Shown: positions 1 to 64,000 of the stretch, in pieces
Layout: each line of letters begins with the position of its first letter
How positions within the stretch are numbered: the stretch's first letter is position 1
DNA from: Cyanidioschyzon merolae
Lineage: Eukaryota
Reading direction: 5' to 3' (one strand)
Length of the DNA: 64,000 bases
Assembly: GCA_000091205.1 (NCBI GenBank)
Contig: AP006485.2
Notes under the pieces: model-generated
Database searches by the model: none
Told to the model about the DNA's origin: nothing
What the model saw: the letters and a program-made list of their open reading frames with translations, nothing else
Translations under genes and position numbers: made by a program

Positions 1-369
1 CCCCCCATTCCCCCCATTTACCTCCAACCCACGCACTTCACGCACTTCCCCATTAACGCGATGATCCCAGTGCCAATGCATATGTGATTATGACTTCTAT
101 CTCTCAAAATTCATTACTGATCCGTCTTCGGCGGTACGATCTGAGCGCGTACGCATCTGTTATATCTCCATCTGGCATTCCATGATCATTACTGTTTTAC
201 CTCCAGCTTTTTTGTTTTTGGTTTTGACAGAACCTCTACACTGCCCAGACGGCCGTGACCTCCGGATCGATAATCGTTTCAGGAAATCAACCGTTCCGCT
301 GAATAGTTTCTTCAGCTTCCGTTGTATTTACTTAATCTCGGCTTTATTGATCTAGTCAGGCTTTTTATT

Positions 370-775
370 CGGCGCCAATGCCTGCCGTAAGCACCCGCTC
401 TATCGTTTGTATCTCCGTTGCGGATATCCTCTGGTTACAGAGCAGCTTTTGCATACCACTGTGCTCGTTGGAAGTGGCTTGGTTCATACAACATGGAATG
501 ACAGAGATTTATTTTGTTGCGAGCCTCCAAGCTGTTGTTGCAGACCCTCTGCCTGTGGGAGTGCGAAGCGTTGTAGTACGTGTTTACTGCATCCAAGTTG
601 GGGCCCAGACGCAGCATAGCCCCTCCTAGTCCCAAAAAATTCGTTTCGGACGAGATGGAAAGGAGCGACACATCACCTGCCACTGAAGTTCTAGACGGGG
701 CACTATCTGGTAGAATCTCGCGGCTCGGAGACCTTCCGCCTAATAGATGACTGTTGGAGCAAACGTAAAAACCTC
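370..775 (+). repeat. Non-coding dispersed repeat, family 3 copy (partial)
   Basis: Shares blocks 'tgcctgccgt(a/g)agcacccgc', 'gctcctag(t/c)cccagaat' and 'ctcg..ggaccttccgcctaraaggta' with the copies at 22590-23150 and 34500-35030. Confidence 0.5.
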
Positions 776-1518
776 TTCCTATTGAAGTTTACTGTAGTTT
801 GCGATAGTGCTTGCTATCCCCTTTGTGGGTAATTTTTTTGCATTCTCTTCGTCGCGCACCTGTTAATGACTTATCCTGAAATTTGGCCGTCACATCACAC
901 CACGTGCTTCTCGCCGATCAAGAGAAACCTGCTAATGACCTCTTCTGGAGCGACTGTTTTATCCATCGCGGCCACTTTTATTTTGCGATCGGGTCGTAGC
1001 AAAATATAGTTTTGGCTTCAATGGCGTTTCAATCTTCAAGTAAATGTTCTCAGCTGATTTTCGCTGCTCAAAGTAGAGGTCTTCAATGAGTTTTTCTCCT
1101 AAAAAATTAGACTAATGTAATTGGGGGAGTGGGTTTGGGGTGGCCGGTATTGTGTATTTCAGAATGAAACGTGACTTAGTGCCGATCGAAGAGGATCAGG
1201 AAAAAAAGAAGATGCAACATGGGGAGGTCTTACATTGAAGGCTTCAATAGTGACGTCTGTACGACGAGATGGTGGTGGAATCCTATCTTTTCCTACATAT
1301 CAATGATCCTTACCACTCAATGTTGCGAGACGTTATCAGAAACAGTGTCGGTTCGTACGCCATGTATATTTTTAACTTTTCTTGAAGACTGCGGCGTTTG
1401 GAGAGCGAGCTGCATCGGGACGTGACGCACACCGCGAAGGTGATGTTTCCGGAAGATTTTTCACAATAGACTTACATCAACCACCTGATTGTTTTTAATG
1501 GGAAAACATCGGGGATAA

Positions 1519-1893
1519 ATGAGCGAGTGCATGCCTTCCTCAAAAATTACGCCAAATACCTCGTCAGCGATGCTGAACGAGGGGGTGACGCCGACATTTT
1601 TCGAATACAGGGCAATGAGGTGCCTTACGAAAGTGAGGAACCATAAGATCGTAAACCTCGATTGTTTCATGAAACGCGTCGTCTTTGCGCTGTACCCGGG
1701 CCCGTTTCGCAAAGGGATGCTGGCAATCATCGATTGCAAGAAGAGCGATCGCCAGCATGAACAGGAGATCAGAATCGTCGACAAGAGGACATCAAACAGG
1801 AGAAAGAATCTTGCTTTCGTTATCCGCGCCACTATTCTAAAACATCGTTCGGTCTTGGGTCATGTCATCCCAAGTGAAAACTGTCAGATATGA
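1519..1893 (+). pseudogene. ORF-A companion protein remnant (copy C)
   Basis: 'FMKRVVFALYPGPFRKGMLAIIDCKKSDRQHEQEIRIVDK' aligns with ORF-A of copy B ('FMIRAVFALYPGISRKGIWAMINGVTNDRKYEDEIEFVDK'). An upstream in-frame stop breaks the N-terminal part. The TGA stop overlaps the next ATG (ATGA at 1890). Confidence 0.55.
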
Positions 1894-3306
1894 TCAAAGA
1901 AGACGAAGAGAGAATTTACTCCCTCATCTTGCCACACCTCATTTTTTCGGACAGAGAACACGCACGCAAGGCCGACATGGAGCAGAGTGCAGAAAAAATG
2001 ACGGGTGGGAGTACCGACATTGAAGGCCTTCTCCAGATGCGATTCATTGTGGTTCAGTTATGCGAGTTCAATTCATATTCTGTGAATATCGACTCTAGAG
2101 TCCTTTACGCCTTCACGAAATAGATCGGTCCAGAGCTCGATGTAAACTACAAAGAGATCACCGGCGAAGACCGGGACACCCTGGTAGAATATCTTCGATT
2201 TCAAGCGTCCCAAACCGGCCAAAGAAAGGTACTCACGGGGGCCATCGATTACGATGTGGTATACATAAACCTACACTCTCAGGGGTTGAAGGCACGTCGT
2301 CCTATCCCGTCTTCGTTATCTCACTTGCCGAAGCGCGTACACAAGAAGACGGGCGATGGAACGTATAATGCCCACGAAATCGTCTTTCTCTGCGGCCTTA
2401 ACCCCTTGAATACGAATATCATCAGCATCGCTGCTCCCAGGCGTGCGGAAGGTGGTACTGACGGCAACATGCCTCAGAAAGACCTGTTTTTGTTGGTGTT
2501 CTCGAGAGCGAGATGGTATCGGGAATCCGGGAGATTGAGTGCGAGGATGGACATCGACCCGTGGAGTGCAACAGTTAAGGATAACCCGGAAACTTTGAGC
2601 GAGGTGACATGCCCAAGAGCGGACTCTCTAGTTTTTTGGATATTCAAAGAAGTTCGCGTTGCACACTGGGATGCGCTGTGCAAGGAATACTCAAAGCCAC
2701 GGTAGACTCGTTTGCAAATGAATCTACGCGGTGGGAGGCAGCATGCATTTGCGAATTTCTTCAATCAGTTGAGCGCCTTGAAGGAGAATGAACGTCAGTG
2801 GCTCGTATTAGCATACGGAGCATGGCGCTGGAAGACCCAAAAAGGGTGTACACCAGCTCCAACGACTAGGGTGTACAAGGGGTGCGCAAGGCGTTTCGTT
2901 ACGATACCTGTAGATGAGTTCCGAACATCGTATACACACCATGAACTGGGTTGTACACTTCAGAGAATGGAGATTGAAAAGTGCCAGTGGAGCCCTGAGG
3001 ATGTGAAAACTACGGACCGCTGACAGAAGAGCAAACGGAAAGGAAAGCGATAGTTCGAGGGCTACTTGCATAAGTACCACCAACGGCAAGAACCGGAAAG
3101 AGTTTTTGAACCGAGACTTTAACGCCGCTATCAATAAAAGTAGATGTGCGGTACTAGAGAAAAGTCCTCCAGAATGGACAAAAGAGAACTTTCTAAGAGA
3201 ACCTCTCAAAGTCGAACTATATGAGAAACAATTGGAAGCAGTAATAGGTGTCCGGTCCAAAAAGACTGGGAGGCGTCTGCACTTCAGTTGGAGACGTTTC
3301 GTCTAG
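1890..3306 (+). pseudogene. TnpB/Fanzor-like RuvC nuclease, frameshifted (copy C)
   Basis: Pieces 1890-2123, 2256-2705, 2712-3023 and 3106-3306 lie in three frames. They carry 'GLNPLNTNIISIAAPRRAEGGTDG' (RuvC-I), '[31 protein letters not shown]' (RuvC-II plus Zn finger) and 'MNRDFNAAINKSRCAVL' (RuvC-III). Confidence 0.65.
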
Positions 3307-4015
3307 GGCGGACCGGTCGCCGCTACTGCACTATGCCGACGTCGTTCCGCTTTAGAACGGCGTTTGGCTGTGGGTGCAACTTTTCGACGTCATGCTTTCC
3401 AGTGCAGAAGGAGTAAAATTGTGCCACTGTAATCCATTTCTGCTTCTCTGCCGTCTGCGCCAATTCTGGATCATGTATCACTGTGGATGATATTTTGCGT
3501 TTTGAGAAAGTGTGGTTTACTGCTAAGGTTCATCTCTTTCCATGAATCAGTTCCTGAATGCGTTTACGCCACAGCTCCAAGTGTCAAGCAACAGAGCTGA
3601 CCGCTAACATCCACGACTGCGGAAACGGTCTAGAGGAGTCGTTTGCGCCCTGGCACAATCAACCACATCTCCAAGCTTCAATGTACTTGACTCACGGATC
3701 GCGAATTCTCATGTGCCCTGCATGTGCTGCTATGATCATCAACCAATATATGCACAACCCAATCTTGTTCTCAGATTATTTTCTTCACCGGTTTTTTCGA
3801 ATGCGCTCATATATAGATCCGGCTTCGCATATTCAGGTGCAGGACTCATGCCGCCTCCGTGATCCACGTGCTTAGCAGTATGTTGTCGAAGGCTTTTACG
3901 CAGTGAACCATACATTATTACCATTGCTTTGATAAGAACCTCAGCAGGTAGGCCTCGCAGCTTATGTTGTATCCCATATGCTAGTTGCGCCTGTACTCTA
4001 CGTCAAACTGGATGC

Positions 4016-6433
4016 TCAGCAGGCAGCACCTATAACAATCACGCGAGCCTTCTCCAATATTTGCGCTGCACTTGCGTATATGCGGTAGAGCCTTTCCGCG
4101 TACGGCATGATAGACGCAGTACTGTCTGAACCGAGCGCTGAACCGCACATGGTGCGCAGCACATCTACCCGCGCAGGCCATAGCACAGCGTGGGCGACCT
4201 CTTGCGAGGCGTACGTGCCGTAGCAGCTTACGAGTAGACCATCAACCACGAGGCGTCCGGAACGCGTTAGTGGCGCATAGACTCCCTCACGCGTTACATA
4301 AGTGTCGATCGCGACGACAGGGTCCGCTCTATGGGCAGCGGCATCGAGAAGGGCGTCGCCTATGCGTATATGTTCTGCAAAAACTGCCTCGAGGGCGAGG
4401 CTCTCCAGCTCGGGCCTCTGATGTATTGTCTGCTGGTGACGTAAAAGATCTGAAAAAGGGGTCATCCCAAAATCCCGGACTCTCATGCTTGCGTGCATAC
4501 GGTACACTAAATGCTGACTCGTCAAGCGCAACTGCTTCCCTGATAACGTCTTAATAAGTAGGACCTCCGCGGTTGCGCCAGGCTCTTTGTGCAACCATCC
4601 AAGTATAGTATCCTCTAGCAGCTGTCCACTTCTATCGGCCCCAATCACACTCATACCCGAGCGCAACTCACTCATCGGCCGAATACTGCCCAGACGATCG
4701 ATCAGCACAGTGGCATCCTCCGGGAAGCAGATCGTGGTGCCGCCATTGATAGGAATTTTCGTGACATTCGCTGCTGTGGACGGTGTCGCTGAGAGTGATG
4801 GAGTCGCCGACGCAGTCGGTGTCGCTGTAGGCGTTGAGGTTGAGGTTGGTGTCGGCGTCGGTGTCGGCGTCGGTGTCGGCGTCGGTGTCGGCGTCGGTGT
4901 CGGGGAAGGGGTAATCATTGATTCGCTGAGCATGAATATATCATTGAGCTCTCCCTTTCCTTCACTTGTGTTCGAGTATCCGAATCCTCCGAACAGTATC
5001 ATGCCGCTTTCAGTTGTATTCCAGAGAGCAGATCCATACCGAGCACCGGGAACGACGCTGGGACTGAAAGTCCTAAACATTCCGTAATCAGCGGGGGCAT
5101 TAATGACTGCGCTACCATTGATCCAAGCCCACTGGCGCTGCTCCACGTTAAACAACCAAAGATCGTTCAGATCGCCGCTTTCGCTACTACTGTTCCCGTA
5201 CCCTTCACCACCAAAAAGCTGTAGATTTCCTGAAGCGTCAATGAAGCCAACTCCATACTCGCGGGATCCAGGATAGCTTGCAGCATCGGTATTGCCAAAT
5301 ATGATATACGATCCAGGGATCGAGATCGTGGTATTGCCTGCGACAAACGTCCATATGGACGTACTAATGTTATAAAACCAAAGATCATTCAAAAATCCTG
5401 GATAAGATTCCGAACCATTTCCATAACCAAACCCACCAAACATCCACAGATTGGCTTTTGAATCCGTCCATGTAATTGCACCCTGGCGAGCTCCGGGAGC
5501 ATTCGATCTATTGGCAATATCAGGTTCACTGTAATTGCCAGGCTGGTTTACCGATTGTGACCCACCCATATATGCCCACAGTGATAAGGATCTGTTGAAG
5601 CACCAAAGGTCTGAAAACAGGTACGAATAGCAATTCTCACCTCCAAACAACCAGAAGTTTCCATCTGCGCCCAGCCAGAACGCTGCCTTTAAGCGAGCCC
5701 CAGGGTTGTAAGAGGGATCGTAGGAACCCATTGGCCCGTACGTGGGTAAGGCATTGATTGTATCGTTGCCGTCTACCCAGGTCCAGTTTCCACTAACTGT
5801 GTCGTACTGCCACATGTCGTTAAGGCAACCGATATTACCATTTCCATCCAATCCGTAGCCTCCAAACAACCAGAAATGCTCCTCGTCTGCACGCCAGAAT
5901 GCACTGGCCTCCCTTGCGCCCGGAATATTGAGGGCGCTTCCGACTCCAAGTGTACCATAGTTTCCAGGCACATAAATGTCCATAGATCCGCCGATCCATG
6001 CCCACTCGAGCGAGGTAACGTTCAGTCTCCACAGATCGTTAAGATAACCTCCAGAGGAGTTCGCGTATCCAAAGCCACCAAAAAGGTACAAAACGCCGGG
6101 GCTTCCAACCCAGGTCGAGGAGTAGTGGCGACCGCCTGGGACGTTATTCGAGGACGCCACGTTCAGCGTACCATACTTCCCATAATTGTTGACACTAGTT
6201 TCTCCACCTATCCAGGTCCACCGCACGGGATAAGCCGGTGCCCCTGCGCCTACCAAAACCCAAATACGGGCCGAGAACCACAAACAAACGACCAAAACAC
6301 GCAGCCAGAGTACCCGCCTGAGACTACTCCGCCTCAAGCCTCCTTTCATAGGTGAATCTTGTCTTCGTACAGCTCGGGAAGCTCGCCCAAAAGCGTGTCC
6401 AAAGAAGGAAATCGCCGGCTTCAGAACACGCAA
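4016..6433 (-). CDS. Secreted Kelch-repeat / Thr-Pro linker / Hint-domain (Hedgehog-type 'Hog') protein; the true start is probably the Met of 'MKGGLRRSSLRRVLWLRVLVVCLWF' near 6349
   Basis: Single ORF of 805 aa with an N-terminal signal peptide, repeated 'WLFGG / LFGGFGY' kelch or galactose-oxidase-like blades and a (PT)n linker. The C-terminal Hint domain reads 'CFPEDATVLIDRLG...TSQHLVYRM...GVYAPLTRSGRLVVDGLLVSCYG'. Confidence 0.8.
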   Translation of the reverse strand: MRVLKPAISFFGHAFGRASRAVRRQDSPMKGGLRRSSLRRVLWLRVLVVCLWFSARIWVLVGAGAPAYPVRWTWIGGETSVNNYGKYGTLNVASSNNVPGGRHYSSTWVGSPGVLYLFGGFGYANSSGGYLNDLWRLNVTSLEWAWIGGSMDIYVPGNYGTLGVGSALNIPGAREASAFWRADEEHFWLFGGYGLDGNGNIGCLNDMWQYDTVSGNWTWVDGNDTINALPTYGPMGSYDPSYNPGARLKAAFWLGADGNFWLFGGENCYSYLFSDLWCFNRSLSLWAYMGGSQSVNQPGNYSEPDIANRSNAPGARQGAITWTDSKANLWMFGGFGYGNGSESYPGFLNDLWFYNISTSIWTFVAGNTTISIPGSYIIFGNTDAASYPGSREYGVGFIDASGNLQLFGGEGYGNSSSESGDLNDLWLFNVEQRQWAWINGSAVINAPADYGMFRTFSPSVVPGARYGSALWNTTESGMILFGGFGYSNTSEGKGELNDIFMLSESMITPSPTPTPTPTPTPTPTPTPTPTSTSTPTATPTASATPSLSATPSTAANVTKIPINGGTTICFPEDATVLIDRLGSIRPMSELRSGMSVIGADRSGQLLEDTILGWLHKEPGATAEVLLIKTLSGKQLRLTSQHLVYRMHASMRVRDFGMTPFSDLLRHQQTIHQRPELESLALEAVFAEHIRIGDALLDAAAHRADPVVAIDTYVTREGVYAPLTRSGRLVVDGLLVSCYGTYASQEVAHAVLWPARVDVLRTMCGSALGSDSTASIMPYAERLYRIYASAAQILEKARVIVIGAAC

Positions 6434-7249
6434 CGAACGATCGCAAGACTAGACGTTTTCAATGACTGCAGCCACGTGCGTTGCGCGCGCAACGTTGGAA
6501 ACGCACGTTGCGCAACGCATGCAGCCGGTTCTGATCTCGAGATGCATGCGAGCACTTGAACCTGAACTATGTGGACCAATATAGAATGTAATGGACATTT
6601 ATGCACATGGACCAATCATCCAAAAGTTTGTTTCGATCTGCTACTGGTGGGATCCTGTACTAAACGGTACACATGGGACACCAACCAAGATGCACTAAAG
6701 GCCTTGGACTTGAAATGGAACAATCATGTCCTATTATTGTGTAAAAACGAATACGATGCATCATAATGCCAAAGTTCGGTTCCAAAGAGTCGCAGCAGCA
6801 CGCCCCTTGGGGCAGCCTGCAGCTGCCCCGATGCGCGAGCGCAAATGCGCGCATTCCGGGCAGCGGCGGTGTTGGCAATACGAAACAGTGGCGACATTTG
6901 TGTAAAGAGCGTCGAGGCGCCATCGTGGCGTCGGACACGTGTGCTTCATCGATCTGAGTAGCGTCTCGCGCGGTGCGCGCATCGCGCTCGGTGAGCGTCC
7001 CTGGGAGGTCGGGTAGTCAACGGACGCGACGCACTTGTCGCCGTTGAAGGGAAATGTGATCCTCAGGATTCGTTGGCGTGTTGTTCTAACATAAAACTTG
7101 TATTTGTATTGCAATCGTAACAAAATATATGGTTTCATCTCAGTCATGTTGCAGCCCTCAAGTAAAAATACTGGAGTGTTTTTTTCGCAGTATACAACAG
7201 GAACCTTCAAAGAGGGTTCTTTCTCAAAAAAAAACTAAAAAGGAAAGCT

Positions 7250-8042
7250 ATGAAAAAGCAAGTCCACGATCCTGGAGGTCCAGGGTCGGCGGCTGCTAGA
7301 AAAAAAACAAAAGACGGTGCCGAGTTCATAAGAAAAGGAAGAGAAAAAGAAGCAAAAATGGGAGGCCCTACGTAGAAGGCGGCAAGAAAGACGACCGCAC
7401 TACGAGGTTGTGGTGAAAACCTGTCTTCTTGGACATATCAAGGATCCCTACATGGAAAAGTTGCGAGACATTATCGAAAAACGTGTCGGCTCGTACTCCA
7501 AGAGCATTGTCAATGCGTCGTCAGGACTAATGCATTTGGTGAGGGAGATGTACCACGAAGTTACGCACATGGAAACGGTCGAGGTACCCTGACGGGTTTT
7601 TCGATAAGACTTTACTCATCACCTGATGCTTGGTACAGAGGAAACGCGGAAGGAAAATGAGCTAGTAAATGCCTTCCGCGAGAAACATCCCTTTTACAGT
7701 TTCGAGGGTACTCGATACAAGGGTGAACGGGATATTTACACTTACGAAGCGATGAAGTATCTCACGAATCTGCAGAACCATTTGACAGCGGACCTCGAAC
7801 GTTTTATGATACGCGCCGTGTTTGCACTTTACCCGGGCATCTCTCGCAAGGGGATATGGGCGATTATCAATGGCATCACGAAAGATCGCAAGCGTGACAA
7901 TGAGGTCGAATTTGTCGACAAGAAGGCCTCACGCAGGAGCACAAATGAGGATTCCGTCATCCGTGCGGTTATACAAGCGCACCGGGCAATCTCGAGGCTG
8001 GCGAATCCAGCAGGCAAGATATCAGAGTTGAAAAAAAGATAA
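7250..8042 (+). pseudogene. ORF-A companion protein (copy A), frameshifted
   Basis: The conserved leader ATG at 7250 ('aaaggaaagctATGaaaaagcaagtccacgatcc') gives 'MKKQVHDPGGPGS...', a basic Lys-rich leader ending at TAG 7373. The body then lies in other frames (7410-7592, 7626-8042) with a +1 insertion relative to copy B. It retains 'YTYEAMKYLTNLQNHLTADLERFMIRAVFALYPGISRKGIWAIINGITKDRKRDNEVEFVDKK'. Confidence 0.55.
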
Positions 8043-8160
8043 AATGCTGTCGCCTCATTCTGCTCGATTTCGTATTTCTGGACCGAGAGCTCGAACGCAA
8101 AGCGGAGATGAAGCTGAGTGAGGAAAAAATGAAGAATGGGAGAGACGGAAGGCGTTCCTA

Positions 8161-9600
8161 ACGGGGAAGCGCTTCAACGGGGTTCCGTTGTGCAACATCA
8201 AGTCACATTTTGTGAGTACCGACTCCGGCGTCCTTTATGGCATCATGGTGGGGTTCAGTCCGGAGTTCAAAGTTAGCAGGGAGGACTTCACCGGCGAGAA
8301 CCGGGTGACGTACTGGAAGAGTATCTTCGATTTCAAACCTGTAAAAGTCAGCAAACAGAAGGTATTCACTGGGTTGATCGAAACCGATGGAGTAGCCTTG
8401 TGCGTACACTACCGGCGGTTGAAGAAAGATCGGCCAGTCCCTCCCTTGGCTGCGCCCGTGACGAAGGATGCAGAAAACAAAGAGGCGGATGCTGCGACGC
8501 ACAGAGTGCAGGATAACGACTTTATTGTTGACGCGGCGAAGGATGACGATGAAAAGGAGGCGGTTCCTGAGACGGAGGAGATGGAGGATGACGACTTTGC
8601 GGTTGGCGCGGTGAAGGATGAAGAAAAGAAGGAGGCGGTTCCTGCGATGCAGGAGGTGCAGGATAACGACCTTGTCATTGGCACGGTGAAGGATGAAGAA
8701 AAGAAGGAGGCGGATCTTGAGACGCAGAAAGTGCAGGATAACGACTTTGTCGTTGGCGCGGACCCTGGAAATACGAATATCATCACCATCGCAGCACCGA
8801 AGCGTGCTGAAGATGGCACTGACGGTAACTTACGTCAGAAAGACATGCGTCTTTTAAGATTCTCGAGAGCGAGATACTACCGGGAATCAGGAACCATGAA
8901 TGCAAGGAAGAGAATCGAAACATGGAATGCCGGAAGAAAGGATCTCCTGGAAGCCTTGAGCGAGGTGACTAACCGAGGAGCGGACTTTGAAGCTTTTCGG
9001 AAACTCATGAAAGTTCGCGTTGCTCATTGGGATGCGCTGTGGGAGAAGTATACCAAGCCTCGGTGGGCTCGTCTGCGTATGAATCTATACGGTGGGAAGC
9101 AGCGGGCGTTTGCCAACTTTTTCAATCAGTTGAGTGCCCTCAAATAGGACAAGACTCAAAGGCTCGTAGTAGCAAATGGGGCAGGGCGATGGAAGACCCA
9201 AAAAGGCTGTACACCAGCTCCAACGACGCGAACGTACAAAGAGTGCGCAAGGCGTTTCGTTACGATACCTGTAGATGAGTTCCGAACATCGTATACACAC
9301 CACGAGCTGGGTTGTACACTTCAGAGAGTGGAGATGGAAAAGTGCTAGAGGAGCCCTGAAGATATAGTAAAGTATGGACCTCTGACGGAGGAACAAACGA
9401 AAAGGATGCGAAAGTTCGGGGACTACTTGCATCAGCATGTACAACCAGTGATGGCAAGAAACGTATGGAGTTTGTGAACCGAGACTTTCATGCCGCTATC
9501 AATGTCAGGAGATGTGCGGTGCTGCAGACGAGAACTCCAGAGCTGACACGAGAGAACTTTGTTGGACAACCTCTCAAAGACGAACTATATGAGAAAAATG
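8161..9600 (+). pseudogene. TnpB/Fanzor-like RuvC nuclease (copy A), disrupted
   Basis: Homologous to 16784-18025. The start codon is ACG, there is an in-frame TAG at about 9143, and there are more stops downstream. An internal ~84-nt tandem expansion is listed separately below. Confidence 0.7.
8455..8750 (+). repeat. Roughly 84-nt in-frame tandem repeat (about 3.5 units) inside the copy A nuclease ORF
   Basis: The repeating protein unit is 'KDEEKKEA(V/D)...[12 protein letters not shown]', and copy B has a single unit. The array ends at the RuvC-I motif 'GADPGNTN'. Confidence 0.7.
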
Positions 9601-9730
9601 GGAAGCAGTAGTAGGCAGCCGGCCGAAAAAAAAAGCCGGGAGGCGTCTGCATGTCAGTTGGACACTTTTCATGTGGGCGCCGGTCGCACTGCAGTAAACG
9701 CCCGACGTCGTTCGAGTTAGAACGGCGTTT
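9600..9730 (+). ncRNA. Conserved non-coding 3' tail of family 1 element (candidate omega-RNA / right-end region)
   Basis: 'gggaggcgtctgca..tcagttgga.ac.ttt...gggcg.ccggtcgc..ctgca.ta.cgcccgacgtcgttc.gtt.agaacggcgttt' is conserved between copies A and C and, more diverged, copy B, while the flanks are unrelated. Confidence 0.35.
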
Positions 9731-10700
9731 TGGAGCAGTCTGCAGAGCATCTGGTACTTTTTGCTTTGCCTTTATCGATATATGGATAAGGCTGTGGTTA
9801 CGATTCTTCTAGTACGGTCTTCTGACAGCCCGGGTCATTTCACTGCCTATTTTTTTCCAGGCACACCTTTTCATCTGCAGTGCGTCGACCGAATAGCCGT
9901 GAGAAGTTTACCCTCTTGGCCCTATAACTTTCTGACTTCATGCTTTCCACAGCACGAGCGCTAGAATTGTGCGATTCTAAAGCACTTCTGTCTTTCTGCC
10001 GCCTGGTGCTATTCTTGATCGTATTTCACTCAGAACAGCCTTTTTGGTTTTTGGAGAAATTCTGTTTCAAAGGTTTATCTGATATCTTCGCAACTGTCAA
10101 CTCCGTAATGCTTTCACAATACTACTCCAAGTGACACGCAACGAGGAGAAGCACGAATTTTTGTATCTGAAAGTAGACTCCATCGGAACGCCCCGCAAAC
10201 CTCTAGCCAGCATACTATTTCGATGCATAGATGCATGCGAAGCTCTGCTCACTCAGTCTCATGTGACCGACATCTGCTGCTATTCCTCTTCGCAAGTCTT
10301 GGCGCTACCGTACTTCTCTGTATATAAAACTGTATTCCGCGGCTTGCCTCGATTGCGCACAATAATAACTGTATGCAACTTTGCTCGTTCGTATAAGTTG
10401 CTATGGTTGTGCCCCTTATCAAAATCCCTGACAAAACGCAGTGCGAACCTTTTTCGAAATGTAACTCGTATGATCATCATCGCTTGATCATTATCCTAAG
10501 ACAGAAAAAGCGGAACCTAGAGTAGTACCATCGGTGCTGTTCGCCCCCGTGCTTCAGAGCAGATTGCCAGTTCAGCAAGCTGCAACTACAACACTTACGT
10601 AAGCCTCCGTTAAAACACGTGCTGCACTCGTCCAGTTATGATATAGCCTTTCTGCGTACTGCATGATACCCATAATACCCTCTGTGCCGAGCCCTGGTCC

Positions 10701-12767
10701 CTATAACTTGCGCAGAGCATCGACCGGCGCAGGCCACAACGCAGCATATGCCACGGCATGCGATGCGGACATCCCGTAGCAGCTCACCAGAATACCGTCG
10801 ACGACAAGGCGCCCTGAGCGAGTCAATGGCGCATAGAGACCATTGTGCGTAACGAAAGTCTCGATTGCCACCAAGGGGTCTGGCAGGTGCGCCGCAACAT
10901 CCACTAGAGTGTCGCCAATGCGTATATCTTCCGCGAGATCTACCTCAATGGCAGAGGTACCCAGCTCAAGCCTCTGACGTATTTGCCTCTGCTGCTGTGG
11001 CTGATGCTTCCCTGAAAGAGAAGAAGCTGTGGTCGTAACACTGTAAAAGTCTCTAGAGTGTCCAAGCATCCGATATACGAGATGCTGCCTCGTCAAACAC
11101 AGCTGCTTTCCGGAGAGCGTCTTGATCACCAGAATCTCCGCAGTAGCGCCGGGCTCGTTATGCAACCATCCTAGTACACTATCATCGACCAGTTGCCCAC
11201 GTCCATTGACCCCGATCGCGGCCATACCTGATCGAAGCTCGCTTATCTGCAGACTGTTGCCCAGACCATCGATCAGTACCGAGGCATCCGCGGGGAAGCA
11301 GACCGCAGAGCCTTCGCCTACAGCGGTCTGCGTCACATTTGTCGTTGCCGCCGGTGCTGCAGTAACGGAGCGTGTCGGTGATGCCGTCGGAGTCGGTGTT
11401 GCGGTCGGCGTAGGCGTCGGTGTTGCGATGTATAATGTGAAGAGGTCGTTATAGATACCTGAGCTTCCTTGGCCTCCGAACAGGACCGGGTCGTTTTGAT
11501 CGGTATCCCAAAGAACTGCATCAGCTCGCGGAGGTGGAAGCGTTGTATTGCTTGTCTTGTTAAGCTCGCCGTAACTATAGGCTCCATCTGTTGTATTGTC
11601 ACCGTCTACCCACGCCCATTCGAGACTCGTAATATTGAACGTCCACAGGTCGTTGCAGAGACCAGGTGAATAACCACCGAAAAGATACAGGGTGTTTGTC
11701 GAGTCTACGAATCTAGAGGAACCAGCTCTGTACCCGGGACTGTTATACGATGAGAGCACTCTTTTGTCGCCGAAAACTGACTCATTCGAGCCAACGCTAC
11801 CATCTCCAGATATCCAGGCCCATGCTCTAGAGCTGATATTGAAGAGCCACAAATCATTCAGAAAGCTGCGAATTCCGATACTCAGTCCTAGACCACCAAA
11901 GAGCCAAAAGTTGCCAGCAAGGTCTTGCCATGATGCGGCTCCGGAACGTCCAGCGGGATAGTTGCTCGGTGATGTCTGCCGAAACGCACCATAACTTCCA
12001 GAGGCAATCTGCTATTCAGTCCCTTCAATCCATCCCCATTCGTTGGTCACTATGCTGCACTACCACTAGTCACCGTAATATGCACCATTAGGACTAGATC
12101 CACCAAAGAGATAAAACTGGCCAGCCAAACCAACCCAGGTGGCGGGTAAGAAACGAGTGCCGGGCGTATTGTTCGAAGACGACTTCCCAAGAGTGCCATA
12201 TGTAGGGGAAATAATGGTCTTGTCGAAGCCCTGCACCCATGTCCACTCGCTCGACGATACATTATACATCCACATATCACAATACCCCGAGTTCAAATTC
12301 CGGCCTCCATATAACCAAAGGTTTCCGTAGCTGTCGCTCCATGCAGCGAGTTGCCTCCTCGAGGGCGGAGCGTTGCTCTCTTTGGGAACTCCGAGGAAAC
12401 CTTATACCCCTGCAAGGTTGGGGGATACAGAGCCTCCAACCCAGGTCCAAGTCTACGCGCTCAGATTGTAGTACCAGAGATTATCAACGACGCCACTCGG
12501 GACGCGACCACCAACCAACCAGAGCACTACGTCAACGCCGGTCCAGGAAGCCGCACCGTGCTGCGCCGGAGGCACGTTGCTGCTGTTTGGTACACCCTGA
12601 ACATCGTAGCTAACCGCGCTACCGGTAGAGTTACTAATGCCGATCCAGGTCCATAAAAAAGTATTCACGGCCGAAAAATCCCCTTGAACTGTGTGCATAT
12701 AAGACACAACCAAGATTACAACTAGGTGTCTCACTGCAGAAAAATCTCGTATTCGGATTTGAAACAT
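10701..12767 (-). pseudogene. Second Kelch-(TP)n-Hint 'Hog' paralog, interrupted by in-frame stops and frame breaks
   Basis: The signal-peptide start is 'MFQIRIRDFSAVRHLVVILVV' (12767) and kelch blades 'FYLFGGSSPNGAYYGD' and 'FWLFGGLGLS' follow. Two adjacent in-frame TAGs ('ggtgacTAGtggTAGtgc', about 12077-12085) and one more interrupt the frame, and 12296-12453 is frame-discontinuous. The intact 3' part 10701-11852 carries the TP linker and Hint domain 'CFPADASVLIDGLG...GLYAPLTRSGRLVVDGILVSCYG'. Confidence 0.6.
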
Positions 12768-13334
12768 GGAAGGCGTTCTGCATGAGAAAAGAAAGCGCTA
12801 TTCAGAGAAAAGAGTTGCTTAGGATCTGTTGGAACAGAGGAGCCCCAACTGCTGTAACTGCTGCCTCTATCCCTACCACTACTGTTCTCCAGAGAGAGTT
12901 CTGAGGTAAGCAGCACGAGAGCGCGTCAAGCACCGCCATCTATATGACGAAGAAGTGCTCACGACTGCCCCGCATACCCGTTCCATGCATCCAGGAGGAA
13001 TGATGCAGATAGCTGCTCTACAGCACACCAATCAAACAATATGTCTTACCGCACACAGCGCAAAGCTGGAGTACGCAAGCGGCACGCATGTGCGCGAACT
13101 GCCCAATACAATCTGTCCTTTAAATCTCAATCCAAAGAATGATACTGTCTATCTTTCCAACCGATCCCGACCATACACATATACCACTGTAACCATCGAA
13201 ATTTGTAGAGCCCCCTACGAGACGCATGCACTGTTGCATACAGCAGAAGGACTTTGCTGCTCACTGATAGCCATCGATCCGCTCCACGCTCAATACGCGA
13301 GTCGATCGACTGTTCATAGAAATAAAAAAGCTCA

Positions 13335-15206
13335 TTACACTGTGGAGAAGGCGCTCGCAGACGTCGACACAGAAGCTGAAACTGAAGCACTCGCGGATAC
13401 ACTCACAGAAGCTGTCGCAGAGGCCGTCGCAGAGACTGTTGCAGACACCGTCGCAGAGGGTGTCGCTGTCACAGCCACGGGACTCGGAGTCGGTGTTGGA
13501 CTAATGACCACACATTGGTTGTTGATGCACTCCTCGTCAGCGCGGCAGCAACGAACCTTGTTCACAAGGTTATCCGAAGGGATCAGGTACGTCCCGCACT
13601 GCTTCGTAGGGTCCTTGCACACACAGAACGACGGCAGCAGCACCTGTTGTTGCTGCTGTTGTTGCAATTGCTGCTGCTGCTGCTGGTTGTTGTTGTTGCT
13701 GAACGGGTTGTACGTGCAGTTCTGCGTCTCGGCGTTGCAGCACTCCGGGCCACACGGAATATAGCTCGAGTTCGATACGTTGCCGGTCGTGCCGCTCAGC
13801 GAGTTCGACACATACCCGTAGGTCTGGCACACGTACTCGGTCATCGGCTGGAAGCACTCGTTGCTGAGCCCCAGGCAGCAACCAGCCTCCAGACACTGCT
13901 GCGGCGAGTAGCTCGTGCGCTGCGTCCCGTGCTGCTCCCCGTACAGAAGCGTGTTCAGCAGACGCACAAACTGGTTATTGTTGATGTTATTGTTCAGCTG
14001 CTGGTTCTGATTCACCGCGTTCGTGCACGGCTGGCGCTCAAACTCGCCCACCGCGCACGTCTTCACGGGCTGGAAGCAGTACGGGTTCGACTCAAAGTCG
14101 CTCTGCTGCTTGCCGTTCTGCACCCACTGGTTCTGCGCCTGCGAGTCGTAGCAGCAGCCCTGGGCATAGCACGTAAACTGGTTGATGCCCGCGTTGCCGC
14201 ACGGCTGGCGCTGCGCTCCCGGTGACGGGCAGAGGGGAACCGGTGCCTGCACCTCCTGCAGCGCTACAGAGGCCTGCGGTGCATGGTTGATGTCGTAGTA
14301 GCACCAGGGTGCCAGGATGCCGTTCGCTGTGGGCTGCCAGCAGCATCCCGGTATCGCAGTGCACTCGTCGGGGTAGATATAGCTCCAGCCGCAGGGGACG
14401 CGCTGTGTCACTGGAACAGCGCTGCAGGCCGCTGAGACGCTCTTCAGGGTGCACGCGTTCGTCTGGGCGTTGAAGCAGCATCCGACTTGCTCGCAAGCGT
14501 CCTGGTTTGTGTACTGGCCCGGAGAACCGCAGATTTCACTCGTGCAAACTGGTGTTGGCGTTGCACTCGGTGTCGGGGTTATAATAGCAAGTGTCGCACC
14601 AGAGGGTAGAATTGTAGAAAGCAGGTCGGTGAAAGTTTGAAGCACAATTTGCAGTTCACTGGCGAGGGATGTGTCTCCTGAGATCTTAATCACATAGGTC
14701 ACAACACTGCCGCCCGAAGTGCGCACCAATGCTCGTTCCAGACGAGGATTGCTCTTGTCTAATGTGGTGGCGAGGCGCCTTGATGTACCCGAACCGAAGA
14801 CCGTGTCGCAGTTATCAGTCACGCTAACATTCACTTCCAGGCCTATGAAGCGAGCCTCGAGATCGTTCTGCAAATCCGTCGCCACGGCCAAACAAAGAGA
14901 AAGATTCTGAACGGATATCGCAATCGAGGTGGAAATCGTCGTCGGCACGATTGTTGGTGACGTTGTTGTAGTCGGTGTCATCGTAGGCGTCGGCGTCGGT
15001 GTCATCGTCGGCGTCGGTGTCATCGTCGCTGACACCGATGGAGCCACCGAACTTGTTGGTGACAATGTTGCAGTCGCTGTCATTGTCGATTGTGCTTCGG
15101 CCCCTAGCGTGGCACACCCAACAGCAAGCGACAGAGCTGCGACCAAGACGAACAACTGTTTACACAGTTCGCCGAAGTTGCGATATTTTCCTGCTCCTGG
15201 TCTCAT
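13335..15206 (-). CDS. Secreted multi-trefoil (P-domain) glycoprotein with TP/ST-rich, poly-Q and poly-N regions
   Basis: There is a signal peptide 'MRPGAGKYRNFGELCKQLFVLVAALSLAVGC' (ATG at 15206). Trefoil signatures include 'RVPCGWSYIYPDECTAIPGCCWQPTANGILAPWCYY' and 'RQPCGNAGINQFTCYAQGCCYDS...NPYCFQ', with two more degenerate units and (TP)n/(ST)n linkers. Confidence 0.7.
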   Translation of the reverse strand: MRPGAGKYRNFGELCKQLFVLVAALSLAVGCATLGAEAQSTMTATATLSPTSSVAPSVSATMTPTPTMTPTPTPTMTPTTTTSPTIVPTTISTSIAISVQNLSLCLAVATDLQNDLEARFIGLEVNVSVTDNCDTVFGSGTSRRLATTLDKSNPRLERALVRTSGGSVVTYVIKISGDTSLASELQIVLQTFTDLLSTILPSGATLAIITPTPSATPTPVCTSEICGSPGQYTNQDACEQVGCCFNAQTNACTLKSVSAACSAVPVTQRVPCGWSYIYPDECTAIPGCCWQPTANGILAPWCYYDINHAPQASVALQEVQAPVPLCPSPGAQRQPCGNAGINQFTCYAQGCCYDSQAQNQWVQNGKQQSDFESNPYCFQPVKTCAVGEFERQPCTNAVNQNQQLNNNINNNQFVRLLNTLLYGEQHGTQRTSYSPQQCLEAGCCLGLSNECFQPMTEYVCQTYGYVSNSLSGTTGNVSNSSYIPCGPECCNAETQNCTYNPFSNNNNQQQQQQLQQQQQQQVLLPSFCVCKDPTKQCGTYLIPSDNLVNKVRCCRADEECINNQCVVISPTPTPSPVAVTATPSATVSATVSATASATASVSVSASASVSASVSTSASAFSTV

Positions 15207-15877
15207 GCTTCTAGAGCTAAGAACTTCTTGTCGACACTAGGTTTTTGTGAATACTTATTTCTTACAGCTGCACCGGTTGCTGAGATGTTTTGTCGCACCG
15301 CGAGTTTCGCTATCTCTCTGGCTACGAAACAGCCCAGTCGGCTACCGAGCGCTGTGTGAAGAACACCAACGCAGCGGCGATAGCGCCTGTGAAAAAATTT
15401 AAAACGCGCAACATGCCTCGAAGCCGCGGCAATCGATGATCACGGCGAAGGAGAAACGGTTCGAGACGATCCCTGCAGGCGCGGTTTCGATTTCGCGTTT
15501 CGCGCCAAAAGCGATTGCGCAGACGTGTCCCCGAGCGAGCTCTGGTTTGCTTCATTATCGGCGTGGGGCACGTGTCCTTCATCGATCGGCGTAGTGTCCC
15601 GCGAGGCGCACGCATCGCGGTCAGTGAGCGCACCTCGGAGATCGAGCAGTCAACTGACGCGACGCGCATGGCTCCGTTGAAGGGAAACGCGGTTGGGATC
15701 AATAGCATGTTGTTCTACCGGAAAAAGTTGGATTTCCGTTCAGGTCGTAGCCAAGTACAGTCTTTCAGTTCGTTTCTGTTTGAAACTTCAAACAAGTCTA
15801 GTCAAGTGTTTTTCGTGGTTTATAGTAGACGCGTTCGTACCGCGTTCGTTCGCAAAAAAAACAAAAAAAGGAAAGCT

Positions 15878-16545
15878 ATGGAAAAGCAAGTCCACGATCC
15901 TGGAGGCCCAGGGTCGCCGGCTGCCAGAAAAAATACAAAAAACAGTGCCGAGTCCAGAAGAAAAGGAAGAGAAAAAGAGGCAAAAGGGGGAGGCCCTACG
16001 TTGAAGGCGGCAAGAAAGACGACTGTACGACGAGAAGGTGGTGAAACCCTTTCTTCTTGGACATATCCGTATGGGAAAAGTTGCGAGACGCTATCAAAAA
16101 ACGTGTCGACTCGTACTCCATGAGTATTGTCAAGACGTCGTCAGCACTGATGCATTTGGTGAGGGAGATGTATCGCGACGTGACGCACATGGAAACGGTC
16201 GAGACTCCGGACGGGTTTTTCGATAAGACATTTATTCGTCACCTGATGCTTGGCACAGGGGAAGCGCGGAGGGAAATTGAGCTAATGCATGCCCTCCACG
16301 AAAACTTCGCAGAATTCCGCTTCGAGGGTACCCCATTCAGGGGTGACCCGGATATTTACACATATGGGGCGATGAAGTACCTCACGAACCTGAAGAACCA
16401 TTTGACAATGAACCTCGAACTTTTCATGATACGCGCCGTGTTTGCACTCTACCCAGGCATCTCTCGGAAAGGAATATGGGCGATGATCAACGGCGTCACG
16501 AACGATCGAAAGTATGAAGATGAGATCGAATTTGTCGACAAGTAG
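15878..16545 (+). CDS. ORF-A companion protein of family 1 element (copy B); leader and body are in different frames and the C-terminus is truncated by a TAG
   Basis: Leader ATG at 15878 gives 'MEKQVHDPGGPGSPAARKNTKNSAESRRKGREKEAKGGG...' in frame 2 up to 16123. The main conserved frame 16057-16545 reads 'EKLRDAIKKRVDSYSMSIVKTSSALMHLVREMYRDVTHMETVE...YTYGAMKYLTNLKNHLTMNLELFMIRAVFALYPGISRKGIWAMINGVTNDRKYEDEIEFVDK*'. Copy A has AAG where copy B has the TAG stop. Confidence 0.55.
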
Positions 16546-16783
16546 GTGCCAAACGAGAGCACGAATGAAGCCTCTGTAATCCGTGCGGTTATACGAGAGC
16601 ACCGTGCAGTCTTGGGGCTGGCGAATCCAACAGACAATATCAGAGTTGAAAAAAGATAAGGAAAGATACTATCGCCTCGTCCTGCGGTATTTTGTGTTTC
16701 TGGACCGAGAGCTCGAACGCGAAGCGGAGATGAAGCTGAGTGAAGAGACAAATGATGAGTAGGAGATACGGACGGCTTTCCTA

Positions 16784-18025
16784 ATGGGTAAGCGCTTTAA
16801 CGTGGTTCCAATGTCCAATATCAAGTCACATTTTGTGACCATCGACTCCGCGGTCTTTTACGGCATCATGAAAGAGATCAGTCTGGAGTTCAGTGTCAGC
16901 AGGGAGGACTTCACCGGCGAAAACCGGGAGACGTACTGGAAGAGTATCTTCGATTTCAAACGCCTCAGAGTAAGCAAACAAAGGGTATTTACTGGGTTGA
17001 TCGAAACCGATGGAGTATCCTTGTGTATAGACTATCGGCGGTTGAAGAAAGATCGTCCAGTTCCGCCCTCGGCTGCGCCCGTGCCGAAGCATGAAGATGA
17101 GAAGGAGGCGGATCTTGAGACGCAGAAAGTGCAGGATAACGACTTTGTCGTTGGCGCGGACCCTGGAAATACGAATATCATCACCATCGCAGCACCGAAG
17201 CGTGCTGAAGATGGCACTGACGGTAACTTACGTCAGAAAGACATGCGTCTTTTAAGATTCTCGAGAGCGAGATACTACCGGGAATCAGGAACCATGAATG
17301 CAAGGAAGAGAATCGAAACAGGGAATGCCGGAAGAAAGGATCTCCTGGAAGCCTTGAGCGAGGTGACTAACCGAGGAGCGGACTTTGAAGCTTTTCGGAA
17401 ACTCATGAAAGTTCGCGTTGCTCATTGGGATGCGCTGTGGGAGAAGTATACCAAGCCTCGGTGGGCTCGTCTGCGTATGAATCTATACGGTGGGAAGCAG
17501 CGTGCGTTCGTCAACTTTTTCAATCAGTTGAGCGCCCTCAAGGAGAATGAAAATCAGAGGCTCGTAGTAGCAAATGGGGCAGGGCAATGGAAGACCCAAA
17601 AAGGATGTACACCAGCTCCAACGACGCGAACGTACAAAGAGTGCGCAAGGCGTTTCGTTACGATACCTGTAGATGAGTTCCGAACATCTTATACACACCA
17701 CGAGCTGGGGTGCACACTTCAGAGAGTGGAGATGGAAAAGTGCCAGAGGAGCCCTGAGGAAACAGCAAAGTACGGACCGCTGACGGACGAGCAAATGGAA
17801 AGGAGGGCGCAAGTGCGGGGATTGCTTGCATTAGTACGTACAATCAATGGCAAGAAACATATGGAGCTTGTGAACAGAGACTTTACCGCCGCCATCAATA
17901 TAAGGAAATGTGCGGTGCTGGAGGAAAGACCTCCAGAGTCGACACGAGAGAACTTTGTTGGACAACCTCTCAAAGTCGAACTATATGAAACAAAGTTGGA
18001 AGCAGTAGTACATGGCCCGCCGTGA
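16784..18025 (+). CDS. TnpB/Fanzor-family RNA-guided-type RuvC nuclease (413 aa, intact ORF)
   Basis: ATG at 16784. Motifs are RuvC-I '[21 protein letters not shown]', RuvC-II '[31 protein letters not shown]' (the E, then H/H/C/C residues in place of a C4 Zn finger) and RuvC-III '[20 protein letters not shown]'. The size and motif order match TnpB/Fanzor2-like proteins. Confidence 0.8.
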
Positions 18026-18125
18026 AATGCTAGGAGACGTACGCACATCGTCGAAAACGCTTCGTCCAGGGCGCGTCACTCGCTACTTCTGTACAACGCT
18101 GGCGTCGCTCGACTCTAGGTTTGCA
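18026..18125 (+). ncRNA. Family 1 3' tail (copy B), candidate omega-RNA region
   Basis: 'gctaggagacgtacgca...gggcgcgtcactcgctacttctgtacaacgctggcgtcgctcgactctag' aligns with the tails of copies A and C. Confidence 0.3.
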
Positions 18126-18424
18126 GTGCGCAACTGTGGTAAACGTTCTTGCGGGTTGCCTCTAGCTAGTGAAGACTTGAAATGTCAGGCCCAAGTCTTT
18201 ACAAGCTTGTAGCAAGACGCTTCTTGAGCAAGAGCACTGCGGGTTCTTCCACTGGGGCTGCAGACAGGCCGTTCTACGGCGGCCTGCGCGGGTTCCTGGA
18301 GCGGCTGAGGCGGGGCCGCATCTTCCGGGCCGACCTCGAACCGGAAAACTGGAGAGAGCCTTGGCGAGAGTCGCGTTTTCGTTATCCTTCTCCGGGGTAA
18401 GTTAGAATATGGTGCACTGAAGTG

Positions 18425-18847
18425 ATGACCACCTACGCTGAGAACTTGGTCTCAACTTGGACAAGTGTCGCCCCTATCGTAGTTGAGGCTGCTAACCTTG
18501 CAGCCGTGCCGAGAAACAGTCGTGCTGATCAGTGCGCTATCGCGCAAGTCGTGGCAAAGGACACAGAACTAACCACTGAGGCTGGTGCACCGAACCGCTA
18601 CAATACTAGATCCCAAAAACCGGCGCTGATCCCCCAGGGGCCTCCACAACGTATCTTCGATATAACCTATCACACCCGCGATGACCGTCGCCGCGTCTTT
18701 CGTGAGACATACCTCCTGAGAGTAGCGCCCTCGGAGCCGATAGCGAATCCGACAACAGGGGAGGACGCGTCTCCGCTTCCGCCGCTACCCGGCCGCAACT
18801 TGCAGTGGCAGCCGCTCGGGACGCTCAAAGACTACACGCGTGAATGA
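18425..18847 (+). CDS. Possible NADH dehydrogenase 1 alpha subcomplex subunit 7 (NDUFA7 / B14.5a)-like protein
   Basis: 'PQGPPQRIFDITYHTRDDRRRVFRE' resembles the NDUFA7 core 'P.GPSHKLSNNYYCTRDGRRE', and the C-terminal 'PPLPGR' resembles 'PPIKRW'. The match is short and weak. Confidence 0.35.
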   Translation: MTTYAENLVSTWTSVAPIVVEAANLAAVPRNSRADQCAIAQVVAKDTELTTEAGAPNRYNTRSQKPALIPQGPPQRIFDITYHTRDDRRRVFRETYLLRVAPSEPIANPTTGEDASPLPPLPGRNLQWQPLGTLKDYTRE

Positions 18848-19994
18848 GACGTTCCCGAAAGATGGCCCTGTCACGCCGAGTGCAGCGCATAGACAAGCGG
18901 CAATGACCATAGTGGCTCTTCCGGGCATACAGTGCTCTCAGACACGCAAGATGACGATGAAGGAGTAACAAATGCACATGACGAGCATACACCAAGGCAA
19001 GCGGGAATCGCGAGCAATCTTGGTCATTCTGGGTCGATTCTCTGCCGATCACACCCGGGCGCATAAAGCGTGCCTTATATGAGAGCCTCTTCTCGAGTTT
19101 ACGGATAGATCCAGACTCGTGTGCAGCAGCTAACGACATTGGCAGCGTACAAAAATCTCTGATCAGATGAACGGAGCGTCCGTATCGACTAGAGTCGACA
19201 TTTTCAAGAGCGGGGGCGCCGCTGCTCGTCGATTTCGACTGGCATCTGCATCTGTATTTTCCGCCGCTGGCGGCAAGACACTCAAAAAGAGTGTGAGCCG
19301 TTGATGGATTTCGGCTTCCGATGGGATCCGTGGATCGTCCTCAATCGATTTCTTGTGTGCATAAAAATGCGTCGTGGCGAATGATCGCAGTCATGCTCAG
19401 TATTGCTCATGTCGAAACTGTCAATAATTCCGTATAGTACGCTATTGTCGGCGGGTAGCCAATCGAGACACATGGTAGAGATGGAAGCTCTCTGGAAGCG
19501 CCTTCCCTAAGCAGCACAGTGGTCGCACAGCGTACTTGATCCTTGACGGGGTGACTAGTCTGTGACGCCTTCTTAGAAAGCTGCGTCGACAGCAGTGAAC
19601 ACGTCTGGACAAGTAAATCTGCAGAACAGGAGCATGAGCTTTCACCCGCAGGGGTCGCCCGCATGGATACACTCAGCACTGTGAGGGTAATGTGTTGTCT
19701 GCAAGCACCGAAATGCAATACTAGAAGCTATGCTTCCAGATCAATGGAATACTCTGGGGAGAGAGCGACGAAGCTAGTTCCAGCCCAACACGTTTCCATC
19801 GAATGAGGCATGCCCTTCTGGGAACATCTGGCGCCATGCGGGCAATACACCTCGCCTCTGCAAGACTCACGACCAACATTGCGATCACCTCGCCAGCATA
19901 CGATACGATCGTGGAAGAAGTGCTGCGCTCCGAACGACGCTCCAAGGTCCCTCAAATGCAATTGTTGCGTAATCAGGGCATCTAACACCGTCGT

Positions 19995-21878
19995 CTAGAG
20001 CGATGAATGCGGAAGTTTGCCTCCTGCACTACCCTTCAGAGTGCGCGCTGGTTCGCTCACCGCACTAGTTGTCCGCTGCGCGGGCGAGTCGCCTTGGTAC
20101 TGGTTCCTCTCCAGCGACCAGGTATCCAGTTCAAGTGGGTGCTCGTCAGCACCAGGCATGAAAAACTTTTCAACCACGTTATTCGTATACGTATCGTCAT
20201 GAGCAGCGAACCAGGCGTTGAGGGATGGAGCAGAGTGCCATCTCGGGTTCCGATCCTTGTCGACAAGCTGTGCCCGCACGCCTTCCATAAAGTCTGGGTG
20301 ATCCAAGCAGCGAAGTGTTGTTACAAACTCGCGACGAAGGCAGTCTGCAAGTGTCGTAGCTGTTGAGCCGCGCACACCAACCGACTCATAGGCGACCAGC
20401 ATGGAGAGCGGCGAGCAGCGTTCCATGCTCGCGAGGCAATCCTGGGCAAAGGACGCCTTCCGCGGGTCGTTCTTCGCTGCTTGCAGTGCACTCCATAAAT
20501 CTCGCAACTCGCGCTTGCCGTGCTTGGGATCAAAAAGCTCTGTTATGGTAGCAACGCGCTCATGCCCGAAGGCTGTCCAGCTAGTATCAACATCAGGTTG
20601 GAAGCTCTGCAGGGCCGTATCTAGTTCATCTAGAGCGGCAGCGGAGATCGATGCGCCCTCACGGGAATGCATATGGTGTGCCAGTTCAGCGACTCGAGAT
20701 ACCAGTTCGTGGATCCGATGACTTGGGCAGTAATGTGTAGCAATACCCAGGCGGACTGCGTCAATGCCCCGTACACGAGCGCCAGTCACTGCAAGCCAGG
20801 TGCCGACTGCTGCAGATTCAGTGCTTGGTATTCGCTCCATCGATAACCGGGAACCGGGATATCCTTCACGCTTCCAGTCAAGAAGCCGCGGCAAGACCCA
20901 GGAGGCCCCAACGTCCGGATGAAAGCCAATGCCGCATTCGGGCATGGCAAATATGGTATTTTCCGTCGCCACTCGGAAACGTCCGTGAATCGAGAGCCCG
21001 ACGCCCCCTCCCATGACGATACCGTCCAGGAGCGATATCTGCACTAGCGGTTCTTGAGTGATCGCCATATTCTTCTCCTCCCATAGGCCACCCGCGAGCA
21101 GGTAATTTAGGCGATACTCTTCTTGAAAATAGATGCGCTGGATGCGTCTATCGCCATCGGGCAAACCATGCCGATACATTTCCCGAATATCGCCACCAGA
21201 GCAGAAAAAAGGTACTCGGCTAGATGATCGAGGCGATGGCTCTGTGGTCTGTACCAGCCAGCATTTGGCATCTGATGCTGGAACTAGCTGCCAAGACCGC
21301 GGGAAGAGCGACGCGCACGCTACACTTGCTGTAAAGAGGACAGTGCAGGCCGGATGTGGCATTTTTCCGTCAGTTGCCGGCATTGAGCTGCGCTTCGCGA
21401 TTGCATACTGCAGGTATCGACGTCGCAGCGCTTGCACCATGGGCAGGTTCAACGCATTCAGCGCAGCAGGTCGGTTGAGAATCCATAGCGCACAAGAACT
21501 AGAACGCAGGAGTTGGGCCCGGTCTTCCGAAAGCTCTTCAATGCGGCCGGGTTCTTCGGTGTATACCATAGGCTGCGAAGCATGCTCAGGGTCCCGCACG
21601 GCAGCCAAGAGGCGCTCAGCAGCGGCGAATCCAGTCGCCTCTAAAATCTCCGTCCGACACGGCGCCAGCACCTGAAGCGTTTCCGAGCTCTGCCCTCGAA
21701 TTGTTTGCATTTGACACAGAGACCGTGTCGTAGAGATGGCGAGCGCGCTGCGTTTCCTCGGAAAAGGTTCGGGTGCAGCGGCTGGAGTACAGCCGCAGTG
21801 CACACTGCGCTGAGCTCGCAACCTCCACGCGCCCGCTCGTAAAGCCAGATCCCGTCCAGCTGCCAGGGTGAAGAGCAT
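19995..21878 (-). CDS. Enoyl-CoA hydratase/isomerase family, 3-hydroxyisobutyryl-CoA hydrolase (HIBCH)-like, with N- and C-terminal extensions and internal insertions
   Basis: ATG at 21878. Matches include 'CSGGDIREMY', 'LLDGIVMGGGVGLSIHGRFRVATENTIFAMPECGIGFHPDVGASWVLPRL' and 'LNRPAALNALNLPMVQAL'. Confidence 0.8.
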   Translation of the reverse strand: MLFTLAAGRDLALRAGAWRLRAQRSVHCGCTPAAAPEPFPRKRSALAISTTRSLCQMQTIRGQSSETLQVLAPCRTEILEATGFAAAERLLAAVRDPEHASQPMVYTEEPGRIEELSEDRAQLLRSSSCALWILNRPAALNALNLPMVQALRRRYLQYAIAKRSSMPATDGKMPHPACTVLFTASVACASLFPRSWQLVPASDAKCWLVQTTEPSPRSSSRVPFFCSGGDIREMYRHGLPDGDRRIQRIYFQEEYRLNYLLAGGLWEEKNMAITQEPLVQISLLDGIVMGGGVGLSIHGRFRVATENTIFAMPECGIGFHPDVGASWVLPRLLDWKREGYPGSRLSMERIPSTESAAVGTWLAVTGARVRGIDAVRLGIATHYCPSHRIHELVSRVAELAHHMHSREGASISAAALDELDTALQSFQPDVDTSWTAFGHERVATITELFDPKHGKRELRDLWSALQAAKNDPRKASFAQDCLASMERCSPLSMLVAYESVGVRGSTATTLADCLRREFVTTLRCLDHPDFMEGVRAQLVDKDRNPRWHSAPSLNAWFAAHDDTYTNNVVEKFFMPGADEHPLELDTWSLERNQYQGDSPAQRTTSAVSEPARTLKGSAGGKLPHSSL

Positions 21879-22067
21879 AGCTCAACACTGGACCGCTCTC
21901 GTTGCACGACCGGTCCCTGAAACAAGGCGTTCTCTGCCACAAGTTGATAAAAAGCCTTGCCCTAGGCGCCTCAAAAAGCTTTTACGGACCGCAGACTAGG
22001 TAGCGACGCAGCGCCTGTGATCCACAATCGATCGCACTGTTGCGCTTTTCTTTACCGTTAGACAAAT

Positions 22068-22570
22068 CGATTCCATAGACCAGGGATTCCATAGACCAGG
22101 GATTCCATAGACCAGGGATTCCATAGACCAGGGATTCCATAGACCAGGGATTCCATAGACCAGGGATTCCATAGACCAGGGATTCCATAGACCAGGGATT
22201 CCATAGACCAGGGATTCCATAGACCAGGGATTCCATAGACCAGGGATTCCATAGACCAGGGATTCCATAGACCAGGGATTCCATAGACCAGGGATTCCAT
22301 AGACCAGGGATTCCATAGACCAGGGATTCCATAGACCAGGGATTCCATAGACCAGGGATTCCATAGACCAGGGATTCCATAGACCAGGGATTCCATAGAC
22401 CAGGGATTCCATAGACCAGGGATTCCATAGACCAGGGATTCCATAGACCAGGGATTCCATAGACCAGGGATTCCATAGACCAGGGATTCCATAGACCAGG
22501 GATTCCATAGACCAGGGATTCCATAGACCAGGGATTCCATAGACCAGGGATTCCATAGACCAGGGATTCC
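22068..22570. repeat. Perfect 16-bp tandem repeat (ccatagaccagggatt)n, about 31 copies
   Basis: Seen directly. The 16-nt period keeps all three frames open, which explains the overlapping 'GIPGLWNPWSMESLVY' ORFs on the minus strand. Confidence 0.95.
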
Positions 22571-22589
22571 AAATTGCGGGACAGATAGT

Positions 22590-23150
22590 GGCATTCGGGA
22601 TGGCGTTCATCAAGTTGCACTGTACGTCCAAGTTCCATGAACGATACGTCCTCTCGGATGTACTGGTCGTTTCATGTATTCCATCGTCCTCCGAATGCCT
22701 ACCCAGAGCACCCGCCATAGCACCCACACCGCCGGTGCGGATACCGCACAGAGAGAGAACGGCGTTGCCGTACCACCGGGAGCGTCGGCTCGACGCATCA
22801 TTCATTCAACAGGGAATTCGGGACCCTTTATTATTCTGGGAGCTGGCAAACTGTGCAGGACTACCTACTACCGGCTGCAGCGCGAAGCGATGTACTAGGA
22901 GACCACCACGCCCAGAGCGATGCCCAGACGCCGCCCAACCGCTCCTAGCCCCAGAATATACTGTGTTGTGGGCGAGCTTTTCAGGTCTCATGACAGCATC
23001 CGGCACTGCGGAGTCGGACGGAGCACAAAACCGACAGAATCGTCCGGCTCGCGAGACCTCCCGCCTAAAAGGTACACGTTCGATTACGCGGGAACCGTTT
23101 CCACATATCAACGCTTACCTTGCAGAAGAAAAGAAGCGGTTACCTAGGTG
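22590..23150 (+). repeat. Non-coding dispersed repeat, family 3 copy
   Basis: Collinear with 34500-35030 ('cctctcggatgtactggtcgtttc', 'gagcacccgcc', 'acggcgttgccgtaccaccgggagcgtcggctcgacgc', 'ttattctgggagctg', 'cgtccggctcgcgagacctcccgcctaaaaggta'). Confidence 0.65.
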
Positions 23151-25685
23151 CTAGCTTGTACTTCATTTCTTTCCATGTTGCTTCCATGGCGCGCTCGTGT
23201 GCGCCTTTGCGCGTTCATGGGAGGCGCTGATCAGGCTGTGCATTGAACTGGACGCTTCCGCTTTCGGCGGTCGCACTGCTGCCTGATCATGCCGCGTTTA
23301 CACTACGAGGTGTCTGTATTCTCACAAGCAATCGGTGAAATGCAATATGAAGGCTGAATTTTGATGCTAGTGGTAGCGCTCATCGATCACTTTGGAGTGA
23401 GGTGCAGCAACTGCTACAGAATCGATAACAATGTAACGCATCGCAGACCGTCGAGAGCCATCGCACGGACTCGAACATACAGGTCCGGCAAATGCAGTGC
23501 CGGGACGTGTGTCTCAGAGGCGCTTCAGCATCGGCGGAATGCCCATAGAACCGTACTCGAGGTGAAATTACACGCAATTCTGACGCTGTATGCGACGCAC
23601 GCTTCTCTTCGCTATGCTCGAGACACCTGTCCTGCATTGTACGAGTCTAGTCGGGACTAGTTTAAGGACAGATGCCGTTTTCTGCTATACGGGTGTATGC
23701 GGGAGATGCCCGCCCGCAGACAACGCCTGCTATCGCCTGTGTTGTGCTCAGTCTGCTGGGAGAACCACCTGAACAGATTTTGCACAGCAGCAGGTTAAAA
23801 TACCGGTTTCAGGTGTGTTCGCTGGACTTCAGGTACACTTGCGGATCCGAGTTCCACATGCCTGCATTAGAAGCTGGAAAGATGCCGATTATTCCTGATT
23901 TGGGTCGCCCGTGTCTGTGAAGTACTGTTCCCCGCGTTCCGCAGTACCTGCTCTTCCTAGGATTTTGCGATCAGGTGAACAAGCCATGAATGCACTCCTA
24001 GGACGCGGACCCGGTTTTACCGTCAGTGCGTTCAAGTGGACGCATCTCCGCGTGCCAAGTCCGTCTAAAGTCTGAGGCGGTGCGCAAGCAGCAGCATACT
24101 TGCACAGCCGTTTCGGATGCGTGTTTTGGGTGCGAGCGCGGGACGCTCGAACACGCCTTCAGGGTCGAATGACGCCGTCCTGTGGGAGCTCTTCAGTGAT
24201 GCTTTCGGGACCACAAAGCCATGACAGCTTTGAAACCTCGACTAGATCTGGCGGATCCGAAATGCATGGACACCAGTGCACGGGGAACTCTGATTTCTGG
24301 TTCATGCGCCCGAAACGCAACGTCATATTCGTATCACATTGGCGGTGGGCGACCTGCTTTTCCGGAAAGCAGCCTCATTCCTAATTCACCCTTGCTTTGA
24401 GGTATACTTATAAGGGTTGCACGTCGCTCAGCGAAGCGAGGCCGAGTCCGAGTCCGGAAGTCGTCGCTGAGCGCTGATGCACTTCCCTGGTGTATGGAGC
24501 TACCCCCGATGGTGCAGGAACGCTCGATTTGCACATCGACCACAAGCTAACGACATTATTGTACTTTCGGAGCGATTCCAGCTCGCTAAGCTCTATCATA
24601 CGCAAGCAACCTGCAATGGCAGATTGTCTCTTTAGAAACCGGGGTAGCACAACGGTGCTGCGCACGGCGACTTCGATCCAAGAGTGGATGTCGCGCTACG
24701 AATTCCCAACAGTGCTTTCGGGATCACTTTTGAATGGGTGCTGCGCTCACAGCACGCCTGTCCTGTACAGGCACCATATGCAACCTATTCGAGCCGTGTG
24801 AGGCATGCCCTTGGGCGCTACGTATTCCAGCCTCTATACCGCACACACCGGATTCTATAGTCTATCACAAGCGCTGCGCTAGCTGCGTCACTCCAAACGC
24901 TCCTGGAATGACGCTGACATTCCGCGAGGATTCCGTTAGCGCGAAACTGGTCCGACTGGACGCAAATCCGGTTCCATGCTTCACGAGTTCGACGTTCCAT
25001 CGATAGCTCTTTTGTGCCCCGCACAGCCAGCTGTCATGCGGACACACAGTGCGCGGGCATGTGCAGTCACAGGTCTATCAGCAGGTTGGACGCGCTGTGT
25101 TCCCATTTTCCGGACGTGCAGCGACAGCGCTGGCAGCCCAGCAACGCGTAGTAAACGCTCTGCTCTCGCGGAGGCCGCTCTTCGCGGCGAATGCCCGAGA
25201 GCCCCGCTCTGTGCACTAAAATCAAGGAAACGAGAAGCAGTTGCGCACTGTGTGAATCATAAAGTTTAGGTTCCTCTATACATCAAGTGCACATCTCGCG
25301 GAGCCTTCGCGGAGTCAAAAGACATCTTGGGATCTGCTAGAAAATCCCATTGGGGTCCCGGCACCGGCGTATCGCAGATACCATTCGCTTGGCGGGATGA
25401 TGCAGTGCGACCCGGCATGAACGCGGCAATGGCCACCTATCACATATCAACACGCTTGCAACCGTGCCTTCTAGAAGGCTTGGGCCTCGGTGCCTGCAAA
25501 ACAGCCCCAGACCCCGAGACCTGCTCGGAAGCGATTCGAAAGAACTTCCGATCCCGAAACTGCAGCTGCAACATATTTTCTCGCCGTACCTGAGGCCCAG
25601 GCTTGATCCCCGCTTACTTCATCGAAAAGCTGTGCATCCAGTTGGTCCCAGTAAGCGAATCGTCACCCTCAGAAACCAGGTGCCG

Positions 25686-26210
25686 CTACTCAACTCGGTG
25701 CCGCTCGACGACCTCGCGAATCTTCGAATCATCTGCCCAGGTTATCAGGTCCTCCATACTCCGCGTAACCAACAAGTTTGGATCTCGTACCACATGCGGC
25801 CCAATCCGTATGTGGCCCCTCTTGATAAGCGCAACCGCATCCGACAGGCGTTCCACAAAGTGATTGCGAACGAGCACCGAGGGCAACCGCCGCCGACACA
25901 ACGCCGATACCGTCACGTTCGCACACACATCCAACCCAGATTTTACGTTAATCAGCCCGAGATCATATAACTCGTTCAGTAGCTTCTCAGTGCGGTCTAT
26001 TCGAAACGGATTGTTCACCTCAAGCGCCTTCAGCTTCGACACCAGCGCGGTTACCTTTCCCACGAACTGGTTGTAGGTATGGTACACCTCAGGGCTCGGC
26101 AGATAGTAACGACGTACAACCCGATACTCTCGGTGATGATTCTCTCGCTTCCATTCGTAAAGGTTATCCTTCTTCAGAAGCTTGTATTCATGATAGCGCA
26201 GCTTTCGCAT
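25686..26210 (-). CDS. IMP3: U3 snoRNP protein IMP3 (ribosomal S4/S9 N-terminal plus S4 domain)
   Basis: 'MRKLRYHEYKLLKK...RRLPSVLVRNHFVERLSDAVALIKRGHIRIGPHVVRDPNLLVTRSMEDLITWADDSKI' aligns along its full length with eukaryotic IMP3. ATG at 26210. Confidence 0.9.
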   Translation of the reverse strand: MRKLRYHEYKLLKKDNLYEWKRENHHREYRVVRRYYLPSPEVYHTYNQFVGKVTALVSKLKALEVNNPFRIDRTEKLLNELYDLGLINVKSGLDVCANVTVSALCRRRLPSVLVRNHFVERLSDAVALIKRGHIRIGPHVVRDPNLLVTRSMEDLITWADDSKIREVVERHRVE

Positions 26211-26688
26211 CGCGGTACCAGCGACACCAGCTTACGCTCAGAAGTCAGCGCAGCGCAGGCGTGAAGCAATGATGCGCCCATCCGATCCGCATCTGCGTCA
26301 TCGAAATCGACGCCGCTGCTGCCGCTGCCTCGACTTCCAGACGCGGCATCGGCGCTGCAGAGCTGATAACGAGGAGGCTGGGGCGCAGCACCGTGGACAG
26401 CCACAGCGTGCACGAGATTTGCACTGTAGGGCGCCGTGTAGCGTGTGTTCACCGCTCAACTCCTGAGCACTGTCGGGGTTCTTGGAAACCTCCATCCTGT
26501 TCTGAGAACGAAAACCTGCGCTGTGACGGGTGCAGGAGTGACTGAGAAAGCAGCTTCTCGGGAAAGCCGGTGGTGAGCAGGTGCTGAGCGCTAGCCACCG
26601 GGGTTCTACGGCAGCGAAGCTTCCGTAGCCGCGTACCCGTGAGAACTGCTGCTGCTACGCCCTCCATAAACGCAAGCAATAGACCTGT

Positions 26689-29013
26689 ATGGAGTTTGCG
26701 ATCGGGGGTCGGGGTCCCGGCGGCTGGGCTGGCGCTTTTCAGGCGGCCTCGCGAAAGCGACGAGCGGCGCGCGTTGCCGCCGCAGTCGTTGCCGGGGTTG
26801 CTGCAGTCGGTGGCGCCACCTACTACTGGACGCAGCAGACAGAATGTGACGCGGAAAGCTCGACCCAGCTTGAGAGCAGTGTTAATAATGACGTGCAAGC
26901 GCTGATAGAGCGGCAGCGTGAACGAAGCGTTGCCCTCACCGCGGCGTCTCCGGAGCGCTCGCTGCGAGAGCACCGGTCGACGGGGGCAAGTGTCAGAAGC
27001 GGCACGAGCCGCAGCGGTACCAGTCAGTCAGCAGCGATAGCGATTTCTCGTGCCCCGTCGATGGCGGCTCTGAAGTCGATACCCAGCGATGCCGCCAGCG
27101 GCCGCAGCAGCGTGCGGGTGGATCGCAAGTTCTTCAGCCAACTCTGGCGCTTTATCAGAATCATCGTTCCATCGATTCGCAGTCGGGAATTTTGGGTTGT
27201 GCTTGGTATTGGAGTGACGCTGGTAATACGTACTCGTCTGGATATCTGGGTTTCGGACAACGCAGGCGACATTGTGAAAGCGATTGTCGCGCGTGATCGC
27301 GAGGCATTCATGAGAAAATGCGTTCGCGACATCTCGATCATGATGTTTCCCATGTCGTTCGTGAACAATATCCTGAAACTGCAGATTTCGCTGCTTCGCG
27401 TTATGGCGCGGAAACGATTAACCCTCTATTTTCACGAGCTGTACTTGTCCCAGCTGACATTTTACAAAGCCACGAATCTGGATAACCGCATACAGAATAT
27501 CGATCAGCTCGTGACGCAAGATGTGGAAAAGTTCTGCACGACGCTGGTGAACCTCTACTCGAACGTCAGCAAGCCGCTGCTGGATGTGGTTCTTTTTTCG
27601 AGCCGCCTCGCGCGCTCACTGGGTGCAAAGGGACCTGCTGTTATGATCGGCTACTTTATTCTAACGAGCGCAATTCTGCGCAAACTGCAGCCTCCCTTTG
27701 GTCGGCTCACCGCAGATGAGCAGCGTCTCGAGGGAGACTTTAGACTGTGTCACTCGCGCCTCATCATGCACGCTGAGGAGATCGCTTTCTACGGCGGCGG
27801 ACAACGAGAAAAGTTCTTCATTAATGGCACCTTCGAAAAGCTGCTGCAGCATATGCAACGCATCTTCATGGCTCGTTTCCGCATTGGTCTTGTTGATAGT
27901 ATTCTGGTCAAGTATCTGGCGACCATCGTTGGCTACTGTGTGGTCAGCATGCCGATATTCTTTACGTCGGGGTTCGTGCGGACCTTGCTGGCTCCGCTCG
28001 GAGGCCAGAAACTCATTGACCAGAACAAGCAGGCGGATGCGGAGGATGCCGCTCTGGTGGCGGAAATGTACACACGGAACAGCCGTTTACTGATTTCTCT
28101 CTCAGCAGCAATTGGTCGACTCGTACTCTCCGGGAAGGAACTCACTCGTTTGGCGGGGTACACAGCCCGAGTTGGCGAACTTGATTCAGTGCTGGGTGAC
28201 CTGCGACGGTCGCAAGCTGCTGACTCCCATTCATCGCTCGACGCGATCGCCAAACTTGGTCTCGAGGATGTTGAACTTCGCGCTGCAATGGTGCCTGGTC
28301 GCCTCGTAGACAACGTTGACTTTGTTCGCTTTGAACATGTGAATATCGTCTCACCGGATCGGATCCTGCTTGCGAAGGATCTGACGTTTGAGGTACCGCC
28401 GGGCACGAACGTCTTGATCACTGGACCTAATGGATGCGGCAAGTCTTCGCTCTTCAGGGTGCTTTGCGGTCTGTGGCCGCTGTACGGGGGCACGCTGTAT
28501 CGACCTCCCCGATCCCGAATGTTTTACATTCCGCAACGACCCTATCTGGCGATTGGATCCCTCCGGGAGCAAGTCATCTACCCGATGACCACCCTGGAGA
28601 TGCGCAGTCGGAACATTCGCGATGAAGACCTCCAGAAACTGCTCGATGAAGTACATCTCGGAGAGCTCAGCCGACGGCGTAACGGCTGGGATAACGTCTG
28701 TGACTGGTCCGATGTACTCAGCGGGGGCGAGAAGCAGCGATTGGCCATGGCGCGTCTGTTTTTCCACCGACCGCAGTACGCTGTTCTCGATGAATGCACA
28801 TCCGCCGTGAGTCTAGATGTAGAGGGCTATCTCTACACACACGCGCGCGAGCTGGGCATTACGCTGATCACTGTGAGCCATCGGCCGAGTCTGTGGCGGT
28901 TTCACGAGAAGCTCCTGCGTTTCGATGGACACGGTGGATGGACCTTTACAGATATCAAACCAGAGGATATTCCGCAGCTTACTGGGATCAACGGGGAATC
29001 AGTTGCCGCGTAG
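26689..29013 (+). CDS. Peroxisomal-type ABC half-transporter, subfamily D (PMP70/ALDP-like)
   Basis: Has the ABCD TMD-NBD architecture: 'YFHELYLSQLTFYKATNLDNRIQNIDQLVTQDVEKFCTTLVNLYSNVSKPLLDVVLF', Walker A 'ITGPNGCGKSSLFRVLCGLWPLYGG', signature 'LSGGEKQRLAMARLFFHRPQYAVLDECTSAVSLDVEG', and 'ITLITVSHRPSLW'. Confidence 0.9.
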   Translation: MEFAIGGRGPGGWAGAFQAASRKRRAARVAAAVVAGVAAVGGATYYWTQQTECDAESSTQLESSVNNDVQALIERQRERSVALTAASPERSLREHRSTGASVRSGTSRSGTSQSAAIAISRAPSMAALKSIPSDAASGRSSVRVDRKFFSQLWRFIRIIVPSIRSREFWVVLGIGVTLVIRTRLDIWVSDNAGDIVKAIVARDREAFMRKCVRDISIMMFPMSFVNNILKLQISLLRVMARKRLTLYFHELYLSQLTFYKATNLDNRIQNIDQLVTQDVEKFCTTLVNLYSNVSKPLLDVVLFSSRLARSLGAKGPAVMIGYFILTSAILRKLQPPFGRLTADEQRLEGDFRLCHSRLIMHAEEIAFYGGGQREKFFINGTFEKLLQHMQRIFMARFRIGLVDSILVKYLATIVGYCVVSMPIFFTSGFVRTLLAPLGGQKLIDQNKQADAEDAALVAEMYTRNSRLLISLSAAIGRLVLSGKELTRLAGYTARVGELDSVLGDLRRSQAADSHSSLDAIAKLGLEDVELRAAMVPGRLVDNVDFVRFEHVNIVSPDRILLAKDLTFEVPPGTNVLITGPNGCGKSSLFRVLCGLWPLYGGTLYRPPRSRMFYIPQRPYLAIGSLREQVIYPMTTLEMRSRNIRDEDLQKLLDEVHLGELSRRRNGWDNVCDWSDVLSGGEKQRLAMARLFFHRPQYAVLDECTSAVSLDVEGYLYTHARELGITLITVSHRPSLWRFHEKLLRFDGHGGWTFTDIKPEDIPQLTGINGESVAA

Positions 29014-29809
29014 GGCGCCTGTGGCAGTACGCCGCCACCCGGGCCTCGTGAGACCAGTCGACGGATGATGAGGATGGAGCCAGTGCATGAAGCGAAATGC
29101 CGCATGGTTTCTGGTGGTCATGATGATGGACACTTCGCGGTTGGGCACAAGTCATAAACGATTGCCTGAATGGTGCTCTGAGAGAACGAACGTGCATCGG
29201 GGGGCGGGGGTCTCCTGACCGCGCTTCCACTCGCCAGGGAACATTCATATCGAGACGCCGGTGGCGCTGGTGGCCTCATGAGCCGCCTCGAGAGACAGCG
29301 TTCGGCAGGTATGTTACGCGTCTGCGATGCAGCGACATGTACGAGACGCAAGGCGTTGCAGCTGCTGCAGCCTCCATAGTAGACACCCTGTTTGGGCAAC
29401 GACATCGAACTCGAGAGCATCGCGCACAGGTGTTGCATGCAGCCATCTGCTGGACTCGTGTGAGATGGGAATCGGCCAAGGAGGTACTCGTCCCGTTCCT
29501 GAATTTCTAATTTTTCGACGTTTTTCTGAGAGACAGCTTCGGCATTCGAAATGCAGCAGTAGCGCACACGGATTCATTCATCATTCCGGGATTCTAGGTG
29601 GTTTTTCTTTTTCGAAGCGGTACCATCTACTCCATGTCGATGCGAATCGTTACGAAAGAGGAATCAAGATAGTTCGGGTTAGCCTCTAACAAAGCCTCGA
29701 TATATACACTGTATCACTATCCAGTTCATACGTATAATCCTCCGCAATTCACCTTGGCTTGTCTGTTGCATGCCCCTATCACGCATTCTTCAGGTTCTTC
29801 CTCGTACTA

Positions 29810-30750
29810 TTTGAAGGCAAGCCGTGGATGCAGTAATCCGTGCCGCTGAATTAAAGAGGAAAGCAACTCGAGATTGCCGTATGGCAACTTGTTCACAAGC
29901 TTGTGCTAAAAGGTCATTGAGCGTGTCACGTCGAATAATTGATGTCATTCGAAAGAGAAACACTTCTCTCTCTGGTCATCAACGAAGCGGTATTCTACAG
30001 CAGCCGCAGCAGCAGAATACCTGTCCCGGTATGTGATTCCAGAGGGTCTCGTCTCTTCCTTTTGCGTAGTACAGGGTCCTGGACTTGAGTCATCGAAGCG
30101 ATCGCTTCCAGTGAAGCGCGCGTCAGCGATTTGCACGGAGGAAGCGTAGACGGATCCGAATAGTTTGACTTGTTCTCCAGCATGGATATTCCGTCCAGTA
30201 CTTGTTTCATCATGGACACCATCGCTTTCCACCTTTGCTCTTTCTGATGGAACAGCGAGCGTTTACGCGTGCAGCAGTGAGGGTGCTCATTGAGGGAATC
30301 GCCCGGACGGAGCCCGTTATCTTAGGGCACGGAACCGCGCCCGGAAACTTAAGAGGACATCCAGCGAGGCCCTCTCTACGCAACACGGGCTAGTTCAGAG
30401 CCGTGTTGGAAGCGTTCGCGAGCCACAGGGCAGCGTTCGAAGGAGGAGGTGCAGTGGACATATGGGGGCACCTGACCCCAAACATGCCTCACCGCTGCAA
30501 GCGGCGCATCGGGGATGGATGGATGCAAAGCGGATGAAAATGGCAAGCCAAGCGTAGATCGCAACTTCCGTCTATGCATGATTTGCGTCGACTACAGTCA
30601 GATGCAGCGGCATCAGTACTTGAGCGCTACCATGAACATCCTTCGACTACGGACGACGGGGCTGGTGCGGCAGGAGAGACCAGCGTATTTAAAGCCGATA
30701 ACAAGAGCGAGGCAAATGACGTAGTCGCAGGCATCGCCCGCAGGGGCTGT
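29810..30750 (+). mobile_element. TnpB-derived short element, family 2, copy 1
   Basis: About 0.9 kb, collinear with 33195-34090. It ends in a TnpB-like C-terminus 'DRNFRLCMICVDYSQMQRHQYLSATMNILRLRTTGL' (30515-30724). Confidence 0.55.
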
Positions 30751-31134
30751 CGTTCATGACAGCGTTCGGCGACCCCGACTTGGTGTACACAGGCGAGTCG
30801 GAGGACCTGTTGCATTTGATTGTGTCATGAGCGTAGATACGCTTCCGTTCATAAACGCCAACAGCAATCACGGGTTCGGGATCCCTGGGTGGACTCGCAT
30901 GTACCACTCCGCCGAAAACCTTTCATATGTAGGTATCCGAATGTGCCGATCGTTTCCACATGACCTTTTGGAAAACTGTACGGAAAGCGAAAGGAGCCTC
31001 GCGATGTAATCCTCGTGTTCCCCTCGTCCGCTTAGAGGCTCCACTTTTGTGCGTATCAGCAGGCATCGATCACGATGGACGCGTCCAGTACTCACGACTA
31101 CAACGCATGCGCTGGAATCAGAGGGTCTGATTCG

Positions 31135-32145
31135 CTAGCTGCTGGATGCAGTGCTCTGTAGACCCGCCGCTTTCGGGAAGACAAGCGCCTTCAGCAGGTT
31201 CATTGTGAGCATCTGATGGCAGTTCTCGTCACAGAGCCTCTTCACGCCGTCCGCTAGGCGACGCTTTGCATCAAGTTTGCCAACGCGCGACACCGCGAGC
31301 TCCTCCTTCGATCGAGAACGCAGCTCCTCCTTCACCATGTCTGTGTAGAGTTTGGATAAGGACACCATGTCCTTCAACGTGGTTTCACTATGTTCCCGCT
31401 GGCGATCTTGGTCCCGCGACGAAAGCGATCGCGTCCACTTGGGTCTATTTAGATTCAGAAGCATCTTTCTTTCCAAATCATTCAGTTTGTACTCCATTCT
31501 CAGGGAATAGTAGTGGCGATTAAGCCCGTGAATCAGTGCCTGGATGGAAGGCTTGTTCAAACTACCCGCGTTACTGGTCGTCTGTCGCGGCTCCATGCCA
31601 AGGATGGCAAGCTGAGGGTTCAAGGTCCGGAAAGTGTCCGCGACTACCTTGCCTTTCACAGACTGGATAGGATCCACGACAAGGGATACCGCTCGAGCGT
31701 TCAACGCTTCGAATGACTGCGCCGTATTCACATCAACGCCAGACAGCCAGCAACCAAAGCCAGGGTGGCTGTGACCCCAGCCGCAGACGACCTCGTGCCG
31801 ACCGGTCTGCTGCAGCGCTTCCAGAAACTGCTGCTGATACACGGCGTCAATGGCCTCGACAGACACGCCAGTACCCGATTGCGGCATAGCGAAGTAGTCT
31901 ACGACGTTTATCGTCCAGTCATCAACAAACTCGCCGAGAAGCAAACCCATGACTTCCATGGGAACACCCGCACGTGCGTGCTTGAGAATTTTCAGCAGCG
32001 CCAGCGATGAGAGGTACACCGTCTCCGAGGTATCGCTTTGTGGGATATCCGCCCCCGCTGCGGCAACATCTGCACCTTGAATAGGGAGAAATAAGTGGTT
32101 CGCCCGATCCATGTCAAAGGTCGAGAGCCGCAGACCAGTGAGCAC
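31135..32145 (-). CDS. RPN11: 26S proteasome lid deubiquitinase RPN11/PSMD14 (JAMM/MPN+); the likely true ATG is at 32112 ('MDRANHLF')
   Basis: '[34 protein letters not shown]...[16 protein letters not shown]...[22 protein letters not shown]...[13 protein letters not shown]' is near-identical in pattern to PSMD14, and it ends with TAG. Confidence 0.9.
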
Positions 32146-32569
32146 CGGCAGTCACCTGGTGATGCAGCACAAGCACTGCTGCTGAACCTGGGAAGCACTC
32201 TGTGGATGAGTTCTTCACGCGCGCACGCGCGCCCATAGTCTTTCAACTCAGTTGCATGATACCCGTAGGTGCGTAGAATAGAATGCTTTTTCGTGGTTTG
32301 TAGCAGCTGCCTTCGAATGCGTTCAATTCCAAAAATAGAAAATAGAAGGAAAACGTATGAATTTGGGAGTTGGGCATCCTAGAGGGCCGTCGCGGCCAGG
32401 TTCTACGAAGAAACGAAAGAATCCTCTTCTCACCGGCTATCGAGCGATGAGGACGAAGATAAAGAAGGCGGGAGATAGGAGTGAGAAAAGGAGTTTGCCC
32501 GACGAGACGATGTGGAGACACTGGTGACTCTGAGGGCACGAGTTCTAGGAATCCTTGCTATGGTGCATT

Positions 32570-32800
32570 CAACCAGTATCAGTGCACGCATGGAGTTCGT
32601 GAACCGAGACTTTAAAGCCGCCATCAATATCAGACGATATGTAGTGCTGTAGACGAGACCCGTGGAGCTGAAGCGATCCAACTTTGTGGGGAAGCCTCTC
32701 CGGCTCGCAGTGCGCGCGGAAAAGCTGAAGCCGATAGCAGGCGGCAGGTCACAAAAGGCTGAGAGGCGTCTGTGGCTGGATGCATGTATATACATACGCT
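32570..32800 (+). mobile_element. Family 1 (Fanzor-type) 3' fragment: RuvC-III end plus tail
   Basis: 'MEFVNRDFKAAINIRRYVVL*' is followed by '...ggctgagaggcgtctg', which matches the 3' ends of copies A, B and C. Confidence 0.6.
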
Positions 32801-33194
32801 ATATGGGCGCGGGGCGTTGATCATTTTAATGATCACTCAGGGATCTACACGCGTGTCAGGCGAGCATGGAACCGTGAACTGCTCGTTCTGTTCCTGCTCT
32901 TACGAGTTGTTCAATCTTGTTCTGAACAGTTCAGCTGCGACATTCGAGGCGGAGCGATAGGGGCGTACCGATTCACTCGTGTCTCTAGGACGCTCGGTTG
33001 TTTATCCAGAATGGCTACTTCGACGCTTTCCCGTTGGAATTCGTGACGTCAATAGAATCGAGATGATCCGCGACGCCGTACAACAAGGCTTTTTTAACGT
33101 AACGGACACAAACTTTGAATTCATAGGCACTTGCATCCGCTTTTGTTCTTTTACCTATGCGTACCATGATCAAGGCAGAAATTCCTTGTGTCTT

Positions 33195-34090
33195 CTCTGT
33201 TAACCAACCACAAAAGCATGGCGGCGACGATTAGAGCTGCTCGACTGACACATGAAAAAATCTCGATGTCATTCCCTGAAGACTTGTTCACAAGCTCAAG
33301 CCGAGATTTTACTGAACTTGTCAGGCCAAATAATCGGTTCATTTCGAAAGAGAAATTGTGCTGTCTTTATAGTCATCGACGGAATGGGATTCCAAACCAG
33401 CTGGATGCCTCGGAAGCAATGTATCTTCAGCGACTGCCGTCTTCTCTGTCCGAATCGAAAACGGGTCTTGGACTCCGACATGAGCCATCGCAGCGATTGT
33501 TTTCCGGGAAGCGTGCGTCAGTGATTTGCACGAAGAGAGCGTAGACGGCTCCGCATTTTTGACTTGGTCTCCAGTCTGGATATTCCCTTCCAATACTTGC
33601 TGCATCATGGTCAACATCGCGATCAGCGTACCCGCTAGCTCATGGAACAGCGTAGACGTGCGCGTGCATCGAGCAGCGTCCTCGCCGAAGGCATCGCCAT
33701 CAGGGACCTCTTGGTCGTAGTGTAAGATGCCGGACTCGGAAAATCGGAGTAGTGTATCGAGGGTATGCATTTGTACCCGCCATGCGCATGTATCGCTCGA
33801 TGAAGCCAGCGCTCCAGCGCCACAGCACATCCGTCGCAGCAGAGGACAGTTTCGCGAAGCAAGAAGAAAACCCGGCCACACTCAAGTGTCACTGCTGTGA
33901 CAGATGCTCCAGCGCTGTTTGCCCAGAAGATGAAGATCTGAATCGATTCATAGATCGCAACGTTCGCCTATGCCAAGAAAGCATCGACAACAACGGAAAG
34001 CAGCGACATCGGGACTTGAACGCTACAATCAACATCCGTCCACTGCTGACAATGAAACTGGTGTAAAAGAAGAAACCGCCGTATCCATAG
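33195..34090 (+). mobile_element. TnpB-derived short element, family 2, copy 2
   Basis: Collinear with 29810-30750 (for example 'gcgtcag(c/t)gatttgcacg.ag.agcgtagacgg', 'ttgacttg.tctccag..tggatattcc'). The C-terminal ORF 33752-34066 reads 'LKCHCCDRCSSAVCPEDEDLNRFIDRNVRLCQESIDNNGKQRHRDLNATINIRPLL' (Zn-finger-like plus RuvC-III-like). Confidence 0.6.
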
Positions 34091-34499
34091 CCGGAGGTTA
34101 GAGAGCTGTGAACGAAGCAAGCACAGAAATGCCCACGTATATGCCGCTGAACAAGAAAATGCATCGAAGACCAATCGTTTCAGTCTTCTCCGGACTTGGG
34201 CCTGCCCATATGTCCCTTTTGATGCTAACGTGCGCATCGTGTGCCGATACCCGTACAGAGCGCTTCACACGTCACAAATTCCGCACCTGCACGCTGCATA
34301 GAGCATCCTGGCGTGCTTCACTTGGACAGTACTTGTACGAATCTGGAGCAAACCAGTCATCTGTGGAGGTGCTGCCTACGCTTCAGAACACACACGCCAC
34401 AGCCTTGCACAAACGTTTCAGCACGGGCGTTTTGTCCAATCGATTTTTTTCGATGCGAAAACCTTTACGTTGACCATAGATTCCAGATTGCGTGATAGA

Positions 34500-35030
34500 T
34501 AATGGATTTCGGGAAAGCGTCCATATTGAAGCACCTACCTTCAGGTTCCGTTACCCATACTTCCTCTCGGATATACTGGTCGTCTCGCACGTTCTGTCGT
34601 GCGACGACTGCCTGCCGTGAGCACCCGCCGTTGCGCTTCTATACACCGCTGAAGCAGATGTTGCACGGATACAGAACGGCATTGCCATTCCACTGAGGGC
34701 GTCGGCTCGAGGCGTAATTCATCCGACACGACGTCGGAGTACAGAATTATTCTGGGAGCCTGCGACAGCGCAAACCGATCTACCAGGCGTCCACTGCAAC
34801 CAGGGCGACGCCAAGACGCAGCATACGCGCTCCTAGTCCCAGAATGAATTGCGTTGCAGACGATCCGCTCAGTTTTCAGTACAGCACCTGCCACTTGGGG
34901 GAGCAGGAAGCACTAGCCAGCCCCGCAGACTCGTCCGGCTCGCGGGACCTTCCGCCTAGAAGGTAAGCTTTCGAAAATACGGAAACTTTTCCCCTTTTCA
35001 ACGCTTCCTATCAAGGTCAAACAGCACTGT
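34500..35030 (+). repeat. Non-coding dispersed repeat, family 3 copy
   Basis: See 22590-23150; same orientation. Confidence 0.65.
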
Positions 35031-35290
35031 TATCGAGTTGCTAGTTAGTGGTCAGTTTCGGTTCTCTCAGTTCGGAGACTTGGTCGAATCGATGCACCGT
35101 CAGCGCGCGCCTTCGTCGAGGCGCCGATCGCGTGTACGCGGCAGCAGCGCAGGGGCCGGCACGCTGAAGGCACCTCCGCTGTGCTGGTGGCAACGCGCAG
35201 GCCTCGTGTGCGACACGAAAGCATACGCAGCCGAGTGGCACAAACTCGCCGTGCTGTCGTGTTTATCACCAGTTTGCACTCTGGTCGTGA

Positions 35291-36346
35291 ATGGCGTACC
35301 TCGTCTTTTTTCAAAAAGCACAGCGCGGGCTCGGTGGTAGGGTCTCGGGAGTGGCCGGCCCCAGGTGCGCAGGCGACTACCGCGGCCGTACGAGCCTGCT
35401 GGTGCCTCCGGGGATGCGGTCGCGTGCACGCCCGCATGCGCACTCGCTTCTAATGAAGGCGAGGCGTCGTAGTCTGGATGAAGTGGAAAGCACGCGAGAT
35501 AGCGTTGATGGGGCACGCGAAGAACGGTCGCACGGAGGTACTCGCGCTACGGGTGCGAACGACGGCTCCGGGCATACACGGACGGGCGAGTCGCCGTCGT
35601 TGCACGCTGCTTCGGGGCAGCCTGCCGATGGCGTGGCGTTAACGCACACCGCCAGTCAACCGGCTGCTGGCACGCACACCCAAGGGGTGACCGCAGACGT
35701 GAGCGCGCCGGAGCAACGGCAACCAGGTTTGAGTCTGTCGGAAGTGCAAGAGTTCCTGGAAGTCATGCGAGAAGTAACGCTGTATTGCAGCGATGCTCGG
35801 TTGCAGATCGGCAGCACTGTAATCGAGGTGAGCCGTCCAGATGGATTCGGATTTGATGAGCATGGCGAGTTGCGCACTGCCGAGCCACACCCGAGCACAC
35901 ACCCAGGCGACAGCAGTCCTGCGTCGGCATACAGTGCGCCCGCGATGCCCCCAGACGCTGAGTCGTCAGTACTGGGTAGCAGCGCTGCGCAGGCAACGGT
36001 CTCATCATCAACAGCATCGACGTCTGCGAGAGCTGCAATAGAGCAGCGGTCGGGGAAAACGCCCGAGCCGCGTCCTCGATATGACGATGTGTCGCAGATT
36101 CTTGACACCGACTTTAAAGTGATCAGCAATCGGGTTGGAATATTTCGAGCGGGGCCGCCCTCACGTCCGCCCTACGTCAAAGTGGGAGACCGGATCGAAG
36201 TCAAACGCCCCGTGTGCATCATTGAGCAGCTGGGGAACTACTTTGTCTACAATTCCGAGGTAAGTGGGACGGTCATCAAAGTTTGCGTCGAAGACGGGGC
36301 GCCCGTCGAATACGGCAAAGAACTTGTTATCATCCGACCGGAGTAA
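35291..36346 (+). CDS. Biotinyl/lipoyl-attachment-domain protein, BCCP-like but lacking the biotinylated Lys (BADC-like); N-terminal low-complexity region, start uncertain
   Basis: The C-terminal 'AGPPSRPPYVKVGDRIEVKRPVCIIEQLGNYFVYNSEVSGTVIKVCVEDGAPVEYGKELVIIRPE' matches the BCCP fold '...VKVGD.V..GQ.VCIIEAMKLMNEIEADKSGTI..I..EDG.PV....PL..IE' with AMK replaced by QLG. Confidence 0.6.
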   Translation: MAYLVFFQKAQRGLGGRVSGVAGPRCAGDYRGRTSLLVPPGMRSRARPHAHSLLMKARRRSLDEVESTRDSVDGAREERSHGGTRATGANDGSGHTRTGESPSLHAASGQPADGVALTHTASQPAAGTHTQGVTADVSAPEQRQPGLSLSEVQEFLEVMREVTLYCSDARLQIGSTVIEVSRPDGFGFDEHGELRTAEPHPSTHPGDSSPASAYSAPAMPPDAESSVLGSSAAQATVSSSTASTSARAAIEQRSGKTPEPRPRYDDVSQILDTDFKVISNRVGIFRAGPPSRPPYVKVGDRIEVKRPVCIIEQLGNYFVYNSEVSGTVIKVCVEDGAPVEYGKELVIIRPE

Positions 36347-37130
36347 ACTGAGAGATATCCTAGGAACCCGCGGTAGAGTCATTGTACAGTCACGAGACTG
36401 GGCGATCTTCACGGCACCAGGTATACGGGCACCGGCCATGCCCTGGGTGCGCTGCAGTGGCTCGCAAAGTGTGCCTTGCCTGCAGGGCGCCTGCGTTCCC
36501 CGCAGTCTTGCGGAAATCATCGGGCACGACGTACCGCAATGAACAATACGGAGGACTGCCCGTCGCCATTTTTTGATCGGCTCTGTGAGCGTTGATCTCG
36601 TCCCGTCGTGTTGCCGCGGAAACTCAACGACACCCAAGCGCACTCGGGCCTCCAACGGATACGGGACGGTCTCAGCTAGCTATGCATTTCGCGATAGACT
36701 CGTACGTTCAGCGGCACAACGGGGCGCTTGGAGCAGGCACTCGCACCAGCTGCACGTCCATGAACATCGCGCGACCGAATGTCGACTTGTACTGCCGACT
36801 CGACAACATCCACGGCATTGCACCCCATGATTCTAAATGAATCACCATAGACGTGCTCGGTGCAGATGCTGCATACCATCCCGCACGGGTTGCTCGCAAA
36901 GCGGGCCCTCTGGTTCACGTTGTCTCTGGCGATGCGGCTATCGACCGGGTGGCGGTGGCGAATAGCGCACGACCCTCGACGCCAACGCACGCCCGGGTTC
37001 GTTCGTTCGCAATGTGAACATTGCGTCGATGCATATGCGGATGCATATGTGTGTAAAGGTGTCGATGCTCGACGGGATCAAGCTATCCGCGACTGTTCAA
37101 TCCGGATCCTCTGCCGTCCGGGAGGGTCCT

Positions 37131-38660
37131 CTACGCTTCCCCAATCGCTGGCTGCACGTAGACAAACTCCTCGACATAAGGATGCGGCAAACTTTTGTCT
37201 TGCACATCGGGACAAATTTCCGAGCTCGACGGTACACAGTCTCGCGGGCAGGTCCAGATCGCAATCGTTCCGAAATCCAAAACAGCACGCGGGTCTTCGG
37301 AACGCACTCCACGTGTCGCCGGCGTCTGAGTAGGGCACTGTTCCGCAGGTTCCAGTTCGTTTTCCGACTCCCGGCAGAGATAATAAATTAACTGCGACAT
37401 GACCTGCACTTCGAAAACTCGTGGCATGCCGCAGAGGCCACAAGGAGGCACCTGTGCGGCTTCAAGCCTCGACTTGGATCCGAACCACAGGATCTGCTGA
37501 TTCGAAATCGTAGCTAGCTTTTGCGGGTTGTTCACAGCGATCATCGCAAGACGATCATGCAAGGGCAGGTATCGAATGACTTGGTTTCGATGGCTCCCAA
37601 GCGCCTGCTCGAATGCAAGTGCATCCGACAAATCAGAACAGCGTAAGTTTTGCTCTGTCTCGATTGTTTCTATGAATGATATCCATTCTGCTGCCGAGCA
37701 TGCATGCTCTTTTGTAGGTGCAGCATCCTCTGCGTCTACGTTCACCACACGGAGTTCCGATTCTTCAACTTGGTCGTCGATGACGCCGCTGTCGTGCTCG
37801 GAGTCGCTGTCCCAGTCGACGAGAATTTCGACCGCCGGGAAGCCGAGAGAGGGCTCCTCAGAGATGGTTGCGTCCGCCCCAGATTTGTCGTATGCTGCGT
37901 GTGCTCGCCGCGAACTTGTTCCGCCTACACGCGTCTGCTCTGCTGTTTGCTGCGGAGCCACTGCAGCGGCCGCTTGAAGCGCATCAAAACTGGCGGTGTC
38001 AGCGGCAGCACCCCGGTGTGGCGACGGAGGCGGATCAAGCCCCGACAACCCCGCCGACAAGTTCGCAGGGTACCGACGCAACGCTTCCAGGTCTTCGACT
38101 TGATCTGGGTACCAGCTATTGTGCTGTGGCAGCTGCACCCTGTATACTCGAGCAGCGCCTGAATTGTCGGCGGATCGACTAGCGCACCACGCACAGATGA
38201 ACAAGTACAACACGCGATGAAACGCCGCCGCATTGTGCCCCCGGGGCGCGTACACTTGCAAAAGGAAACGAAGTTGTCGTTTGCACGAGCCGCATCGTAA
38301 TCTTTTCGTGGCTAGGCCAGCGGGGAGCGGCACCAACCAGGCCGGTGTGCCGCCCGCTCGCGACTCGAACGGTGTCCACTGTTTCGACCTGAACAGCTCC
38401 CGTTCATACACACCGTCCTCGACGCAACCCAATATAATAGAAGATTTTGAGACTTCAACGTCCATGAAGGGTTCCAAGCAGTGCATAAAGATCTCAACGC
38501 TCACGTCTAGCGCTTCTGGTGTTTTGCATTCCCCAGAGGCTTTCGCATCGGGAGTGCCAAGTGCACCCGCCAGCACGTGTTGTGCCAGCACCGGGTCGCA
38601 CCGACAGGTCCGCAGGTACATGACGATTCTCGTGCGCAACCTCTGGTGCACGACCTGCAC
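37131..38660 (-). CDS. PDCD2 / PDCD2-like (TSR4-type) protein with a long low-complexity insertion; the likely start is the Met of 'MHCLEPFMDVEV' near 38486
   Basis: N-terminal 'GGTPAWLVPLPAGLATKRLRCGSCKRQLRFLLQVYAP' matches the PDCD2 N-region. The C-terminal PDCD2_C part reads 'CGLCGMPRVFEVQVMSQLIYYL...LDFGTIAIWTCPRDC'. Confidence 0.75.
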   Translation of the reverse strand: MQVVHQRLRTRIVMYLRTCRCDPVLAQHVLAGALGTPDAKASGECKTPEALDVSVEIFMHCLEPFMDVEVSKSSIILGCVEDGVYERELFRSKQWTPFESRAGGTPAWLVPLPAGLATKRLRCGSCKRQLRFLLQVYAPRGHNAAAFHRVLYLFICAWCASRSADNSGAARVYRVQLPQHNSWYPDQVEDLEALRRYPANLSAGLSGLDPPPSPHRGAAADTASFDALQAAAAVAPQQTAEQTRVGGTSSRRAHAAYDKSGADATISEEPSLGFPAVEILVDWDSDSEHDSGVIDDQVEESELRVVNVDAEDAAPTKEHACSAAEWISFIETIETEQNLRCSDLSDALAFEQALGSHRNQVIRYLPLHDRLAMIAVNNPQKLATISNQQILWFGSKSRLEAAQVPPCGLCGMPRVFEVQVMSQLIYYLCRESENELEPAEQCPTQTPATRGVRSEDPRAVLDFGTIAIWTCPRDCVPSSSEICPDVQDKSLPHPYVEEFVYVQPAIGEA

Positions 38661-38669
38661 GCTTCAGGG

Positions 38670-41018
38670 ATGACTGCCTCTGAAGACGAACGAGCTCCGC
38701 TTGATTGGAGTCTGGACTATGTAAGGTACTTAGAAGCGAAGGAACGGATCGATGATCGAGCCATTCACTGCGAGCTCTGGGAGCGGTTTACGGGGTTCCT
38801 GCACAGCCAGCTGAGCCAAGGCCAAGCCGCAGCGACCCGACTGGAGCCGCTGCGCATCATTGACGTGGGTGCGGGTATCGGCTCGCTACTTTTTCGCTTA
38901 CTGGCAAGTTGGGAGCACGCGGAAGCGCTTGAACAAGTACGAACGTACCGTCGAGGGGTGGAATACTGGGCAGTCGACCTCAAGTCGCAGCTCCTGCGTG
39001 CACTGCTCCAGCGTCTGCAGAGCGTCGCAGCCAGCAATGAGAATCCCTGGCAATTGGAGCGCTATCATTTAGAAACGAACGTGGTGGACCACTCAAATGA
39101 CGACGAGTTGCACCAGTGCCTATCTGGTTTTGACCTCCACCGTGCCGCTGATCGCGATCAGCGACCGGCCTGCTCGCAAGCGATCCGAGCAGCTGCCACA
39201 GGTCAGGCGACTCGCGCAGAAAGCCCAGCGCCTGTAATGGACATGAAGACGCCCCTGGAACCAGGTCCAAAAACTCAACAAACAGTTGTTGTCGTTGGTG
39301 GTGGTGGTGGTGGTGGTGCTCAGAAAGCCACAGCTACTGCGGCCTCACTGGAGCATACGCGCCAGCATCGAGCCGGTGAAACTACTGGCGACGACACTAG
39401 GCACGTCGCCGAGCCACAAATCGGCCCTGGTGCGGCTTCAGTAGAAACAAGACGTTTTGAAGATAGCGACATGCCCGCCGGAACTCCAACAACGGATCCG
39501 CAAACGCATCATGCGTCGTGCCTGGGGTCAGCGAAGCTGGTACTGAAGGCATCATCGACTGGTTTCTACCTCAACGTACACTGCTATCAAGGCGATGCAG
39601 AAACTTTCTGTACGCAGCATCCCGGCACTGCAGAGGTGCTGTGGGCGTCATCTTTTTTCGATCTGCTGCTGAACGAGGCCGCCGCTGGGAGCGCATCGAA
39701 CCTGGCGTATGCGCGTTTGCGCGCCGCAATGCCCCGATTGCTGGCGACACTCAAACCCTATGGCGTATTTTATTTCCCTTTACATTACGACGGCATGACT
39801 TACTGGCTACCTAATTTTGATCCATCAAGCGCAGCGTATGAAGCAGAGCAGCAGGTGCTGGCAGCCTTTCATCGCTCGCTGAACCCCGATTGCACCGGCT
39901 TTTGTGGCCAAGCGCTCCTGGATGTTATACAAGACGCAGCGATACCTGCGCCTGCAGCATGTGATTGTACCTTTGGATACGTCACAGCGGGAGAAGTTTC
40001 TGCAGACGAACCGGCATTATCGAGTGCTGGCGTATCTCCCCAGCGTGTGCCACGAAGCACACAGCAAACCTTGGCGTCCGACTCGCTCTGCGCAATTCGT
40101 TCGGGGGCGTACGTACAGACGGCTGCTGGACAGCGCCTGGCCGGACCGCACGCGGCGATGCGACCCATGGTTACGGGCTTGGCACCCAGCACATGGTGTG
40201 TCCAGCCGTTTGCTGGGCTCGGCGTCTATTTGCCATCCACTGATGCCTATTTTCTCGAATGTATACTTAAGCTCATCGGTGGAGCTGCCTGGTCAAGCGC
40301 TTGCACCGCGTCAGAGAGGGCACGCATTGAGCGCTGGTACCAACAGCGACGCGAGCAGTTGCAGCAACGGCTGCTGACCTATGTTGCCCACAATATCGAT
40401 CTGCTAGGAATCGTCATTCCAGCGAGAATCCAGACTCGAGCGGTTGCCCGTGGCCCGGTCTTGCACTCGCCGACGGTTTGCGATTCGAGTATGGCGCCCG
40501 TACTGATGGGGATGACCGCGCGGGCCCGAGTGCCCGCCTTTGCCAAAAGTATAGAGCCAGTTGGCGTTTTCTCGTACGGAACGCTGCAATCGCCCCGCGT
40601 ACTACAAACCATTTTGGGACGCATTCCCCGATCGGTTGCCGCTGTGCTCAACGGGTATCGCGTCCACGGGGTGCGAGATGAATCATACCCAGCAGTGGCG
40701 AAATCAGCACCGGAAAATGCGCCGCACGAGGCCGTACCTGGCGTATTGCTTCTCGAGCTTACTGCAGCCGATCACGCGCTGCTGGACGCCTACGAAGGCC
40801 CACAGTACCAAAAACTGGTGGAAGAGGTCCAGATTCTGCCCCTGGGCATGAGACTCAGAGCTTTCGTGTACGTTTGGAAATCTTCCACTGATAATCTCGT
40901 TGCCTTACCGAACCAACACTGGGATTTGGATGCCTGGACGCGAACACATGAACAGAGTTTTTGCCAGGAATGCTCAGAATGGATCCGTACATTCAAGTCG
41001 GCAAATGCGGCTGAGTGA
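38670..41018 (+). CDS. Two-domain protein: N-terminal Rossmann/SAM-methyltransferase-like motif and C-terminal AIG2/gamma-glutamyl(amine) cyclotransferase-like domain, with long low-complexity inserts
   Basis: First ATG at 38670 ('MTASEDERAPLDW'). 'LRIIDVGAGIGSLLFRLL' is a methyltransferase motif-I-like stretch. The C-terminal 'GVFSYGTLQSPRVLQTILGRIPRSVAAVLNGYRVHGVRDESYPAV...VPGVLLLELTAADHALLDAYEGPQYQKLVEEV' fits the GGACT/AIG2 'YGTL...YP...V.G.L..L...LD..EG' pattern. Confidence 0.55.
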   Translation: MTASEDERAPLDWSLDYVRYLEAKERIDDRAIHCELWERFTGFLHSQLSQGQAAATRLEPLRIIDVGAGIGSLLFRLLASWEHAEALEQVRTYRRGVEYWAVDLKSQLLRALLQRLQSVAASNENPWQLERYHLETNVVDHSNDDELHQCLSGFDLHRAADRDQRPACSQAIRAAATGQATRAESPAPVMDMKTPLEPGPKTQQTVVVVGGGGGGGAQKATATAASLEHTRQHRAGETTGDDTRHVAEPQIGPGAASVETRRFEDSDMPAGTPTTDPQTHHASCLGSAKLVLKASSTGFYLNVHCYQGDAETFCTQHPGTAEVLWASSFFDLLLNEAAAGSASNLAYARLRAAMPRLLATLKPYGVFYFPLHYDGMTYWLPNFDPSSAAYEAEQQVLAAFHRSLNPDCTGFCGQALLDVIQDAAIPAPAACDCTFGYVTAGEVSADEPALSSAGVSPQRVPRSTQQTLASDSLCAIRSGAYVQTAAGQRLAGPHAAMRPMVTGLAPSTWCVQPFAGLGVYLPSTDAYFLECILKLIGGAAWSSACTASERARIERWYQQRREQLQQRLLTYVAHNIDLLGIVIPARIQTRAVARGPVLHSPTVCDSSMAPVLMGMTARARVPAFAKSIEPVGVFSYGTLQSPRVLQTILGRIPRSVAAVLNGYRVHGVRDESYPAVAKSAPENAPHEAVPGVLLLELTAADHALLDAYEGPQYQKLVEEVQILPLGMRLRAFVYVWKSSTDNLVALPNQHWDLDAWTRTHEQSFCQECSEWIRTFKSANAAE

Positions 41019-41387
41019 CGCACGCATCAACTGTGCACGCATCGCGGACACGTGTATCCCGGCGTCGAGATGCGTGCGCAGCTGATGCGTGCACTGCGTC
41101 GCACTTGCGCGGAAACCTTGCGCATTGGGGTAGCACATGTGCGACGTTTGCCGCCTCTCTCTTTCTTTCTACTTCTCTCTGTGTACGTATGTATGCGTCG
41201 GTGTGGGTACGTGTGTATGTTTGTGTGTGAATATATGAGAGGATCGCGCCCATGACGTGGCTATACGACAAAAGTCACTACTGCGACAGCTGAGGTGAGC
41301 ACACGTAGATGGCGGCGACAGTTACCTGCGCCTCAGCAGATGTGTGCGTGACTTTGCGAGGCTTGCATGTGTGCCGAGTAAGCAGTC

Positions 41388-41388
41388 T

Positions 41389-41420
<32 letters not shown>
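41388..41420. repeat. (GTC)n microsatellite, about 11 units
   Basis: Seen directly: 'gtcgtcgtcgtc...'. Confidence 0.9.
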
Positions 41421-41780
41421 TGCATTCTTGGTGCACCAAGCAGCTGCCAGCATGCATGCTCCTGCCATTCGACAACCAGGCGCGTCTTGCTGTTCGATTG
41501 CGCAGTGTTCTGGGACACGTCCGCCTTTACAAACGGTACTGCGCAAGAGGCCCGCATAGCGCGACAGCACTGCGCGCCGCTTCGTTGCTCCATCTGGTGA
41601 GCCACTGGACCAGGCACCGTTTCGATAGGGCGCGTCCAGCTAAACGGCACAACCTGCGTCCCGGCGAATACAGAGCAACCAAGACATTGGCAATCGGGCG
41701 GCATACCCAGGCCCGGCGCATGCCGCAAGACCCTGATCCCCGGCCGTGTGTTCTGGCGCGCTGAACGTACTGGACACGGG

Positions 41781-41803
41781 CAGCAGCAGCAGCAGCAGCA
41801 GCA
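41781..41803. repeat. (CAG)n microsatellite
   Basis: Seen directly. Confidence 0.9.
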
Positions 41804-41831
41804 ACTGATCTGGTACCAGCCTCGCAAAACC

Positions 41832-42656
41832 TCAGTGACGATGCGTCAGGACGACACCGAGAACGATCGCTAGGATGATCAAGATCACTAAAACGATGAT
41901 ACAGCTCGCCGCGGCCACATTCTTTTGACACATGCGTTTCTTCAAGGTTCCCGACTGCCGCTGAAACGTACCCGCCGTATTCCGGAGCGCATCGGCCTGC
42001 TCCACGAGGTCATCCAAGCGTTCGCCACGCTCCAAGACGTCTTCGATGTTGCGCTGCATCACAGCGTGAATGTCACGAACCTCGCCCTGGAGCTGGGCGA
42101 TCTTGTCCTGCCTCGTTGTGTACGTCTGGGTCAGCGCTTTGAGCGTTGGGCGAAACGCAGCGTCCAGGGCGTCCGGTTTCGTCATTCTCCGCAGGTCAGC
42201 GGGCGCATATCGCGATTCAAACTGTTCACGTACTTGCTGTAGAAAATCAAAAGCCAGTTGTCTGGGGTACCCACGCAAACACACTGCCAAGTAGATGAGG
42301 TCCTGATGAACCTGAACGTGATACCCGACGTTTCCACTGTCGTACGAGGTGCGCACATCCGTCCCAGTCGGCGTTTTATTCAAAATTCGATCCGCAATTT
42401 CCTCGAACTTTGGGCGCTCTCCCGCACCGAGACCCTCCTGGATCGCTCGACGGTCCAGGTAGGTTACCAGACGCACGGAGCTATTCCCGACAGTGACGAA
42501 GAGGATGCGTCGCGGTGCGGGGGCTGGTCGCTCCGTCTGTCCAGCACTGTCGTCGCTGCTGCGTGCCTTGCTCAAGTTTGCGTCATCACTATTCGAAACG
42601 GAGAGAGCGTTCGTCCCTTTTGAAAGGGAGGTGTTTGCCGCAGTAGTGCGCTCCAT
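41832..42656 (-). CDS. Longin-domain R-SNARE, VAMP7-like (longin plus synaptobrevin SNARE motif plus C-terminal TM)
   Basis: ATG at 42654-42656 ('MERTT...'). The longin region reads 'ILFVTVGNSSVRLVTYL...YLAVCLRGYPRQLAFDFLQQVREQFESRY'. The SNARE motif is 'LQGEVRDIHAVMQRNIEDVLERGERLDDLVEQADALRNTAGTFQRQSGTLKKRMCQKN' and the TM is 'AAASCIIVLVILIILAIVLGVVL'. Confidence 0.8.
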   Translation of the reverse strand: MERTTAANTSLSKGTNALSVSNSDDANLSKARSSDDSAGQTERPAPAPRRILFVTVGNSSVRLVTYLDRRAIQEGLGAGERPKFEEIADRILNKTPTGTDVRTSYDSGNVGYHVQVHQDLIYLAVCLRGYPRQLAFDFLQQVREQFESRYAPADLRRMTKPDALDAAFRPTLKALTQTYTTRQDKIAQLQGEVRDIHAVMQRNIEDVLERGERLDDLVEQADALRNTAGTFQRQSGTLKKRMCQKNVAAASCIIVLVILIILAIVLGVVLTHRH

Positions 42657-42865
42657 GAACTGCACACCCGTAATCCACGTTCAGGGAGGAAAGCGGACAG
42701 GCGCGTTCTGCTGTCGTTGGCATCGATCGTTTCCCCGTCGACTAGGACACGTCAGAGGTGTCGTCTCGAGTGACGTTCCCTTCGCCGCGGTCTTCCGTTA
42801 TTCGGGCACTTCTACCGAGGACGTCTGTGTTTATTGAAGGTTATTATTCATAAAACGAAAACTTC

Positions 42866-45800
42866 ATGAGAGGTAATGGCTTGGCTTGGTCTAGGTTGCT
42901 CTGGGGGCTCGTTTGGCTTGGAGTCGTGGTGTTGGCGTTCGCGAACCGAGCCACGGGGCAGCGTTATCCCCAGAGCACGTGGATCCTTGAAGAGCGAAAT
43001 CTACTTACACTGCGTCAGACCACACCACTGGAGCCAGTGCTGGGAAACAGCACTGCTGTACCCAGTGCGCGTGCATCGGTGACGGCGAGCGCGTCGCTCA
43101 ACCCGAACGCAACGCTGCTCTCGGTGCGACCCAGCGTTTCGGAGACGGGAACGCCATCGCCGTCAACAACCACAGCGACTCCAACGAGTACGGTGCTGCC
43201 GTCACCGCTGCCGTCGCCTAGCACAACGGCGACGAGCTCGCCGAGCCCGACGCCCATGGCAAGCAGCGGGCCCGCTGCAACCCCGAGTTTCCCGAGCCCG
43301 TCACCAGATACCGGTGTGGTGAACCTGCTGGCGAACTCGGGCAACGTCAGTCTATCATTGTATGAGAACAGAACGTTTCAGGAGGCGTTCGCACAAACGC
43401 TCGTGTCCAACCTGCAGAGCCAGTGCGTGCGGTGTCAGAACGCTTCAGCTATTCAATTAACCATGTTCAGGTACACATCTGGTTACTTTCGCCTGAATCA
43501 CTCCAACAGCTCCCGAAACAACACCTCGGATACCAGTGGCAATGGAGGCAACGGGCCGGTAACGGCACCGGTGCTGACCAACCGTCGACGCCGCATGCTT
43601 CAAACCTGGCAATGGCTCACTGGGAAGCGCTCGACCTCGCCTCCCGTGCAGAACATCGCTGGGTCTGTCGTTGGACGTGCCAGCAGCACCGCTGGATCCG
43701 GCACAAGCGACGGAACCGATGTTGCAGTGGCGTTGCAGGTGGCGGCGGACCCAGCGGATATACCCACGGTTGAGAATCGAACCTCGTCGGGGCTCCTGAC
43801 GGCGGTGCTCGCTACCAGTTCGAATATCACCAATGCCTCGATGCAGGTCGTCGCTCGCACCGCAGCGTTCGGTGAGGGTGCCGAGGACCCGTTCAAGGGC
43901 TCCGGGCTCGGTAGCGTCCACAGCGGGGCGGTGTCCACAGGTGCCATTGTGGGTGCAGTGATCGGCTCTGTGGCTGGCGTCCTGCTGGCGATGATCTTCG
44001 CCTTCATGCTTTGGAGACGGTGCCGACGCCAAGCGGCGAAGCAAGAGGCACTCCGCACCAAGGAGGCTGCCGAGGCAGCTGCCCGCAAGTATCGCGAGCA
44101 ACAGTCCGCTATGGCTGCTGCTGCCGCCGCTGCACAGCGCCTCTCGAGCGGCTCTGGTCGACCGATTCCACCAACATTACCGCAAGACCAGTCCGCTGGT
44201 GGAGACGCCGCATCACGTGCTCGCTATGCTGGCGTTGTGACGCTGCGGGAGCTCGCTCGAACGCGTATTCTCCAAGGCATGATGCGCATCGTGCAAGCTG
44301 CCGAGGCGGAGTCGAACGCTGCGTCTGCCGCACTCATTCGTAGCGATAACCAACGCAAACTGGTATTTTTGATCGTTGCAGATCGACGTGCGCTAGCGGT
44401 ATTGTCGGCAGCGTGTCGCTTGACAGACCTCATCCAAGAGGGTGCCTTCGTGGTGGAGTCGCTCGAGAGTGAGCGTGAGCCATTGCCGCGCATGTCGGCG
44501 GTGTATTTTGTAGCGCCGGAGCTAGCTTCATTCGATCGCCTTGTTGCCGACTTCCCGGATACGCAAACCGCAGCACATCCATCAGACGGGGCCGGTCAGC
44601 GCCTCGCTGACGCTGGTCCAGGGACGAGCGTCAGCCGCACGGCGCCAAGGAGCGCTGGGTCCGGCCCCGAGAGCGGCGCTGCGGGGCGTCTGGCGGCGAG
44701 TCCCGCGAACGCGCGTACACCACGGGCTCGCTGGGGTTCGGGCGCTGCACCCGGGCCACCCGGCGCTACCACGACAGCTTCGGGGCCACGCTATCGAGCG
44801 GCACATGTGTTCACCACGGCTCGCGTGCCAGATGCGCTGTTGGACCTTCTGCGGCAGTCGTCGTGTCTGGTCCAGCGGCTCTTGACGTTTACGGAGCTCA
44901 ACCTGGACTTTATGGCTATCGAGGAGCGCATCTTCTCCCTGGACTATCCGAATGCACTGGAGATGCTATTCGCCCCGGGCAGTGCCGCAGGTCACGATGA
45001 TGATCATGATGGTGCTGCGCTTCCAGGCTGGGCATCTGCCTGGGATGCACGCCCAGCAGCGTTGCAGCCGCCCCCAGGCGCCTGTTCGGATATGGTCCAG
45101 CGTATTGCCCAGAACCTGCTGACGCTCTGCCACCTTCTGGGCGAGGTGCCAACGATTCGCTACCAACGAAGCGAAAGCGGCGTTGCGCAGAGCATCGCTG
45201 AGGCGCTCCTCGACGCCATCCGAGACTACGAGGCCAATGTACCCGGCGGGATGCGTGGTGCGCAGCTGGAAGCGGCTGCCGTCGAGCAGAACGCCAGCAC
45301 CGCAGCAGCTCCCAGCGAGGACAAGTCCTCTGCTGGTACCAGCACCAATACCATGCTGCTGATTCTGGACCGTTCTGTGGATATGGTGGCTCCCTTTCTC
45401 CACGAATATACGTACCAGGCGATGTGCAACGATCTGCTAGCAGCGGATGCGCTGGATAGCGGCACCACGCGCTATACCTACGTGGTGCGTGAAGGCGACT
45501 CCACCGCCAGCACCACCCGGGAAGCCTTTCTGGACGAGTACGCTGACCAGACCTGGGCCCGTCTTCGTCATCTGCATATCGCGGACGCTATCAGCGAGAT
45601 CAGCGAGGAGCTGCAGGGAACTACAGTGCGTTCATTGGGCGCCGCGCTGCAGGGCGCCTCCGCTGCTCGAAACGCGCCCCCGGAGAGCACTGCCATGCCC
45701 TATGAACAGATGCAGAAACTGAGCAAATACGCGGTGCACATGGATATCCTAGATTGTCTGATGCATCGTTTCAATGATCGGTATCTTCAGCGTACCTCGC

Positions 45801-46933
45801 TTTGTGAACAGGATCTCGCGTGTGGTCTAGTGGATTGTCACGGGAACCTGCTCTCGTCGACAGAGGCAGCACAGCGGATTTCGTTGATCCTCCAGGATGC
45901 GCATGTGCCGCTGGAGGACAAGGTGCGCTTGTTGGCAATCGTGCTGGTCACCATGGATATGAGTGCACGTGATGTCGACGATCTCCTGGAGACCATGGAG
46001 GATGTGGGTCTAGGGCGAGAACTCGTGTCGGCGTTGCTACGTGCACGCCTGGGTGTGCATCTCGCCAAGGAGCCTGGTGAGTGCCAAGCGCTTGCGGAGC
46101 GTGCGCTGCGCTACTTTCGCGCAAGTCGTGGCGAATCCTACGATCTATCTCGCTATGTTCCGTTCCTGCGGGAAATCCTTGAAGCTATTGCGCGTGATCG
46201 TCTCTCGCGGAGTCGGTTTCCGATCCTCTTCAGTGCAGAGCGGGAGTCGGCAGGTCGCCAGCCCCCAGACGACGCGTTGACGCGAGGCCGCTCACGCTCG
46301 CTCTCGCGGGAGCGAGACGTTGCCGGTCGGGTACCTACGCGGAACCGCGCAGCCTCGGTACGCAGACGACGCTCATCATCGGTCGTGCGTCGTCGCTCTG
46401 ACTCTGCCGATGACCTGGAGCGCGGTTCAGGGCGAGAGCTCTCCAGTGCCAGCGAAGACGAAGCCGCTACCCTGAATGGAACCGAGCGGATTAGTGATAG
46501 CAAACGACCTCGTCGACGGGTGGTCGTCTTTATTGCTGGTGGCATGTGCGCGTCTGAGATGCGAGTTAGCTACGAGGTATCGGCGGAGTTGCCGCTGAAT
46601 GTGTACCTTGGAGCGACGCATGTGTTGACGCCTACTCGGATGCTTGAGGCACTGCGAGGCCTGAATCGCACGCTGTACGCTGGCGAGATGCAACGAGAAC
46701 GTCGACCAGTGAGTGCTTCAGAGCAGCGTCGTGGTGCACGTTCGACACCTGCGGTATGGCCACCACCGGGCGAGCCGAGTACCAGCGGCAACCTGCGACT
46801 GGGTACCGGGCTTGCCTCTGAAGCTGCCACCGCGTTTGATAGTGCCGCAACTCCTTATCCCTCGAATGACGGCTTTGCACCGCGCAGGCGTCGTTCAAGT
46901 AGTCTTTCGCGCTTTTTCAGCCGTCGGTCATAG
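42866..46933 (+). CDS. Sec1/Munc18 (SM) family protein as a single 1355-aa ORF, with an in-frame N-terminal signal peptide, S/T/P-rich mucin-like region and TM helix preceding the SM domain
   Basis: ATG at 42866 with signal peptide 'MRGNGLAWSRLLWGLVWLGVVVLAFA'. The TM and stop-transfer is 'GAIVGAVIGSVAGVLLAMIFAFMLWRRCRRQ'. SM motifs are 'RKLVFLIVADRRALAVLSAACRLTDLIQEGAFVVESLESEREPLPRMSAVYFVAPELASFDRLVADF', 'LLILDRSVDMVAPFLHEYTYQAMCNDLL' and 'RVVVFIAGGMCASEMRVSYEVSAELPLNVYLGATHVLTPTRMLEAL' (closest to the Munc18/Sec1 C-terminus). Confidence 0.75.
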   Translation: MRGNGLAWSRLLWGLVWLGVVVLAFANRATGQRYPQSTWILEERNLLTLRQTTPLEPVLGNSTAVPSARASVTASASLNPNATLLSVRPSVSETGTPSPSTTTATPTSTVLPSPLPSPSTTATSSPSPTPMASSGPAATPSFPSPSPDTGVVNLLANSGNVSLSLYENRTFQEAFAQTLVSNLQSQCVRCQNASAIQLTMFRYTSGYFRLNHSNSSRNNTSDTSGNGGNGPVTAPVLTNRRRRMLQTWQWLTGKRSTSPPVQNIAGSVVGRASSTAGSGTSDGTDVAVALQVAADPADIPTVENRTSSGLLTAVLATSSNITNASMQVVARTAAFGEGAEDPFKGSGLGSVHSGAVSTGAIVGAVIGSVAGVLLAMIFAFMLWRRCRRQAAKQEALRTKEAAEAAARKYREQQSAMAAAAAAAQRLSSGSGRPIPPTLPQDQSAGGDAASRARYAGVVTLRELARTRILQGMMRIVQAAEAESNAASAALIRSDNQRKLVFLIVADRRALAVLSAACRLTDLIQEGAFVVESLESEREPLPRMSAVYFVAPELASFDRLVADFPDTQTAAHPSDGAGQRLADAGPGTSVSRTAPRSAGSGPESGAAGRLAASPANARTPRARWGSGAAPGPPGATTTASGPRYRAAHVFTTARVPDALLDLLRQSSCLVQRLLTFTELNLDFMAIEERIFSLDYPNALEMLFAPGSAAGHDDDHDGAALPGWASAWDARPAALQPPPGACSDMVQRIAQNLLTLCHLLGEVPTIRYQRSESGVAQSIAEALLDAIRDYEANVPGGMRGAQLEAAAVEQNASTAAAPSEDKSSAGTSTNTMLLILDRSVDMVAPFLHEYTYQAMCNDLLAADALDSGTTRYTYVVREGDSTASTTREAFLDEYADQTWARLRHLHIADAISEISEELQGTTVRSLGAALQGASAARNAPPESTAMPYEQMQKLSKYAVHMDILDCLMHRFNDRYLQRTSLCEQDLACGLVDCHGNLLSSTEAAQRISLILQDAHVPLEDKVRLLAIVLVTMDMSARDVDDLLETMEDVGLGRELVSALLRARLGVHLAKEPGECQALAERALRYFRASRGESYDLSRYVPFLREILEAIARDRLSRSRFPILFSAERESAGRQPPDDALTRGRSRSLSRERDVAGRVPTRNRAASVRRRRSSSVVRRRSDSADDLERGSGRELSSASEDEAATLNGTERISDSKRPRRRVVVFIAGGMCASEMRVSYEVSAELPLNVYLGATHVLTPTRMLEALRGLNRTLYAGEMQRERRPVSASEQRRGARSTPAVWPPPGEPSTSGNLRLGTGLASEAATAFDSAATPYPSNDGFAPRRRRSSSLSRFFSRRS

Positions 46934-47926
46934 AGCGATCCAGAACGCAGTGTGTGATAGGGAGCCGGGCGTTGCACCAGGTGTCGCTGACGTGGCATCG
47001 CAGCGTCTGGGACGCGCCTGGCGTGCGACTCAAGCATCGTCGCTGGGAAACGAGTCCTCAACGGGTTCTAGCAACGTTCACTGCTTTCTGCGGTCTCGAG
47101 CCGCCATGCAACGTCTCCTCAGCGCGATGCAATCCAAGCTGGTGCTGGTGCTGGTGCTGGTGTGTCGCGAGGTGCAGGCACCGCGCAGGCCGGTTGCCTT
47201 GGTAGTTGCCTGCCGCTCTTCAAGACGCAATCAGTTGCAAAAGGCGGAAGCGGGTATCAGATCTGGTGCAACCACTGGTTTTAAACGGGTAGGTTGTCGT
47301 TCGTGCACTCGTTGGCGGGTGCTGCATCCTCAGGTGTCTCGCCGATGGCGACGTGCAGCAATAGGATATACGATTTCGTTTCGGAAACAGCCATTTTGGA
47401 TATTGAGAACAGCGACGCGCGGTACCGACCAGAAAAATCGCGTTCTCGCACCGACCTGGTAAGGCGTTTCACTGGTCATCCGTAGAGCATCGTAAACGGT
47501 CTAGTGCGTCCGTCGGCAAGCGTACAAAAGCATCCATATGAATGGATGCAACCAGACATAGAGACGAGCACGTTTGATTACAAACGTAAGTATATCCATG
47601 AGTGCAGGCGCGCGTCTACTCCTGACGAGTCCAGCGCACTCTTGACCATCGTCGGTGCGAAAGCAGCCACCAAGCGCCTGGTACCGTTCAAACTAAGGCG
47701 TATTGCGAGCGCACGATGTTCGGCGACAAGCCTCCCAGCGAGCACTGGAACGCATTCAAAGACGTCTTGCATCGTCGCAGAATGTGTCGAATAATCACCC
47801 AGCAAAAGCGAAGCGACGAGGCGGTGACTTGGATCGGTAACGCAAGCTCGGACGTGCTCGCTATACAGAATCGCATGCTGAGCATCTCACTGGTACGCGA
47901 GACAAGTGCGCAAACCTCATGGAGCG

Positions 47927-49753
47927 CTACGACGACGCCGCATCCAGGTCGCTGACGTTCTGAACGACCTGGAGTCGGCGTTCCAGTATCCGCCGCATTG
48001 GGCTTTCGTGTAAACGATCATGTGGACACTGATCCGACATGCAACGAAAGGTTATTTCCGGTGAAACAAAGCGTAAATTGCTCACCCGACTAGTGTACAG
48101 GCAAGCGTATTGCTCGACCTGCTCTGCAAACCTACTATTCTGATACCCGGTTTTGAAGAGTTGCCCCCATACTGGATGAAATCGCCGGTGATAGCGTTCT
48201 GTCTCTGCTGCGAGCGCCGCCTTGACCTCTCGGAGTTCTGTCTCGGCGGTTTCCACGCTCTGTCGAAGCGCTTCAATTCGCTGCCTTCGGGATGGATCCG
48301 CGTGTGGGTCCGCTTCGTGCTCGGAGCGCTCGTACTCGCAGTGAAGTTCCCATTCGGCACGGTCAATCATCTCATCGAGTTCGTCACGAAGTAGACGCAT
48401 ATCCCGCAGACGTTGGCGGTCCACCTCCGAGCGCAGCATTTCGTTGATTTCATCTGTTAGTTCGGGAATAATGAGCATGGTGCGCCAGCCCAGCTGGCGC
48501 TTGGAGCGTAAAATATCACTGAACATGTGATCACCCACGTACAGAACCTCGCTTCCGGAGTTCAAAGAGAGTATTTCCTGGAGGTGTGTGTAATTCCCGC
48601 CCTGCAGCACCTTACCCTCACGGAGAAACGCCTCGGCGTTGCCATCAATAACACCTTCAGTGTTGCTCAGGTAGCCTTCCTTGGATCTGGGATCGACTCG
48701 GTACATCCAAAGCCTCGGGTCCGTAAGGAAGGCAGGTTTGTTCGCGCCCACAATGACGACATCGAACAAATCCAACCAGTCCAGCTCGAGCAAACCAGGA
48801 GGATTCCCCATGAGGAAGTTCATCACCACATTCGTGTATTCCCAGAGCGAGTTCGTTAGGAGAAAGGTTTTGCGTCCAGAGCGTTTCAGTCGCTTCAACG
48901 TCGGGATCAAATGCGGGTCGTACTCGATGTATTTGGCGGGCTCCTCAGCGACGCGTCGCTTTATGGTGCCGTCTCGATGACACAGGTCGACTGCCCGACG
49001 CACATCACGATAGATTTGTTCATATGGTTTCTCGATGAGGTTCGGATACTGATCCTTAAACTCCACGAGCTTGCTGAAGAGGAACGCATCTGGCAGCGAG
49101 AAGAGCGTATCGACGACAGCAAAGTCCGGTTCGTTGAAGGCAGCCCAGTTGACCGCCGCCGGGTTATAGAGCGCATCCCGCTCTTGTTTGGATAGACGCT
49201 GGAAACCGTGAAATGCCAATTTGACGTACTTGTGGCGATCCATCTTGAGAATGTTGCCACGCTTTTTGTCGATGACAAGCCCCCGGATGTATGCCTGGGG
49301 ATCGTATGGTCGCAACTCGTCCAGAATCTCCCTCGGGTAACCAGCGTGAACAAGGCGGCGCAGGGCTCCCTCATAGGCGAGCGTCTCGAAGGTGTCCGCT
49401 TTGTAGTGCGCGAGCGTGTAGTCCATGTCGAAGCCGATAGCCTTTATGGAGCGCATCTTCAGAGAACGGTTACAGAATATTTCTCCCAGATAGTGCTGCT
49501 CATTTAAATGGGGAACAGCACTCCCGTCAGAGCCGTCACTGACCCTGTCATTGGACGGGGAACTGCGTCGCTTCTTGCTGCGCGCGACGACGGGCCTGTT
49601 CTGGGCCAGGTACCAAGTGGGTACGGGTGACCGTGCGCGCGGCGGCCGCGCTCCCACGACGACTGCTCCATGCCAACGATGTGCCCAGGTCCGATAGCTC
49701 CACCCAAACCAAGCACTCCTATTGCAGGATGCCCACGCTGTCTCGAGCAACAT
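47927..49753 (-). CDS. Cytosolic purine 5'-nucleotidase family (NT5C2 / NT5DC-like, HAD superfamily)
   Basis: ATG at 49753. Matches are 'IFCNRSLKMRSIKAIGFDMDYTLAHYKADTFETLAYEGALRRLVHAGYPREIL', 'KYVKLAFHGFQ' and 'LYVGDHMFSDILRSKRQLGWRTMLIIPEL' (the NT5C2 'FVNRSL..I...GFDMDYTLA.Y' signature). Confidence 0.8.
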   Translation of the reverse strand: MLLETAWASCNRSAWFGWSYRTWAHRWHGAVVVGARPPRARSPVPTWYLAQNRPVVARSKKRRSSPSNDRVSDGSDGSAVPHLNEQHYLGEIFCNRSLKMRSIKAIGFDMDYTLAHYKADTFETLAYEGALRRLVHAGYPREILDELRPYDPQAYIRGLVIDKKRGNILKMDRHKYVKLAFHGFQRLSKQERDALYNPAAVNWAAFNEPDFAVVDTLFSLPDAFLFSKLVEFKDQYPNLIEKPYEQIYRDVRRAVDLCHRDGTIKRRVAEEPAKYIEYDPHLIPTLKRLKRSGRKTFLLTNSLWEYTNVVMNFLMGNPPGLLELDWLDLFDVVIVGANKPAFLTDPRLWMYRVDPRSKEGYLSNTEGVIDGNAEAFLREGKVLQGGNYTHLQEILSLNSGSEVLYVGDHMFSDILRSKRQLGWRTMLIIPELTDEINEMLRSEVDRQRLRDMRLLRDELDEMIDRAEWELHCEYERSEHEADPHADPSRRQRIEALRQSVETAETELREVKAALAAETERYHRRFHPVWGQLFKTGYQNSRFAEQVEQYACLYTSRVSNLRFVSPEITFRCMSDQCPHDRLHESPMRRILERRLQVVQNVSDLDAASS

Positions 49754-50846
49754 GGAGCGCGCAGAACCCTATCGGTCGCTGAAGCGTAGCGGTACGGGAG
49801 CAGCTCACGAAACGCGCGCCGCAGCTGAGGGCGCACATTCGATTCGAGATTCGGCAAATAAAACAGTATAAAATTGTCATTAATGGGATGAAAGGTGTCC
49901 ACTGCTGGGATGATAGCTGTGAGGCAGACAGTGAGCGCTGCTTTGTAGCACGATACCAGTGCAGCGATAGTGAAGTCGCTGAAGCGTCAAACCCGCCGCT
50001 AGACCGAGGATAACGCGGTCAAGACTCGCGAGTATTGGGAAGATCGGTTTTGTACGGGGCTCCTCGGGCGCGATGCGCTCGTTCCAGCATAGCGGCAATG
50101 GGTTACAGCCTGCGTGACGTGCGTGACATTCTGCTCCGGGCTACTCGGCAGTGCGTCCGTTGTGCGCACTGGTACCAGTATGAAAGCGGAGTCGCGGACT
50201 GCGACTGTTAAGCGTGGGTGCACGATACCATCATCGGTGTCGGAAAGCTAATGTGTCTTTGTCTGGTGTTCGCAACGTGGTGCATCTGTACGCAGCAATG
50301 TCGATGAATAGAATACCATGCTCGATCAGTATTTACTTGGGAACGTTGCCCCGGGGGTACATAGATCGCCGTGCAGCCTTTCTGGATTACTGAATGATAC
50401 CACGCGAGTGTCTGGCTCAACACGTAATTCGAGTGCCATTTATCCTGGACAGTGAATTTGTTTCTCCGCAAGTCTCGCGCGTTTCCGAGCGATACGCGGA
50501 GTGAATTACGAACATTGAACTCGAAGCATCGCTCGATACGAAGCCGCTGGACGCTCACCAGACCCGACACATTTTCGTATTCTGATTGATGCAGTCAGGT
50601 GTCGATGCGGAAAAGATTTGCGCGCATGGTTGCTGGCGGAATCACTCCAGGATCGGTTTCAGACCTGCGACTACCACGCCATCTCAGGTTCGAACAGCTT
50701 ACCGTATACCATATCCGTGTATGCGCCTCTGTTTCATGCGCTCCCCGACCGTTTTCAGCGCAACCCGTGCTTGTGATGCATGTATTTCGTCCTGAACGCA
50801 TCGATGGGAATCCAGCAACTTCGATCGCTCCACTTGCTGTACGCTA

Positions 50847-53018
50847 ATGTCGACGGGGCACGCGTGCAGCCGCTCCACCACCAATTTCACGAACGTAGTG
50901 TCACGCCGACGCCGCCGCCGACGCTGCTGCACAGCCGTAAACACCAGCCGCTGCGCGTGCCGATCGCATCCCAGGACGCCACCGTTATTCAGAACGTTTT
51001 CGCAACGTACAAACGCAACTTCCATGTACGAACTGTGTCAACCAACGGGGACTGCTGGATACCCTTATTTTCTCTTTGGATCGCAACAGGATCAGCGTCT
51101 CAACTACAGATCGGTTATTGTGCACCGCGCTGGACTAGCTCAAGAGACGGCTGGCGATGGCGGCGTCAGCACGAGCAGCAGCGCTGAAACCGGGAACAGC
51201 GTCAGCGCTTTGGCGTCAGCAGCCGCAGGGCGTCGTGTCAAGTTTCGGGAGCTGCGTCGAACGAAAATCGTATGTACTATAGGGCCTCCGACGGCCTCTT
51301 ATGAGATGATCAAGGCTCTTGCAGACGCTGGAATGGACGTTGCTCGCTTGAACTTCAGTCACGGGACGTACGAGTTCCACAAGAAAGTATCGGACGCCGT
51401 CGATCGCGTCAATGAGGAGCGTTTTGAGAAAGCTCGTCGAAGGTGGACGTCGCACGACGAGGCACGTGAGCAGTTGACAGACTCCGCCAAATCGGTGGCG
51501 GTGTCTGACGCCGGTCCCCTGCGTACCGAGAGCACGTCAAGCTCCACTGACTCGCTGAATAGTGTGTCGGGCCTCGAGTACAGAAATGACGCTAAGAGCG
51601 CTCTGTATGTGCGCATTGGGAAAATGATGGACTCAAAAGGTGCGGAAGTGCGCAGCGGGGAGATCAACCGAGCGGAGGAGATTGCGAAGCGAATGGTGGA
51701 GCACGGCTTGGTGACCTCCGATCAGGTAACAGAACTCGTGAGCCAAAACACCATGTTAATGCCGGCAGGAAGCTCGCTCGTTCTGCGTTGTACGCATGAG
51801 GCATTTGAGAAGCAGCCGGAACCTCTTGAGGGTGTCGCGGTGAAAGGCTCCGTTTTACCTTTTGCGCCAGTAGTCGGTGTCAGCTATGCGGGATTCTTCG
51901 AGGACACAGCCGAAGGCGATTGTATTCTTGTTGATGGCGGTCTCTTGGAGTTACAGCTGGAGCGCAAGGACGCTGACAAACGGGATCTCATCTGCCGCGT
52001 GTTGGACGGTGGCGAGCTCTCGCCCCGTCGCCATTTGAACATTCGCGGAAAGACGGCGTCGTTGCCCTCGGTTACCGAATCCGATTGGAAGGATATCGAG
52101 TTCGCTGTGAAGGAACTCAACGTGGACTTTATCGCCTTGTCGTTTGTGAATGACGCTGAAACCGTTCACATGGTGCGAGAATTTGTCACGAAACTTGGCT
52201 CGCGGGCGGCGATCATCAGCAAGATCGAGAGCATGAAGGGTGTGCTGAACCTCCCCGCAATCATCGAGGCAAGCGACGGGGTTATGGTGGCGCGTGGCGA
52301 CCTCGGTAGCGAGCTGCCCCTGGAAGAGGTGCCTATCGTCCAGTCCTTCATGGTGCGTCTTTGTCGAGCGGCAGGCAAAGTGGTCATTACGGCCACGGAG
52401 ATGCTCGAGTCCATGATCGAGAAGCCCATCCCGACGCGGGCGGAGGCCTCGGACGTGGCCCATGCCGTGGAGCAGGGCGCCGATGCACTGATGCTCAGCG
52501 GCGAGACCGCCAAGGGAAAGTATCCGATCAGAGCCTGTGCCACGATGCGCCATATTATCATGCGACAAAACGAGCAGCTCATTGCAGACGAACGTGCTCG
52601 TCAGGGGCTGGATCCGATTGCCGGCTTTGCCGAGTGTTGCCGCGACGTGGAGCGTGTATCCGATGCCATGGCCCGAGCAGCGGTCTCTCTGGCGGAATCG
52701 TTAGACGCGGCCGCGATCATCGTCTTCACACGAACGGGCAACATGCCCAAGCGCCTCTCGAAGCTGCGGTCACGAATACCGATCGTTGCTGCGACTGCAG
52801 TTTCCGATATCCAACCGAAACTCTCGCTCTTGTGGAACGTATTCTGTGTAACCATTGAAGTGCAGGATACGTTTGAAGCAACGTTCCAACGCTTCAAAGA
52901 GGAAGTTTTGGCGGAGAACTTTTTACGAAAAGGTGATACGGTTGTGGTGGTACAGAGTGGCATGCGTGGTATCTGGCGAGAACAGGGCCATCATCTGCTC
53001 CGCTATGTGGTAATGTAA
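50847..53018 (+). CDS. Pyruvate kinase with a roughly 150-aa N-terminal extension and low-complexity insertions
   Basis: 'RRTKIVCTIGPPTASYEMIKALADAGMDVARLNFSHGTYEFHKK', 'IISKIESMKGVLNLPAIIEASDGVMVARGDLGSELPLEEVPIVQ' and 'VITATEMLESMIEKPIPTRAEASDVAHAVEQGADALMLSGETAKGKYPIRA'. Confidence 0.85.
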   Translation: MSTGHACSRSTTNFTNVVSRRRRRRRCCTAVNTSRCACRSHPRTPPLFRTFSQRTNATSMYELCQPTGTAGYPYFLFGSQQDQRLNYRSVIVHRAGLAQETAGDGGVSTSSSAETGNSVSALASAAAGRRVKFRELRRTKIVCTIGPPTASYEMIKALADAGMDVARLNFSHGTYEFHKKVSDAVDRVNEERFEKARRRWTSHDEAREQLTDSAKSVAVSDAGPLRTESTSSSTDSLNSVSGLEYRNDAKSALYVRIGKMMDSKGAEVRSGEINRAEEIAKRMVEHGLVTSDQVTELVSQNTMLMPAGSSLVLRCTHEAFEKQPEPLEGVAVKGSVLPFAPVVGVSYAGFFEDTAEGDCILVDGGLLELQLERKDADKRDLICRVLDGGELSPRRHLNIRGKTASLPSVTESDWKDIEFAVKELNVDFIALSFVNDAETVHMVREFVTKLGSRAAIISKIESMKGVLNLPAIIEASDGVMVARGDLGSELPLEEVPIVQSFMVRLCRAAGKVVITATEMLESMIEKPIPTRAEASDVAHAVEQGADALMLSGETAKGKYPIRACATMRHIIMRQNEQLIADERARQGLDPIAGFAECCRDVERVSDAMARAAVSLAESLDAAAIIVFTRTGNMPKRLSKLRSRIPIVAATAVSDIQPKLSLLWNVFCVTIEVQDTFEATFQRFKEEVLAENFLRKGDTVVVVQSGMRGIWREQGHHLLRYVVM

Positions 53019-53329
53019 AGGGACAGAGCGCATGCTCCAGAGGCCCCGGATACCCGCTGACGATCATAGCCGGTGTAAAGAGTGGCGCGGGAATCTTGCG
53101 CTTCCACGGAGCATGATGTTGGCGCGTGCGCTCTCTCACTGAGTCTCTCAGTACCAGGAAGCCAAGCAAAGCGATATGCGCACGGTGCTCGCTTGGTACC
53201 TGGGTGCAGCGTGCGCACGGCAGCGCTGCTTCCCGCACCACTGCCGCCAAAAAACGGAACGGGTCGACGAGCGCGGTCGTACGCGATAACGTTTGGTTCG
53301 CTTATCACATCAATAACACAAGCTTTTCG

Positions 53330-53500
53330 GCGCTTTTTTCTCTGTGACTGCTTCATGGTATCGTCTCTTTTATTCGGCTTTATATTCGTTGGTCTTTCCT
53401 CTTCGGTAAGCTCCGTTGTCAGCAGTCGAAGGATGTTGATGGCAGCGTGCAACTCCTGATTTCGCTGTTTCCGACTGTATTCCATGCATTTCATGACCAA
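53330..53500 (-). mobile_element. Family 2 (TnpB-derived) fragment
   Basis: 'CMEYSRKQRNQELHAAINILRLLTTELTEEERPTNIKPNKRDD' matches family 2 copy 1 'CMICVDYSQMQRHQYLSATMNILRLRTTGLVRQERPAYLKPITRARQ'. Confidence 0.45.
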
Positions 53501-54782
53501 GCGGAAGCTTCGACCTACGCTTCTTCTGAAACGAACATCTTCTTCGTTCTATAAAGCATCGGCGTGCTCTTCGCAGCGGGCACACTTGGATCCTGTCAGG
53601 TATACTCATGTTTCGGCCAGAGCGTATTCTACGAGCGGTGTCCCACGGAGCACGAACGCGTGCTTCATCACTCGGAATACATCCCTAACTGGTACAGAAA
53701 AATCCAGTCAATGTCATTCTCCGTCTTCGCGCTCGCTGCCGCACCACAGGATCATGAGTTCTCCCATACTGTTCCTTTGGGCGAGTCCTATGTCTGCTGC
53801 AGACACAAGCGCAGGCTACACCATTCGATAGGTAATTTGTGGAGCTTGATGCTGTGTATCATGGGCAAGCATCGGAATGGCATTGAGTCTTGAGAACGAG
53901 TCCAGAAATACTGATTCGTGTACGCTACCTTCGAGCAAAGTGGTTATGCCCGCGCGACTGGTGCGGATCGTTGCAATGATTAACGTCCGAGTCGGATGTT
54001 ATTTGCGATGCCGAACGAAAACACGGGAGCATCTGGGAGCATATTCCATGACTGGTATCGAGTTCGTGTGGAGAGATATTTCGTCCATGTCGACAAAGAA
54101 GGAAGGGTTTCGTCTGCGAACGGACTCGTTTACTGGACGTGAGAATTTTAGTGAGTTTTCGGCATGAGGTCACGAAGGAGTCGTCAACGTACAAAGTCGA
54201 AACTTCGCTCGCCAATCCAGCGGCGCGAATCTCTTCCCCGTGTTTTTGCTTGAAACGTGGAGATCGTGATCTTGAAATATACGACATTTGAGCATACGAA
54301 ACGTAAATAAAGGAGAAGAATGGAGGCTTGGACCAATGAACAGGATCATGAGATAGGTACTTTTACCGGCCCCTGTTGGAGGATGTCACGAATCATGCCG
54401 ATTCTGGTAACGTAACGATTCCAAACTGCAAAGACTCGAAGAAACCACTGCAAAAGACAAAGAAAACAACGCATCAATCTGTAAACCCATTGTTGATGCA
54501 CATCGAATGCAGTGGCTGTACATCTAGATCAAGCTAGGAGAATATTTCGGAATCTAGGAACAGCGCCAGCAGTTCAGCGCTCCATTCGAACCCCACAAGA
54601 GTCTAGCGTTCAGAGCGGGCACTTTGTCAACGTTTCTACCAAGCCGGCTCCCCAGTTTGACGCGTCGTCAAGAAAGACACACACGCTGTCCAGGCATACA
54701 TTGCAGCAACCAAGCCGTGCGCGACATCCGAAGCGCAAGGCGTCGTAGAGCGCTTTTCCGCCTGGAGACGACGCCTCCGGTG

Positions 54783-54908
54783 GCACTGCGACAGCAACAC
54801 CAAGACGCATTCCAGGGCACGGTGAAGACGATGCCTTCTCTGGAGGCACTGCGACAGCAACACCAAGACGCATTCCAGGGCACGGTGAAGACGATGCCTT
54901 CTCTGGAG
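54783..54908. repeat. 63-bp direct tandem duplication (x2)
   Basis: 'cactgcgacagcaacaccaagacgcattccagggcacggtgaagacgatgccttctctggaggca' occurs twice in tandem. Confidence 0.8.
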
Positions 54909-55034
54909 GCACATACAGGCTCCATCCAAAGCGGCGCACCAGGCGGGACGCGCACCCCTGCAAGCGGGTGCCGCGTGCAGCGCGTCTCCAGTGGCCGCGA
55001 ATCCAGAGTTGCAAGACGCTGAGCGTCCACATGT

Positions 55035-56612
55035 TCAGTTTCGTTTACGTCGCATAGCGCTGGCACTCCGATGCACCAGTCCACGATAAGCAAGGATCTC
55101 CCCAGCAAAGTGACGCAACAACATGGATCCCAGTCCGCAGAGAATCGCCGCAGCGAAGCACAACCATAAGCGTTGTTTCTTGGTCTCCTGGACGATCATC
55201 CACTCCATTTCATGGATACTTCGGATGGAAAGACAGAGATTTTTCAGCAAATTAACCAAGGCTACTACTTCGTTACGCGTGATGCGCATCTCCAAGCGAC
55301 GAGTCGACACACTGGATAAGGACTCAGCGAAGAGAATCTTGAAGGCCGTTCCGAGTCCGAGGAACTGAAGCTTCCCCCAGAGACGACATTTTTCACAGCC
55401 GACGCAGTCCATGATCTTGCTGATGTTCCGAAAGTGAGCGCGGAACTGTACGAGGCAGTCTGCACAACAGCCGCGAAACATCTCGTTTTCGGCAAAAGGC
55501 ACGGCGCAATCGGGAACCGTGCCACGAATGAGTGGATTCTCCAGAACTCGTTCCAAAAGCTCCTTGGTTTGCATGTCCTCGGTTTCATTGCCTGTCCAGT
55601 AATCTGAACGCTGCAAGAGCAGCGGTGCGGCTTGATTCATTGCCCGCAGAGCCAGCGCATACACAAAGTACAGGTTCTCAATGCGTTCCGGATAGTAGCG
55701 CAGCCGCTCCCGATACAGGCGTGTGTTGTAGCCCCAGCGATTCCGTCCGAACAGGTAGCGACGGGCAATGTGGGCATTAATCGAGGCGTGGATACCGCTG
55801 ATACAGCGGTAAAACACGCGTTCTTCTCGGCACCCGGCAGGACGCACTGGAGCCAGAGTAGAAACCGAGCCTTGGCGAAGCAGTTGTTCGGCGACGCTGC
55901 CGGCTGCGTCACCGCTCAGGCATGGAAGCGGCCGAAAACAGTTCTCTCGGTAAACCGCATCCCATATGTGCTGGCCCTGGTATCCTGTGAAGCCTTCAGG
56001 ATTCAGCGCCAGGTCTACGTATTCGGAGAGCTCATCGCTATCGGGCGCTGTCCACGCGGACTCGTCCTCCAGTGCATAGGGCGAGAAAAAAGGCGGCAAC
56101 GCCTGTGATCCCCTCGGGCGCTCTACACGCCCTAAGGTTGCTTCCTGCTCCCCACGCGGGTAGTCAGCGACGGGGAAGGTTCTCGTTTGCTCTGTTTGGA
56201 GTACCTGAGACTCGTCGCGGCGCCAGACGGCTGGGATCAGCTCCGGATCACAGACTAGAACCGAACAGTCCGGTTTGGTGCACGTTGCAGCTGTGCCGCC
56301 CCAAAAAGGACACGCCTTGGAAAGATCGACTTTGAAAATTCGAAAATAGAGGCTCGAAGTCAAGCACGTAAGGTCATGACACAGCGACTCGCGTTCAGGC
56401 AGGAAGCTGTACCGTGTCAACGAGTCGTACGTGCACTTGGTATCACTGGGCGAGGTCCCGAGTCCCAGTCGCTTCAAGGAGTACAAATAACGGTAAGTTG
56501 AGGCCGGATCATGTTCACTCCCTATAGCCTGAAAGCTTTCCGGTGAAATTATGACGCAGATGCAGAGCAAGCAGGCAAGCGTGCCCGTCAAACGCGTCGC
56601 GTGGAGCCGCAT
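55035..56612 (-). CDS. ERO1: ER oxidoreductin ERO1; the likely start is the Met of '[23 protein letters not shown]' at 56612, and the ORF track extends to 56864
   Basis: '[19 protein letters not shown]', '[12 protein letters not shown]' and '[47 protein letters not shown]' match the ERO1 CxxCxxC region '[26 protein letters not shown]'. Confidence 0.85.
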   Translation of the reverse strand: [525 protein letters not shown]

Positions 56613-56847
56613 AGAGGAGCAGTGCGCTCGGTAACCGTACCAGAACGCTTCTATCACCCCAAGTCCAAGTATGTTGGTTAGAGTGATGGAAACAGACCAA
56701 TCTATAGATCGAAACCTGCGCCCTCTGATAATAATCACGAGCCAATGACCGTTCCTTTTACCGTGTGGCTCGTACTGCCAACTGGAACGAAAGCAGAAGC
56801 GCACGCGCCCGAGTGCATCCTGCCAAACATGCGCGCAGGGCGTGCAA

Positions 56848-57275
56848 GAGAACTGGCGAGTCATTCCATGTTGACGGAATTTCGGAAAAGGTTTATATAG
56901 ATATAGAAGAGAAAGCTCACGAGAACTGGCGAGTCATTCTTTGTTGACGGAATGTCGAAAAGGTTTATATAGATATAGAAGAGAAAGCTCACGAGAACTG
57001 GCGAGTCATTCTTTGTTGACGGAATGTCGAAAAGGTTTCTATAGATATAGAAGAGAAAGCTCACGAGAACTGGCGAGTCATTCTTTGTTGACGGAATGTC
57101 GAAAAGGTTTATATAGATATAGAAGAGAAAGCTCACGAGCACTGGCGGGTCATCCTTCGTTGATGGAATGTCGAAAAGGTTTCTATAGATATAGAAGAGA
57201 AAGCTCACGAGAACTGGCGAGTCATTCTTTGTTGATGGAATGTCGAAAAGGTATACATAGATATGGAAGCATTCA
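56848..57275. repeat. 72-bp minisatellite, about 6 copies with point variants
   Basis: The unit 'gagaactggcgagtcattctttgttgacggaatgtcgaaaaggttt(a/c)tatagatatagaagagaaagctcac' repeats with period 72, so periodic 24-aa ORFs stay open on both strands. It lies directly upstream of ERO1. Confidence 0.9.
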
Positions 57276-59090
57276 TTTACGAGCGCAGGTGCCTCGTTCT
57301 TTTGTTGATCAAAAGACTAGGGCGTGAGCCAGAGCTTCAAGAATACGCGGCTGCTACTGGCAACCACGAAAGAGAGCGCCGGTAAATGGCAGAAGTCTTT
57401 AGAGCGCACAGGGCCCCACACCAGTTTCCCTGTTCGCATACAGCGTTGATCGCTCTAGCAGCATTTGATCGCTGGGTTTCGAGCGTCATAGAAGCGCTCC
57501 CAGCAACACTGGATACATCGGCACCACCGAGAACGCTATCCGAATATAGAAAAACTTTGCAGTGTCTGTGCAGGCATCGACTCGAAGGCGTGTCGCGGTG
57601 TATTTGTGCAGGTCTGCGGCCTCCTCGGTGGCGAATGCTGCCTCTCACTACTGCCGCCAGAATCAATGTTCGGTACGGATGCGCATGCCTCGGCGACTCG
57701 GAACGTTCCTAGTCTAGCACAGGGATTGCCAGCCATGCTCCTTGCTTAGCGGCAATGCCGAAAGCGAGTCGTTGACCAACATGAGCGCCAGCGCCAGAAA
57801 CGCGTCCGCTTATCCGTCAGCCAGTTCGTCCGTCCGTTCGTCCCAATAGCGACCGCCGAGGTGCGCAGGCGCGCTCTTCTCGGAACGGAGACACCCTGTG
57901 CGATTCATTGTATGTCAGATCCGGAAGATTCGCTGTTCGAAAATTGCATGCATGTCTCGTGCGACCATGCAAAATATTTTGTGGTATGCAGAGCGCTCAG
58001 TACGCTGAAGGTTTAGCGTCACATTCGATGAGGTGCATCAAATGATGCAAGCAGCGTTCGTTCGCGTCGAGCGTCACGAAGAAGTATGAGCGTCGTTTCC
58101 CATGAAAATCGATCAGTGAAAGCGTTTTCATGGAAAAGGCTCGGAGCGCACAGGCGGCATCATCAGTCGCAGCATCCCTGACACCGTATCCCTCGCAACG
58201 ACGGATTATATGCTACCAACGTTTTCGACGCGCTCGGTGCGGGTGAAATGTGGTCTGCGATGGAATCAGATGCATACCGGATACGATCTGAACGCAGGAC
58301 ATATACAAGATGAAGCAAGAATAGAGCGGTATTCGTGCTCGCTGTCCAGTTGATGCCGCGTTTGATGCGCTTCTGTCCATATTCGAAGAGCACCCACTTG
58401 CAGGTGACGAATGTAGTGCAGCACTTCGCGAAAGAGGTCCAGAGCACCGTCTAGGTAAAAAACGGAAGACCGTAGACGTTCACGACCTCACCAAACGATG
58501 CAGTGAGGGTTCTGCTCTAGCCTTGGGGCAGCTCCTCGGCCGTAGAAAGCTCAGTGCGTCGTTCGGGCGGTTAGCGACGATACCCAAGGTACCCGCTCTT
58601 CAGCGATCACGTCGATGGACGCTCGCTCCGCTGGGTCATCATCGTCGGTTGCTCGTATGCGTCGAGATGTGGCGCAAACGCTGGCATGCTTGCAACGCAC
58701 ATCTCGGAGCAAGGCTCTCCTTTGAAACGCTTCTAGTGCTCCGAATAGCAAGAGCCTCCAGGGTACGCGTGCCCGACAAAGCCAACGTGAAGCGCAAGAA
58801 ACCACGGAATGGAGCAGCTAGAGATCGATCACAGCGGCAGGTCCGGTTTCGGAGCAACGAGCAAGTCGGAAACGAACCAGAACGGATAGCGCCAAGCGCG
58901 GTGAGAGGCTTTCGCTGCCACCTACACGAAGCTGCGTACGTAAAGCGTGCATTGCACGCCCAGACACTTTTGCTTCCTGGGCTGCGACCGGCGCGTTTTC
59001 TTTCGTGTGTCCAGCCTTCACGCGTATACCCTGTCACGCACGTGCGCTTGAGTGCTGGTAGCCGAAGCGAAGGCTTAGGCGCCCAAGATC

Positions 59091-60746
59091 ATGAAGAGGC
59101 TCGCCTCCCACTGGAGCCAGGCTCCGAGGTATCCAACACTTTGGATACAAGCCGCGCAGTGCTCAAGAAGCGCCGCCGTGTGGGTGCGTGTGGGTCCCGT
59201 GTCGCGCACTGCAAACGACCCGGAGGTCATGAAGGGTCACCGAGTTCCGCTGAAGGCCTTCCGGGCCCTGGTGCAACGCACTGCACGCCCGGGCGACGCA
59301 GTGCTCGGTCACTTGCCAGCGCGCTCGTGTATGCAGGCGAGGCGCTGGTACCCTGGCCCAAGCAAACCACACTGGGCCACCGATACTCCGCTAGCGGCAG
59401 GGACGGGCTTCAGCTGGCCGATGCGGGAGCGACGATCACAAAAACGTCGCCAGCGGGCCTGTAGGTACAGTACTGTGCTTCGAAACTGTGACGAGCGCCA
59501 AGCAATACCATCCTCCTCCGCAAAGGCCGCAGAAAACTTCTTCCGAGGCTCAGCGGAGACCAGCGCCGACACCGACCCGGACGAAGGCGGCGTTCCAGAG
59601 TCAAGCTTCACTGTGGATGCGTTTATGGCACCAAAACCTACGCGAATCGATCGAGTGCTCACGGATCGCTTCAGTGAGCCGTCGCGCACGTACTTTCAGT
59701 ACCTCATTACGCAGCGAGCAATTCAAGTGAATGGTCGCGTGGTCCACCGCAAGTCGGAGCTCGTAACGCAGGATGATGTCGTGCATGTTCGCTTCCTGCT
59801 TCCGGAAAACAGCGCTGCACAGGACCTAGTGCCAGAGCATCTGCCGATTGATGTGTTGTACGAAGATGGGGATATTTTGGTCGTGAACAAAGCCGCGGAT
59901 ATGGTGATCCATCCGGCCCCGGGGAACTGGCGCGGTACGCTAGCAAACGCCTTGGCATATCGTTTCGGGAAAGGGGCTGCAGAGGCATCGGCCGCCACTG
60001 TCGAGCCGTCCACCAAACCAGACAGCATCGGAGCAACCGTCGATGCCGACAACGACACAGTGCATGGTGATGAAATGGTCTCCCGAGATTGCGCCTTACG
60101 ACCGGGCATCGTCCATCGCCTGGATAAGGGCACCTCCGGGGTGCTCGTTGTCGCGAAACACAATTTCGCAGAACGCCGCCTCCAGCGCGCTTTCGCACAA
60201 CGCCAAGTGTACAAAGAGTACCTCGCCGTCCTGGCGGGCACACCTCGTTGCCTACAAAATGGACCTTCTCTGGTCGAGCTTCCCATTGGACGCAGCACCC
60301 ATCGATGGATCGAGCAACGCGTCCAAAGCGTCGCGCAAGGCGGCCGCGCTGCGCGCAGTCGCTTCGAAGCGCTGGCGATGCGCCCGTCGATAGCGCCGCT
60401 GACGCTGACACGTGTGCTCATTGAAACCGGGCGCACGCATCAGATTCGCGTGCATGCGCGCTACGGCCTGCAAGCGCCCGTGCTGGGCGATGATCTGTAT
60501 GGATTTCCGGCCTGGAATCAGCGCTATCGGATGCGTGCGCGGCGTCCGCTGCTGCATGCGTGGCGTCTCGGCTTTCGACATCCATGCACCGGCAAGTGGT
60601 GCGTGTTCGAGGCACCGCTTCCAGAAGATTTCAGATATTTCGAGAAACTATTGCAGGTGCGCTGGGCAGAGGTGCCGTCGACTGAGGAGCTTCGAGCACG
60701 CTCAGAAGCAGGTGCAGATAACAGTGCACCGCGCGATCGAATCTAG
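59091..60746 (+). CDS. RluA-family pseudouridine synthase (S4 domain plus catalytic domain) with a basic N-terminal extension that may be organelle-targeting
   Basis: The S4-like region is 'IDRVLTDRFSEPSRTYFQYLITQRAIQVNGRVVHRKSELV'. The catalytic stretch is 'IVHRLDKGTSGVLVVAKH' and the C-terminus is 'HQIRVHARYGLQAPVLGDDLYG'. Confidence 0.8.
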   Translation: MKRLASHWSQAPRYPTLWIQAAQCSRSAAVWVRVGPVSRTANDPEVMKGHRVPLKAFRALVQRTARPGDAVLGHLPARSCMQARRWYPGPSKPHWATDTPLAAGTGFSWPMRERRSQKRRQRACRYSTVLRNCDERQAIPSSSAKAAENFFRGSAETSADTDPDEGGVPESSFTVDAFMAPKPTRIDRVLTDRFSEPSRTYFQYLITQRAIQVNGRVVHRKSELVTQDDVVHVRFLLPENSAAQDLVPEHLPIDVLYEDGDILVVNKAADMVIHPAPGNWRGTLANALAYRFGKGAAEASAATVEPSTKPDSIGATVDADNDTVHGDEMVSRDCALRPGIVHRLDKGTSGVLVVAKHNFAERRLQRAFAQRQVYKEYLAVLAGTPRCLQNGPSLVELPIGRSTHRWIEQRVQSVAQGGRAARSRFEALAMRPSIAPLTLTRVLIETGRTHQIRVHARYGLQAPVLGDDLYGFPAWNQRYRMRARRPLLHAWRLGFRHPCTGKWCVFEAPLPEDFRYFEKLLQVRWAEVPSTEELRARSEAGADNSAPRDRI

Positions 60747-62637
60747 CCCAGGCAAAGTTCTCATCTGGTCCGTGATTGCGATCGGAGGGCAGCGCAAACG
60801 CGAGCACGCCGATAGGAATCGCTGTGGATCGGTTCGTGACGCGAGCGACATAACGTTTCCCGTGGGTCTGCAACAAGCTCAACGCTGGAATGCTGGCTCC
60901 TGAGTACACTGGGACCACGCTGGAGCCGTACGCTGCGAGCAGCGTTGCTCGCACCAGGGATACCAGCGCGCTCTCCGGATCCGATACAAATGGTTCAGCA
61001 AAGAAGGAGAGGTTCTGGCACCTGCATCGCAAGCCGCGATCTTCGAGATGCTGCTGCGCGTAGCGCTGGACGTGATCGCAGAGCGCGATGGCGATGCCTC
61101 GGGCATCCTGTCCCGGCACCAGACGCATGAGGATTTTGGCTGTCGCTCGTGCGGGGATCGCGCCACGAATCCCTTCGCCAACGTAGCCGCCGCCAATACC
61201 GACGATTTCCAGCGTTGGACGGAACCATAGGCGCGCGAGATAACTTGGAAAGAGCGCGTGCTCGCCGCCGCCCAGCGTCGAGAGACCCAGAGATTGCGCA
61301 GCAGCTTTTTCTGATGGTAGCTTGCGTTTTGCCCCCTGCAGAGCTGCTGCGTAGATCGGCGGCAGGCTGGACATGTTCGAATACGGAATGCCGTTGTAGA
61401 AACCAGCGATCCGCGCCGCTCCGGTTTCGGAATCGTGCAGTGATGCCACGAGCCCTGCGATACCCTGCAGCGGGTTTGCGACAGCGCCACCCCACTGGCC
61501 AGAGTGTACGTCGTTTTGCGGCCCGTGGACATCGATCTGAAACGCCGCAGCACCTCGCATACCGAGAAGCAACGCACCGGTGCGTTCATCGACCTGGCCT
61601 CCGTCCACGGACACGATGAAGTCCAGCACCTTGCCAGGGCAAGCATCAGCTGATTGGTTGCCGCATGGCATGCCAAAGAGGAAATCTGCATGATCTTCGA
61701 GGAGGCGTTCAAAGCCCGGGCTGCCGGTCTCCTCCTCGCCTTCGAACAACAACTTGACAACGAGAGGAGGTGCTTCATCTTCACCTGATAGATGCCGGCG
61801 CAGTATCGTAAGTGCTGTTAGAAGCGTCACCACACCCGCCTTGTCGTCGCTCGCACCACGCGCATAGATGCGTCCGTCTAACTCCGCGGGCTGGAAAGCG
61901 TCTGCAGTCGTCGTCCAGCCGTCCTCACGGGCGTCGGCCGGTTGCACATCGTAGTGACCGTAAAAGAGGACACCTCGTGCTGGCAGCGCTCCAGAGCTCC
62001 GCGACTGCAGCACTTCGTGAAGCGCGTGCTCGCGTCCAAAGGTGCACTGGGCAAGCAACGCAGGACGCCGTCCGTGCCGCTCGACCACGTGGACCACTTC
62101 ACAGCCTACGTCGTTCTGAGCGATGCCTCGTAGGCGTTCGACACAAGCCCGAAACTCAGCTTCGTTCCCCAGCTGACTCGACACGGTTCGGTAGCGCACG
62201 AGTTCGCGTAACCAGTCACGAAAACGCTCCCGATCGGCGTTGTAGTCGAGCACTGCCTGCCGAAGAGCACGCACGGCATGAACCGACAGAGTCTCCCCGA
62301 CCCGCACCCGCCCCAGGTGTACGACATAATACCAGGCACTGAGCCCTGATAAAACGCTCAGGCTTATCAGGAATAAAAGTCTCCACTGGTTCATGTGCGG
62401 CGTCCTGTGCTTTACAAAAGCGCATAGAGTCAGGCGCGTACACAGCATCGTAATTGTGCTATGGAGACGGACTAGGATGATGGAAAGAACGTCTATAGTT
62501 ATATAGGTTTTTACAGATCGATGCGACGACCTGGGGATTCCCCGAATTTCTCCCGGTCTTGGATTGTCGGTATGGACCAGTGGATGCCCGACTACCAGCG
62601 ACACCCTGATGAGTGCGCGTCCCTGATCGAGCCGCAT
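60631..62637 (-). CDS. M20A metallopeptidase, cytosolic non-specific / Cys-Gly dipeptidase (CNDP2/Dug1)-like, with an N-terminal hydrophobic anchor; the true start is probably the Met of 'MNQWRLLFLISLSVL' near 62394
   Basis: 'LFYGHYDVQPA', 'DGRIYARGASDDKAGVV' and 'LFEGEEETGSPGF' match the M20 dipeptidase metal-binding and catalytic motifs. Its 3' end overlaps the convergent RluA gene by about 115 bp. Confidence 0.8.
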   Translation of the reverse strand: MRLDQGRALIRVSLVVGHPLVHTDNPRPGEIRGIPRSSHRSVKTYITIDVLSIILVRLHSTITMLCTRLTLCAFVKHRTPHMNQWRLLFLISLSVLSGLSAWYYVVHLGRVRVGETLSVHAVRALRQAVLDYNADRERFRDWLRELVRYRTVSSQLGNEAEFRACVERLRGIAQNDVGCEVVHVVERHGRRPALLAQCTFGREHALHEVLQSRSSGALPARGVLFYGHYDVQPADAREDGWTTTADAFQPAELDGRIYARGASDDKAGVVTLLTALTILRRHLSGEDEAPPLVVKLLFEGEEETGSPGFERLLEDHADFLFGMPCGNQSADACPGKVLDFIVSVDGGQVDERTGALLLGMRGAAAFQIDVHGPQNDVHSGQWGGAVANPLQGIAGLVASLHDSETGAARIAGFYNGIPYSNMSSLPPIYAAALQGAKRKLPSEKAAAQSLGLSTLGGGEHALFPSYLARLWFRPTLEIVGIGGGYVGEGIRGAIPARATAKILMRLVPGQDARGIAIALCDHVQRYAQQHLEDRGLRCRCQNLSFFAEPFVSDPESALVSLVRATLLAAYGSSVVPVYSGASIPALSLLQTHGKRYVARVTNRSTAIPIGVLAFALPSDRNHGPDENFAWARFDRAVHCYLHLLLSVLEAPQSTAPLPSAPAIVSRNI

Positions 62638-63662
62638 GCTAGACGGGCACAGAAGCTTATGCTCGATTCCTGGGTATGTTTTTGCAACTGGTGCCGGTCC
62701 GTAAGATCATCGGTTTCTGCTGGGCGATCCCGAAGCCGAGTACGCTGTCTGCGACACACGCAAGTGCACGCTGTTGCATTTGGTAGAGGACTCGTTGAAA
62801 GTGATATTTCCGTGACGAAACAAGTACAAGAAGCAAACTCGAACCTGGAGAACACGTCGAAAAACTTCCACACGACAACGCTCTCTTTATGCGACCCGAT
62901 GACGCACGCTTCGATGGATGTGATCGCTGTGATGATTCGAGTCCAAGATCGTTTTCCATGCAAAAAGCAGAGACGAGAACCTCTGGGAATATATCCCAGT
63001 AGAGGTATCGTGTTGCTGCGGAATGCTGCTTCTTCATTCGGTACAAAGTGCGGAAAATTTGCGTCTCGATCCAAATGAATGATTTCGCATGACGAATTCA
63101 GTGGTCTGTCGTCATGGGCGTATGAACAAGTCTTCGAAGGATGAATTCGAAGTCTCTATTCGTCAATACAGCGGCACGAGCTGCTGTGCAAGTGAGCTGC
63201 ATTGAAACTGAGCGAGCGAAAACATGAAGGATGCGTCACTTGTGCTTCCTACTTATAAGGAAATGCACAGAGAGAAGACCTGCATGCATGAACTGGATAA
63301 TGCTTCATGTTATTGTAGAGACGCCTGCTCGATGACGCCGCGAATCACCCTGACTACGATCACGTATCGAATTCCAGCGGCATAGCGCCAAACGATCCAT
63401 TCTGAGAAGACGACCACGAGTCCTAGAGTTACACATAAATCCATCATCACTTGTTGCAGCACTTTGAGCAGCGATCCTGTACATTTAAAATTGAACGTAA
63501 AAAGCGATAGGTAGGAAGATAGCTAGCGTTTCCGTGTTGATCACACACGGTTTTGGTGAAGCGCCCAGGCTCGCCGTCCAGCGCCGACGCCGACCCGCCA
63601 CGTGCGCACGCGAAGCCAACATGACATCGTTTTGAACGACGAAAACGTGTCGGAGAGTGCAG

Positions 63663-63699
63663 GTGAGTGAGTGAGTGAGTGTGTGTGTGTGTGTGTGTG
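63663..63699. repeat. (GAGT)n followed by (GT)n microsatellite
   Basis: 'gagtgagtgagtgagtgtgtgtgtgtgtgtgtgtgg'. Confidence 0.9.
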
Positions 63700-64000
63700 G
63701 TTTCCTGAGCACCTCGTTGTCTGTTGTTGTGGGAAAACGTCGATCAGTTCAAGATAAGCGACACATGTTGCGTTGACGTGGACAGAAGTCGTGAACGCCA
63801 ATGTCATGGAGCAGGGTGGGTCGCGTGGTGCTGGGCTTTGCGCTTGGTGGCGCGCTGGCCACGGCCTGGGGCAGCACCAGCTCCTCTGTTGACGCGTACA
63901 AGCGCACACTCCGTCCGCTGCTGTTTCGACTCGAGCCAGAACACGCTCACGATCTGGCGCTTTGGGCGCTATCACACGGTCTAGTGGCCTGGTGGTGCCG

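Follow-up and report, generated by a model that had tools for sequence, protein, structure and literature searches.

[quoted passage not shown]

Introduction

Mariner elements that carry a transposase and a Fanzor1 gene in the same orientation, and that are flanked by TA duplications, have already been described, i.e., PUl-1 and PGv-1 (Bao & Jurka 2013, PMC3627910; PMC10530073). [quoted passage not shown] 2023, PMC10530073). Fanzor guide RNAs are encoded by the 3' end of the gene and the sequence downstream of it (PMC10530073). In the red alga that is the host here, the sole Fanzor family reported is the TIR-less CMe-1A (PMC3627910).

We have analyzed a 64-kb stretch of C. merolae 10D DNA, referred to below as the window. 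This microbe is a model red alga that is very poor in transposable elements. The window contains CMe-1A, to which we refer as family 1, and a second family of repeats (family 2) that had been described in an initial annotation as TnpB-derived. We consider, with a probability of about 0.8, that family 2 is an ancient and neutrally decaying non-autonomous transposon of 1.38 kb belonging to the IS630/Tc1/mariner (ITm) group, derived by internal deletion from an element with a Fanzor1 passenger.

Copies and family consensus

Four copies of family 2, with a unit of ca. 1.38 kb, were found in the window (Table 1). Their identity to the consensus was 76.7% for copy A, 72.3% for copy B, 73.1% for copy D and 68.9% for copy C, the truncated end of which is located just upstream of the start codon of the next gene (62637). 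None of the four contained an intact ORF. The initial annotation had recognized two collinear copies of ~0.9 kb in the same orientation around RPN11. The arrangement was correct, with blastn blocks of 70–78% identity between A and B at a constant offset of ~3395 nt, but the length was too short. The TnpB-like peptides quoted at that time are indeed present in ORFs of copies B and D. However, the third fragment (53330–53500) is actually the tail of the full-length copy D, and copy C has to be added to the list.

Table 1. Location of the family 2 copies, their parts and RPN11 in the window.
Feature	Position	Strand	Remarks
Copy A	29453-30833	+	Full length, 1381 bp; ends set by 8- and 11-copy alignments
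5' TIR, copy A	29453-29480	+	Decayed; consensus TACACTCGTGTGAGATTAGAATGGAACA
Transposase pseudogene, copy A	29529-30240	+	IS630/Tc1-mariner type, with HTH region; truncated before third catalytic motif
First catalytic Asp motif (VVIDE), copy A	29972-29986	+	
Second catalytic Asp motif (IMDN), copy A	30209-30223	+	
Fanzor1-derived 3' gene fragment, copy A	30238-30759	+	Frame differs from transposase part
RuvC-II-region homologue (ILGYG), copy A	30319-30333	+	
Zinc-finger region, copy A	30487-30498	+	
RuvC-III motif (DLNAAINI), copy A	30617-30640	+	
ERP, copy A	30674-30685	+	Stop at ~30757
3' TIR, copy A	30806-30833	+	...GTTGCATTTGATTGTGTCATGAGCG; TA directly after
RPN11 (26S proteasome lid subunit)	31135-32112	-	Pfam JAB and RPN11_C domains
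Copy B	32848-34243	+	Full length; 3' end ±~10 nt
Transposase part, copy B	32927-~33635	+	
Fanzor part, copy B	~33633-34156	+	Contains ORF 33752-34066
Copy D	54603-53236	-	Full length
Transposase part, copy D	54523-~53831	-	
Fanzor part, copy D	~53833-53310	-	ORF 53003-53500 overlaps copy D tail
Copy C	63553-~62675	-	3'-truncated soon past the transposase/Fanzor junction

The sequences flanking copies A and B showed no similarity, so that the two are not parts of a larger segmental duplication. They are independent insertions that flank RPN11 by chance, and this gene, which encodes a protein identical to BAM78961.1 of C. merolae 10D, is a bystander outside the element. A role of these direct repeats in deletion or duplication finds no present-day support: ca. 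30% of the sites differ between A and B, and recombination between them is implausible at present because the longest exact match is only 15 nt. The flanking copies being too diverged, there are no functional implications for RPN11. Copy B is surrounded by a nest of other old repeats and elements without a consistent arrangement. Family 1 takes part in segmental duplications within the window.

The family consensus was built from 11 distinct copies, the four of the window and seven recovered from metagenomes. All of them align end to end and share a common structure at unrelated loci, and their resemblance is far above chance. The metagenome copies were retrieved by scanning with a single consensus query. 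An alignment-based scan of the metagenomes was unsuccessful, there being no stretch conserved enough. In a database of 5.8 billion proteins, the 4-copy consensus had zero matches and the 8-copy consensus retrieved only ORF fragments from further dead copies; neither search detected an intact relative. The search for further and full-length members thus enlarged the family by seven copies, but an autonomous parent, i.e., an element with a complete transposase and a full-length Fanzor1 inside these TIRs, was not found in the collections searched. No structure of a mariner, TnpB or Fanzor protein was retrieved from the PDB sequences by phmmer or profile searches, whether the query was family 1, the tail of copy B, the 4-copy profile or the transposase consensus of 11 copies.

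Each of the four copies of the window contains an open antisense ORF, which was rejected as a real gene, the sole database match being the same locus. Antisense ORFs inside the element appear annotated in metagenomes as hypothetical proteins.

The transposase and Fanzor parts

The 5' ~0.8 kb of the unit is a pseudogene of an IS630/Tc1-mariner DDE transposase. The consensus matched Pfam DDE_3 with 37.9–39.6 bits (best E = 6e-10, cut-off 28.6) and the NCBIfam model NF033545 (IS630) with 54.9–56.1 bits (E from ~1e-14 to 3.8e-15). Pfam scans of single copies yielded no match or, in the best case, one with E = 0.07, and only consensus sequences produced clear matches. In the 11-copy consensus the NF033545 match covers positions 20–238 of the 299 in the profile (the end of the match lies at ~238–260), including the HTH region and the first two catalytic Asp motifs, and is cut just past IMDNIAFHKS. 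The rest of the transposase, i.e., the region of the third catalytic residue, was absent downstream in any frame. The sequence SVPVKGMYRAMK was considered as the third IS630 motif (NPIExxWxxLK) and discarded: it aligns to SVPT.RA.KEC of Fanzor1, and the IS630 alignment stops earlier. The D-D-E/D triad is incomplete and the unit does not encode a functional transposase.

The 3' ~0.5 kb derives from a Fanzor1 gene. A profile of this tail (positions 7–162) aligned with columns 476–614 of the 648 in the Fanzor1 profile (hhalign, probability 98.1%, E = 1.1e-13, 139 columns). The Pfam TNB domain (PF07282) scored 26.4 bits on the 11-copy consensus, marginally above the cut-off (26.3), after climbing with the quality of the consensus (13.7, 17.6, 22.0 and 26.4 bits). 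Both the IS630 and the TNB scores refer to a reconstructed, frame-stitched consensus, and no natural ORF yields them. The extreme C-terminus of the guided_TnpB model was also matched by the tail (E = 0.008). The TnpB-like C-terminus noticed in the initial annotation is therefore real, but the label “TnpB-derived” applies only to the last third of the unit, of Fanzor1 origin, since the ~0.8 kb of transposase pseudogene makes up most of the interval originally delimited.

The consensus of the tail reads LTTAKCHRCE...RL(C/Y)MKC...RNQDLNAAINIL, and the copy L005 reads CKCHVCITCSDSSKKPRDRDFNGAINIFRL, with RDRDFNGAINI at the RuvC-III motif. Both the zinc finger and the RuvC-III motif, as defined by Bao & Jurka ([TS][TS]-x-x-C4, then RD / D-x-NAA-x-NI), are thus present, while the RuvC-I Asp motif and the N-terminal WED/REC half are absent, the Fanzor1 homology beginning only at column 476 of the 648. 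What is left of the Fanzor1 gene is its last ~165 codons, with the RuvC-II region, the C4 zinc finger, RDxNAAINI at RuvC-III and ERP..L at the C-terminus, and none of the 11 copies contains an ORF for an active nuclease. The tail of family 2 keeps the CxxC...CxxC cysteines of the zinc finger, which the clade of family 1 lacks, and pairwise BLASTP between the two families was barely detectable (E = 0.045). As had been proposed, the tail of family 2 comes from a Fanzor1 lineage distinct from family 1. The 3' segment in which a structured guide RNA (ωRNA/fRNA) would be expected has been retained; it had no Rfam match, and folding of the consensus gave no signal (z = +0.6), the copies being heavily decayed. 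A 12-nt tandem duplication (TCGCCAAGGGGA/TCGCCCAGAGGA) was observed in the Fanzor-derived part of the consensus, ca. 50–70 nt 3' of the mapped breakpoint.

The junction between both parts

The distance from the second Asp motif to the Fanzor ILGYG was the same 110 nt in 9 of the 11 copies, which leaves the two parts out of frame (2 mod 3). This constant, out-of-frame offset indicates that the family is most likely an internal-deletion derivative; a deletion derivative or non-autonomous element had been suggested from the beginning and is still the best reading. The 1.38-kb unit might instead have been autonomous if its master had encoded a fusion protein, i.e., an ITm transposase that had exchanged its C-terminal portion, third catalytic helix included, for the zinc-finger/RuvC-III module of Fanzor. 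A length of 1.38 kb (~430 codons) is typical of IS630/Tc1 elements that are autonomous, the two enzyme families have RNase-H-like folds in which a C-terminal helix bears the third catalytic residue, and in the 11-copy consensus the frame of the tail is open along ~190 codons. However, besides the shared frame shift, the transposase frame meets stop codons ~35 codons past the second Asp, and no intact protein with such architecture was found among the 5.8 billion sequences. We regard the fusion as very unlikely.

That the repeats are truncated or non-autonomous copies of a TnpB/Fanzor element in the strict sense, without the participation of another transposase and with an upstream ~0.9 kb of degraded Fanzor coding or non-coding sequence, is largely refuted and highly improbable. 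The tail is genuinely Fanzor-like, C. merolae is rich in TIR-less Fanzor1 elements (CMe-1A; PMC3627910), and VVIDEAAF and VLAEGIA can be read by eye as RuvC-I and RuvC-II motifs. However, the upstream part, between the HTH region and the second Asp, fits IS630/DDE_3 with scores that exceed the Pfam cut-off, the Fanzor homology lacks RuvC-I and all N-terminal parts, TIRs are present (see below), and tblastn with the family 1 protein as query did not detect family 2. The possibility that the complete unit encoded one RuvC protein of the size of TnpB was rejected too, the upstream part matching IS630 and the Fanzor homology being confined to the C-terminus.

Termini, target site and spread

Some 75–90 nt separate the Fanzor part from the 3' TIR. 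In the consensus, the 5' end and the reverse-complemented 3' end match at 20–21 of ~28 nt, a score reached by none of 500 shuffles, so that the inspection of the copy boundaries for terminal motifs gave a positive result. Apart from the consensus, the TIR reaches significance only in a small number of copies (e.g., L005 and L013), most single copies being too decayed; that of copy A alone is not significant, while in L005 the two ends share a perfect 12-mer, a result that 8 of 500 shuffles also attained. For single copies whose boundaries had been misplaced, the TIR scores were at chance level. Since these TIRs are typical of the IS630/Tc1-mariner superfamily and bound the unit, it was probably moved by a DDE transposase and not by a TnpB-type system.

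Copy A is flanked by TG (29451–29452) and TA (30834–30835), located where a TA target-site duplication would be expected, and TA was also found next to the 5' end of copies B (32846–32847) and D (54604–54605). Overall, TA was present at the 5' flank of three copies and TG at that of two more, and TA at the 3' flank of five; other ends had TG or CG, with the termini defined to ±1–2 nt. These dinucleotides are suggestive of a TA target-site duplication.

The identity of the copies to the consensus ranged between 60 and 80% across the whole set (69–77% in the window), and all 11 contain stops and frameshifts. The substitutions had no codon periodicity, indicating that the copies decayed neutrally as pseudogenes. 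Pairwise distances among copies were roughly equal, i.e., a star-like pattern, and the flanks were unrelated in the 11 copies, with similarity beginning and ending at the same TIR-like termini. The alternative that a nested insertion or rearrangement joined the fragments at a single locus, from which they spread by segmental duplication without ever transposing as a unit, recalls the duplications of family 1 and the nest of repeats around copy B, but these shared ends, unrelated flanks and equidistant copies make it hardly credible.

Discussion

The reading that we favor, an internal-deletion derivative, follows the published precedent of the Fanzor-carrying mariner elements. By analogy with them, the parent would have been an autonomous mariner-type transposon in which a Fanzor1 passenger lay downstream of the transposase gene, in the same orientation. 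One internal deletion would have taken the 3' end of the transposase, the spacer and ca. 70% of the Fanzor gene, and the product, with both TIRs, would have been inserted at TA sites by the transposase of the parent, acting in trans, and then amplified. The entire family would have become extinct afterwards, each copy being now ~25% diverged from the master.

A more speculative extension, which we consider improbable, is that the chimera was a “double parasite”, selected to keep the cis-elements of both machines, i.e., the ITm TIRs and the Fanzor 3' end with the downstream sequence abutting the right TIR. In that case, a Fanzor supplied in trans could also have acted on the element through RNA-guided homing or through retention, and family 2 would be a eukaryotic counterpart of the non-autonomous, ωRNA-bearing IS200/605 derivatives.

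Under the internal-deletion reading, C. merolae would once have hosted a second Fanzor1 lineage, with zinc finger, riding an IS630/Tc1-type transposon, and family 2 would add a rhodophyte case to the known association between Fanzor and mariner. For annotation, an apparent short TnpB repeat would be the relic of a mariner-type transposon. Family 2 is an ordinary relic, the architecture of a mariner carrying Fanzor being already published. Like PUl-1, PGv-1 and PUl-4, it has sequences derived from an ITm transposase and from Fanzor1 inside a single TIR pair, and flanks suggestive of a TA target site. Unlike them, it has two gene fragments joined out of frame, apparently by one internal deletion, all its copies are dead with no intact parent found, and the host is a red alga. 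With IS630 and Tc1-like DDE transposons it shares the HTH region, two Asp motifs (VVIDE... and IMDNIAFHKS) with a spacing that matches the profile, short TIRs and a size of ~1.4 kb, but it lacks the third catalytic motif and the rest of the C-terminal region (profile ~239–299), in place of which Fanzor-derived sequence is found. CMe-1A has the same host, a similar age (~70–80% identity to consensus) and the RuvC-III and C-terminal motifs NRDxxAAINI...ERP; however, it is ~3 kb long, contains a whole Fanzor1, has no TIRs and belongs to a clade without zinc-finger cysteines, whereas family 2 has only the last ~165 codons, of a C4-finger lineage. Finally, as in internal-deletion derivatives such as Ds from Ac or the precursors of MITEs, the ends would have been kept, the interior lost and the derivative amplified in trans, but here the deletion would span two different genes, leaving a recognizable two-gene chimera.

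Repeat copies around RPN11

The repeat family bracketing RPN11, taken in the initial annotation as ~0.9-kb and TnpB-derived, retains a Fanzor1 tail (Fanzor is the eukaryotic TnpB), but as a whole it appears to be a decayed, non-autonomous 1.38-kb DNA transposon of the IS630/Tc1/mariner (ITm) superfamily, in which a truncated transposase gene abuts the 3' portion of a Fanzor1 gene. The window is eukaryotic and intron-poor (GC ~55%), and its RPN11 and ABCD3 proteins were exact matches to those of C. merolae strain 10D (BAM78961.1 and BAM78960.1, 481,791-bp chromosome). The same arrangement, copies A and B included, was found in a variant metagenome contig 99.3% identical to the window.

As annotated, A and B share one orientation and flank RPN11, and gapped blastn aligned them in three collinear blocks (70–78% identity, constant offset ~3395 nt), with additional minus-strand matches near 53.4 kb and at 62.7–63.1 kb. 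The initial observation was real and incompletely measured: the quoted peptides are present, the alignment of four copies ran well past the extent first assigned, and, once the boundaries had been refined with eight copies and later with eleven, the supposed third fragment proved to be the tail of full-length copy D. Identity to the consensus was 60–80% per copy (69–77% in the window). Every copy carried stops and frameshifts and the inter-copy differences had no codon-position periodicity, so that the copies are relics under neutral decay. The flanking sequence was unrelated from one copy to another, A and B among them, which argues for separate insertions and disposes of the larger segmental duplication raised as an alternative. 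Recombination between A and B as direct repeats, also proposed, is implausible at present because their longest shared exact stretch is 15 nt.

Coordinates of the repeats and associated features in the window
Feature	Position	Strand	Remarks
Family-2 copy A	29453-30833	+	
Family-2 copy B	32848-~34243	+	
Family-2 copy C	63553-~62675	minus	3' end truncated
Family-2 copy D	54603-53236	minus	
RPN11	31135-32112	minus	between copies A and B
Antisense ORF	29945-30232	minus	
Antisense ORF	33339-33881	minus	in copy B; a predicted gene in the variant contig
Antisense ORF	62521-63078	+	
Family-1 copies	1178-3365, 6927-9730, 15560-18118		
Family-1 ORF	16784-18025		
Tandem segmental duplication	1178-4734, 7336-11305		holds two family-1 copies
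Kelch-repeat and Hint-domain gene (ORFs)	4016-6433, 10701-11852	minus	doubled by the same duplication
~540-nt unit	32234-32772	+	ends in Fanzor1 C-terminal fragment 32533-32745
Repeat beyond the other side of copy B	34472-35006		similar to 22558-23116 and to 4502-4810 of metagenome locus L011
Fanzor1 C-terminal fragment	50533-50871	minus	decayed; 34% identity with residues 274-388 of family 1; overlaps pyruvate kinase ORF start at 50847
Tandem repeat	8462-8761		75-nt period; inside family-1 copy; encodes acidic KDEEKKEA-type repeats
Tandem repeat	22069-22571		100% identical at 64-nt shifts; 16-nt sub-period against the variant contig, where its length differs; within overlapping minus-strand ORFs
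Tandem repeat	54763-54912		~60-nt period; adjoins copy D
Tandem repeat	56845-57269		72-nt period, ~6 copies, 89-95% identity; upstream of ERO1-like gene

A truncated transposase

No single copy is preserved well enough for family searches: Pfam scans gave TNB (TnpB/Cas12f) on the tail of B at E = 0.073 and no match beyond it. In a column-registered translation of four copies, the series VVIDEAAF ... RGSR ... SWT ... IAAI ... EGSVDG ... IMDNIAFH, upstream of a Cys-rich tail, suggested an IS630/Tc1-type core, and with the four-copy consensus just two of 24,736 Pfam families appeared, TNB (E = 0.004) and DDE_3 (E = 0.015), both sub-threshold. More copies were therefore gathered to improve the consensus. 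With the consensus protein as query, JGI metagenome contigs yielded nine loci representing four new distinct copies, and the eight-copy consensus retrieved ORF fragments from three more, one of them in the same assembly as the variant contig. No intact relative was found by consensus searches of a 5.8-billion-protein collection.

DDE_3 scored 37.9 bits with eight copies and 39.6 bits (E = 6e-10) with eleven, over a curated cut-off of 28.6. The NCBIfam model NF033545 (IS630 family transposase) scored 54.9 (E = 9e-15) and 56.1 bits (E = 3.8e-15), under its curated cut-off of 100 bits. This match spans profile positions 20–238 of 299, from the HTH region to just past the second catalytic Asp; the region of the third catalytic residue was absent from all three downstream frames.

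The Fanzor-derived tail

The annotated TnpB-like C-terminus was upheld. TNB (PF07282) rose from 22.0 to 26.4 bits (E = 8e-6) between the eight- and eleven-copy consensus (curated cut-off 26.3), and the NCBIfam guided_TnpB model matched weakly at its extreme end. As a reference we used a 39-sequence Fanzor1 alignment of relatives of the family-1 ORF (>1,200, many of 600–700 aa), with consensus G.DPGR.NI ... VVVAYG.AKFAPGGKGE.SVPT..KEC..RF.T..VDEFRTT ... FVNRDLNAA.NI.RC.....RP..L.R. Against it, a 10-row alignment of registered tail peptides gave an hhalign probability of 98.1% (E = 1.1e-13, 139 columns), positions 7–162 falling on columns 476–614 of 648. By this span the Fanzor-derived part comprises ~165 codons that begin in the RuvC-II region and continue to the C-terminus, exceeding the zinc ribbon alone.

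The tail retains CxxC...CxxC; the family-1 clade is without zinc-finger cysteines and had no Pfam match whatever. Pairwise BLASTP between tail and family 1 was marginal (E = 0.045), and the tail represents a Fanzor1 lineage distinct from family 1. Family 1 itself fits CMe-1A, a published Fanzor1 family from C. merolae with about 150 copies of ~3 kb that share ~80% identity with their consensus and lack terminal inverted repeats (PMC3627910).

Junction and termini

The IS630 alignment ends a few bases from where the Fanzor alignment starts (~30238–30241 in copy A), with a change of reading frame between the two parts. In 9 of 11 copies the second Asp motif and the Fanzor ILGYG motif stand exactly 110 nt apart, so the master element already carried the out-of-frame chimera. 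Between these motifs, ~50–70 nt 3' of the mapped breakpoint (~30287–30310 in copy A), the eleven-copy consensus has a 12-nt tandem duplication (TCGCCAAGGGGA / TCGCCCAGAGGA), which may be a scar from junction formation.

The consensus 5' end (TACACTCGTGTGAGATTAGAATGGAACA) and the reverse-complemented 3' end (TACACCCATGCCGGAATAAAATGGAACA) match at 20–21 of 28 positions, a score reached by none of 500 shuffles. The inverted repeat is still visible in two single metagenome copies (L005 and L013), most others being too decayed. Many copies have TA next to their ends, others TG or CG, the termini being uncertain by 1–2 nt.

Neighboring repeats and antisense ORFs

The ~540-nt unit adjoins family-2 copies at four independent loci, at varying distance and orientation (also L003 2350–2627, L005 1244–1482 and L011 3821–4352 in the metagenomes). 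The repeats around copy B look like a nest of old elements. Antisense ORFs of 95–185 codons are open in all four window copies. The one in copy B had a JGI "hypothetical protein" entry as its sole database relative; with no relatives outside its own locus, it is very likely an annotation artefact.

Origin of the chimera

The simplest origin would be a single internal deletion in a mariner-type parent carrying both transposase and Fanzor1, the derivative then being mobilised in trans before extinction. The parent was not found in the collections searched, so we infer the deletion step. In active elements Fanzor guide RNAs are encoded in a 3' segment of the kind retained here (PMC10530073); the family-2 segment matched nothing in Rfam and showed no folding signal. 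Mariner-type elements with both transposase and Fanzor1 and with TA duplications have been published, likewise non-autonomous relatives and chimeric Fanzor elements (PMC3627910; PMC10530073; PMC10711439). Family 2 would add one more case to this type, as a decayed transposon with a Fanzor1 remnant.

Follow-up and report, generated by a model that had tools for sequence, protein, structure and literature searches.

In Arabidopsis, BADC (biotin attachment domain-containing) proteins bind both the biotin carboxylase (BC) and biotin carboxyl carrier protein (BCCP) subunits of acetyl-CoA carboxylase (ACCase), and two models of their action have been proposed: in one of them BADC competes with BCCP, giving rise to a pH-dependent, dark-favoured "poisoned complex," and in the other it acts as a glue or cap which stabilises the BC-BCCP assembly (PMC10440990; PMC11926652; PMC12706156; PMC7712654). 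Arabidopsis BADCs are also binding partners of PII and have an influence on nitrogen metabolism (PMC12706156). A 2026 paper recognised one BADC-like protein in Chlamydomonas (Cre01.g037850) and found it to be stoichiometric with the ACCase subunits (PMC13585458). The family is of applied interest as a target for raising seed and algal oil, and the inhibitor and assembly-factor models are in dispute.

The red alga Cyanidioschyzon merolae possesses a heteromeric plastid ACCase, with AccA, AccB and AccD encoded in the plastid and AccC (CMS299C) imported into it, together with a dual-targeted biotin ligase, HCS (CMC080C) (Mori et al., 2016; PMC4928187). In the same work the nuclear gene CMC015C was labelled plainly as "BCCP," and the Gclust table places it in one cluster with Cre01.g037850 (PMC4928187). 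In this sense, part of the ground is already covered: the gene is annotated as BCCP, the location of its product is published, and BADCs are a described family. On the other side, no link of BADC with red algae was found in the searchable literature, nor CMC015C in the main text of a paper, and the survey of Salie et al. (2016) may list red-algal orthologs. In that literature we met with no recognition that the red-algal "BCCP" lacks the lysine and bears the BADC signature, or that this signature is conserved across red algae.

Gene model, architecture and conservation of CMC015C

The window (the whole stretch of DNA analysed, 64,000 nucleotides; all coordinates given below are of its + strand) is C. 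merolae nuclear DNA of about 55% GC with few introns and ordinary eukaryotic genes, including those for an ABCD transporter, RPN11, PDCD2, a GGACT-domain protein, a longin SNARE, a Sec1-family protein, pyruvate kinase and ERO1. Neither tRNA nor Rfam matches were found within it, nor any ACCase gene linked to CMC015C, the neighbours being ordinary nuclear genes. According to the open reading frame list, the coding sequence (35291..36346) is complete and intron-less, with 351 codons and a TAA stop at 36344-36346; its GC3 of 0.62 is like that of the neighbouring genes. An in-frame TGA read in the sequence (35288..35290) abuts the ATG on its 5' side, making any 5' extension of the frame impossible and thus fixing the N-terminus. 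The product is 351 aa long and identical to BAM78962.1/XP_005535248.1 of C. merolae 10D, named in the database [quoted passage not shown] The forward primer reported for CMC015C, atggcgtacctcgtcttttt, matches exactly at 35291-35310, and since the published length (351 aa) also agrees, the gene is CMC015C. Gene order is kept with respect to Cyanidiococcus, where the BADC-like gene is also accompanied by PDCD2, the GGACT gene and synaptobrevin.

The first 155 codons (35291..35755) comprise a basic, Ser/Arg-rich presequence (MAYLVFFQ...) followed by a disordered region; presequence and disorder extend over residues 1-146, with pLDDT below 50 at residues 15-110. A CMC015C(1-155)-GFP fusion was directed to the plastid ("Pt" in Supplementary Table 3; Mori et al., 2016; PMC4928187), the fragment being 155 of the 351 aa according to the supplementary primer table (PMC4928187); the end of the reverse primer falls at codon 155, allowing for one base missing from the stored text. 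This localisation and the heteromeric ACCase of C. merolae bear out the link to a prokaryote-type plastid ACCase that the original prediction had drawn from the letters. Taken together, the data support CMC015C as a nuclear gene for a plastid-targeted, BADC-type BCCP paralog.

Two folded modules follow. The N-terminal one (residues 147-190; 35729..35860) is a BCCP-type domain for which one helix and a beta-hairpin are predicted; in the AlphaFold model, built with 32 homologs, the helix spans residues 149-162 and the strands residues 169-173 and 176-180, with pLDDT of 66-79. No Pfam model matched this domain of CMC015C, and its homology rests on the profile-profile comparison of red-algal N-terminal domains with bacterial BCCP N-termini (hhalign, probability 95.5%, E 1.6e-8). 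In bacterial (E. coli) BCCP, the N-terminal part is responsible for biotin carboxylase contact and oligomerisation. After a disordered, Ala/Pro/Ser-rich linker (residues 191-262; 35861..36076; pLDDT below 50), the C-terminal biotinyl-like domain (residues 263-351; 36077..36343) was identified by Pfam, NCBIfam and PDB sequence matches, and is modelled with a pLDDT of about 97 over residues 271-351. It contains an equivalent of the thumb, R286-Y295 (RAGPPSRPPY; 36146..36175), which aligns to "RTPSPDAKAF" of E. coli with a one-residue gap, the thumb being a hallmark of ACCase BCCPs (PMC11926652).

The BCCP nature of the C-terminal domain, proposed initially from the letters, was borne out by sequence and structure comparisons. 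Pfam Biotin_lipoyl matched residues 293-348 above its curated cut-off (E 2.4e-8), and the best sequence matches among solved structures were those of E. coli BCCP (1bdo, 8uxz, 4hr7; E 6.6e-7). E. coli BCCP was also the leading Foldseek match of the modelled domain (1bdo, TM 0.91, rmsd 1.0 Å, 77 columns), 77 of the 80 residues of 1bdo superposing at 1.0 Å; 4hr7 and the C-terminal domain of Arabidopsis BCCP1 (9a87) were other leading matches. A lipoyl domain appeared for the first time at rank 16 (TM 0.62). The possibility that the closest homologs were lipoyl domains, envisaged in the original prediction as a ground for refuting it, was therefore discarded, as both the best sequence and the best structure matches are ACCase BCCPs. 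Within NCBIfam, the top model was TIGR00531 (BCCP), with 59.7 bits against a curated equivalog cut-off of 115.2 bits, so that CMC015C falls below it. The N-terminal domain and the thumb-bearing C-terminal domain, the two folded modules of a BCCP of bacterial type, have thus both been retained in CMC015C.

Conservation follows this architecture. Between C. merolae and Cyanidiococcus, where synonymous sites are saturated, the C-terminal domain is 89-91% identical (pN 0.06, pS 0.79) and the N-terminal domain 66-68% (pN 0.16, pS 0.73); linker and presequence reach only 22-32% (the linker 22-31% relative to the orthologs, the N-terminal 155 codons 31% relative to Cyanidiococcus). Judged from these substitution patterns, strong purifying selection is shown on exactly the two folded modules.

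The hairpin tip and its distribution

At the hairpin tip, E312-Q313-L314-G315-N316 (36224..36238; GAG CAG CTG GGG AAC) stands in place of E-A-M-K-M. The sequence at 36221-36241 reads ATT GAG CAG CTG GGG AAC TAC, the codon for Gly315 being an unambiguous GGG (36233-36235). The alignment of CMC015C with E. coli BCCP requires one single-residue gap in 70 residues and sets "CIIEQLGNY" opposite "CIVEAMKMM," so that Gly315 occupies the position of the biotinyl-lysine. The hairpin sequence, VCIIEQLGNYFVYNSE, is devoid of lysine, the closest ones (K305 and K330) being located off the tip and on other strands. Biotin and lipoyl ligases target the hairpin-tip lysine. With Gly315 in its place, CMC015C would be unable to carry carboxybiotin, and the protein is presumably not biotinylated in vivo. 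The replacement of E-A-M-K-M/L by E-Q-L-G-N had been noticed at the outset, with the caveat that a corrected frame or start might restore the lysine; the upstream in-frame TGA, the clean GGG codon and the identity to the deposited protein rule out such an error. Furthermore, EQLGN is kept in all 20 of the sequence variants of CMC015C protein retrieved from genomes and metagenomes.

The family was explored with a profile of red-algal proteins plus one green homolog, covering 5.8 billion proteins and 1.84 billion cluster representatives. The profile searches yielded three kinds of sequences, which were tabulated at the hairpin: a red type, a green type and true BCCPs. The red type has the consensus SNRVGFF...PVCIIEQLGQQYVY...VIRPD and forms about 20 clusters at 50% identity. 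Its hairpin reads EQLGL in Galdieria sulphuraria and G. phlegrea, EQLGQ in Hildenbrandia rubra, EQLSA in Pyropia vietnamensis and EQLGN in Cyanidiococcus and C. merolae; the EQLG-type signature spans red algae of three classes. The green type shows EQLGT followed by (H/F)WPVE.PQAGE, and was found in Chlorella, Micractinium, Dunaliella, Raphidocelis, Nannochloris and a pedinophyte (the latter with EQLGN), and also in the streptophytes Chara, Riccia, Selaginella, Diphasiastrum, Sesamum and Ipomoea; all the tabulated streptophyte and chlorophyte homologs carry a Q-[L/F]-G core. True BCCPs present E-A-M-K, as did every one of the bacterial BCCPs retrieved, a few sequences having V, S or another small residue for A. 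Lysine was found at the hairpin site in 117 of the 117 BCCP-type sequences retrieved, and Q-[L/F]-G in none of them. A single related sequence coming from a single sample (P0051) has a lysine at the site (EQLKQ). An EQLG match labelled "MAG: bacterium" was considered as a bacterial BADC and rejected, as the genes around it are eukaryotic (a BUB1-type kinase and PsaK); this being the only bacterial-labelled match, the searches gave no indication that EQLG proteins occur in prokaryotes.

In a third search an Arabidopsis BADC1-type sequence served as the seed. Its matches included proteins named [quoted passage not shown] and, with 95% identity to the seed, a "Biotin/lipoyl attachment" cluster from an Arabidopsis hybrid. 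Of the 120 angiosperm BADC1-type matches, 118 show the Q-[L/F]-G core (DQFGT in 92, HQLGT in 9 and HQLGK in 8), the other two being one DQFAT and one hairpin that could not be resolved. This common core ties CMC015C to the named plant BADCs. The scores against TIGR00531 are low for all the EQLG-type proteins examined (48-77 bits for an Arabidopsis-type BADC1 and those of Micractinium, Galdieria, Hildenbrandia and C. merolae), versus 164 and 172 bits for the true BCCPs P0197 and P0085. The BADC type suggested from the sequence was thus upheld by the core shared with plant and green-algal proteins and by these scores; its description as a matter of the green lineage had to be corrected, since members were found throughout red algae. 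The extension of the BADC-like family beyond the green lineage, across red algae, is supported by this sequence evidence.

Origin, proposed role and significance

Several derived states are common to red and green forms and missing from BCCPs. At the hairpin these are Q, L and G; elsewhere, Arg/Lys takes the place of Met in SP[M]VG, and Gly that of Ala following FYR. In other respects the red proteins keep many BCCP-like, ancestral residues. Neighbour-joining bootstrap analysis of a 70-column block of the domain, from which red plastid AccB and green nuclear BCCP1/2 were left out, gave three clans (red 86%, green 60%, bacterial BCCP 72%), and with the motif masked the support for BCCP versus red plus green falls to 19%. 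Such a three-clan topology does not discriminate one origin from two, and the orthology of the red protein with green BADCs is therefore drawn mainly from the shared derived residues. On these residues, a BADC-type protein is probably about as old as the red/green algal split, and a single origin appears more likely than two, because drift is an improbable source of the same replacements at three neighbouring positions.

The competing possibility is that a lysine-less copy was made independently in red algae, for instance by transfer of a plastid accB duplicate to the nucleus; such a protein would act like a BADC without being an ortholog. In its favour, the red C-terminal domain outside the motif is closer to bacterial BCCPs (45% mean identity) than to green BADC-type proteins (34%), the neighbour-joining tree separates red and green as distinct clans only, and the residues following the motif differ (QQYVY in red, T.WPVE in green). 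The BCCP-like states of the red forms are nonetheless ancestral and give no argument for a separate origin, and convergence would have had to make the same replacements (A to Q, M to L and K to G) at three adjacent positions in the two lineages, an outcome of drift with a chance of about (1/19)^3 by our own rough estimate, as well as two further positions to common derived states, within the same domain architecture. We thus regard independent invention as rather unlikely, and incline, if modestly, to the single-origin reading: the lysine-less E-Q-L-G carrier would go back to a single event in an ancestor common to the red and the green algae, and a BADC-type subunit would be original to the ACCase of primary plastids. 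If so, this subunit would not be an invention of the green lineage, the sole nuclear BCCP-family gene of red algae would be the non-catalytic one, and their catalytic BCCP would have been plastid-encoded for over a billion years.

As to function, we hold it quite probable that CMC015C is a red-algal BADC, that is, a BCCP paralog which cannot be biotinylated, is imported into the plastid and takes part in the BC-BCCP subcomplex of ACCase, most likely as a non-catalytic BADC-type subunit or regulator. The protein would be made in the cytosol and imported by means of its N-terminal presequence, and its small N-terminal domain would dock onto biotin carboxylase; most likely it would then take BCCP-type positions in the subcomplex formed by AccC (CMS299C) and BCCP (the plastid-encoded AccB, CMV134C), presenting E-Q-L-G-N in place of the lysine target of biotin protein ligase and so carrying no carboxybiotin. 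We infer a regulatory function by homology, and presume the binding of CMC015C to AccC/AccB and the direction of its effect on ACCase. The thumb proline, 99% conserved in BCCPs, is present in C. merolae and replaced in most of the other red and green BADC-type proteins, so that interaction surfaces may differ within the family.

Other roles have to be weighed against this one. The binding of Arabidopsis BADCs to PII and their influence on nitrogen metabolism (PMC12706156) leave room for a BADC-type fold whose main partner is not ACCase, e.g., a PII binding sink or another plastid complex; this is very improbable, given that the BCCP N-terminal domain and the thumb-bearing domain, both ACCase-specific parts of BCCP, have been kept, that a heteromeric ACCase accompanies the family in each of the lineages identified, and that a stoichiometric relation to the ACCase subunits was found for the BADC-like protein of Chlamydomonas (PMC13585458). 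A functional carrier, with biotin on another lysine or with lipoate as a lipoyl domain, would agree with the database name "acetyl-CoA carboxylase biotin carboxyl carrier protein," with the label BCCP in Mori et al. (PMC4928187) and with the lysine of the related P0051 from its single sample; with a hairpin free of lysine, K305 and K330 on other strands, a TIGR00531 score of half the cut-off and lipoyl domains placed far below BCCPs in the fold search, it is extremely unlikely. Hardly more credible is the view of CMC015C as the remnant of a transferred accB, in decay and without function, to which the lost catalytic lysine and the long disordered regions might point: it is contradicted by the conservation data, as the reading frame is intact, the C-terminal domain is 89-91% conserved despite saturated synonymous change, and the motif has been kept across red algal classes in about 20 clusters at 50% identity, besides a presequence functional in taking GFP to the plastid. 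An ACCase-associated BADC thus stays the preferred role.

Several consequences would follow from this reading. The occurrence throughout red algae of a clearly related protein with the same rewritten hairpin would place the beginnings of this regulatory layer at about the red/green split, and would suggest that selection acts on the Q-L-G hairpin for some function proper to it, the hairpin being more than a dead biotinylation site. The "BCCP" labels of CMC015C and its relatives are corrected, which bears on red-algal metabolic reconstructions and on counts of biotin enzymes. Also, with a single BADC gene, a single plastid accB and gene targeting that is easily done, C. merolae offers a genetically tractable model of what BADCs do, and, if the single-origin reading is true, would be the minimal system for the question of BADC inhibition versus ACCase assembly.

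Comparison with described systems

Broadly, CMC015C resembles the Arabidopsis proteins BADC1/2/3 (At3g56130, At1g52670 and At3g15690) in being nuclear-encoded and plastid-located, in combining a BCCP N-terminal domain, a disordered linker and a biotinyl-like domain that has lost the biotinyl-lysine, in scoring below the BCCP equivalog cut-off, and in occurring alongside a heteromeric ACCase. Both carry the Q-[L/F]-G core, as HQLGT or DQFGT in plant BADCs and EQLGN in CMC015C. It differs from them in that the identity of the C-terminal domain is only about 20-35%, and in that the red protein has kept BCCP-like residues (VCII, SEVSGT, thumb prolines) which plant BADCs have lost. Copy number differs as well (one in C. 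merolae versus three in Arabidopsis), and the catalytic BCCP partner is plastid-encoded in C. merolae and nuclear in Arabidopsis.

Among green algae, Cre01.g037850 (formerly BCC2) and the chlorophyte EQLGT proteins of Chlorella, Micractinium, Dunaliella and Raphidocelis share with CMC015C the E-Q-L-G hairpin, the architecture and a single copy per genome, whereas the residues after the motif are T-H/F-W-P-V-E in the green proteins and N-Y-F-V-Y in CMC015C. With BCCP itself (AccB; 1bdo/4hr7; plastid CMV134C), CMC015C has in common the two-domain architecture, the fold, the thumb and a homologous N-terminal domain; unlike AccB, it has Gly for the biotinyl-lysine and Q-L for A-M, with no carboxyl-carrier capacity expected, and is extended at the N-terminus by 146 residues that include a transit peptide. 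Further counterparts are the red orthologs of Cyanidiococcus (KAF6001994.1), Galdieria sulphuraria (XP_005708748.1), Hildenbrandia rubra and Pyropia vietnamensis (GAB0491985.1), which carry the annotations "hypothetical protein" or BCCP and are alike in architecture and in their EQLG-type hairpin, the Cyanidiococcus gene lying in the same neighbourhood as CMC015C.

Gene order around CMC015C

The comparison of window 35291-42665 with L009:6001-12777, a contig of Cyanidiococcus yangmingshanensis, revealed the same gene order in both genera: the BADC-like gene (+; CMC015C, window 35291-36346, in Cyanidioschyzon), a PDCD2_C gene (-), a gene for a GGACT-domain protein (+) and a synaptobrevin/longin gene (-). 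Synonymous divergence between Cyanidioschyzon and Cyanidiococcus is saturated, yet this order has been kept. The PDCD2-like gene (window 37131-38660, -) and the GGACT-domain gene (window 38577-41018, +) overlap as mechanical ORFs because of upstream alternative start codons; in the gene models called on identical contigs, the starts of these divergently transcribed genes lie approximately 50 bp apart (L005: 6331 and 6380). Approximately 660 N-terminal residues of the ~800-aa GGACT protein gave no Pfam match. With regard to non-coding RNA, neither tRNA genes (ARAGORN) nor Rfam families at gathering threshold were found in the whole 64 kb (window 1-64000).

Variants of the hairpin signature

One red-type ortholog, P0051 (L001:2113-2889, Logan SRR23274246), reads E-Q-L-K-Q at the hairpin, its biotinylation position being occupied by a lysine (codon AAA) in this single sample. 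E-Q-L-G-Q is found in its nearest relative, P0155, and in about 20 further red clusters; the lysine of P0051 could have arisen by reversion, could be polymorphic or could stem from faulty assembly. Other variants of the signature include EQLSA, devoid of glycine, in Pyropia vietnamensis (GAB0491985.1, P0154), and HQLGK, with a lysine directly after the glycine, in some BADC1-type proteins of Brassicaceae (Raphanus and Brassica; P0317, P0326).

Database naming and nearest non-algal relatives

JGI, NCBI or UniProt give the name "acetyl-CoA carboxylase biotin carboxyl carrier protein" to many EQLG-type proteins that lack the lysine (P0001-P0020, P0026, P0027, P0164 and P0303, among others). This naming is a systematic over-annotation, which would inflate the counts of functional BCCPs. 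The homolog P0079 (L002-L004) is labeled "MAG: biotin/lipoyl-containing protein [bacterium]"; its bacterial source was rejected, as its contig also encodes a BUB1-type kinase, PsaK, a cyclophilin and a eukaryote-type xanthine dehydrogenase. The contig belongs to a green picoeukaryote and is mis-binned as bacterial.

For the C-terminal domain of CMC015C (window 36077-36343), the top non-algal sequence matches are Bacteroidota-type BCCPs, not cyanobacterial ones. One of them, P0085, shares 53% identity with CMC015C over this domain, including the common motif SEVSGT[IV].KVCVED..PVEY; the likeness to the Bacteroidota-type proteins may reflect the chance retention of ancestral residues.

Follow-up and report, generated by a model that had tools for sequence, protein, structure and literature searches.

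CMC018C and CMC019C of Cyanidioschyzon merolae, encoding an R-SNARE and a Sec1/Munc18 (SM) protein, lie head to head with 209 bp between their start codons, and both are expressed preferentially in diploid cells. We propose, with a probability of roughly 65%, that they form an ancient divergent pair of cyanidiophycean red algae that is jointly switched on in the cell-walled diploid phase. In this proposal, regulatory sequence in the spacer, including an ACGT-core block at 42705-42753, would drive both genes in diploids, and the locus would be silenced in haploids. CMC019C would enter the secretory pathway by its signal peptide and become a type I glycoprotein, with a mucin-like, ferredoxin-like ectodomain facing the outside (or a lumen) and the Munc18 domain tethered to the cytosolic face of the membrane through one transmembrane (TM) helix and a flexible linker. 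So anchored, it may chaperone a plasma-membrane syntaxin, probably the diploid-only SYP1 paralogue CMK304C, and template SNARE assembly with the co-expressed CMC018C; R-SNARE, SM protein and syntaxin would together constitute a diploid-specific exocytic module delivering wall or matrix material.

The window analysed here is a stretch of 64,000 nucleotides, bases 1-64000 of C. merolae 10D chromosome 3 (NC_010129.1). An initial annotation had placed an R-SNARE gene and a Sec1/Munc18 gene on opposite strands of this stretch, separated by about 210 bp at 42657-42865. Open reading frames (ORFs), Pfam domains and matches to solved structures bear out this arrangement, and the published annotation of NC_010129.1 gives identical coordinates for both genes (GFF, PMC13353863 supplement file 5):

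41832-42656, minus strand: CMC018C, coding sequence of a longin/VAMP7-type R-SNARE, 274 aa plus stop, diploid-phase-specific (ORF, Pfam, PDB match, GFF)
42657-42865, no strand: spacer of 209 bp between the start codons, putative bidirectional promoter and 5' leader region (sequence)
42866-46933, plus strand: CMC019C, 1355 aa, predicted type I membrane protein whose Sec1/Munc18 domain would be cytosolic, diploid-biased (uninterrupted ORF, GFF)

By our reading of the ORF list, the window has roughly nine pairs of large, divergently oriented ORFs; this spacing is the second-shortest of them, and most of the others are 1-4 kb. Divergent orientation by itself is not unusual. Of the about 4,800-4,900 genes of C. 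merolae, 16 encode SNAREs and 10 encode SM proteins (PMC13353863), and by our post hoc arithmetic chance would put a SNARE gene upstream of an SM gene in divergent orientation about 0.02 times per genome.

The minus-strand gene is VAMP7-like, as first annotated, with both domains expected of a longin R-SNARE:

42144-42380, minus strand: Longin domain of CMC018C, aa 93-171 (Pfam PF13774, 1.7e-13, above cut-off)
41847-42101, minus strand: SNARE motif and C-terminal membrane anchor of CMC018C, aa 186-270 (Pfam PF00957, Synaptobrevin, 3.4e-26)

Its best solved relative is VAMP7 (4b93, 8e-21), ahead of Sec22b (5e-14) and Ykt6 (1.5e-8), which makes CMC018C closer by sequence to VAMP7 than to Sec22 or Ykt6. 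The longin domain aligns to that of VAMP7 in 4b93, and in the same alignment LERGERL of CMC018C, invariant in four orthologues, pairs with AQRGERL of VAMP7, the stretch that holds the zero-layer Arg. The protein ends in a hydrophobic tail, AAASCIIVLVILIILAIVLGVVL, evident in the sequence and in the orthologue alignment, and Phobius predicts one TM (PMC13353863). Its ATG lies at 42654-42656, the GTG at 42665 proposed by the ORF tool being unnecessary; in the orthologue alignment, conserved sequence begins near aa 50.

To a single contrast, diploid versus haploid, both genes respond in the same direction and reach nearly equal levels in diploids. In diploids, CMC018C reaches 78/81/74 TPM and CMC019C 79/81/80 TPM; in two haploid strains, the former is at 0-0.7 TPM (logFC 7.6/9.0) and the latter at 2.8-4.4 or 14-17 TPM (logFC 4.7/2.6), and neither of the flanking genes, CMC017C and CMC020C, shows a diploid bias (PMC13353863, Data Set S8). 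The R-SNARE orthologue is a diploid differentially expressed gene in all three Cyanidiales genera, such genes being about 3% of the total in the sister genus (159/4,884) (PMC13353863). The SYP1 paralogues are split by phase, CMK304C being diploid-only (320 TPM versus 0 in haploids) and CMI249C haploid-only, and the second VAMP7 paralogue, CMH176C, is constitutive at 250-330 TPM (PMC13353863).

On the plus strand, the initial annotation was right about part of the gene: SM homology begins at aa ~458 (base ~44237), and the first 1.37 kb encodes something else, to which we return below.

44237-46669, plus strand: Sec1/Munc18 domain of CMC019C, aa ~458-1268, with five large disordered inserts (Pfam PF00995, phmmer, Foldseek, AlphaFold2 model)

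The Sec1 fold is complete, with domains 1, 2, 3a and 3b, the match covering positions 3-574 of the 575 in the Pfam Sec1 profile (PF00995, 4e-82); the domain matches Munc18-1 by phmmer in five collinear pieces over chain residues 30-588, and its core is modelled by AlphaFold2 with pLDDT 70-90. Among solved structures, Munc18-1/2 and squid Sec1 come closest (about 2e-55), compared to 5e-11 for Sly1 and 1e-6 for Vps45. Foldseek also ranks Munc18-1/2 at the top (1.7e-31, probability 1.00), with Vps45, Sly1 and Vps33 behind (3e-21, 3.6e-20 and 3.7e-15). By both sequence and structure comparison, CMC019C belongs nearer Sec1/Munc18 than Sly1, Vps45 or Vps33. The stretch MPYEQMQKLSKYAVHMDILDCLM aligns with 22 residues of Munc18-1 that we assign to the domain 3a helix, which contacts synaptobrevin in the template complex; the sequence of this helix is conserved in CMC019C. 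In a previously published phylogeny, a homologue from C. merolae fell with strong support into the Sec1 clade; the text gives no gene identifier for it (PMC1810245).

The two co-expressed proteins may instead act in separate steps, with CMC018C at endosomes or vacuoles alongside a Vps33/Vps45-type SM protein, and the anchored Munc18 working with SYP1 and the constitutive CMH176C. SM proteins bind mainly Qa SNAREs, the canonical SM partner being a Qa syntaxin and not an R-SNARE, and the VAMP71 class of land plants is vacuolar or endosomal, not exocytic. CMC018C has been labelled VAMP71-type, and its constitutive paralogue is abundant (PMC13353863). We nonetheless consider this division of labour somewhat unlikely: the rows of the PMC13353863 tables covered here list for these genomes just two genes of VAMP7 type and no exocytic R-SNARE of brevin type, the diploid-only SYP1, R-SNARE and SM protein make a coherent set, and CMC019C keeps by sequence the R-SNARE-binding helix of domain 3a. 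We infer that CMC018C, CMC019C and CMK304C probably act in one fusion step.

The arrangement of the pair is conserved. Divergent Longin/Synaptobrevin-Sec1 pairs are found in Cyanidiococcus yangmingshanensis, with a gap of 212 bp, and in Cyanidium caldarium, with a gap of 328 bp, and two environmental C. merolae-like contigs carry the genes head to head as well. In Galdieria partita, g1422 (VAMP7), g1423 (sec1) and g1424 (sec1) are adjacent, the data giving adjacency and not relative orientation (PMC13353863); here gene numbers follow chromosome order, as checked on one locus. Synteny in relatives and correlated expression were the two checks that the initial annotation had named for its suggestion of co-regulation, and both came out in its favour.

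The spacer itself contains one conserved element:

42705-42753, no strand: conserved non-coding block, ...ATCGATCGTTTCnnCGTCGACnnGGACACGTC (blastn and alignment against Cyanidiococcus)

By blastn, this block is 78% identical to Cyanidiococcus over 55 bp and 87.5% over 32 bp, and it is the only non-coding match to that genus in a 28-kb syntenic comparison. Intersecting the k-mers of the Cyanidioschyzon, Cyanidiococcus and Cyanidium spacers leaves a single common 7-mer, ACACGTC, which has an ACGT core and lies in this block. Candidate spacer motifs occur at chance frequency within the window and are not specific in the Cyanidiococcus or Cyanidium loci. The spacer matched no Rfam family; bacterial-type promoters and terminators gave no match either, which is what one expects in a eukaryote.

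Could the adjacency be inherited synteny of no selective meaning, with separate promoters and with co-expression arising from the diploid programme or from one small H3K27me3 Polycomb domain silenced in haploids? Conservation within the Cyanidiales is weak evidence alone because 86% of genes are collinear among Cyanidioschyzon, Cyanidiococcus and Cyanidium (PMC9812998). Gene order is otherwise largely different between Cyanidiales and Galdieriales (PMC9812998). Galdieria has also kept the synteny of the left flank (BCCP, PDCD2, VAMP7), as g1185-g1188 (PMC13353863), so part of the adjacency of the pair may simply be inherited. Among the genes marked by H3K27me3 in haploids, 116 of 126 are diploid genes (PMC13353863); since haploid silencing tracks this mark, the co-regulation of the pair could be a chromatin-domain effect. 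Nor is the co-regulation perfect: haploid levels differ, at 0 TPM for the SNARE gene and 3-17 TPM for the SM gene, with haploid 10D retaining 14-17 TPM of CMC019C while CMC018C is off, and in Galdieria the adjacent VAMP7 gene g1422 is constitutive (log2FC 0.5) and the sec1 gene g1423 is diploid-biased (3.3) (PMC13353863). Several observations nevertheless make this explanation unlikely. Two independent promoters with their leaders could hardly avoid overlap within 209 bp, and diploid TPM values of the two genes are nearly identical. The only conserved non-coding block of the region sits in the spacer. A silenced domain would have to comprise exactly CMC018C and CMC019C, given that the neighbours are not phase-specific, and SNARE-SM adjacency is rare by chance at the rate given above. 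These data argue for the ancient, jointly expressed pair, and point to a promoter that both genes probably share.

The predicted type I membrane nature of the SM gene product had gone unnoticed in the initial annotation. In CMC019C the Sec1 part is preceded by ~457 residues of a different nature, predicted to be made up of a signal peptide, then a mucin-like stretch and a ferredoxin-like, glycosylated ectodomain, and lastly one TM helix with a juxtamembrane helix behind it:

42866-42958, plus strand: predicted signal peptide, aa 1-31, hydrophobic core about aa 5-29 (hydropathy, SignalP in PMC13353863, orthologue alignment)
43043-43315, plus strand: mucin-like Ser/Thr/Pro-rich stretch, aa 60-150 (63% S+T+P by composition)
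43313-43870, plus strand: membrane-adjacent ectodomain, aa 150-335, a ferredoxin-like beta-alpha-beta / beta-alpha-beta sandwich
43937-44014, plus strand: single TM helix, aa ~358-383 (hydropathy maximum 2.53; helix in the model)
44018-44146, plus strand: cytosolic juxtamembrane helix, aa 385-427, strongly conserved (AlphaFold2 pLDDT 72-86), followed by a flexible linker of ~30 aa

The hydrophobic N-termini of three orthologues align with the signal peptide, and orthologues hold an equivalent low-complexity stretch at the mucin-like position. The ectodomain is split by a disordered insert (aa ~211-283) and is restricted to the Cyanidiophyceae, with no sequence similarity to any Pfam family or to proteins outside the Cyanidiales. 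It is rich in N-glycosylation sequons, with 12 compared to 3 in the cytosolic part, which is three times as long. In the TM helix, G/W/R positions are invariant across orthologues, two Galdieria-like proteins included, and the basic stretch RRCRRQ that directly follows suggests, by the positive-inside rule, that the C-terminus is cytosolic. This layout leads us to predict that the SM protein is a type I membrane protein. CMC019C is flagged as SP(Sec/SPI) with one TM (PMC13353863, Data Set S8), and the SignalP and Phobius calls agree for C. merolae CMC019C and G. partita g1423 (PMC13353863). The signal peptide, ectodomain, TM and linker retain 33-50% identity in other genera; the Galdieria-like proteins also have a TM helix and linker ahead of the Sec1 domain, and the predicted signal peptide and TM layout is conserved in four genera. 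For an open upstream stretch as long as that of the 1355-codon ORF, we estimate a chance of about 1e-6, given the GC content here.

It is very improbable that the model mis-joins the gene for a mucin-like type I protein to that for a soluble Sec1 whose start would be an internal Met such as aa 416 (base 44111): other SM proteins are described as soluble, and this Met, 40 residues ahead of the Sec1 homology, is present in C. merolae and Cyanidiococcus, but it is a Lys in Cyanidium, no other Met is conserved between TM helix and Sec1 domain in the orthologue alignment, the two parts run on without a stop in C. merolae, in two strains each of Cyanidiococcus and Cyanidium, and in the Galdieria-like genes, the linker from TM to Sec1 is among the best-conserved parts of the protein, and the upstream gene would be left without its own stop codon or terminator. 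NCBI and PMC13353863 (four species) also independently annotate a single gene with signal peptide and TM.

Our literature search found no description of an SM protein with a signal peptide, ectodomain and TM anchor. SM proteins have been treated as soluble chaperones that are brought to membranes by syntaxins and tethers, and to our knowledge all described Sec1/Munc18 members are soluble or peripheral cytosolic proteins without signal peptide or TM helix; with both predicted, CMC019C is a variant rather than a typical member. Tentatively, and at somewhat less than even odds, we suggest that the exocytic Sec1/Munc18 of cyanidiophycean red algae is a membrane-anchored type I glycoprotein, which would be the first natural integral-membrane SM protein, that its gene stands back to back with that of its R-SNARE, and that the protein, together with the diploid-only SYP1, makes a phase-specific module building the diploid wall. 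The exocyst is almost absent in these algae (PMC1810245), so an anchored SM protein may do without recruitment by tethers.

In a genetically tractable organism with a minimal trafficking system, a natural, conserved Munc18 anchored in the membrane could show what recruitment contributes to SM function and whether anchoring substitutes for tethering complexes. The compact, conserved 209-bp unit could serve the study of diploid-specific gene switching in the newly discovered sexual cycle of the Cyanidiophyceae and, in C. merolae engineering, as a diploid-specific bidirectional promoter. If the pair, with its anchored SM protein, and the diploid-only SYP1 act together, they would provide a simple case of a stage-specific exocytic route made by swapping one SNARE/SM set.

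In the model, the beta-alpha-beta-beta-alpha-beta sandwich of CMC019C directly before the TM, preceded by a Ser/Thr/Pro-rich stretch, recalls in its layout SEA domains and MAD12 of protocadherin-15, ferredoxin-like ectodomains that lie next to the membrane in type I proteins of mucin type; its GSVVG (aa 265-269) resembles the SEA cleavage motif but varies among orthologues. Like Munc18-1/STXBP1, Sec1p and KEULE, CMC019C has the whole Sec1 domain, which runs collinear with residues 30-588 of Munc18-1. In contrast to these proteins of about 600-700 aa, soluble or peripheral, it has an N-terminal extension of ~457 aa, five long disordered inserts, an Arg/Ser-rich tail and expression specific to one life-cycle phase. 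CMC018C shares with VAMP7 and plant VAMP71 the longin domain, R-SNARE motif and C-terminal anchor; it differs in a low-complexity N-terminal extension of ~50 aa, variable between genera, and in being strictly diploid-specific, whereas its paralogue CMH176C is constitutive. In the literature searched, we found no description of an SM protein and an R-SNARE as a bidirectional pair. The genes of such pairs have start sites less than 1 kb apart; here the distance, measured between ATGs, is 209 bp. Divergent histone H2A-H2B genes and yeast GAL1-GAL10 code for functional partners; CMC018C/CMC019C resemble them in that they lie head to head with much less than 1 kb between them, are expressed at matching levels and keep their arrangement in relatives, and differ in pairing an SM protein with an R-SNARE and in that the shared promoter is putative.

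A VAMP7-like R-SNARE gene on the minus strand and a Sec1/Munc18 (SM) gene on the plus strand, proposed in the initial annotation to lie head to head about 200 bp apart, are indeed divergent, with 209 bp between their start codons. They lie in a region of about 55-60% GC that is nearly without introns. The ORF coordinates that we derived agree with the published annotation of C. merolae 10D chromosome 3 (NC_010129.1; GFF, PMC13353863 supplement), which makes the window bases 1-64000 of this chromosome:

38670-41018, plus strand, CMC017C (GFF)
41832-42656, minus strand, CMC018C, the R-SNARE gene (ORF and GFF)
42866-46933, plus strand, CMC019C, the SM gene (ORF and GFF)
47927-49753, minus strand, CMC020C (GFF)

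CMC018C, read from the ATG at 42656, encodes 274 residues with Longin and Synaptobrevin domains, both exceeding the Pfam cut-offs. Its closest solved structure is VAMP7 (8e-21), with Sec22b and Ykt6 weaker. In the alignment, LERGERL and the hydrophobic C-terminal anchor are both invariant among orthologues; the VAMP7 stretch aligned with LERGERL is the carrier of the zero-layer arginine. CMC019C (1355 residues) covers the entire Pfam Sec1 profile (4e-82) and is closest to Munc18-1/2 and squid Sec1 by sequence (2e-55, versus 5e-11 for Sly1 and 1e-6 for Vps45); its predicted structure again puts Munc18-1/2 first (1.7e-31 versus 3e-21 and weaker). The Sec1/Munc18 label stands, with one correction to the initial annotation: the Sec1-like part of the protein starts only near residue 458.

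Co-expression of the two genes was assessed in one contrast, diploid versus haploid cells (PMC13353863, Plant Cell 2026). Both genes are diploid-biased, reaching about 80 TPM each in diploids.

Expression of the pair in diploid (MS1) and haploid (MS1 Ha3, 10D) cells, in TPM (PMC13353863 Data Set S8)
CMC018C: MS1 78, 81, 74; MS1 Ha3 0.7, 0.7, 0; 10D 0, 0.4, 0; logFC 7.6 / 9.0
CMC019C: MS1 79, 81, 80; MS1 Ha3 2.8, 4.4, 4.1; 10D 17, 15, 14; logFC 4.7 / 2.6

No diploid bias is seen in the flanking genes CMC016C, CMC017C, CMC020C, and CMC021C (Data Set S8). The R-SNARE orthogroup is differentially expressed in diploids in 3/3 Cyanidiales (PMC13353863); the Galdieria VAMP7 gene beside sec1 has no diploid bias. 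Given that 159 of 4,884 genes are diploid differentially expressed genes in the sister genus (PMC13353863), the chance that two specified neighbors would both be so is roughly one in a thousand. The text of PMC13353863 mentions neither the arrangement, nor a bidirectional promoter, nor the names CMC018C and CMC019C; our literature search found no paper that mentions these genes and none that notes the pair as bidirectional. The PDCD2-like CMC016C on the minus strand and the AIG2/GGACT-like CMC017C on the plus strand are divergent as well. With annotated start codons 9 bp apart (window 38660-38670), they form a tighter head-to-head pair, and the published table (PMC13353863) shows a mild haploid bias for each.

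The arrangement is conserved. Cyanidiococcus yangmingshanensis and Cyanidium caldarium also have divergent Longin/Synaptobrevin and Sec1 genes, with gaps of 212 bp and 328 bp, respectively, as do two environmental contigs with 99% identity to C. merolae. Conservation within the Cyanidiales carries little information, since collinearity among its three genera extends to 86% of genes (PMC9812998), and most neighbors of the pair are likewise common to the Cyanidiococcus and Cyanidium loci. Between Cyanidiales and Galdieriales, little gene order is otherwise in common (PMC9812998). In Galdieria partita, Data Set S10 (PMC13353863) lists g1422 (VAMP7), then g1423 and g1424 (both sec1). These numbers reflect chromosome order, since four Galdieria-like contigs (L003-L006) carry Sec1, a 965-aa protein, and a CCCH zinc-finger gene in the order of g1424-g1426. 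The Logan contigs with the Galdieria-like Sec1 proteins P0007 and P0008 all stop 200-430 bp upstream of the gene; everything recovered by a metagenome scan was either C. merolae-like or from unrelated eukaryotes, with no Galdieria locus, and a word-indexed search with the R-SNARE returned two close relatives only. No R-SNARE lies near Sec1 in five unrelated eukaryotic loci (flanks of 7-10 kb). Neither outcome that would have refuted the initial interpretation, a lack of conservation in relatives or uncorrelated expression, was seen. The two genes form a genuine pair with conserved order and joint expression, which supports the initial interpretation of co-regulation.

What drives the co-regulation can be read in more than one way. 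In a 28-kb comparison with Cyanidiococcus, the single non-coding match falls in the spacer (42705/42722-42753, 78-87% identity; ATCGATCGTTTCnnCGTCGACnnGGACACGTC), all others being coding, and ACACGTC is the sole 7-mer on either strand common to the spacers of all three genera. This block supports a putative conserved regulatory element, short of proving a shared promoter. Scanning the three spacers revealed neither binding sites of known diploid regulators (MEF2, CArG, TALE TGACAG) nor a TATA box. Since haploid silencing in these algae follows H3K27me3 (PMC13353863), a silenced domain spanning both genes is a live alternative or complement to a shared promoter. The adjacency itself may be partly plain inherited synteny within an old BCCP/PDCD2/VAMP7/Sec1 block, because a second Galdieria VAMP7, g1185, adjoins PDCD2 and BCCP, the left neighbors of the C. 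merolae pair (PMC13353863 Data Set S10). Two VAMP7 genes are listed there for G. partita: g1185-g1188 keeps PDCD2/BCCP, and g1422-g1424 keeps the Sec1 neighbors, tandemly duplicated, a pattern that points to the duplication and splitting of an ancestral BCCP-PDCD2-VAMP7-Sec1 block.

Candidate motifs were either rejected or kept as a lead. GACACGTC has three copies in the window, where 2.9 are expected, and 8-mer sharing with the promoter of CMC005C, a diploid-specific trefoil gene, is no greater than for unrelated sequence near 30.5 kb. All six window copies of GGACACGT (6933, 15523, 15570, 41046, 41513, and 42745) are intergenic and adjoin phase-specific genes: CMC002C (haploid), CMC005C (diploid), and the CMC018C/CMC019C pair. 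CATCGATCG occurs only at 15580 and 42721, in the trefoil promoter and the spacer, each time within about 25 bp of GGACACGT. This placement is suggestive, but both motifs are non-specific in the Cyanidiococcus and Cyanidium loci, and as a possible phase-control element they are only a lead. No structured RNA family was found across 40.5-47.5 kb, and a promoter and terminator scan with bacterial models, which are not suited to a eukaryotic host, was empty. Perfect trinucleotide microsatellites, (GTC)x10.7 at 41389-41420 and (GCA)x8 at 41780-41803, lie in the CMC017C-CMC018C interval, 3' of the R-SNARE gene.

At the subtelomeric chromosome end, the minus strand has Kelch+Hint ('hedgehog-like') ORFs and one ORF with a trefoil domain, at 4016-6433, 10701-11852, and 13335-15206. 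These families are strongly phase-specific, CMC002C (Hint/Kelch) being haploid-specific and CMC005C (trefoil) diploid-specific (PMC13353863). The Kelch+Hint ORF at 10701-11852, 383 aa long, seems to be a shorter paralogue or a remnant.

The first 457 residues of CMC019C, a part that the initial annotation did not remark on, are not Sec1 sequence. At their start is a hydrophobic N-terminus predicted to be a signal peptide, followed by a region (aa 60-150) with 63% Ser/Thr/Pro. N-glycosylation sequons number 12 in a 326-aa domain versus 3 in the 972 cytosolic residues. The sole strongly hydrophobic internal segment (aa ~358-383) is followed by RRCRRQ, then by a conserved helix (aa 385-427) and a flexible linker; the juxtamembrane linker ranks with the best conserved regions of the protein. 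The frame is open throughout in C. merolae, two strains each of Cyanidiococcus and Cyanidium, and the Galdieria-like genes, and the orthologue alignment contains no conserved internal Met from the TM helix to the Sec1 domain. In the published calls (PMC13353863), CMC019C and Galdieria g1423 each have a signal peptide and one TM helix; g1424 has two TM segments. With the signal peptide cleaved off and the TM helix oriented by the positive-inside rule, the Munc18 domain would be cytosolic, where it is able to work. Given the open frame, the lack of a conserved internal Met, the published calls, and this topology rule, we read the architecture as that of a type I membrane-anchored Sec1/Munc18 protein, and infer its topology and localization. 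The ectodomain has no Pfam match, and phmmer against 1.84 billion representatives returned only Cyanidiales orthologues, weaker matches being confined to the TM helix and linker. SEA-type self-cleavage was rejected because GSVVG (aa 265-269) is not conserved in orthologues.

The SM protein also has Arg/Ser-rich stretches (window 46300-46470 and 46880-46930; aa ~1140-1200 and the C-terminus), including RSRSLSRER..., SVRRRRSSSVVRRRSDS, and C-terminal RRRRSSSLSRFFSRR. They are near-invariant across genera and predicted to be disordered, and resemble conserved motifs for phosphorylation or for membrane binding through basic residues.

PMC13353863 lists two paralogues of SYP1, the plasma-membrane syntaxin, that are specific to opposite phases: CMK304C, diploid-only, at about 320 TPM versus 0, and CMI249C, haploid-only, at about 2 TPM in diploids versus about 160 in haploids; a second VAMP7 paralogue, CMH176C, is constitutive. 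The likely function of the pair is in a candidate, coherent exocytic set of diploid-only Qa SNARE, R-SNARE, and SM protein. The authors of PMC13353863 suggest that diploid-biased SM proteins may act with SYP1 when the cell wall of diploids is built. By their count, there are 10 'SM' genes per genome; two were identified in our analysis. The haploid-specific SYP1 gene lies directly beside a GOS1 Golgi SNARE gene in C. merolae (CMI249C/CMI250C) and Cyanidium (g321/g322), a second adjacency of trafficking genes, outside the window (PMC13353863 tables). Most exocyst subunits are missing from C. merolae (PMC1810245). Speculatively, anchoring an SM protein in the target membrane could compensate for them. 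MPYEQMQKLSKYAVHMDILDCLM of CMC019C aligns with a Munc18 helix that we take to be the R-SNARE contact in the Munc18-1/syntaxin/synaptobrevin template complex, and the helix is well conserved. The VAMP71 label that CMC018C carries goes, in land plants, with endosomal or vacuolar roles, not exocytic ones.

As a co-regulated divergent pair, CMC018C/CMC019C adds a new case to a familiar class. Our literature search found no paper describing an SM protein with a signal peptide or TM helix, and a membrane-anchored Munc18 is, within that search, an undescribed variant of the SM family; it is this variant, rather than the divergent pair, that raises the interest of the locus.

What the first reader, a model, noticed from the sequence alone, without database searches (positions are those of the whole stretch)
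42866..46933. Sec1/Munc18 protein encoded in-frame with a signal peptide, mucin-like ectodomain and TM helix
The first ~445 aa of the 1355-aa ORF look like a type I membrane glycoprotein. They have a signal peptide, long S/T/P-rich tracts and a TM helix followed by a basic stop-transfer 'RRCRRQ'. The ORF then runs without a stop into a complete Sec1/Munc18 domain. SM proteins are normally soluble cytosolic SNARE chaperones, so a membrane-tethered SM protein would be unusual. The alternative is two genes fused by a lost stop or an assembly error. The next in-frame Met before the SM domain is 'MAAAAAAAQRL' near 44106.
Basis: partly seen in the sequence, partly recalled or inferred. Interest (0 to 1): 0.75.

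Follow-up and report, generated by a model that had tools for sequence, protein, structure and literature searches.

The report
Membrane-anchored Sec1/Munc18 protein of a red alga
This is a real, conserved gene of the red alga Cyanidioschyzon merolae (CMC019C) in which a normally soluble vesicle-fusion chaperone (Sec1/Munc18) is built as the cytosolic tail of a signal-peptide-bearing, mucin-like, single-pass membrane glycoprotein, an arrangement I found described nowhere in the text of the papers searched.

Summary
Window 42866-46933 (+) is one 1355-codon ORF, identical in coordinates to the annotated gene CMC019C ("vesicle transport protein Rop") on C. merolae chromosome 3.

It encodes, in order:
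- a signal peptide
- a 56% Ser/Thr/Pro tract
- a sequon-rich alpha/beta ectodomain
- one TM helix followed by WRRCRRQ
- a ~70-aa linker
- a complete Sec1/Munc18 domain closest to Munc18-1

The "two genes or assembly error" alternative is rejected:
- The uninterrupted ORF recurs in an independent environmental assembly.
- It is kept in Cyanidiococcus, Cyanidium and a Galdieria-like lineage, with the same neighbours where these can be seen.
- The junction is among the best-conserved segments.
- The internal Met414 is Lys in Cyanidium.

Supplementary tables of a 2026 Plant Cell paper flag CMC019C as having a signal peptide and one TM segment. They show it about 20-fold higher in the walled diploid phase, together with its head-to-head neighbour, a VAMP7-like R-SNARE.

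Most likely it is a type I membrane-anchored exocytic SM paralogue serving diploid-phase secretion. This is inferred, not shown.

The gene model is public, but the architecture is undiscussed in the literature I could search. I rate it a new variant of a known kind. One continuous transcript and one polypeptide remain unproven.

The parts
42866..46933 (+). Whole CDS of CMC019C (1355 aa plus stop), annotated as 'vesicle transport protein Rop' (BAM78966.1 / XP_005535252.1 / UniProt M1UNJ5)
   Evidence: ORF. An exact-sequence look-up gives the accessions. The GFF in a paper supplement gives NC_010129.1 CDS 42866..46933.
42866..42958 (+). Signal peptide region, aa 1-31. The hydrophobic core is aa 5-29; cleavage is likely after AFA25 or ATG31.
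   Evidence: Kyte-Doolittle peak of 1.81. The paper's authors flag the protein as SignalP 'SP(Sec/SPI)'. An N-terminal hydrophobic segment is present in all full-length orthologues.
42971..43315 (+). Mucin-like Ser/Thr/Pro-rich tract, aa 36-150
   Evidence: 56% S+T+P. The tract is present but length-variable in orthologues. A PT-rich exon lies upstream in the Galdieria-like locus L006.
43313..43870 (+). Membrane-adjacent alpha/beta ectodomain, aa 150-335. It is built of two beta-alpha-beta halves split by a disordered loop, has invariant C187/C190 and carries 10 N-X-S/T sequons.
43940..44011 (+). Transmembrane helix, aa 359-382 (GAIVGAVIGSVAGVLLAMIFAFML)
   Evidence: Kyte-Doolittle maximum of 2.53. 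The authors' Phobius run gives 1 TM segment. The segment is helical in both models and conserved in every orthologue.
44012..44146 (+). Basic stop-transfer motif WRRCRRQ plus a conserved juxtamembrane helix, aa 383-427. It contains Met414 (44105-44107).
   Evidence: Both models give one continuous helix from the TM segment to about aa 426. Many residues are invariant. Net charge is +5. Met414 is Lys in Cyanidium.
44147..44230 (+). Pro/Ser/Gly-rich flexible linker, aa 428-455
   Evidence: pLDDT is below 50 for model residues 77-111. The Galdieria-like homologue has an S/P-rich linker of about 85 aa in its place.
44231..46675 (+). Complete Sec1/Munc18 domain, aa 456-1270, predicted to be cytosolic
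   Evidence: Pfam PF00995, E = 4e-82. Against PDB sequences, Munc18-1 scores 4e-57, far better than Sly1 at 5e-12 and Vps45 at 8e-8. The alignment spans Munc18-1 residues 30-588. The AlphaFold2 core has pLDDT 80-95. Foldseek TM-score on the target is 0.83-0.87 to Munc18-1, Munc18-2 and squid Sec1.
44573..44776 (+). Disordered insert 1 in the SM domain, aa 570-637, lying between Munc18-1 residues 97 and 98
   Evidence: Alignment gap. pLDDT is below 50 for model residues 225-292.
46241..46498 (+). Arg/Ser-rich insert, aa 1126-1211, in the loop equivalent to Munc18-1 505-531. It contains invariant blocks such as SVRRRRSSS.VRRRS.S..DLERG.
   Evidence: pLDDT below 50 for model residues 781-866. A phosphoregulatory role is only inferred.
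46676..46930 (+). Disordered C-terminal tail, aa 1271-1355, ending in a near-invariant basic motif RRRRSSSLSRFF(S/Y)RR
   Evidence: for the invariant columns. for pLDDT below 50.
41832..42656 (-). CMC018C, a VAMP7-like longin R-SNARE. It lies head-to-head with CMC019C and is co-expressed with it in the diploid phase.
   Evidence: Pfam Longin plus Synaptobrevin. The adjacency is conserved in Cyanidium, Cyanidiococcus and L007, and in G. partita as g1422/g1423. TPM is about 78 in diploid cells and below 1 in haploid cells.
42657..42865 (.). Shared 209-bp divergent promoter. A block at about 42705-42755 is conserved with Cyanidiococcus.
   Evidence: Alignment. Synonymous sites between the same two species are saturated. 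A regulatory role is inferred.

Best explanation
CMC019C encodes one polypeptide that is a type I integral membrane protein.

Topology. A cleavable signal peptide sends the N-terminus into the ER lumen. A mucin-like S/T/P tract and a glycosylated, membrane-adjacent alpha/beta domain end up outside the cell or in the lumen. One TM helix with a basic stop-transfer motif fixes the orientation. A linker of about 70 aa (a conserved helix plus a flexible Pro-rich stretch) holds a complete exocytic-type Sec1/Munc18 domain in the cytosol, probably within roughly 10-20 nm of the membrane (my estimate from linker length).

Consequence. An integral membrane protein must travel ER to Golgi to vesicle to plasma membrane. 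The SM chaperone therefore rides on the secretory carrier next to R-SNAREs and then stays in the target membrane next to its syntaxin. It does not have to be recruited from the cytosol.

Proposed role. It is one of an expanded set of SM paralogues in Cyanidiophyceae, several of which carry signal-peptide or TM flags. It is transcribed mainly in the walled diploid phase, from a bidirectional promoter shared with a VAMP7-like R-SNARE. I propose that it chaperones or templates SYP1/VAMP7 SNARE assembly for diploid-phase secretion of cell-wall or matrix material. Permanent anchoring may substitute for the exocyst-dependent recruitment that this lineage lacks.

Shown here: the ORF, its conservation, the predicted topology features, the SM fold and subfamily, and co-expression (from published tables).

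Inferred: a single transcript and polypeptide, glycosylation, localisation, SNARE partners and the exocyst-replacement idea.
For: One conserved gene
- The ORF matches the annotated CDS exactly.
- An independent assembly keeps the frame.
- Three genera separated by saturated synonymous divergence keep one ORF between the same neighbours.
- A Galdieria-like lineage keeps a PT tract, ectodomain, TM helix, linker and SM domain.
- pN is well below pS in the N-terminal part, and the junction is 77-80% identical to Cyanidiococcus.
- Met414 is not conserved.

Topology
- Hydrophobic segments, charge bias across the TM helix, and 7-11-fold or greater sequon enrichment on the N-terminal side in all full-length orthologues, none after the TM helix in Cyanidium.
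- The authors' SignalP and Phobius flags.

SM domain
- Identity and integrity.
- Residues aligned to Munc18-1 K46, E59, P335, L341 and L348 are R518, E531, P945, L952 and M959.

Expression
- CMC019C: about 80 TPM in diploid cells, 3-4 in haploid Ha3 and about 15 in 10D.
- CMC018C: about 78 TPM in diploid cells and below 1 in haploid cells.
[quoted passage not shown] The G. partita ones that show the flags are the diploid-biased ones seen in the table excerpts. The paper counts 10 SM genes per genome.

Context
- C. merolae lacks a canonical exocyst.
- An artificially membrane-anchored Munc18c domain-3a peptide stimulates fusion only when placed in cis to t-SNAREs.
Against: - I have no transcript-structure or peptide-level evidence that the N-terminal and SM parts sit on one molecule. 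TPM values are per gene model.
- An internal start or proteolytic release giving a soluble SM form is not excluded. Met414 is conserved between Cyanidioschyzon and Cyanidiococcus.
- The ectodomain model rests on only 4 sequences (mean pLDDT 57). Its fold matches are generic ferredoxin-like hits.
- Homology of the ectodomain to the Galdieria-like N-terminus is not significant (hhalign E = 0.06).
- The organism behind P0170/P0171 is not identified.
- SNARE partners, localisation and the link to the missing exocyst are conjecture.
Confidence: 0.75

Rival explanations
1. Artefact. Two adjacent genes, a small type I glycoprotein and a normal soluble Sec1, were merged by a sequencing or assembly error or by a strain-specific loss of a stop codon.
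For: SM proteins are otherwise soluble. An in-frame Met (aa 414) lies shortly before the SM domain.
Against: - An independent environmental assembly has the same open frame.
- Two Cyanidiococcus assemblies, Cyanidium, a further fragment (P0021) and Galdieria-like contigs have it too.
- There is no drop in constraint at the junction, which is 77-80% identical at the amino-acid level while synonymous sites are saturated.
- There is no room for a terminator and promoter between the two parts.
- Met414 is Lys in Cyanidium.
Confidence: 0.02
2. One ORF, two products. The full-length membrane protein is made, but the functional SM chaperone is mostly a soluble form. That form would arise from an internal transcription or translation start near Met414, or from proteolytic release of the cytosolic part.
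For: - Met414 is conserved in Cyanidioschyzon and Cyanidiococcus.
- The flexible Pro-rich linker (aa 428-455) would be accessible to proteases.
- Haploid 10D cells show an intermediate TPM, which could reflect a different transcript.
Against: - Met414 is Lys in Cyanidium and in P0021. The next Met residues (471/472) lie inside the first SM helix.
- The Galdieria-like linker has no in-frame Met between the TM helix and the SM start.
- Strong conservation of the TM and juxtamembrane region argues that the tether itself is selected.
Confidence: 0.13
3. The ectodomain is the functional module, acting as a cell-surface or wall sensor or adhesin. The SM-like domain would then be a repurposed cytosolic scaffold that no longer chaperones SNAREs.
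For: - The N-terminal layout (signal peptide, S/T-rich stalk, small domain, TM helix) resembles surface sensors and mucins. This is my own knowledge, supported by the fold hits.
- The genome holds 10 SM genes, so some may have taken on new functions.
- The SM domain carries three large inserts.
Against: - The SM core is under strong purifying selection (dN/dS about 0.10).
- It superposes on Munc18 with a TM-score of about 0.85.
- It keeps residues aligned to Munc18-1 K46, E59, P335 and L341.
- Its pairing and co-expression with an R-SNARE gene are conserved.
Confidence: 0.1

Closest known systems
Munc18-1/STXBP1, Drosophila Rop, yeast Sec1p and plant KEULE/SEC11 (exocytic SM proteins)
   Same: - Full PF00995 domain.
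- Best sequence matches (E = 4e-57) and best structural matches (target TM-score 0.83-0.87).
- Residues aligned to K46, E59, the P335 hinge and L341 are conserved.
- A disordered C-terminal tail, as in yeast Sec1p.
   Different: - All of these are soluble or peripheral proteins with no signal peptide or TM helix.
- CMC019C adds about 455 N-terminal residues (signal peptide, mucin-like tract, ectodomain, TM helix, linker).
- It also has three disordered inserts, one of them Arg/Ser-rich.
Other Cyanidiophyceae SM paralogues flagged with a signal peptide and/or TM segments: CMI070C, Cd. caldarium g153 and g912, G. partita g718, g1423 and g1424
   Same: All are classed 'SEC' (SM) with SignalP and/or Phobius TM flags. 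The ones I saw with both flags are diploid-biased. G. partita g1423 also sits next to a VAMP71 gene.
   Different: I could not retrieve their sequences. A profile of the CMC019C ectodomain found only direct orthologues among 1.84 billion representatives, so the paralogues probably carry different ectodomains.
Mucin-type proteins with an SEA domain (MUC1, MUC16) and the MAD12 domain of protocadherin-15
   Different: - There is no Pfam SEA match.
- The 'GSVVG' at aa 269-273 resembles the SEA autoproteolysis motif but is not conserved.
- The fold hits are generic.
- The cytosolic part is an SM domain, not a short tail.
Fungal cell-wall integrity sensors Wsc1/Mid2 (from my own knowledge)
   Same: Signal peptide, O-glycosylated S/T-rich stalk, single TM helix, and a cytosolic effector-binding part. 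They are linked to cell-wall construction.
   Different: No sequence relationship was tested or expected. Their cytosolic tails are short and recruit Rho-GEFs rather than containing a SNARE chaperone.
Engineered or partial membrane attachment of SM elements: TMD-anchored Munc18c domain-3a peptide (PMC9547204) and the amphipathic helix of Sly1 (PMC10943277)
   Same: Both show that holding SM elements at a membrane can promote SNARE-dependent fusion or close-range tethering.
   Different: These are an artificial construct and a peripheral amphipathic helix. Neither is a natural, co-translationally inserted type I membrane anchor with an ectodomain.

Membership tests
Sec1/Munc18 (SM) family, Pfam PF00995 | Full-length match to the family profile above the curated threshold | tested here: met
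   277.7 bits against a cut-off of 30.7, covering profile positions 3-574 of 575.
Sec1/Munc18 (SM) family, Pfam PF00995 | Three-domain arch-shaped SM fold | tested here: met
   The AlphaFold2 core has pLDDT 80-95 and pTM 0.65. Foldseek target TM-scores are 0.83-0.87 to Munc18-1, Munc18-2 and squid Sec1.
Exocytic Sec1/Munc18/Unc18 subfamily (as opposed to Sly1, Vps45, Vps33) | Closer to Sec1/Munc18 than to the other three SM clades | tested here: met
   - Sequence: Munc18-1 4e-57, Sly1 5.5e-12, Vps45 8e-8, and no Vps33 hit.
- Structure: target TM-score 0.83-0.87, against 0.72-0.78 for Vps45 and Sly1 and 0.56-0.64 for Vps33.
- No phylogeny was built. Koumandou et al. 2007 placed a C. merolae sequence in the Sec1 clade, but I did not establish which gene it was.
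Exocytic Sec1/Munc18/Unc18 subfamily | Conservation of residues implicated in syntaxin binding and SNARE templating in Munc18-1 (K46, E59, the P335 hinge, L341, L348) | tested here: met
   The aligned residues are R518, E531, P945, L952 and M959. The roles of the Munc18-1 residues come from my own knowledge.
Exocytic Sec1/Munc18/Unc18 subfamily | Binds a Qa-SNARE (syntaxin/SYP1) and promotes SNARE assembly | not testable with these tools
   This needs binding and fusion assays.
Sec1/Munc18 (SM) family | Soluble or peripheral protein with no signal peptide or TM segment (a typical property, not a formal criterion) | tested here: not met
   A signal-peptide-like segment at aa 5-29 and a TM helix at aa 359-382. 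The authors' SignalP and Phobius runs give a signal peptide and 1 TM segment.
Type I single-pass membrane glycoprotein | N-terminal signal peptide | tested here: met
   A hydrophobic N-terminal segment in all full-length orthologues. 'SP(Sec/SPI)' in the published table. I ran no dedicated predictor myself.
Type I single-pass membrane glycoprotein | One TM helix with positive charge on the cytosolic side | tested here: met
   Kyte-Doolittle 2.4-2.9. Net charge is +4 to +7 after the helix and 0 or -1 before it, in 8 sequences.
Type I single-pass membrane glycoprotein | N-glycosylation sequons concentrated on the lumenal side | tested here: met
   2.2-3.4 sequons per 100 aa before the TM helix and 0-0.4 after it in the full-length orthologues. 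Fisher p = 2e-5 for the window protein. Actual glycosylation was not tested.
SEA domain (PF01390) / mucin family | Match to the sequence profile | tested here: not met
   No Pfam family other than Sec1 at E <= 0.01. The profile search of PDB sequences gave only non-significant hits to TM segments.
SEA domain (PF01390) / mucin family | Ferredoxin-like alpha/beta sandwich next to the membrane | tested here: inconclusive
SEA domain (PF01390) / mucin family | Conserved G/SVVV autoproteolysis motif | tested here: not met
   'GSVVG' (aa 269-273) lies in a low-confidence loop and is absent from the orthologues.

The most novel reading that the evidence does not exclude
Cyanidiophyceae have turned the soluble SM chaperone into a family of integral membrane proteins that ride on secretory carriers. 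The SM domain is delivered in cis with the R-SNARE and then kept next to the syntaxin. This would replace the exocyst-dependent recruitment the lineage has lost, while the mucin/SEA-like ectodomain couples SNARE assembly to the state of the cell wall or matrix in the diploid phase. It would be the first natural transmembrane SM protein, and a natural experiment on whether membrane recruitment is the rate-limiting job of exocytic tethers.
Probability: 0.2. Interest if true: 0.85.

Novelty: new variant of a known kind. Interest (0 to 1): 0.62.

Why it matters
SM proteins are textbook soluble or peripheral factors. How they are recruited to the right membrane, and whether they act from the vesicle side or the target side, is still debated.

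A naturally transmembrane, ectodomain-bearing Sec1/Munc18 has several useful properties:
- It is conserved across an ancient algal class.
- It is duplicated into several paralogues.
- It is paired with an R-SNARE gene.
- It is switched on in the walled diploid phase.
- It occurs in an organism that lacks a canonical exocyst and can be modified by homologous recombination.

That makes these questions directly testable by deleting the anchor, swapping the ectodomain, or relocating the protein.

It also cautions annotation pipelines: labels such as 'Rop' or 'syntaxin-binding protein 1' hide a 455-residue membrane module. Prokaryote-style gene callers truncate the protein to 1155-1224 aa.

Tried and rejected
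- Word-indexed protein searches with a low-complexity-trimmed SM query and with the Galdieria-like P0171 returned few hits and no Cyanidiales paralogues. I could not inspect the sequences of CMI070C, CMD164C or the G. partita genes and rely on the published SignalP and Phobius columns.
- A profile of the N-terminal 316 aa against 1.84 billion representatives found the ectodomain only in direct orthologues. About 700 other hits cover only the TM helix and basic juxtamembrane stretch and are compositional.
- hhalign of the ectodomain against the Galdieria-like N-terminus was not significant (E = 0.06), although the beta-alpha-beta pattern looks similar by eye.
- A PDB profile search with the N-terminal region gave only non-significant matches to bitopic TM segments such as ErbB2, CD4 and FcRn.
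- SEA-type autoproteolysis was considered because of 'GSVVG' and rejected because the motif is not conserved.
- The AFDB50 structure library was unavailable.
- An exact-sequence contig look-up for the window protein found nothing. The Logan contig L007 proved to be genomic, so it gives no transcript evidence.
- The sigma-70 promoter and terminator scan is not applicable to a eukaryote and found nothing.
- No tRNA or Rfam match occurs in the window.
- Literature searches for CMC019C or for natural membrane-anchored SM proteins found no discussion of this architecture.

Full report
**What is there**

One search lists a single ORF at 42866..46933 (+) of 1355 aa. It starts at the first possible ATG, 15 nt after an in-frame TAA.

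An exact-sequence look-up identifies it as C. merolae 10D BAM78966.1 / XP_005535252.1 / UniProt M1UNJ5, "vesicle transport protein Rop". A GFF in the supplement of a 2026 Plant Cell paper (PMC13353863) gives NC_010129.1 gene CMC019C, CDS 42866..46933. The window is therefore the first 64 kb of chromosome 3, and the ORF is exactly the public gene model.

Pfam finds only Sec1 (PF00995), at aa 503-1261, covering profile positions 3-574 of 575 with E = 4e-82.

**The N-terminal 445 codons are coding sequence, not chance**

- This frame is open, while the other five frames have 8-13 stops over the same stretch.
- Base composition predicts 13 stops, so P(none) is about 2e-6.
- Against Cyanidiococcus, synonymous sites are saturated (pS 0.78) while pN is 0.30 for aa 1-445.
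- For the TM and juxtamembrane stretch (aa 346-445), pN is 0.18 and amino-acid identity is 77%.

**Anatomy**

- Hydropathy gives two peaks, aa 5-29 and aa 354-386.
- Residues 36-150 are 56% Ser/Thr/Pro.
- Residues 150-335 hold invariant Cys187 and Cys190 and 10 N-X-S/T sequons.
- An AlphaFold2 model built from 4 sequences (mean pLDDT 57, core 72-85) shows two beta-alpha-beta units separated by a disordered loop.
- The TM helix (aa 359-382) is followed by WRRCRRQ. Net charge is +5 inside and -1 outside.
- Sequon density is 3.4 per 100 aa before the TM helix and 0.3 after it (Fisher p = 2e-5). The same asymmetry holds in every full-length orthologue.
- Both models continue the TM helix as one helix to about aa 426, followed by a low-confidence Pro-rich stretch to about aa 455.
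- Whether or not the signal peptide is cleaved, the SM domain is predicted to be cytosolic.

**The SM part is complete and of the exocytic type**

- Against PDB sequences it matches Munc18-1 at 4e-57, followed by Munc18-2, squid Sec1, Munc18-3 and Monosiga Unc18. Sly1 scores 5.5e-12 and Vps45 8e-8. Vps33 is not hit.
- The alignment runs over Munc18-1 residues 30-588, with three inserts.
- A model of aa 346-1355 built from 22 sequences has pTM 0.65. pLDDT is 80-95 in the core and below 50 in the linker, the three inserts and the last 85 residues.
- Foldseek gives target-normalised TM-scores of 0.83-0.87 to Munc18-1, Munc18-2 and squid Sec1. Vps45 and Sly1 give 0.72-0.78, and Vps33 gives 0.56-0.64.
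- Residues aligned to Munc18-1 K46, E59, P335, L341 and L348 are R518, E531, P945, L952 and M959. The functional meaning of the Munc18-1 residues comes from my own knowledge.

**One gene or two?**

- Cyanidiococcus yangmingshanensis (two assemblies, 1376 and 1342 aa) and Cyanidium caldarium (1310 aa, 46-48% identity) encode the same signal peptide, S/T/P tract, ectodomain, TM helix, linker and SM domain in one ORF.
- In both genera the gene lies between a longin R-SNARE gene, head-to-head, and a 5'-nucleotidase gene, as in the window.
- An independent environmental contig (L007) of a near-identical strain has the same start codon and an open 1354-codon frame. It shows 14 synonymous differences, 8 non-synonymous differences and one in-frame 3-nt deletion.
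- A 356-aa fragment of a further lineage (P0021) also runs from the TM helix into the SM domain.
- Contigs with 41% G+C and GTAAGT-type introns, which I call Galdieria-like although the organism is not verified, encode an ectodomain, the TM helix GAIAGIVIGSVAG...WWWRKR, a linker of about 85 aa and an SM domain. An upstream exon encodes PTKSPTPSPTPSPSPTPTPSPTPSPTPT.

The artefact or lost-stop reading is therefore rejected. A minor soluble isoform or proteolytic release cannot be excluded without transcript or protein data.

**Published context**

PMC13353863 states that each Cyanidiales genome has 10 SM genes and Galdieria has 8, several of them diploid-biased. It proposes that SM proteins act with phase-specific SYP1 syntaxins in wall formation.

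Its main text does not mention signal peptides or TM segments in SM proteins. Its tables do flag them:

| Gene | Signal peptide | TM segments | TPM diploid | TPM haploid Ha3 | TPM haploid 10D |
|---|---|---|---|---|---|
| CMC019C | SP(Sec/SPI) | 1 | about 80 | 3-4 | about 15 |
| CMC018C (VAMP71 neighbour) | none | 1 | about 78 | below 1 | below 1 |

Other flagged SM genes are:
- CMI070C (1 TM segment)
- two Cd. caldarium genes (signal peptide plus 1 TM segment, diploid-specific)
- G. partita g718 (signal peptide plus 3 TM segments)
- G. partita g1423 (signal peptide plus 1 TM segment, next to VAMP71 gene g1422)
- G. partita g1424 (2 TM segments)

No paper in the searchable library mentions CMC019C or a natural transmembrane SM protein. 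Two surveys report that C. merolae lacks a canonical exocyst.

**How it most likely works**

Shown, from sequence and prediction:
- a type I topology with the SM domain in the cytosol
- a conserved tether of about 70-90 aa
- conserved pairing and co-expression with a VAMP7-like R-SNARE gene

Inferred:
- The protein follows the secretory route, so it sits on carriers next to the R-SNARE and afterwards in the plasma membrane next to SYP1.
- There it chaperones or templates SNARE assembly for secretion of wall or matrix material in the diploid phase.
- Permanent anchoring could substitute for exocyst-mediated recruitment of Sec1.
- Reconstitution work shows that a TMD-anchored Munc18c domain-3a peptide stimulates fusion only when it is in the t-SNARE membrane. 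This fits action from the target membrane.
- The mucin/SEA-like ectodomain may serve sorting, retention or wall contact. That is speculative.

**Comparison and novelty**

The protein passes the sequence and fold tests for the SM family and for the Sec1/Munc18 subfamily. It fails the family's typical property of being soluble. It does not qualify as an SEA-domain protein.

A profile of the ectodomain finds only direct orthologues among 1.84 billion representatives.

The gene model is public, and its signal peptide and TM segment are flagged in a supplementary table. Nothing about the locus itself is therefore new. The architecture, its class-wide conservation and its implications appear undescribed in the literature I could search. 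I rate it a new variant of a known kind, with interest 0.62.

Noticed in passing
window 42657-42865, block at about 42705-42755: The 209-bp divergent promoter shared by CMC018C and CMC019C contains a block, GTTCTGCTGTCG..GGC..ATCGATCGTTTC..CGTCGAC..GGACACGTC, that is conserved with Cyanidiococcus even though synonymous sites between the two species are saturated. It is a candidate cis-element for diploid-phase expression.
   Followed up: partly
window 41832-42656 (-): CMC018C is a VAMP7-like longin R-SNARE with a low-complexity N-terminal extension of about 85 aa. Its adjacency to the SM gene is conserved in Cyanidium, Cyanidiococcus and L007, and in the G. partita table as g1422/g1423. It is essentially diploid-only, at about 78 TPM against below 1.
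   Followed up: partly
window 41389-41420 and 41780-41803: Perfect trinucleotide arrays, (GTC)x10.7 and (GCA)x8, lie in the region between the 3' ends of CMC017C and CMC018C. They produce the poly-Ser, poly-Cys and poly-Arg spurious ORFs seen.
   Followed up: no
window 43574-43591 (aa 237-242): A polybasic 'NRRRRM' lies in a low-confidence loop of the ectodomain. R241 is invariant, and Cyanidiococcus has RRRL. It could be a kexin-type processing site that splits the ectodomain, but this is untested.
   Followed up: no
window 46241-46498 and 46886-46930: Two motifs are invariant across three genera: Arg/Ser-rich blocks inside an SM-domain insert (SVRRRRSSS.VRRRS.S..DLERG) and the extreme C-terminus RRRRSSSLSRFF(S/Y)RR. 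They look like phosphoregulatory or membrane-binding motifs. Function is unknown.
   Followed up: no
JGI and Logan proteins P0001, P0003, P0007-P0019: Prokaryote-style gene calling on hot-spring metagenome contigs truncates this protein to 1155-1224 aa by starting at internal GTG or ATG codons. This removes the signal peptide and the mucin-like tract.
   Followed up: yes
window 38577-41018 (+): CMC017C ('similar to AIG2') carries a C-terminal GGACT/AIG2-like gamma-glutamyl cyclotransferase domain on a protein of about 800 aa. Its N-terminal part gives only weak methyltransferase-like hits.
   Followed up: no
L003 3171-6068 and L006 3181-4701: In the Galdieria-like contigs a 965-aa ORF with no Pfam match follows the SM gene directly on the same strand. 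I did not establish how it relates to G. partita g1424, which is annotated 'sec1' with 2 TM segments.
   Followed up: no
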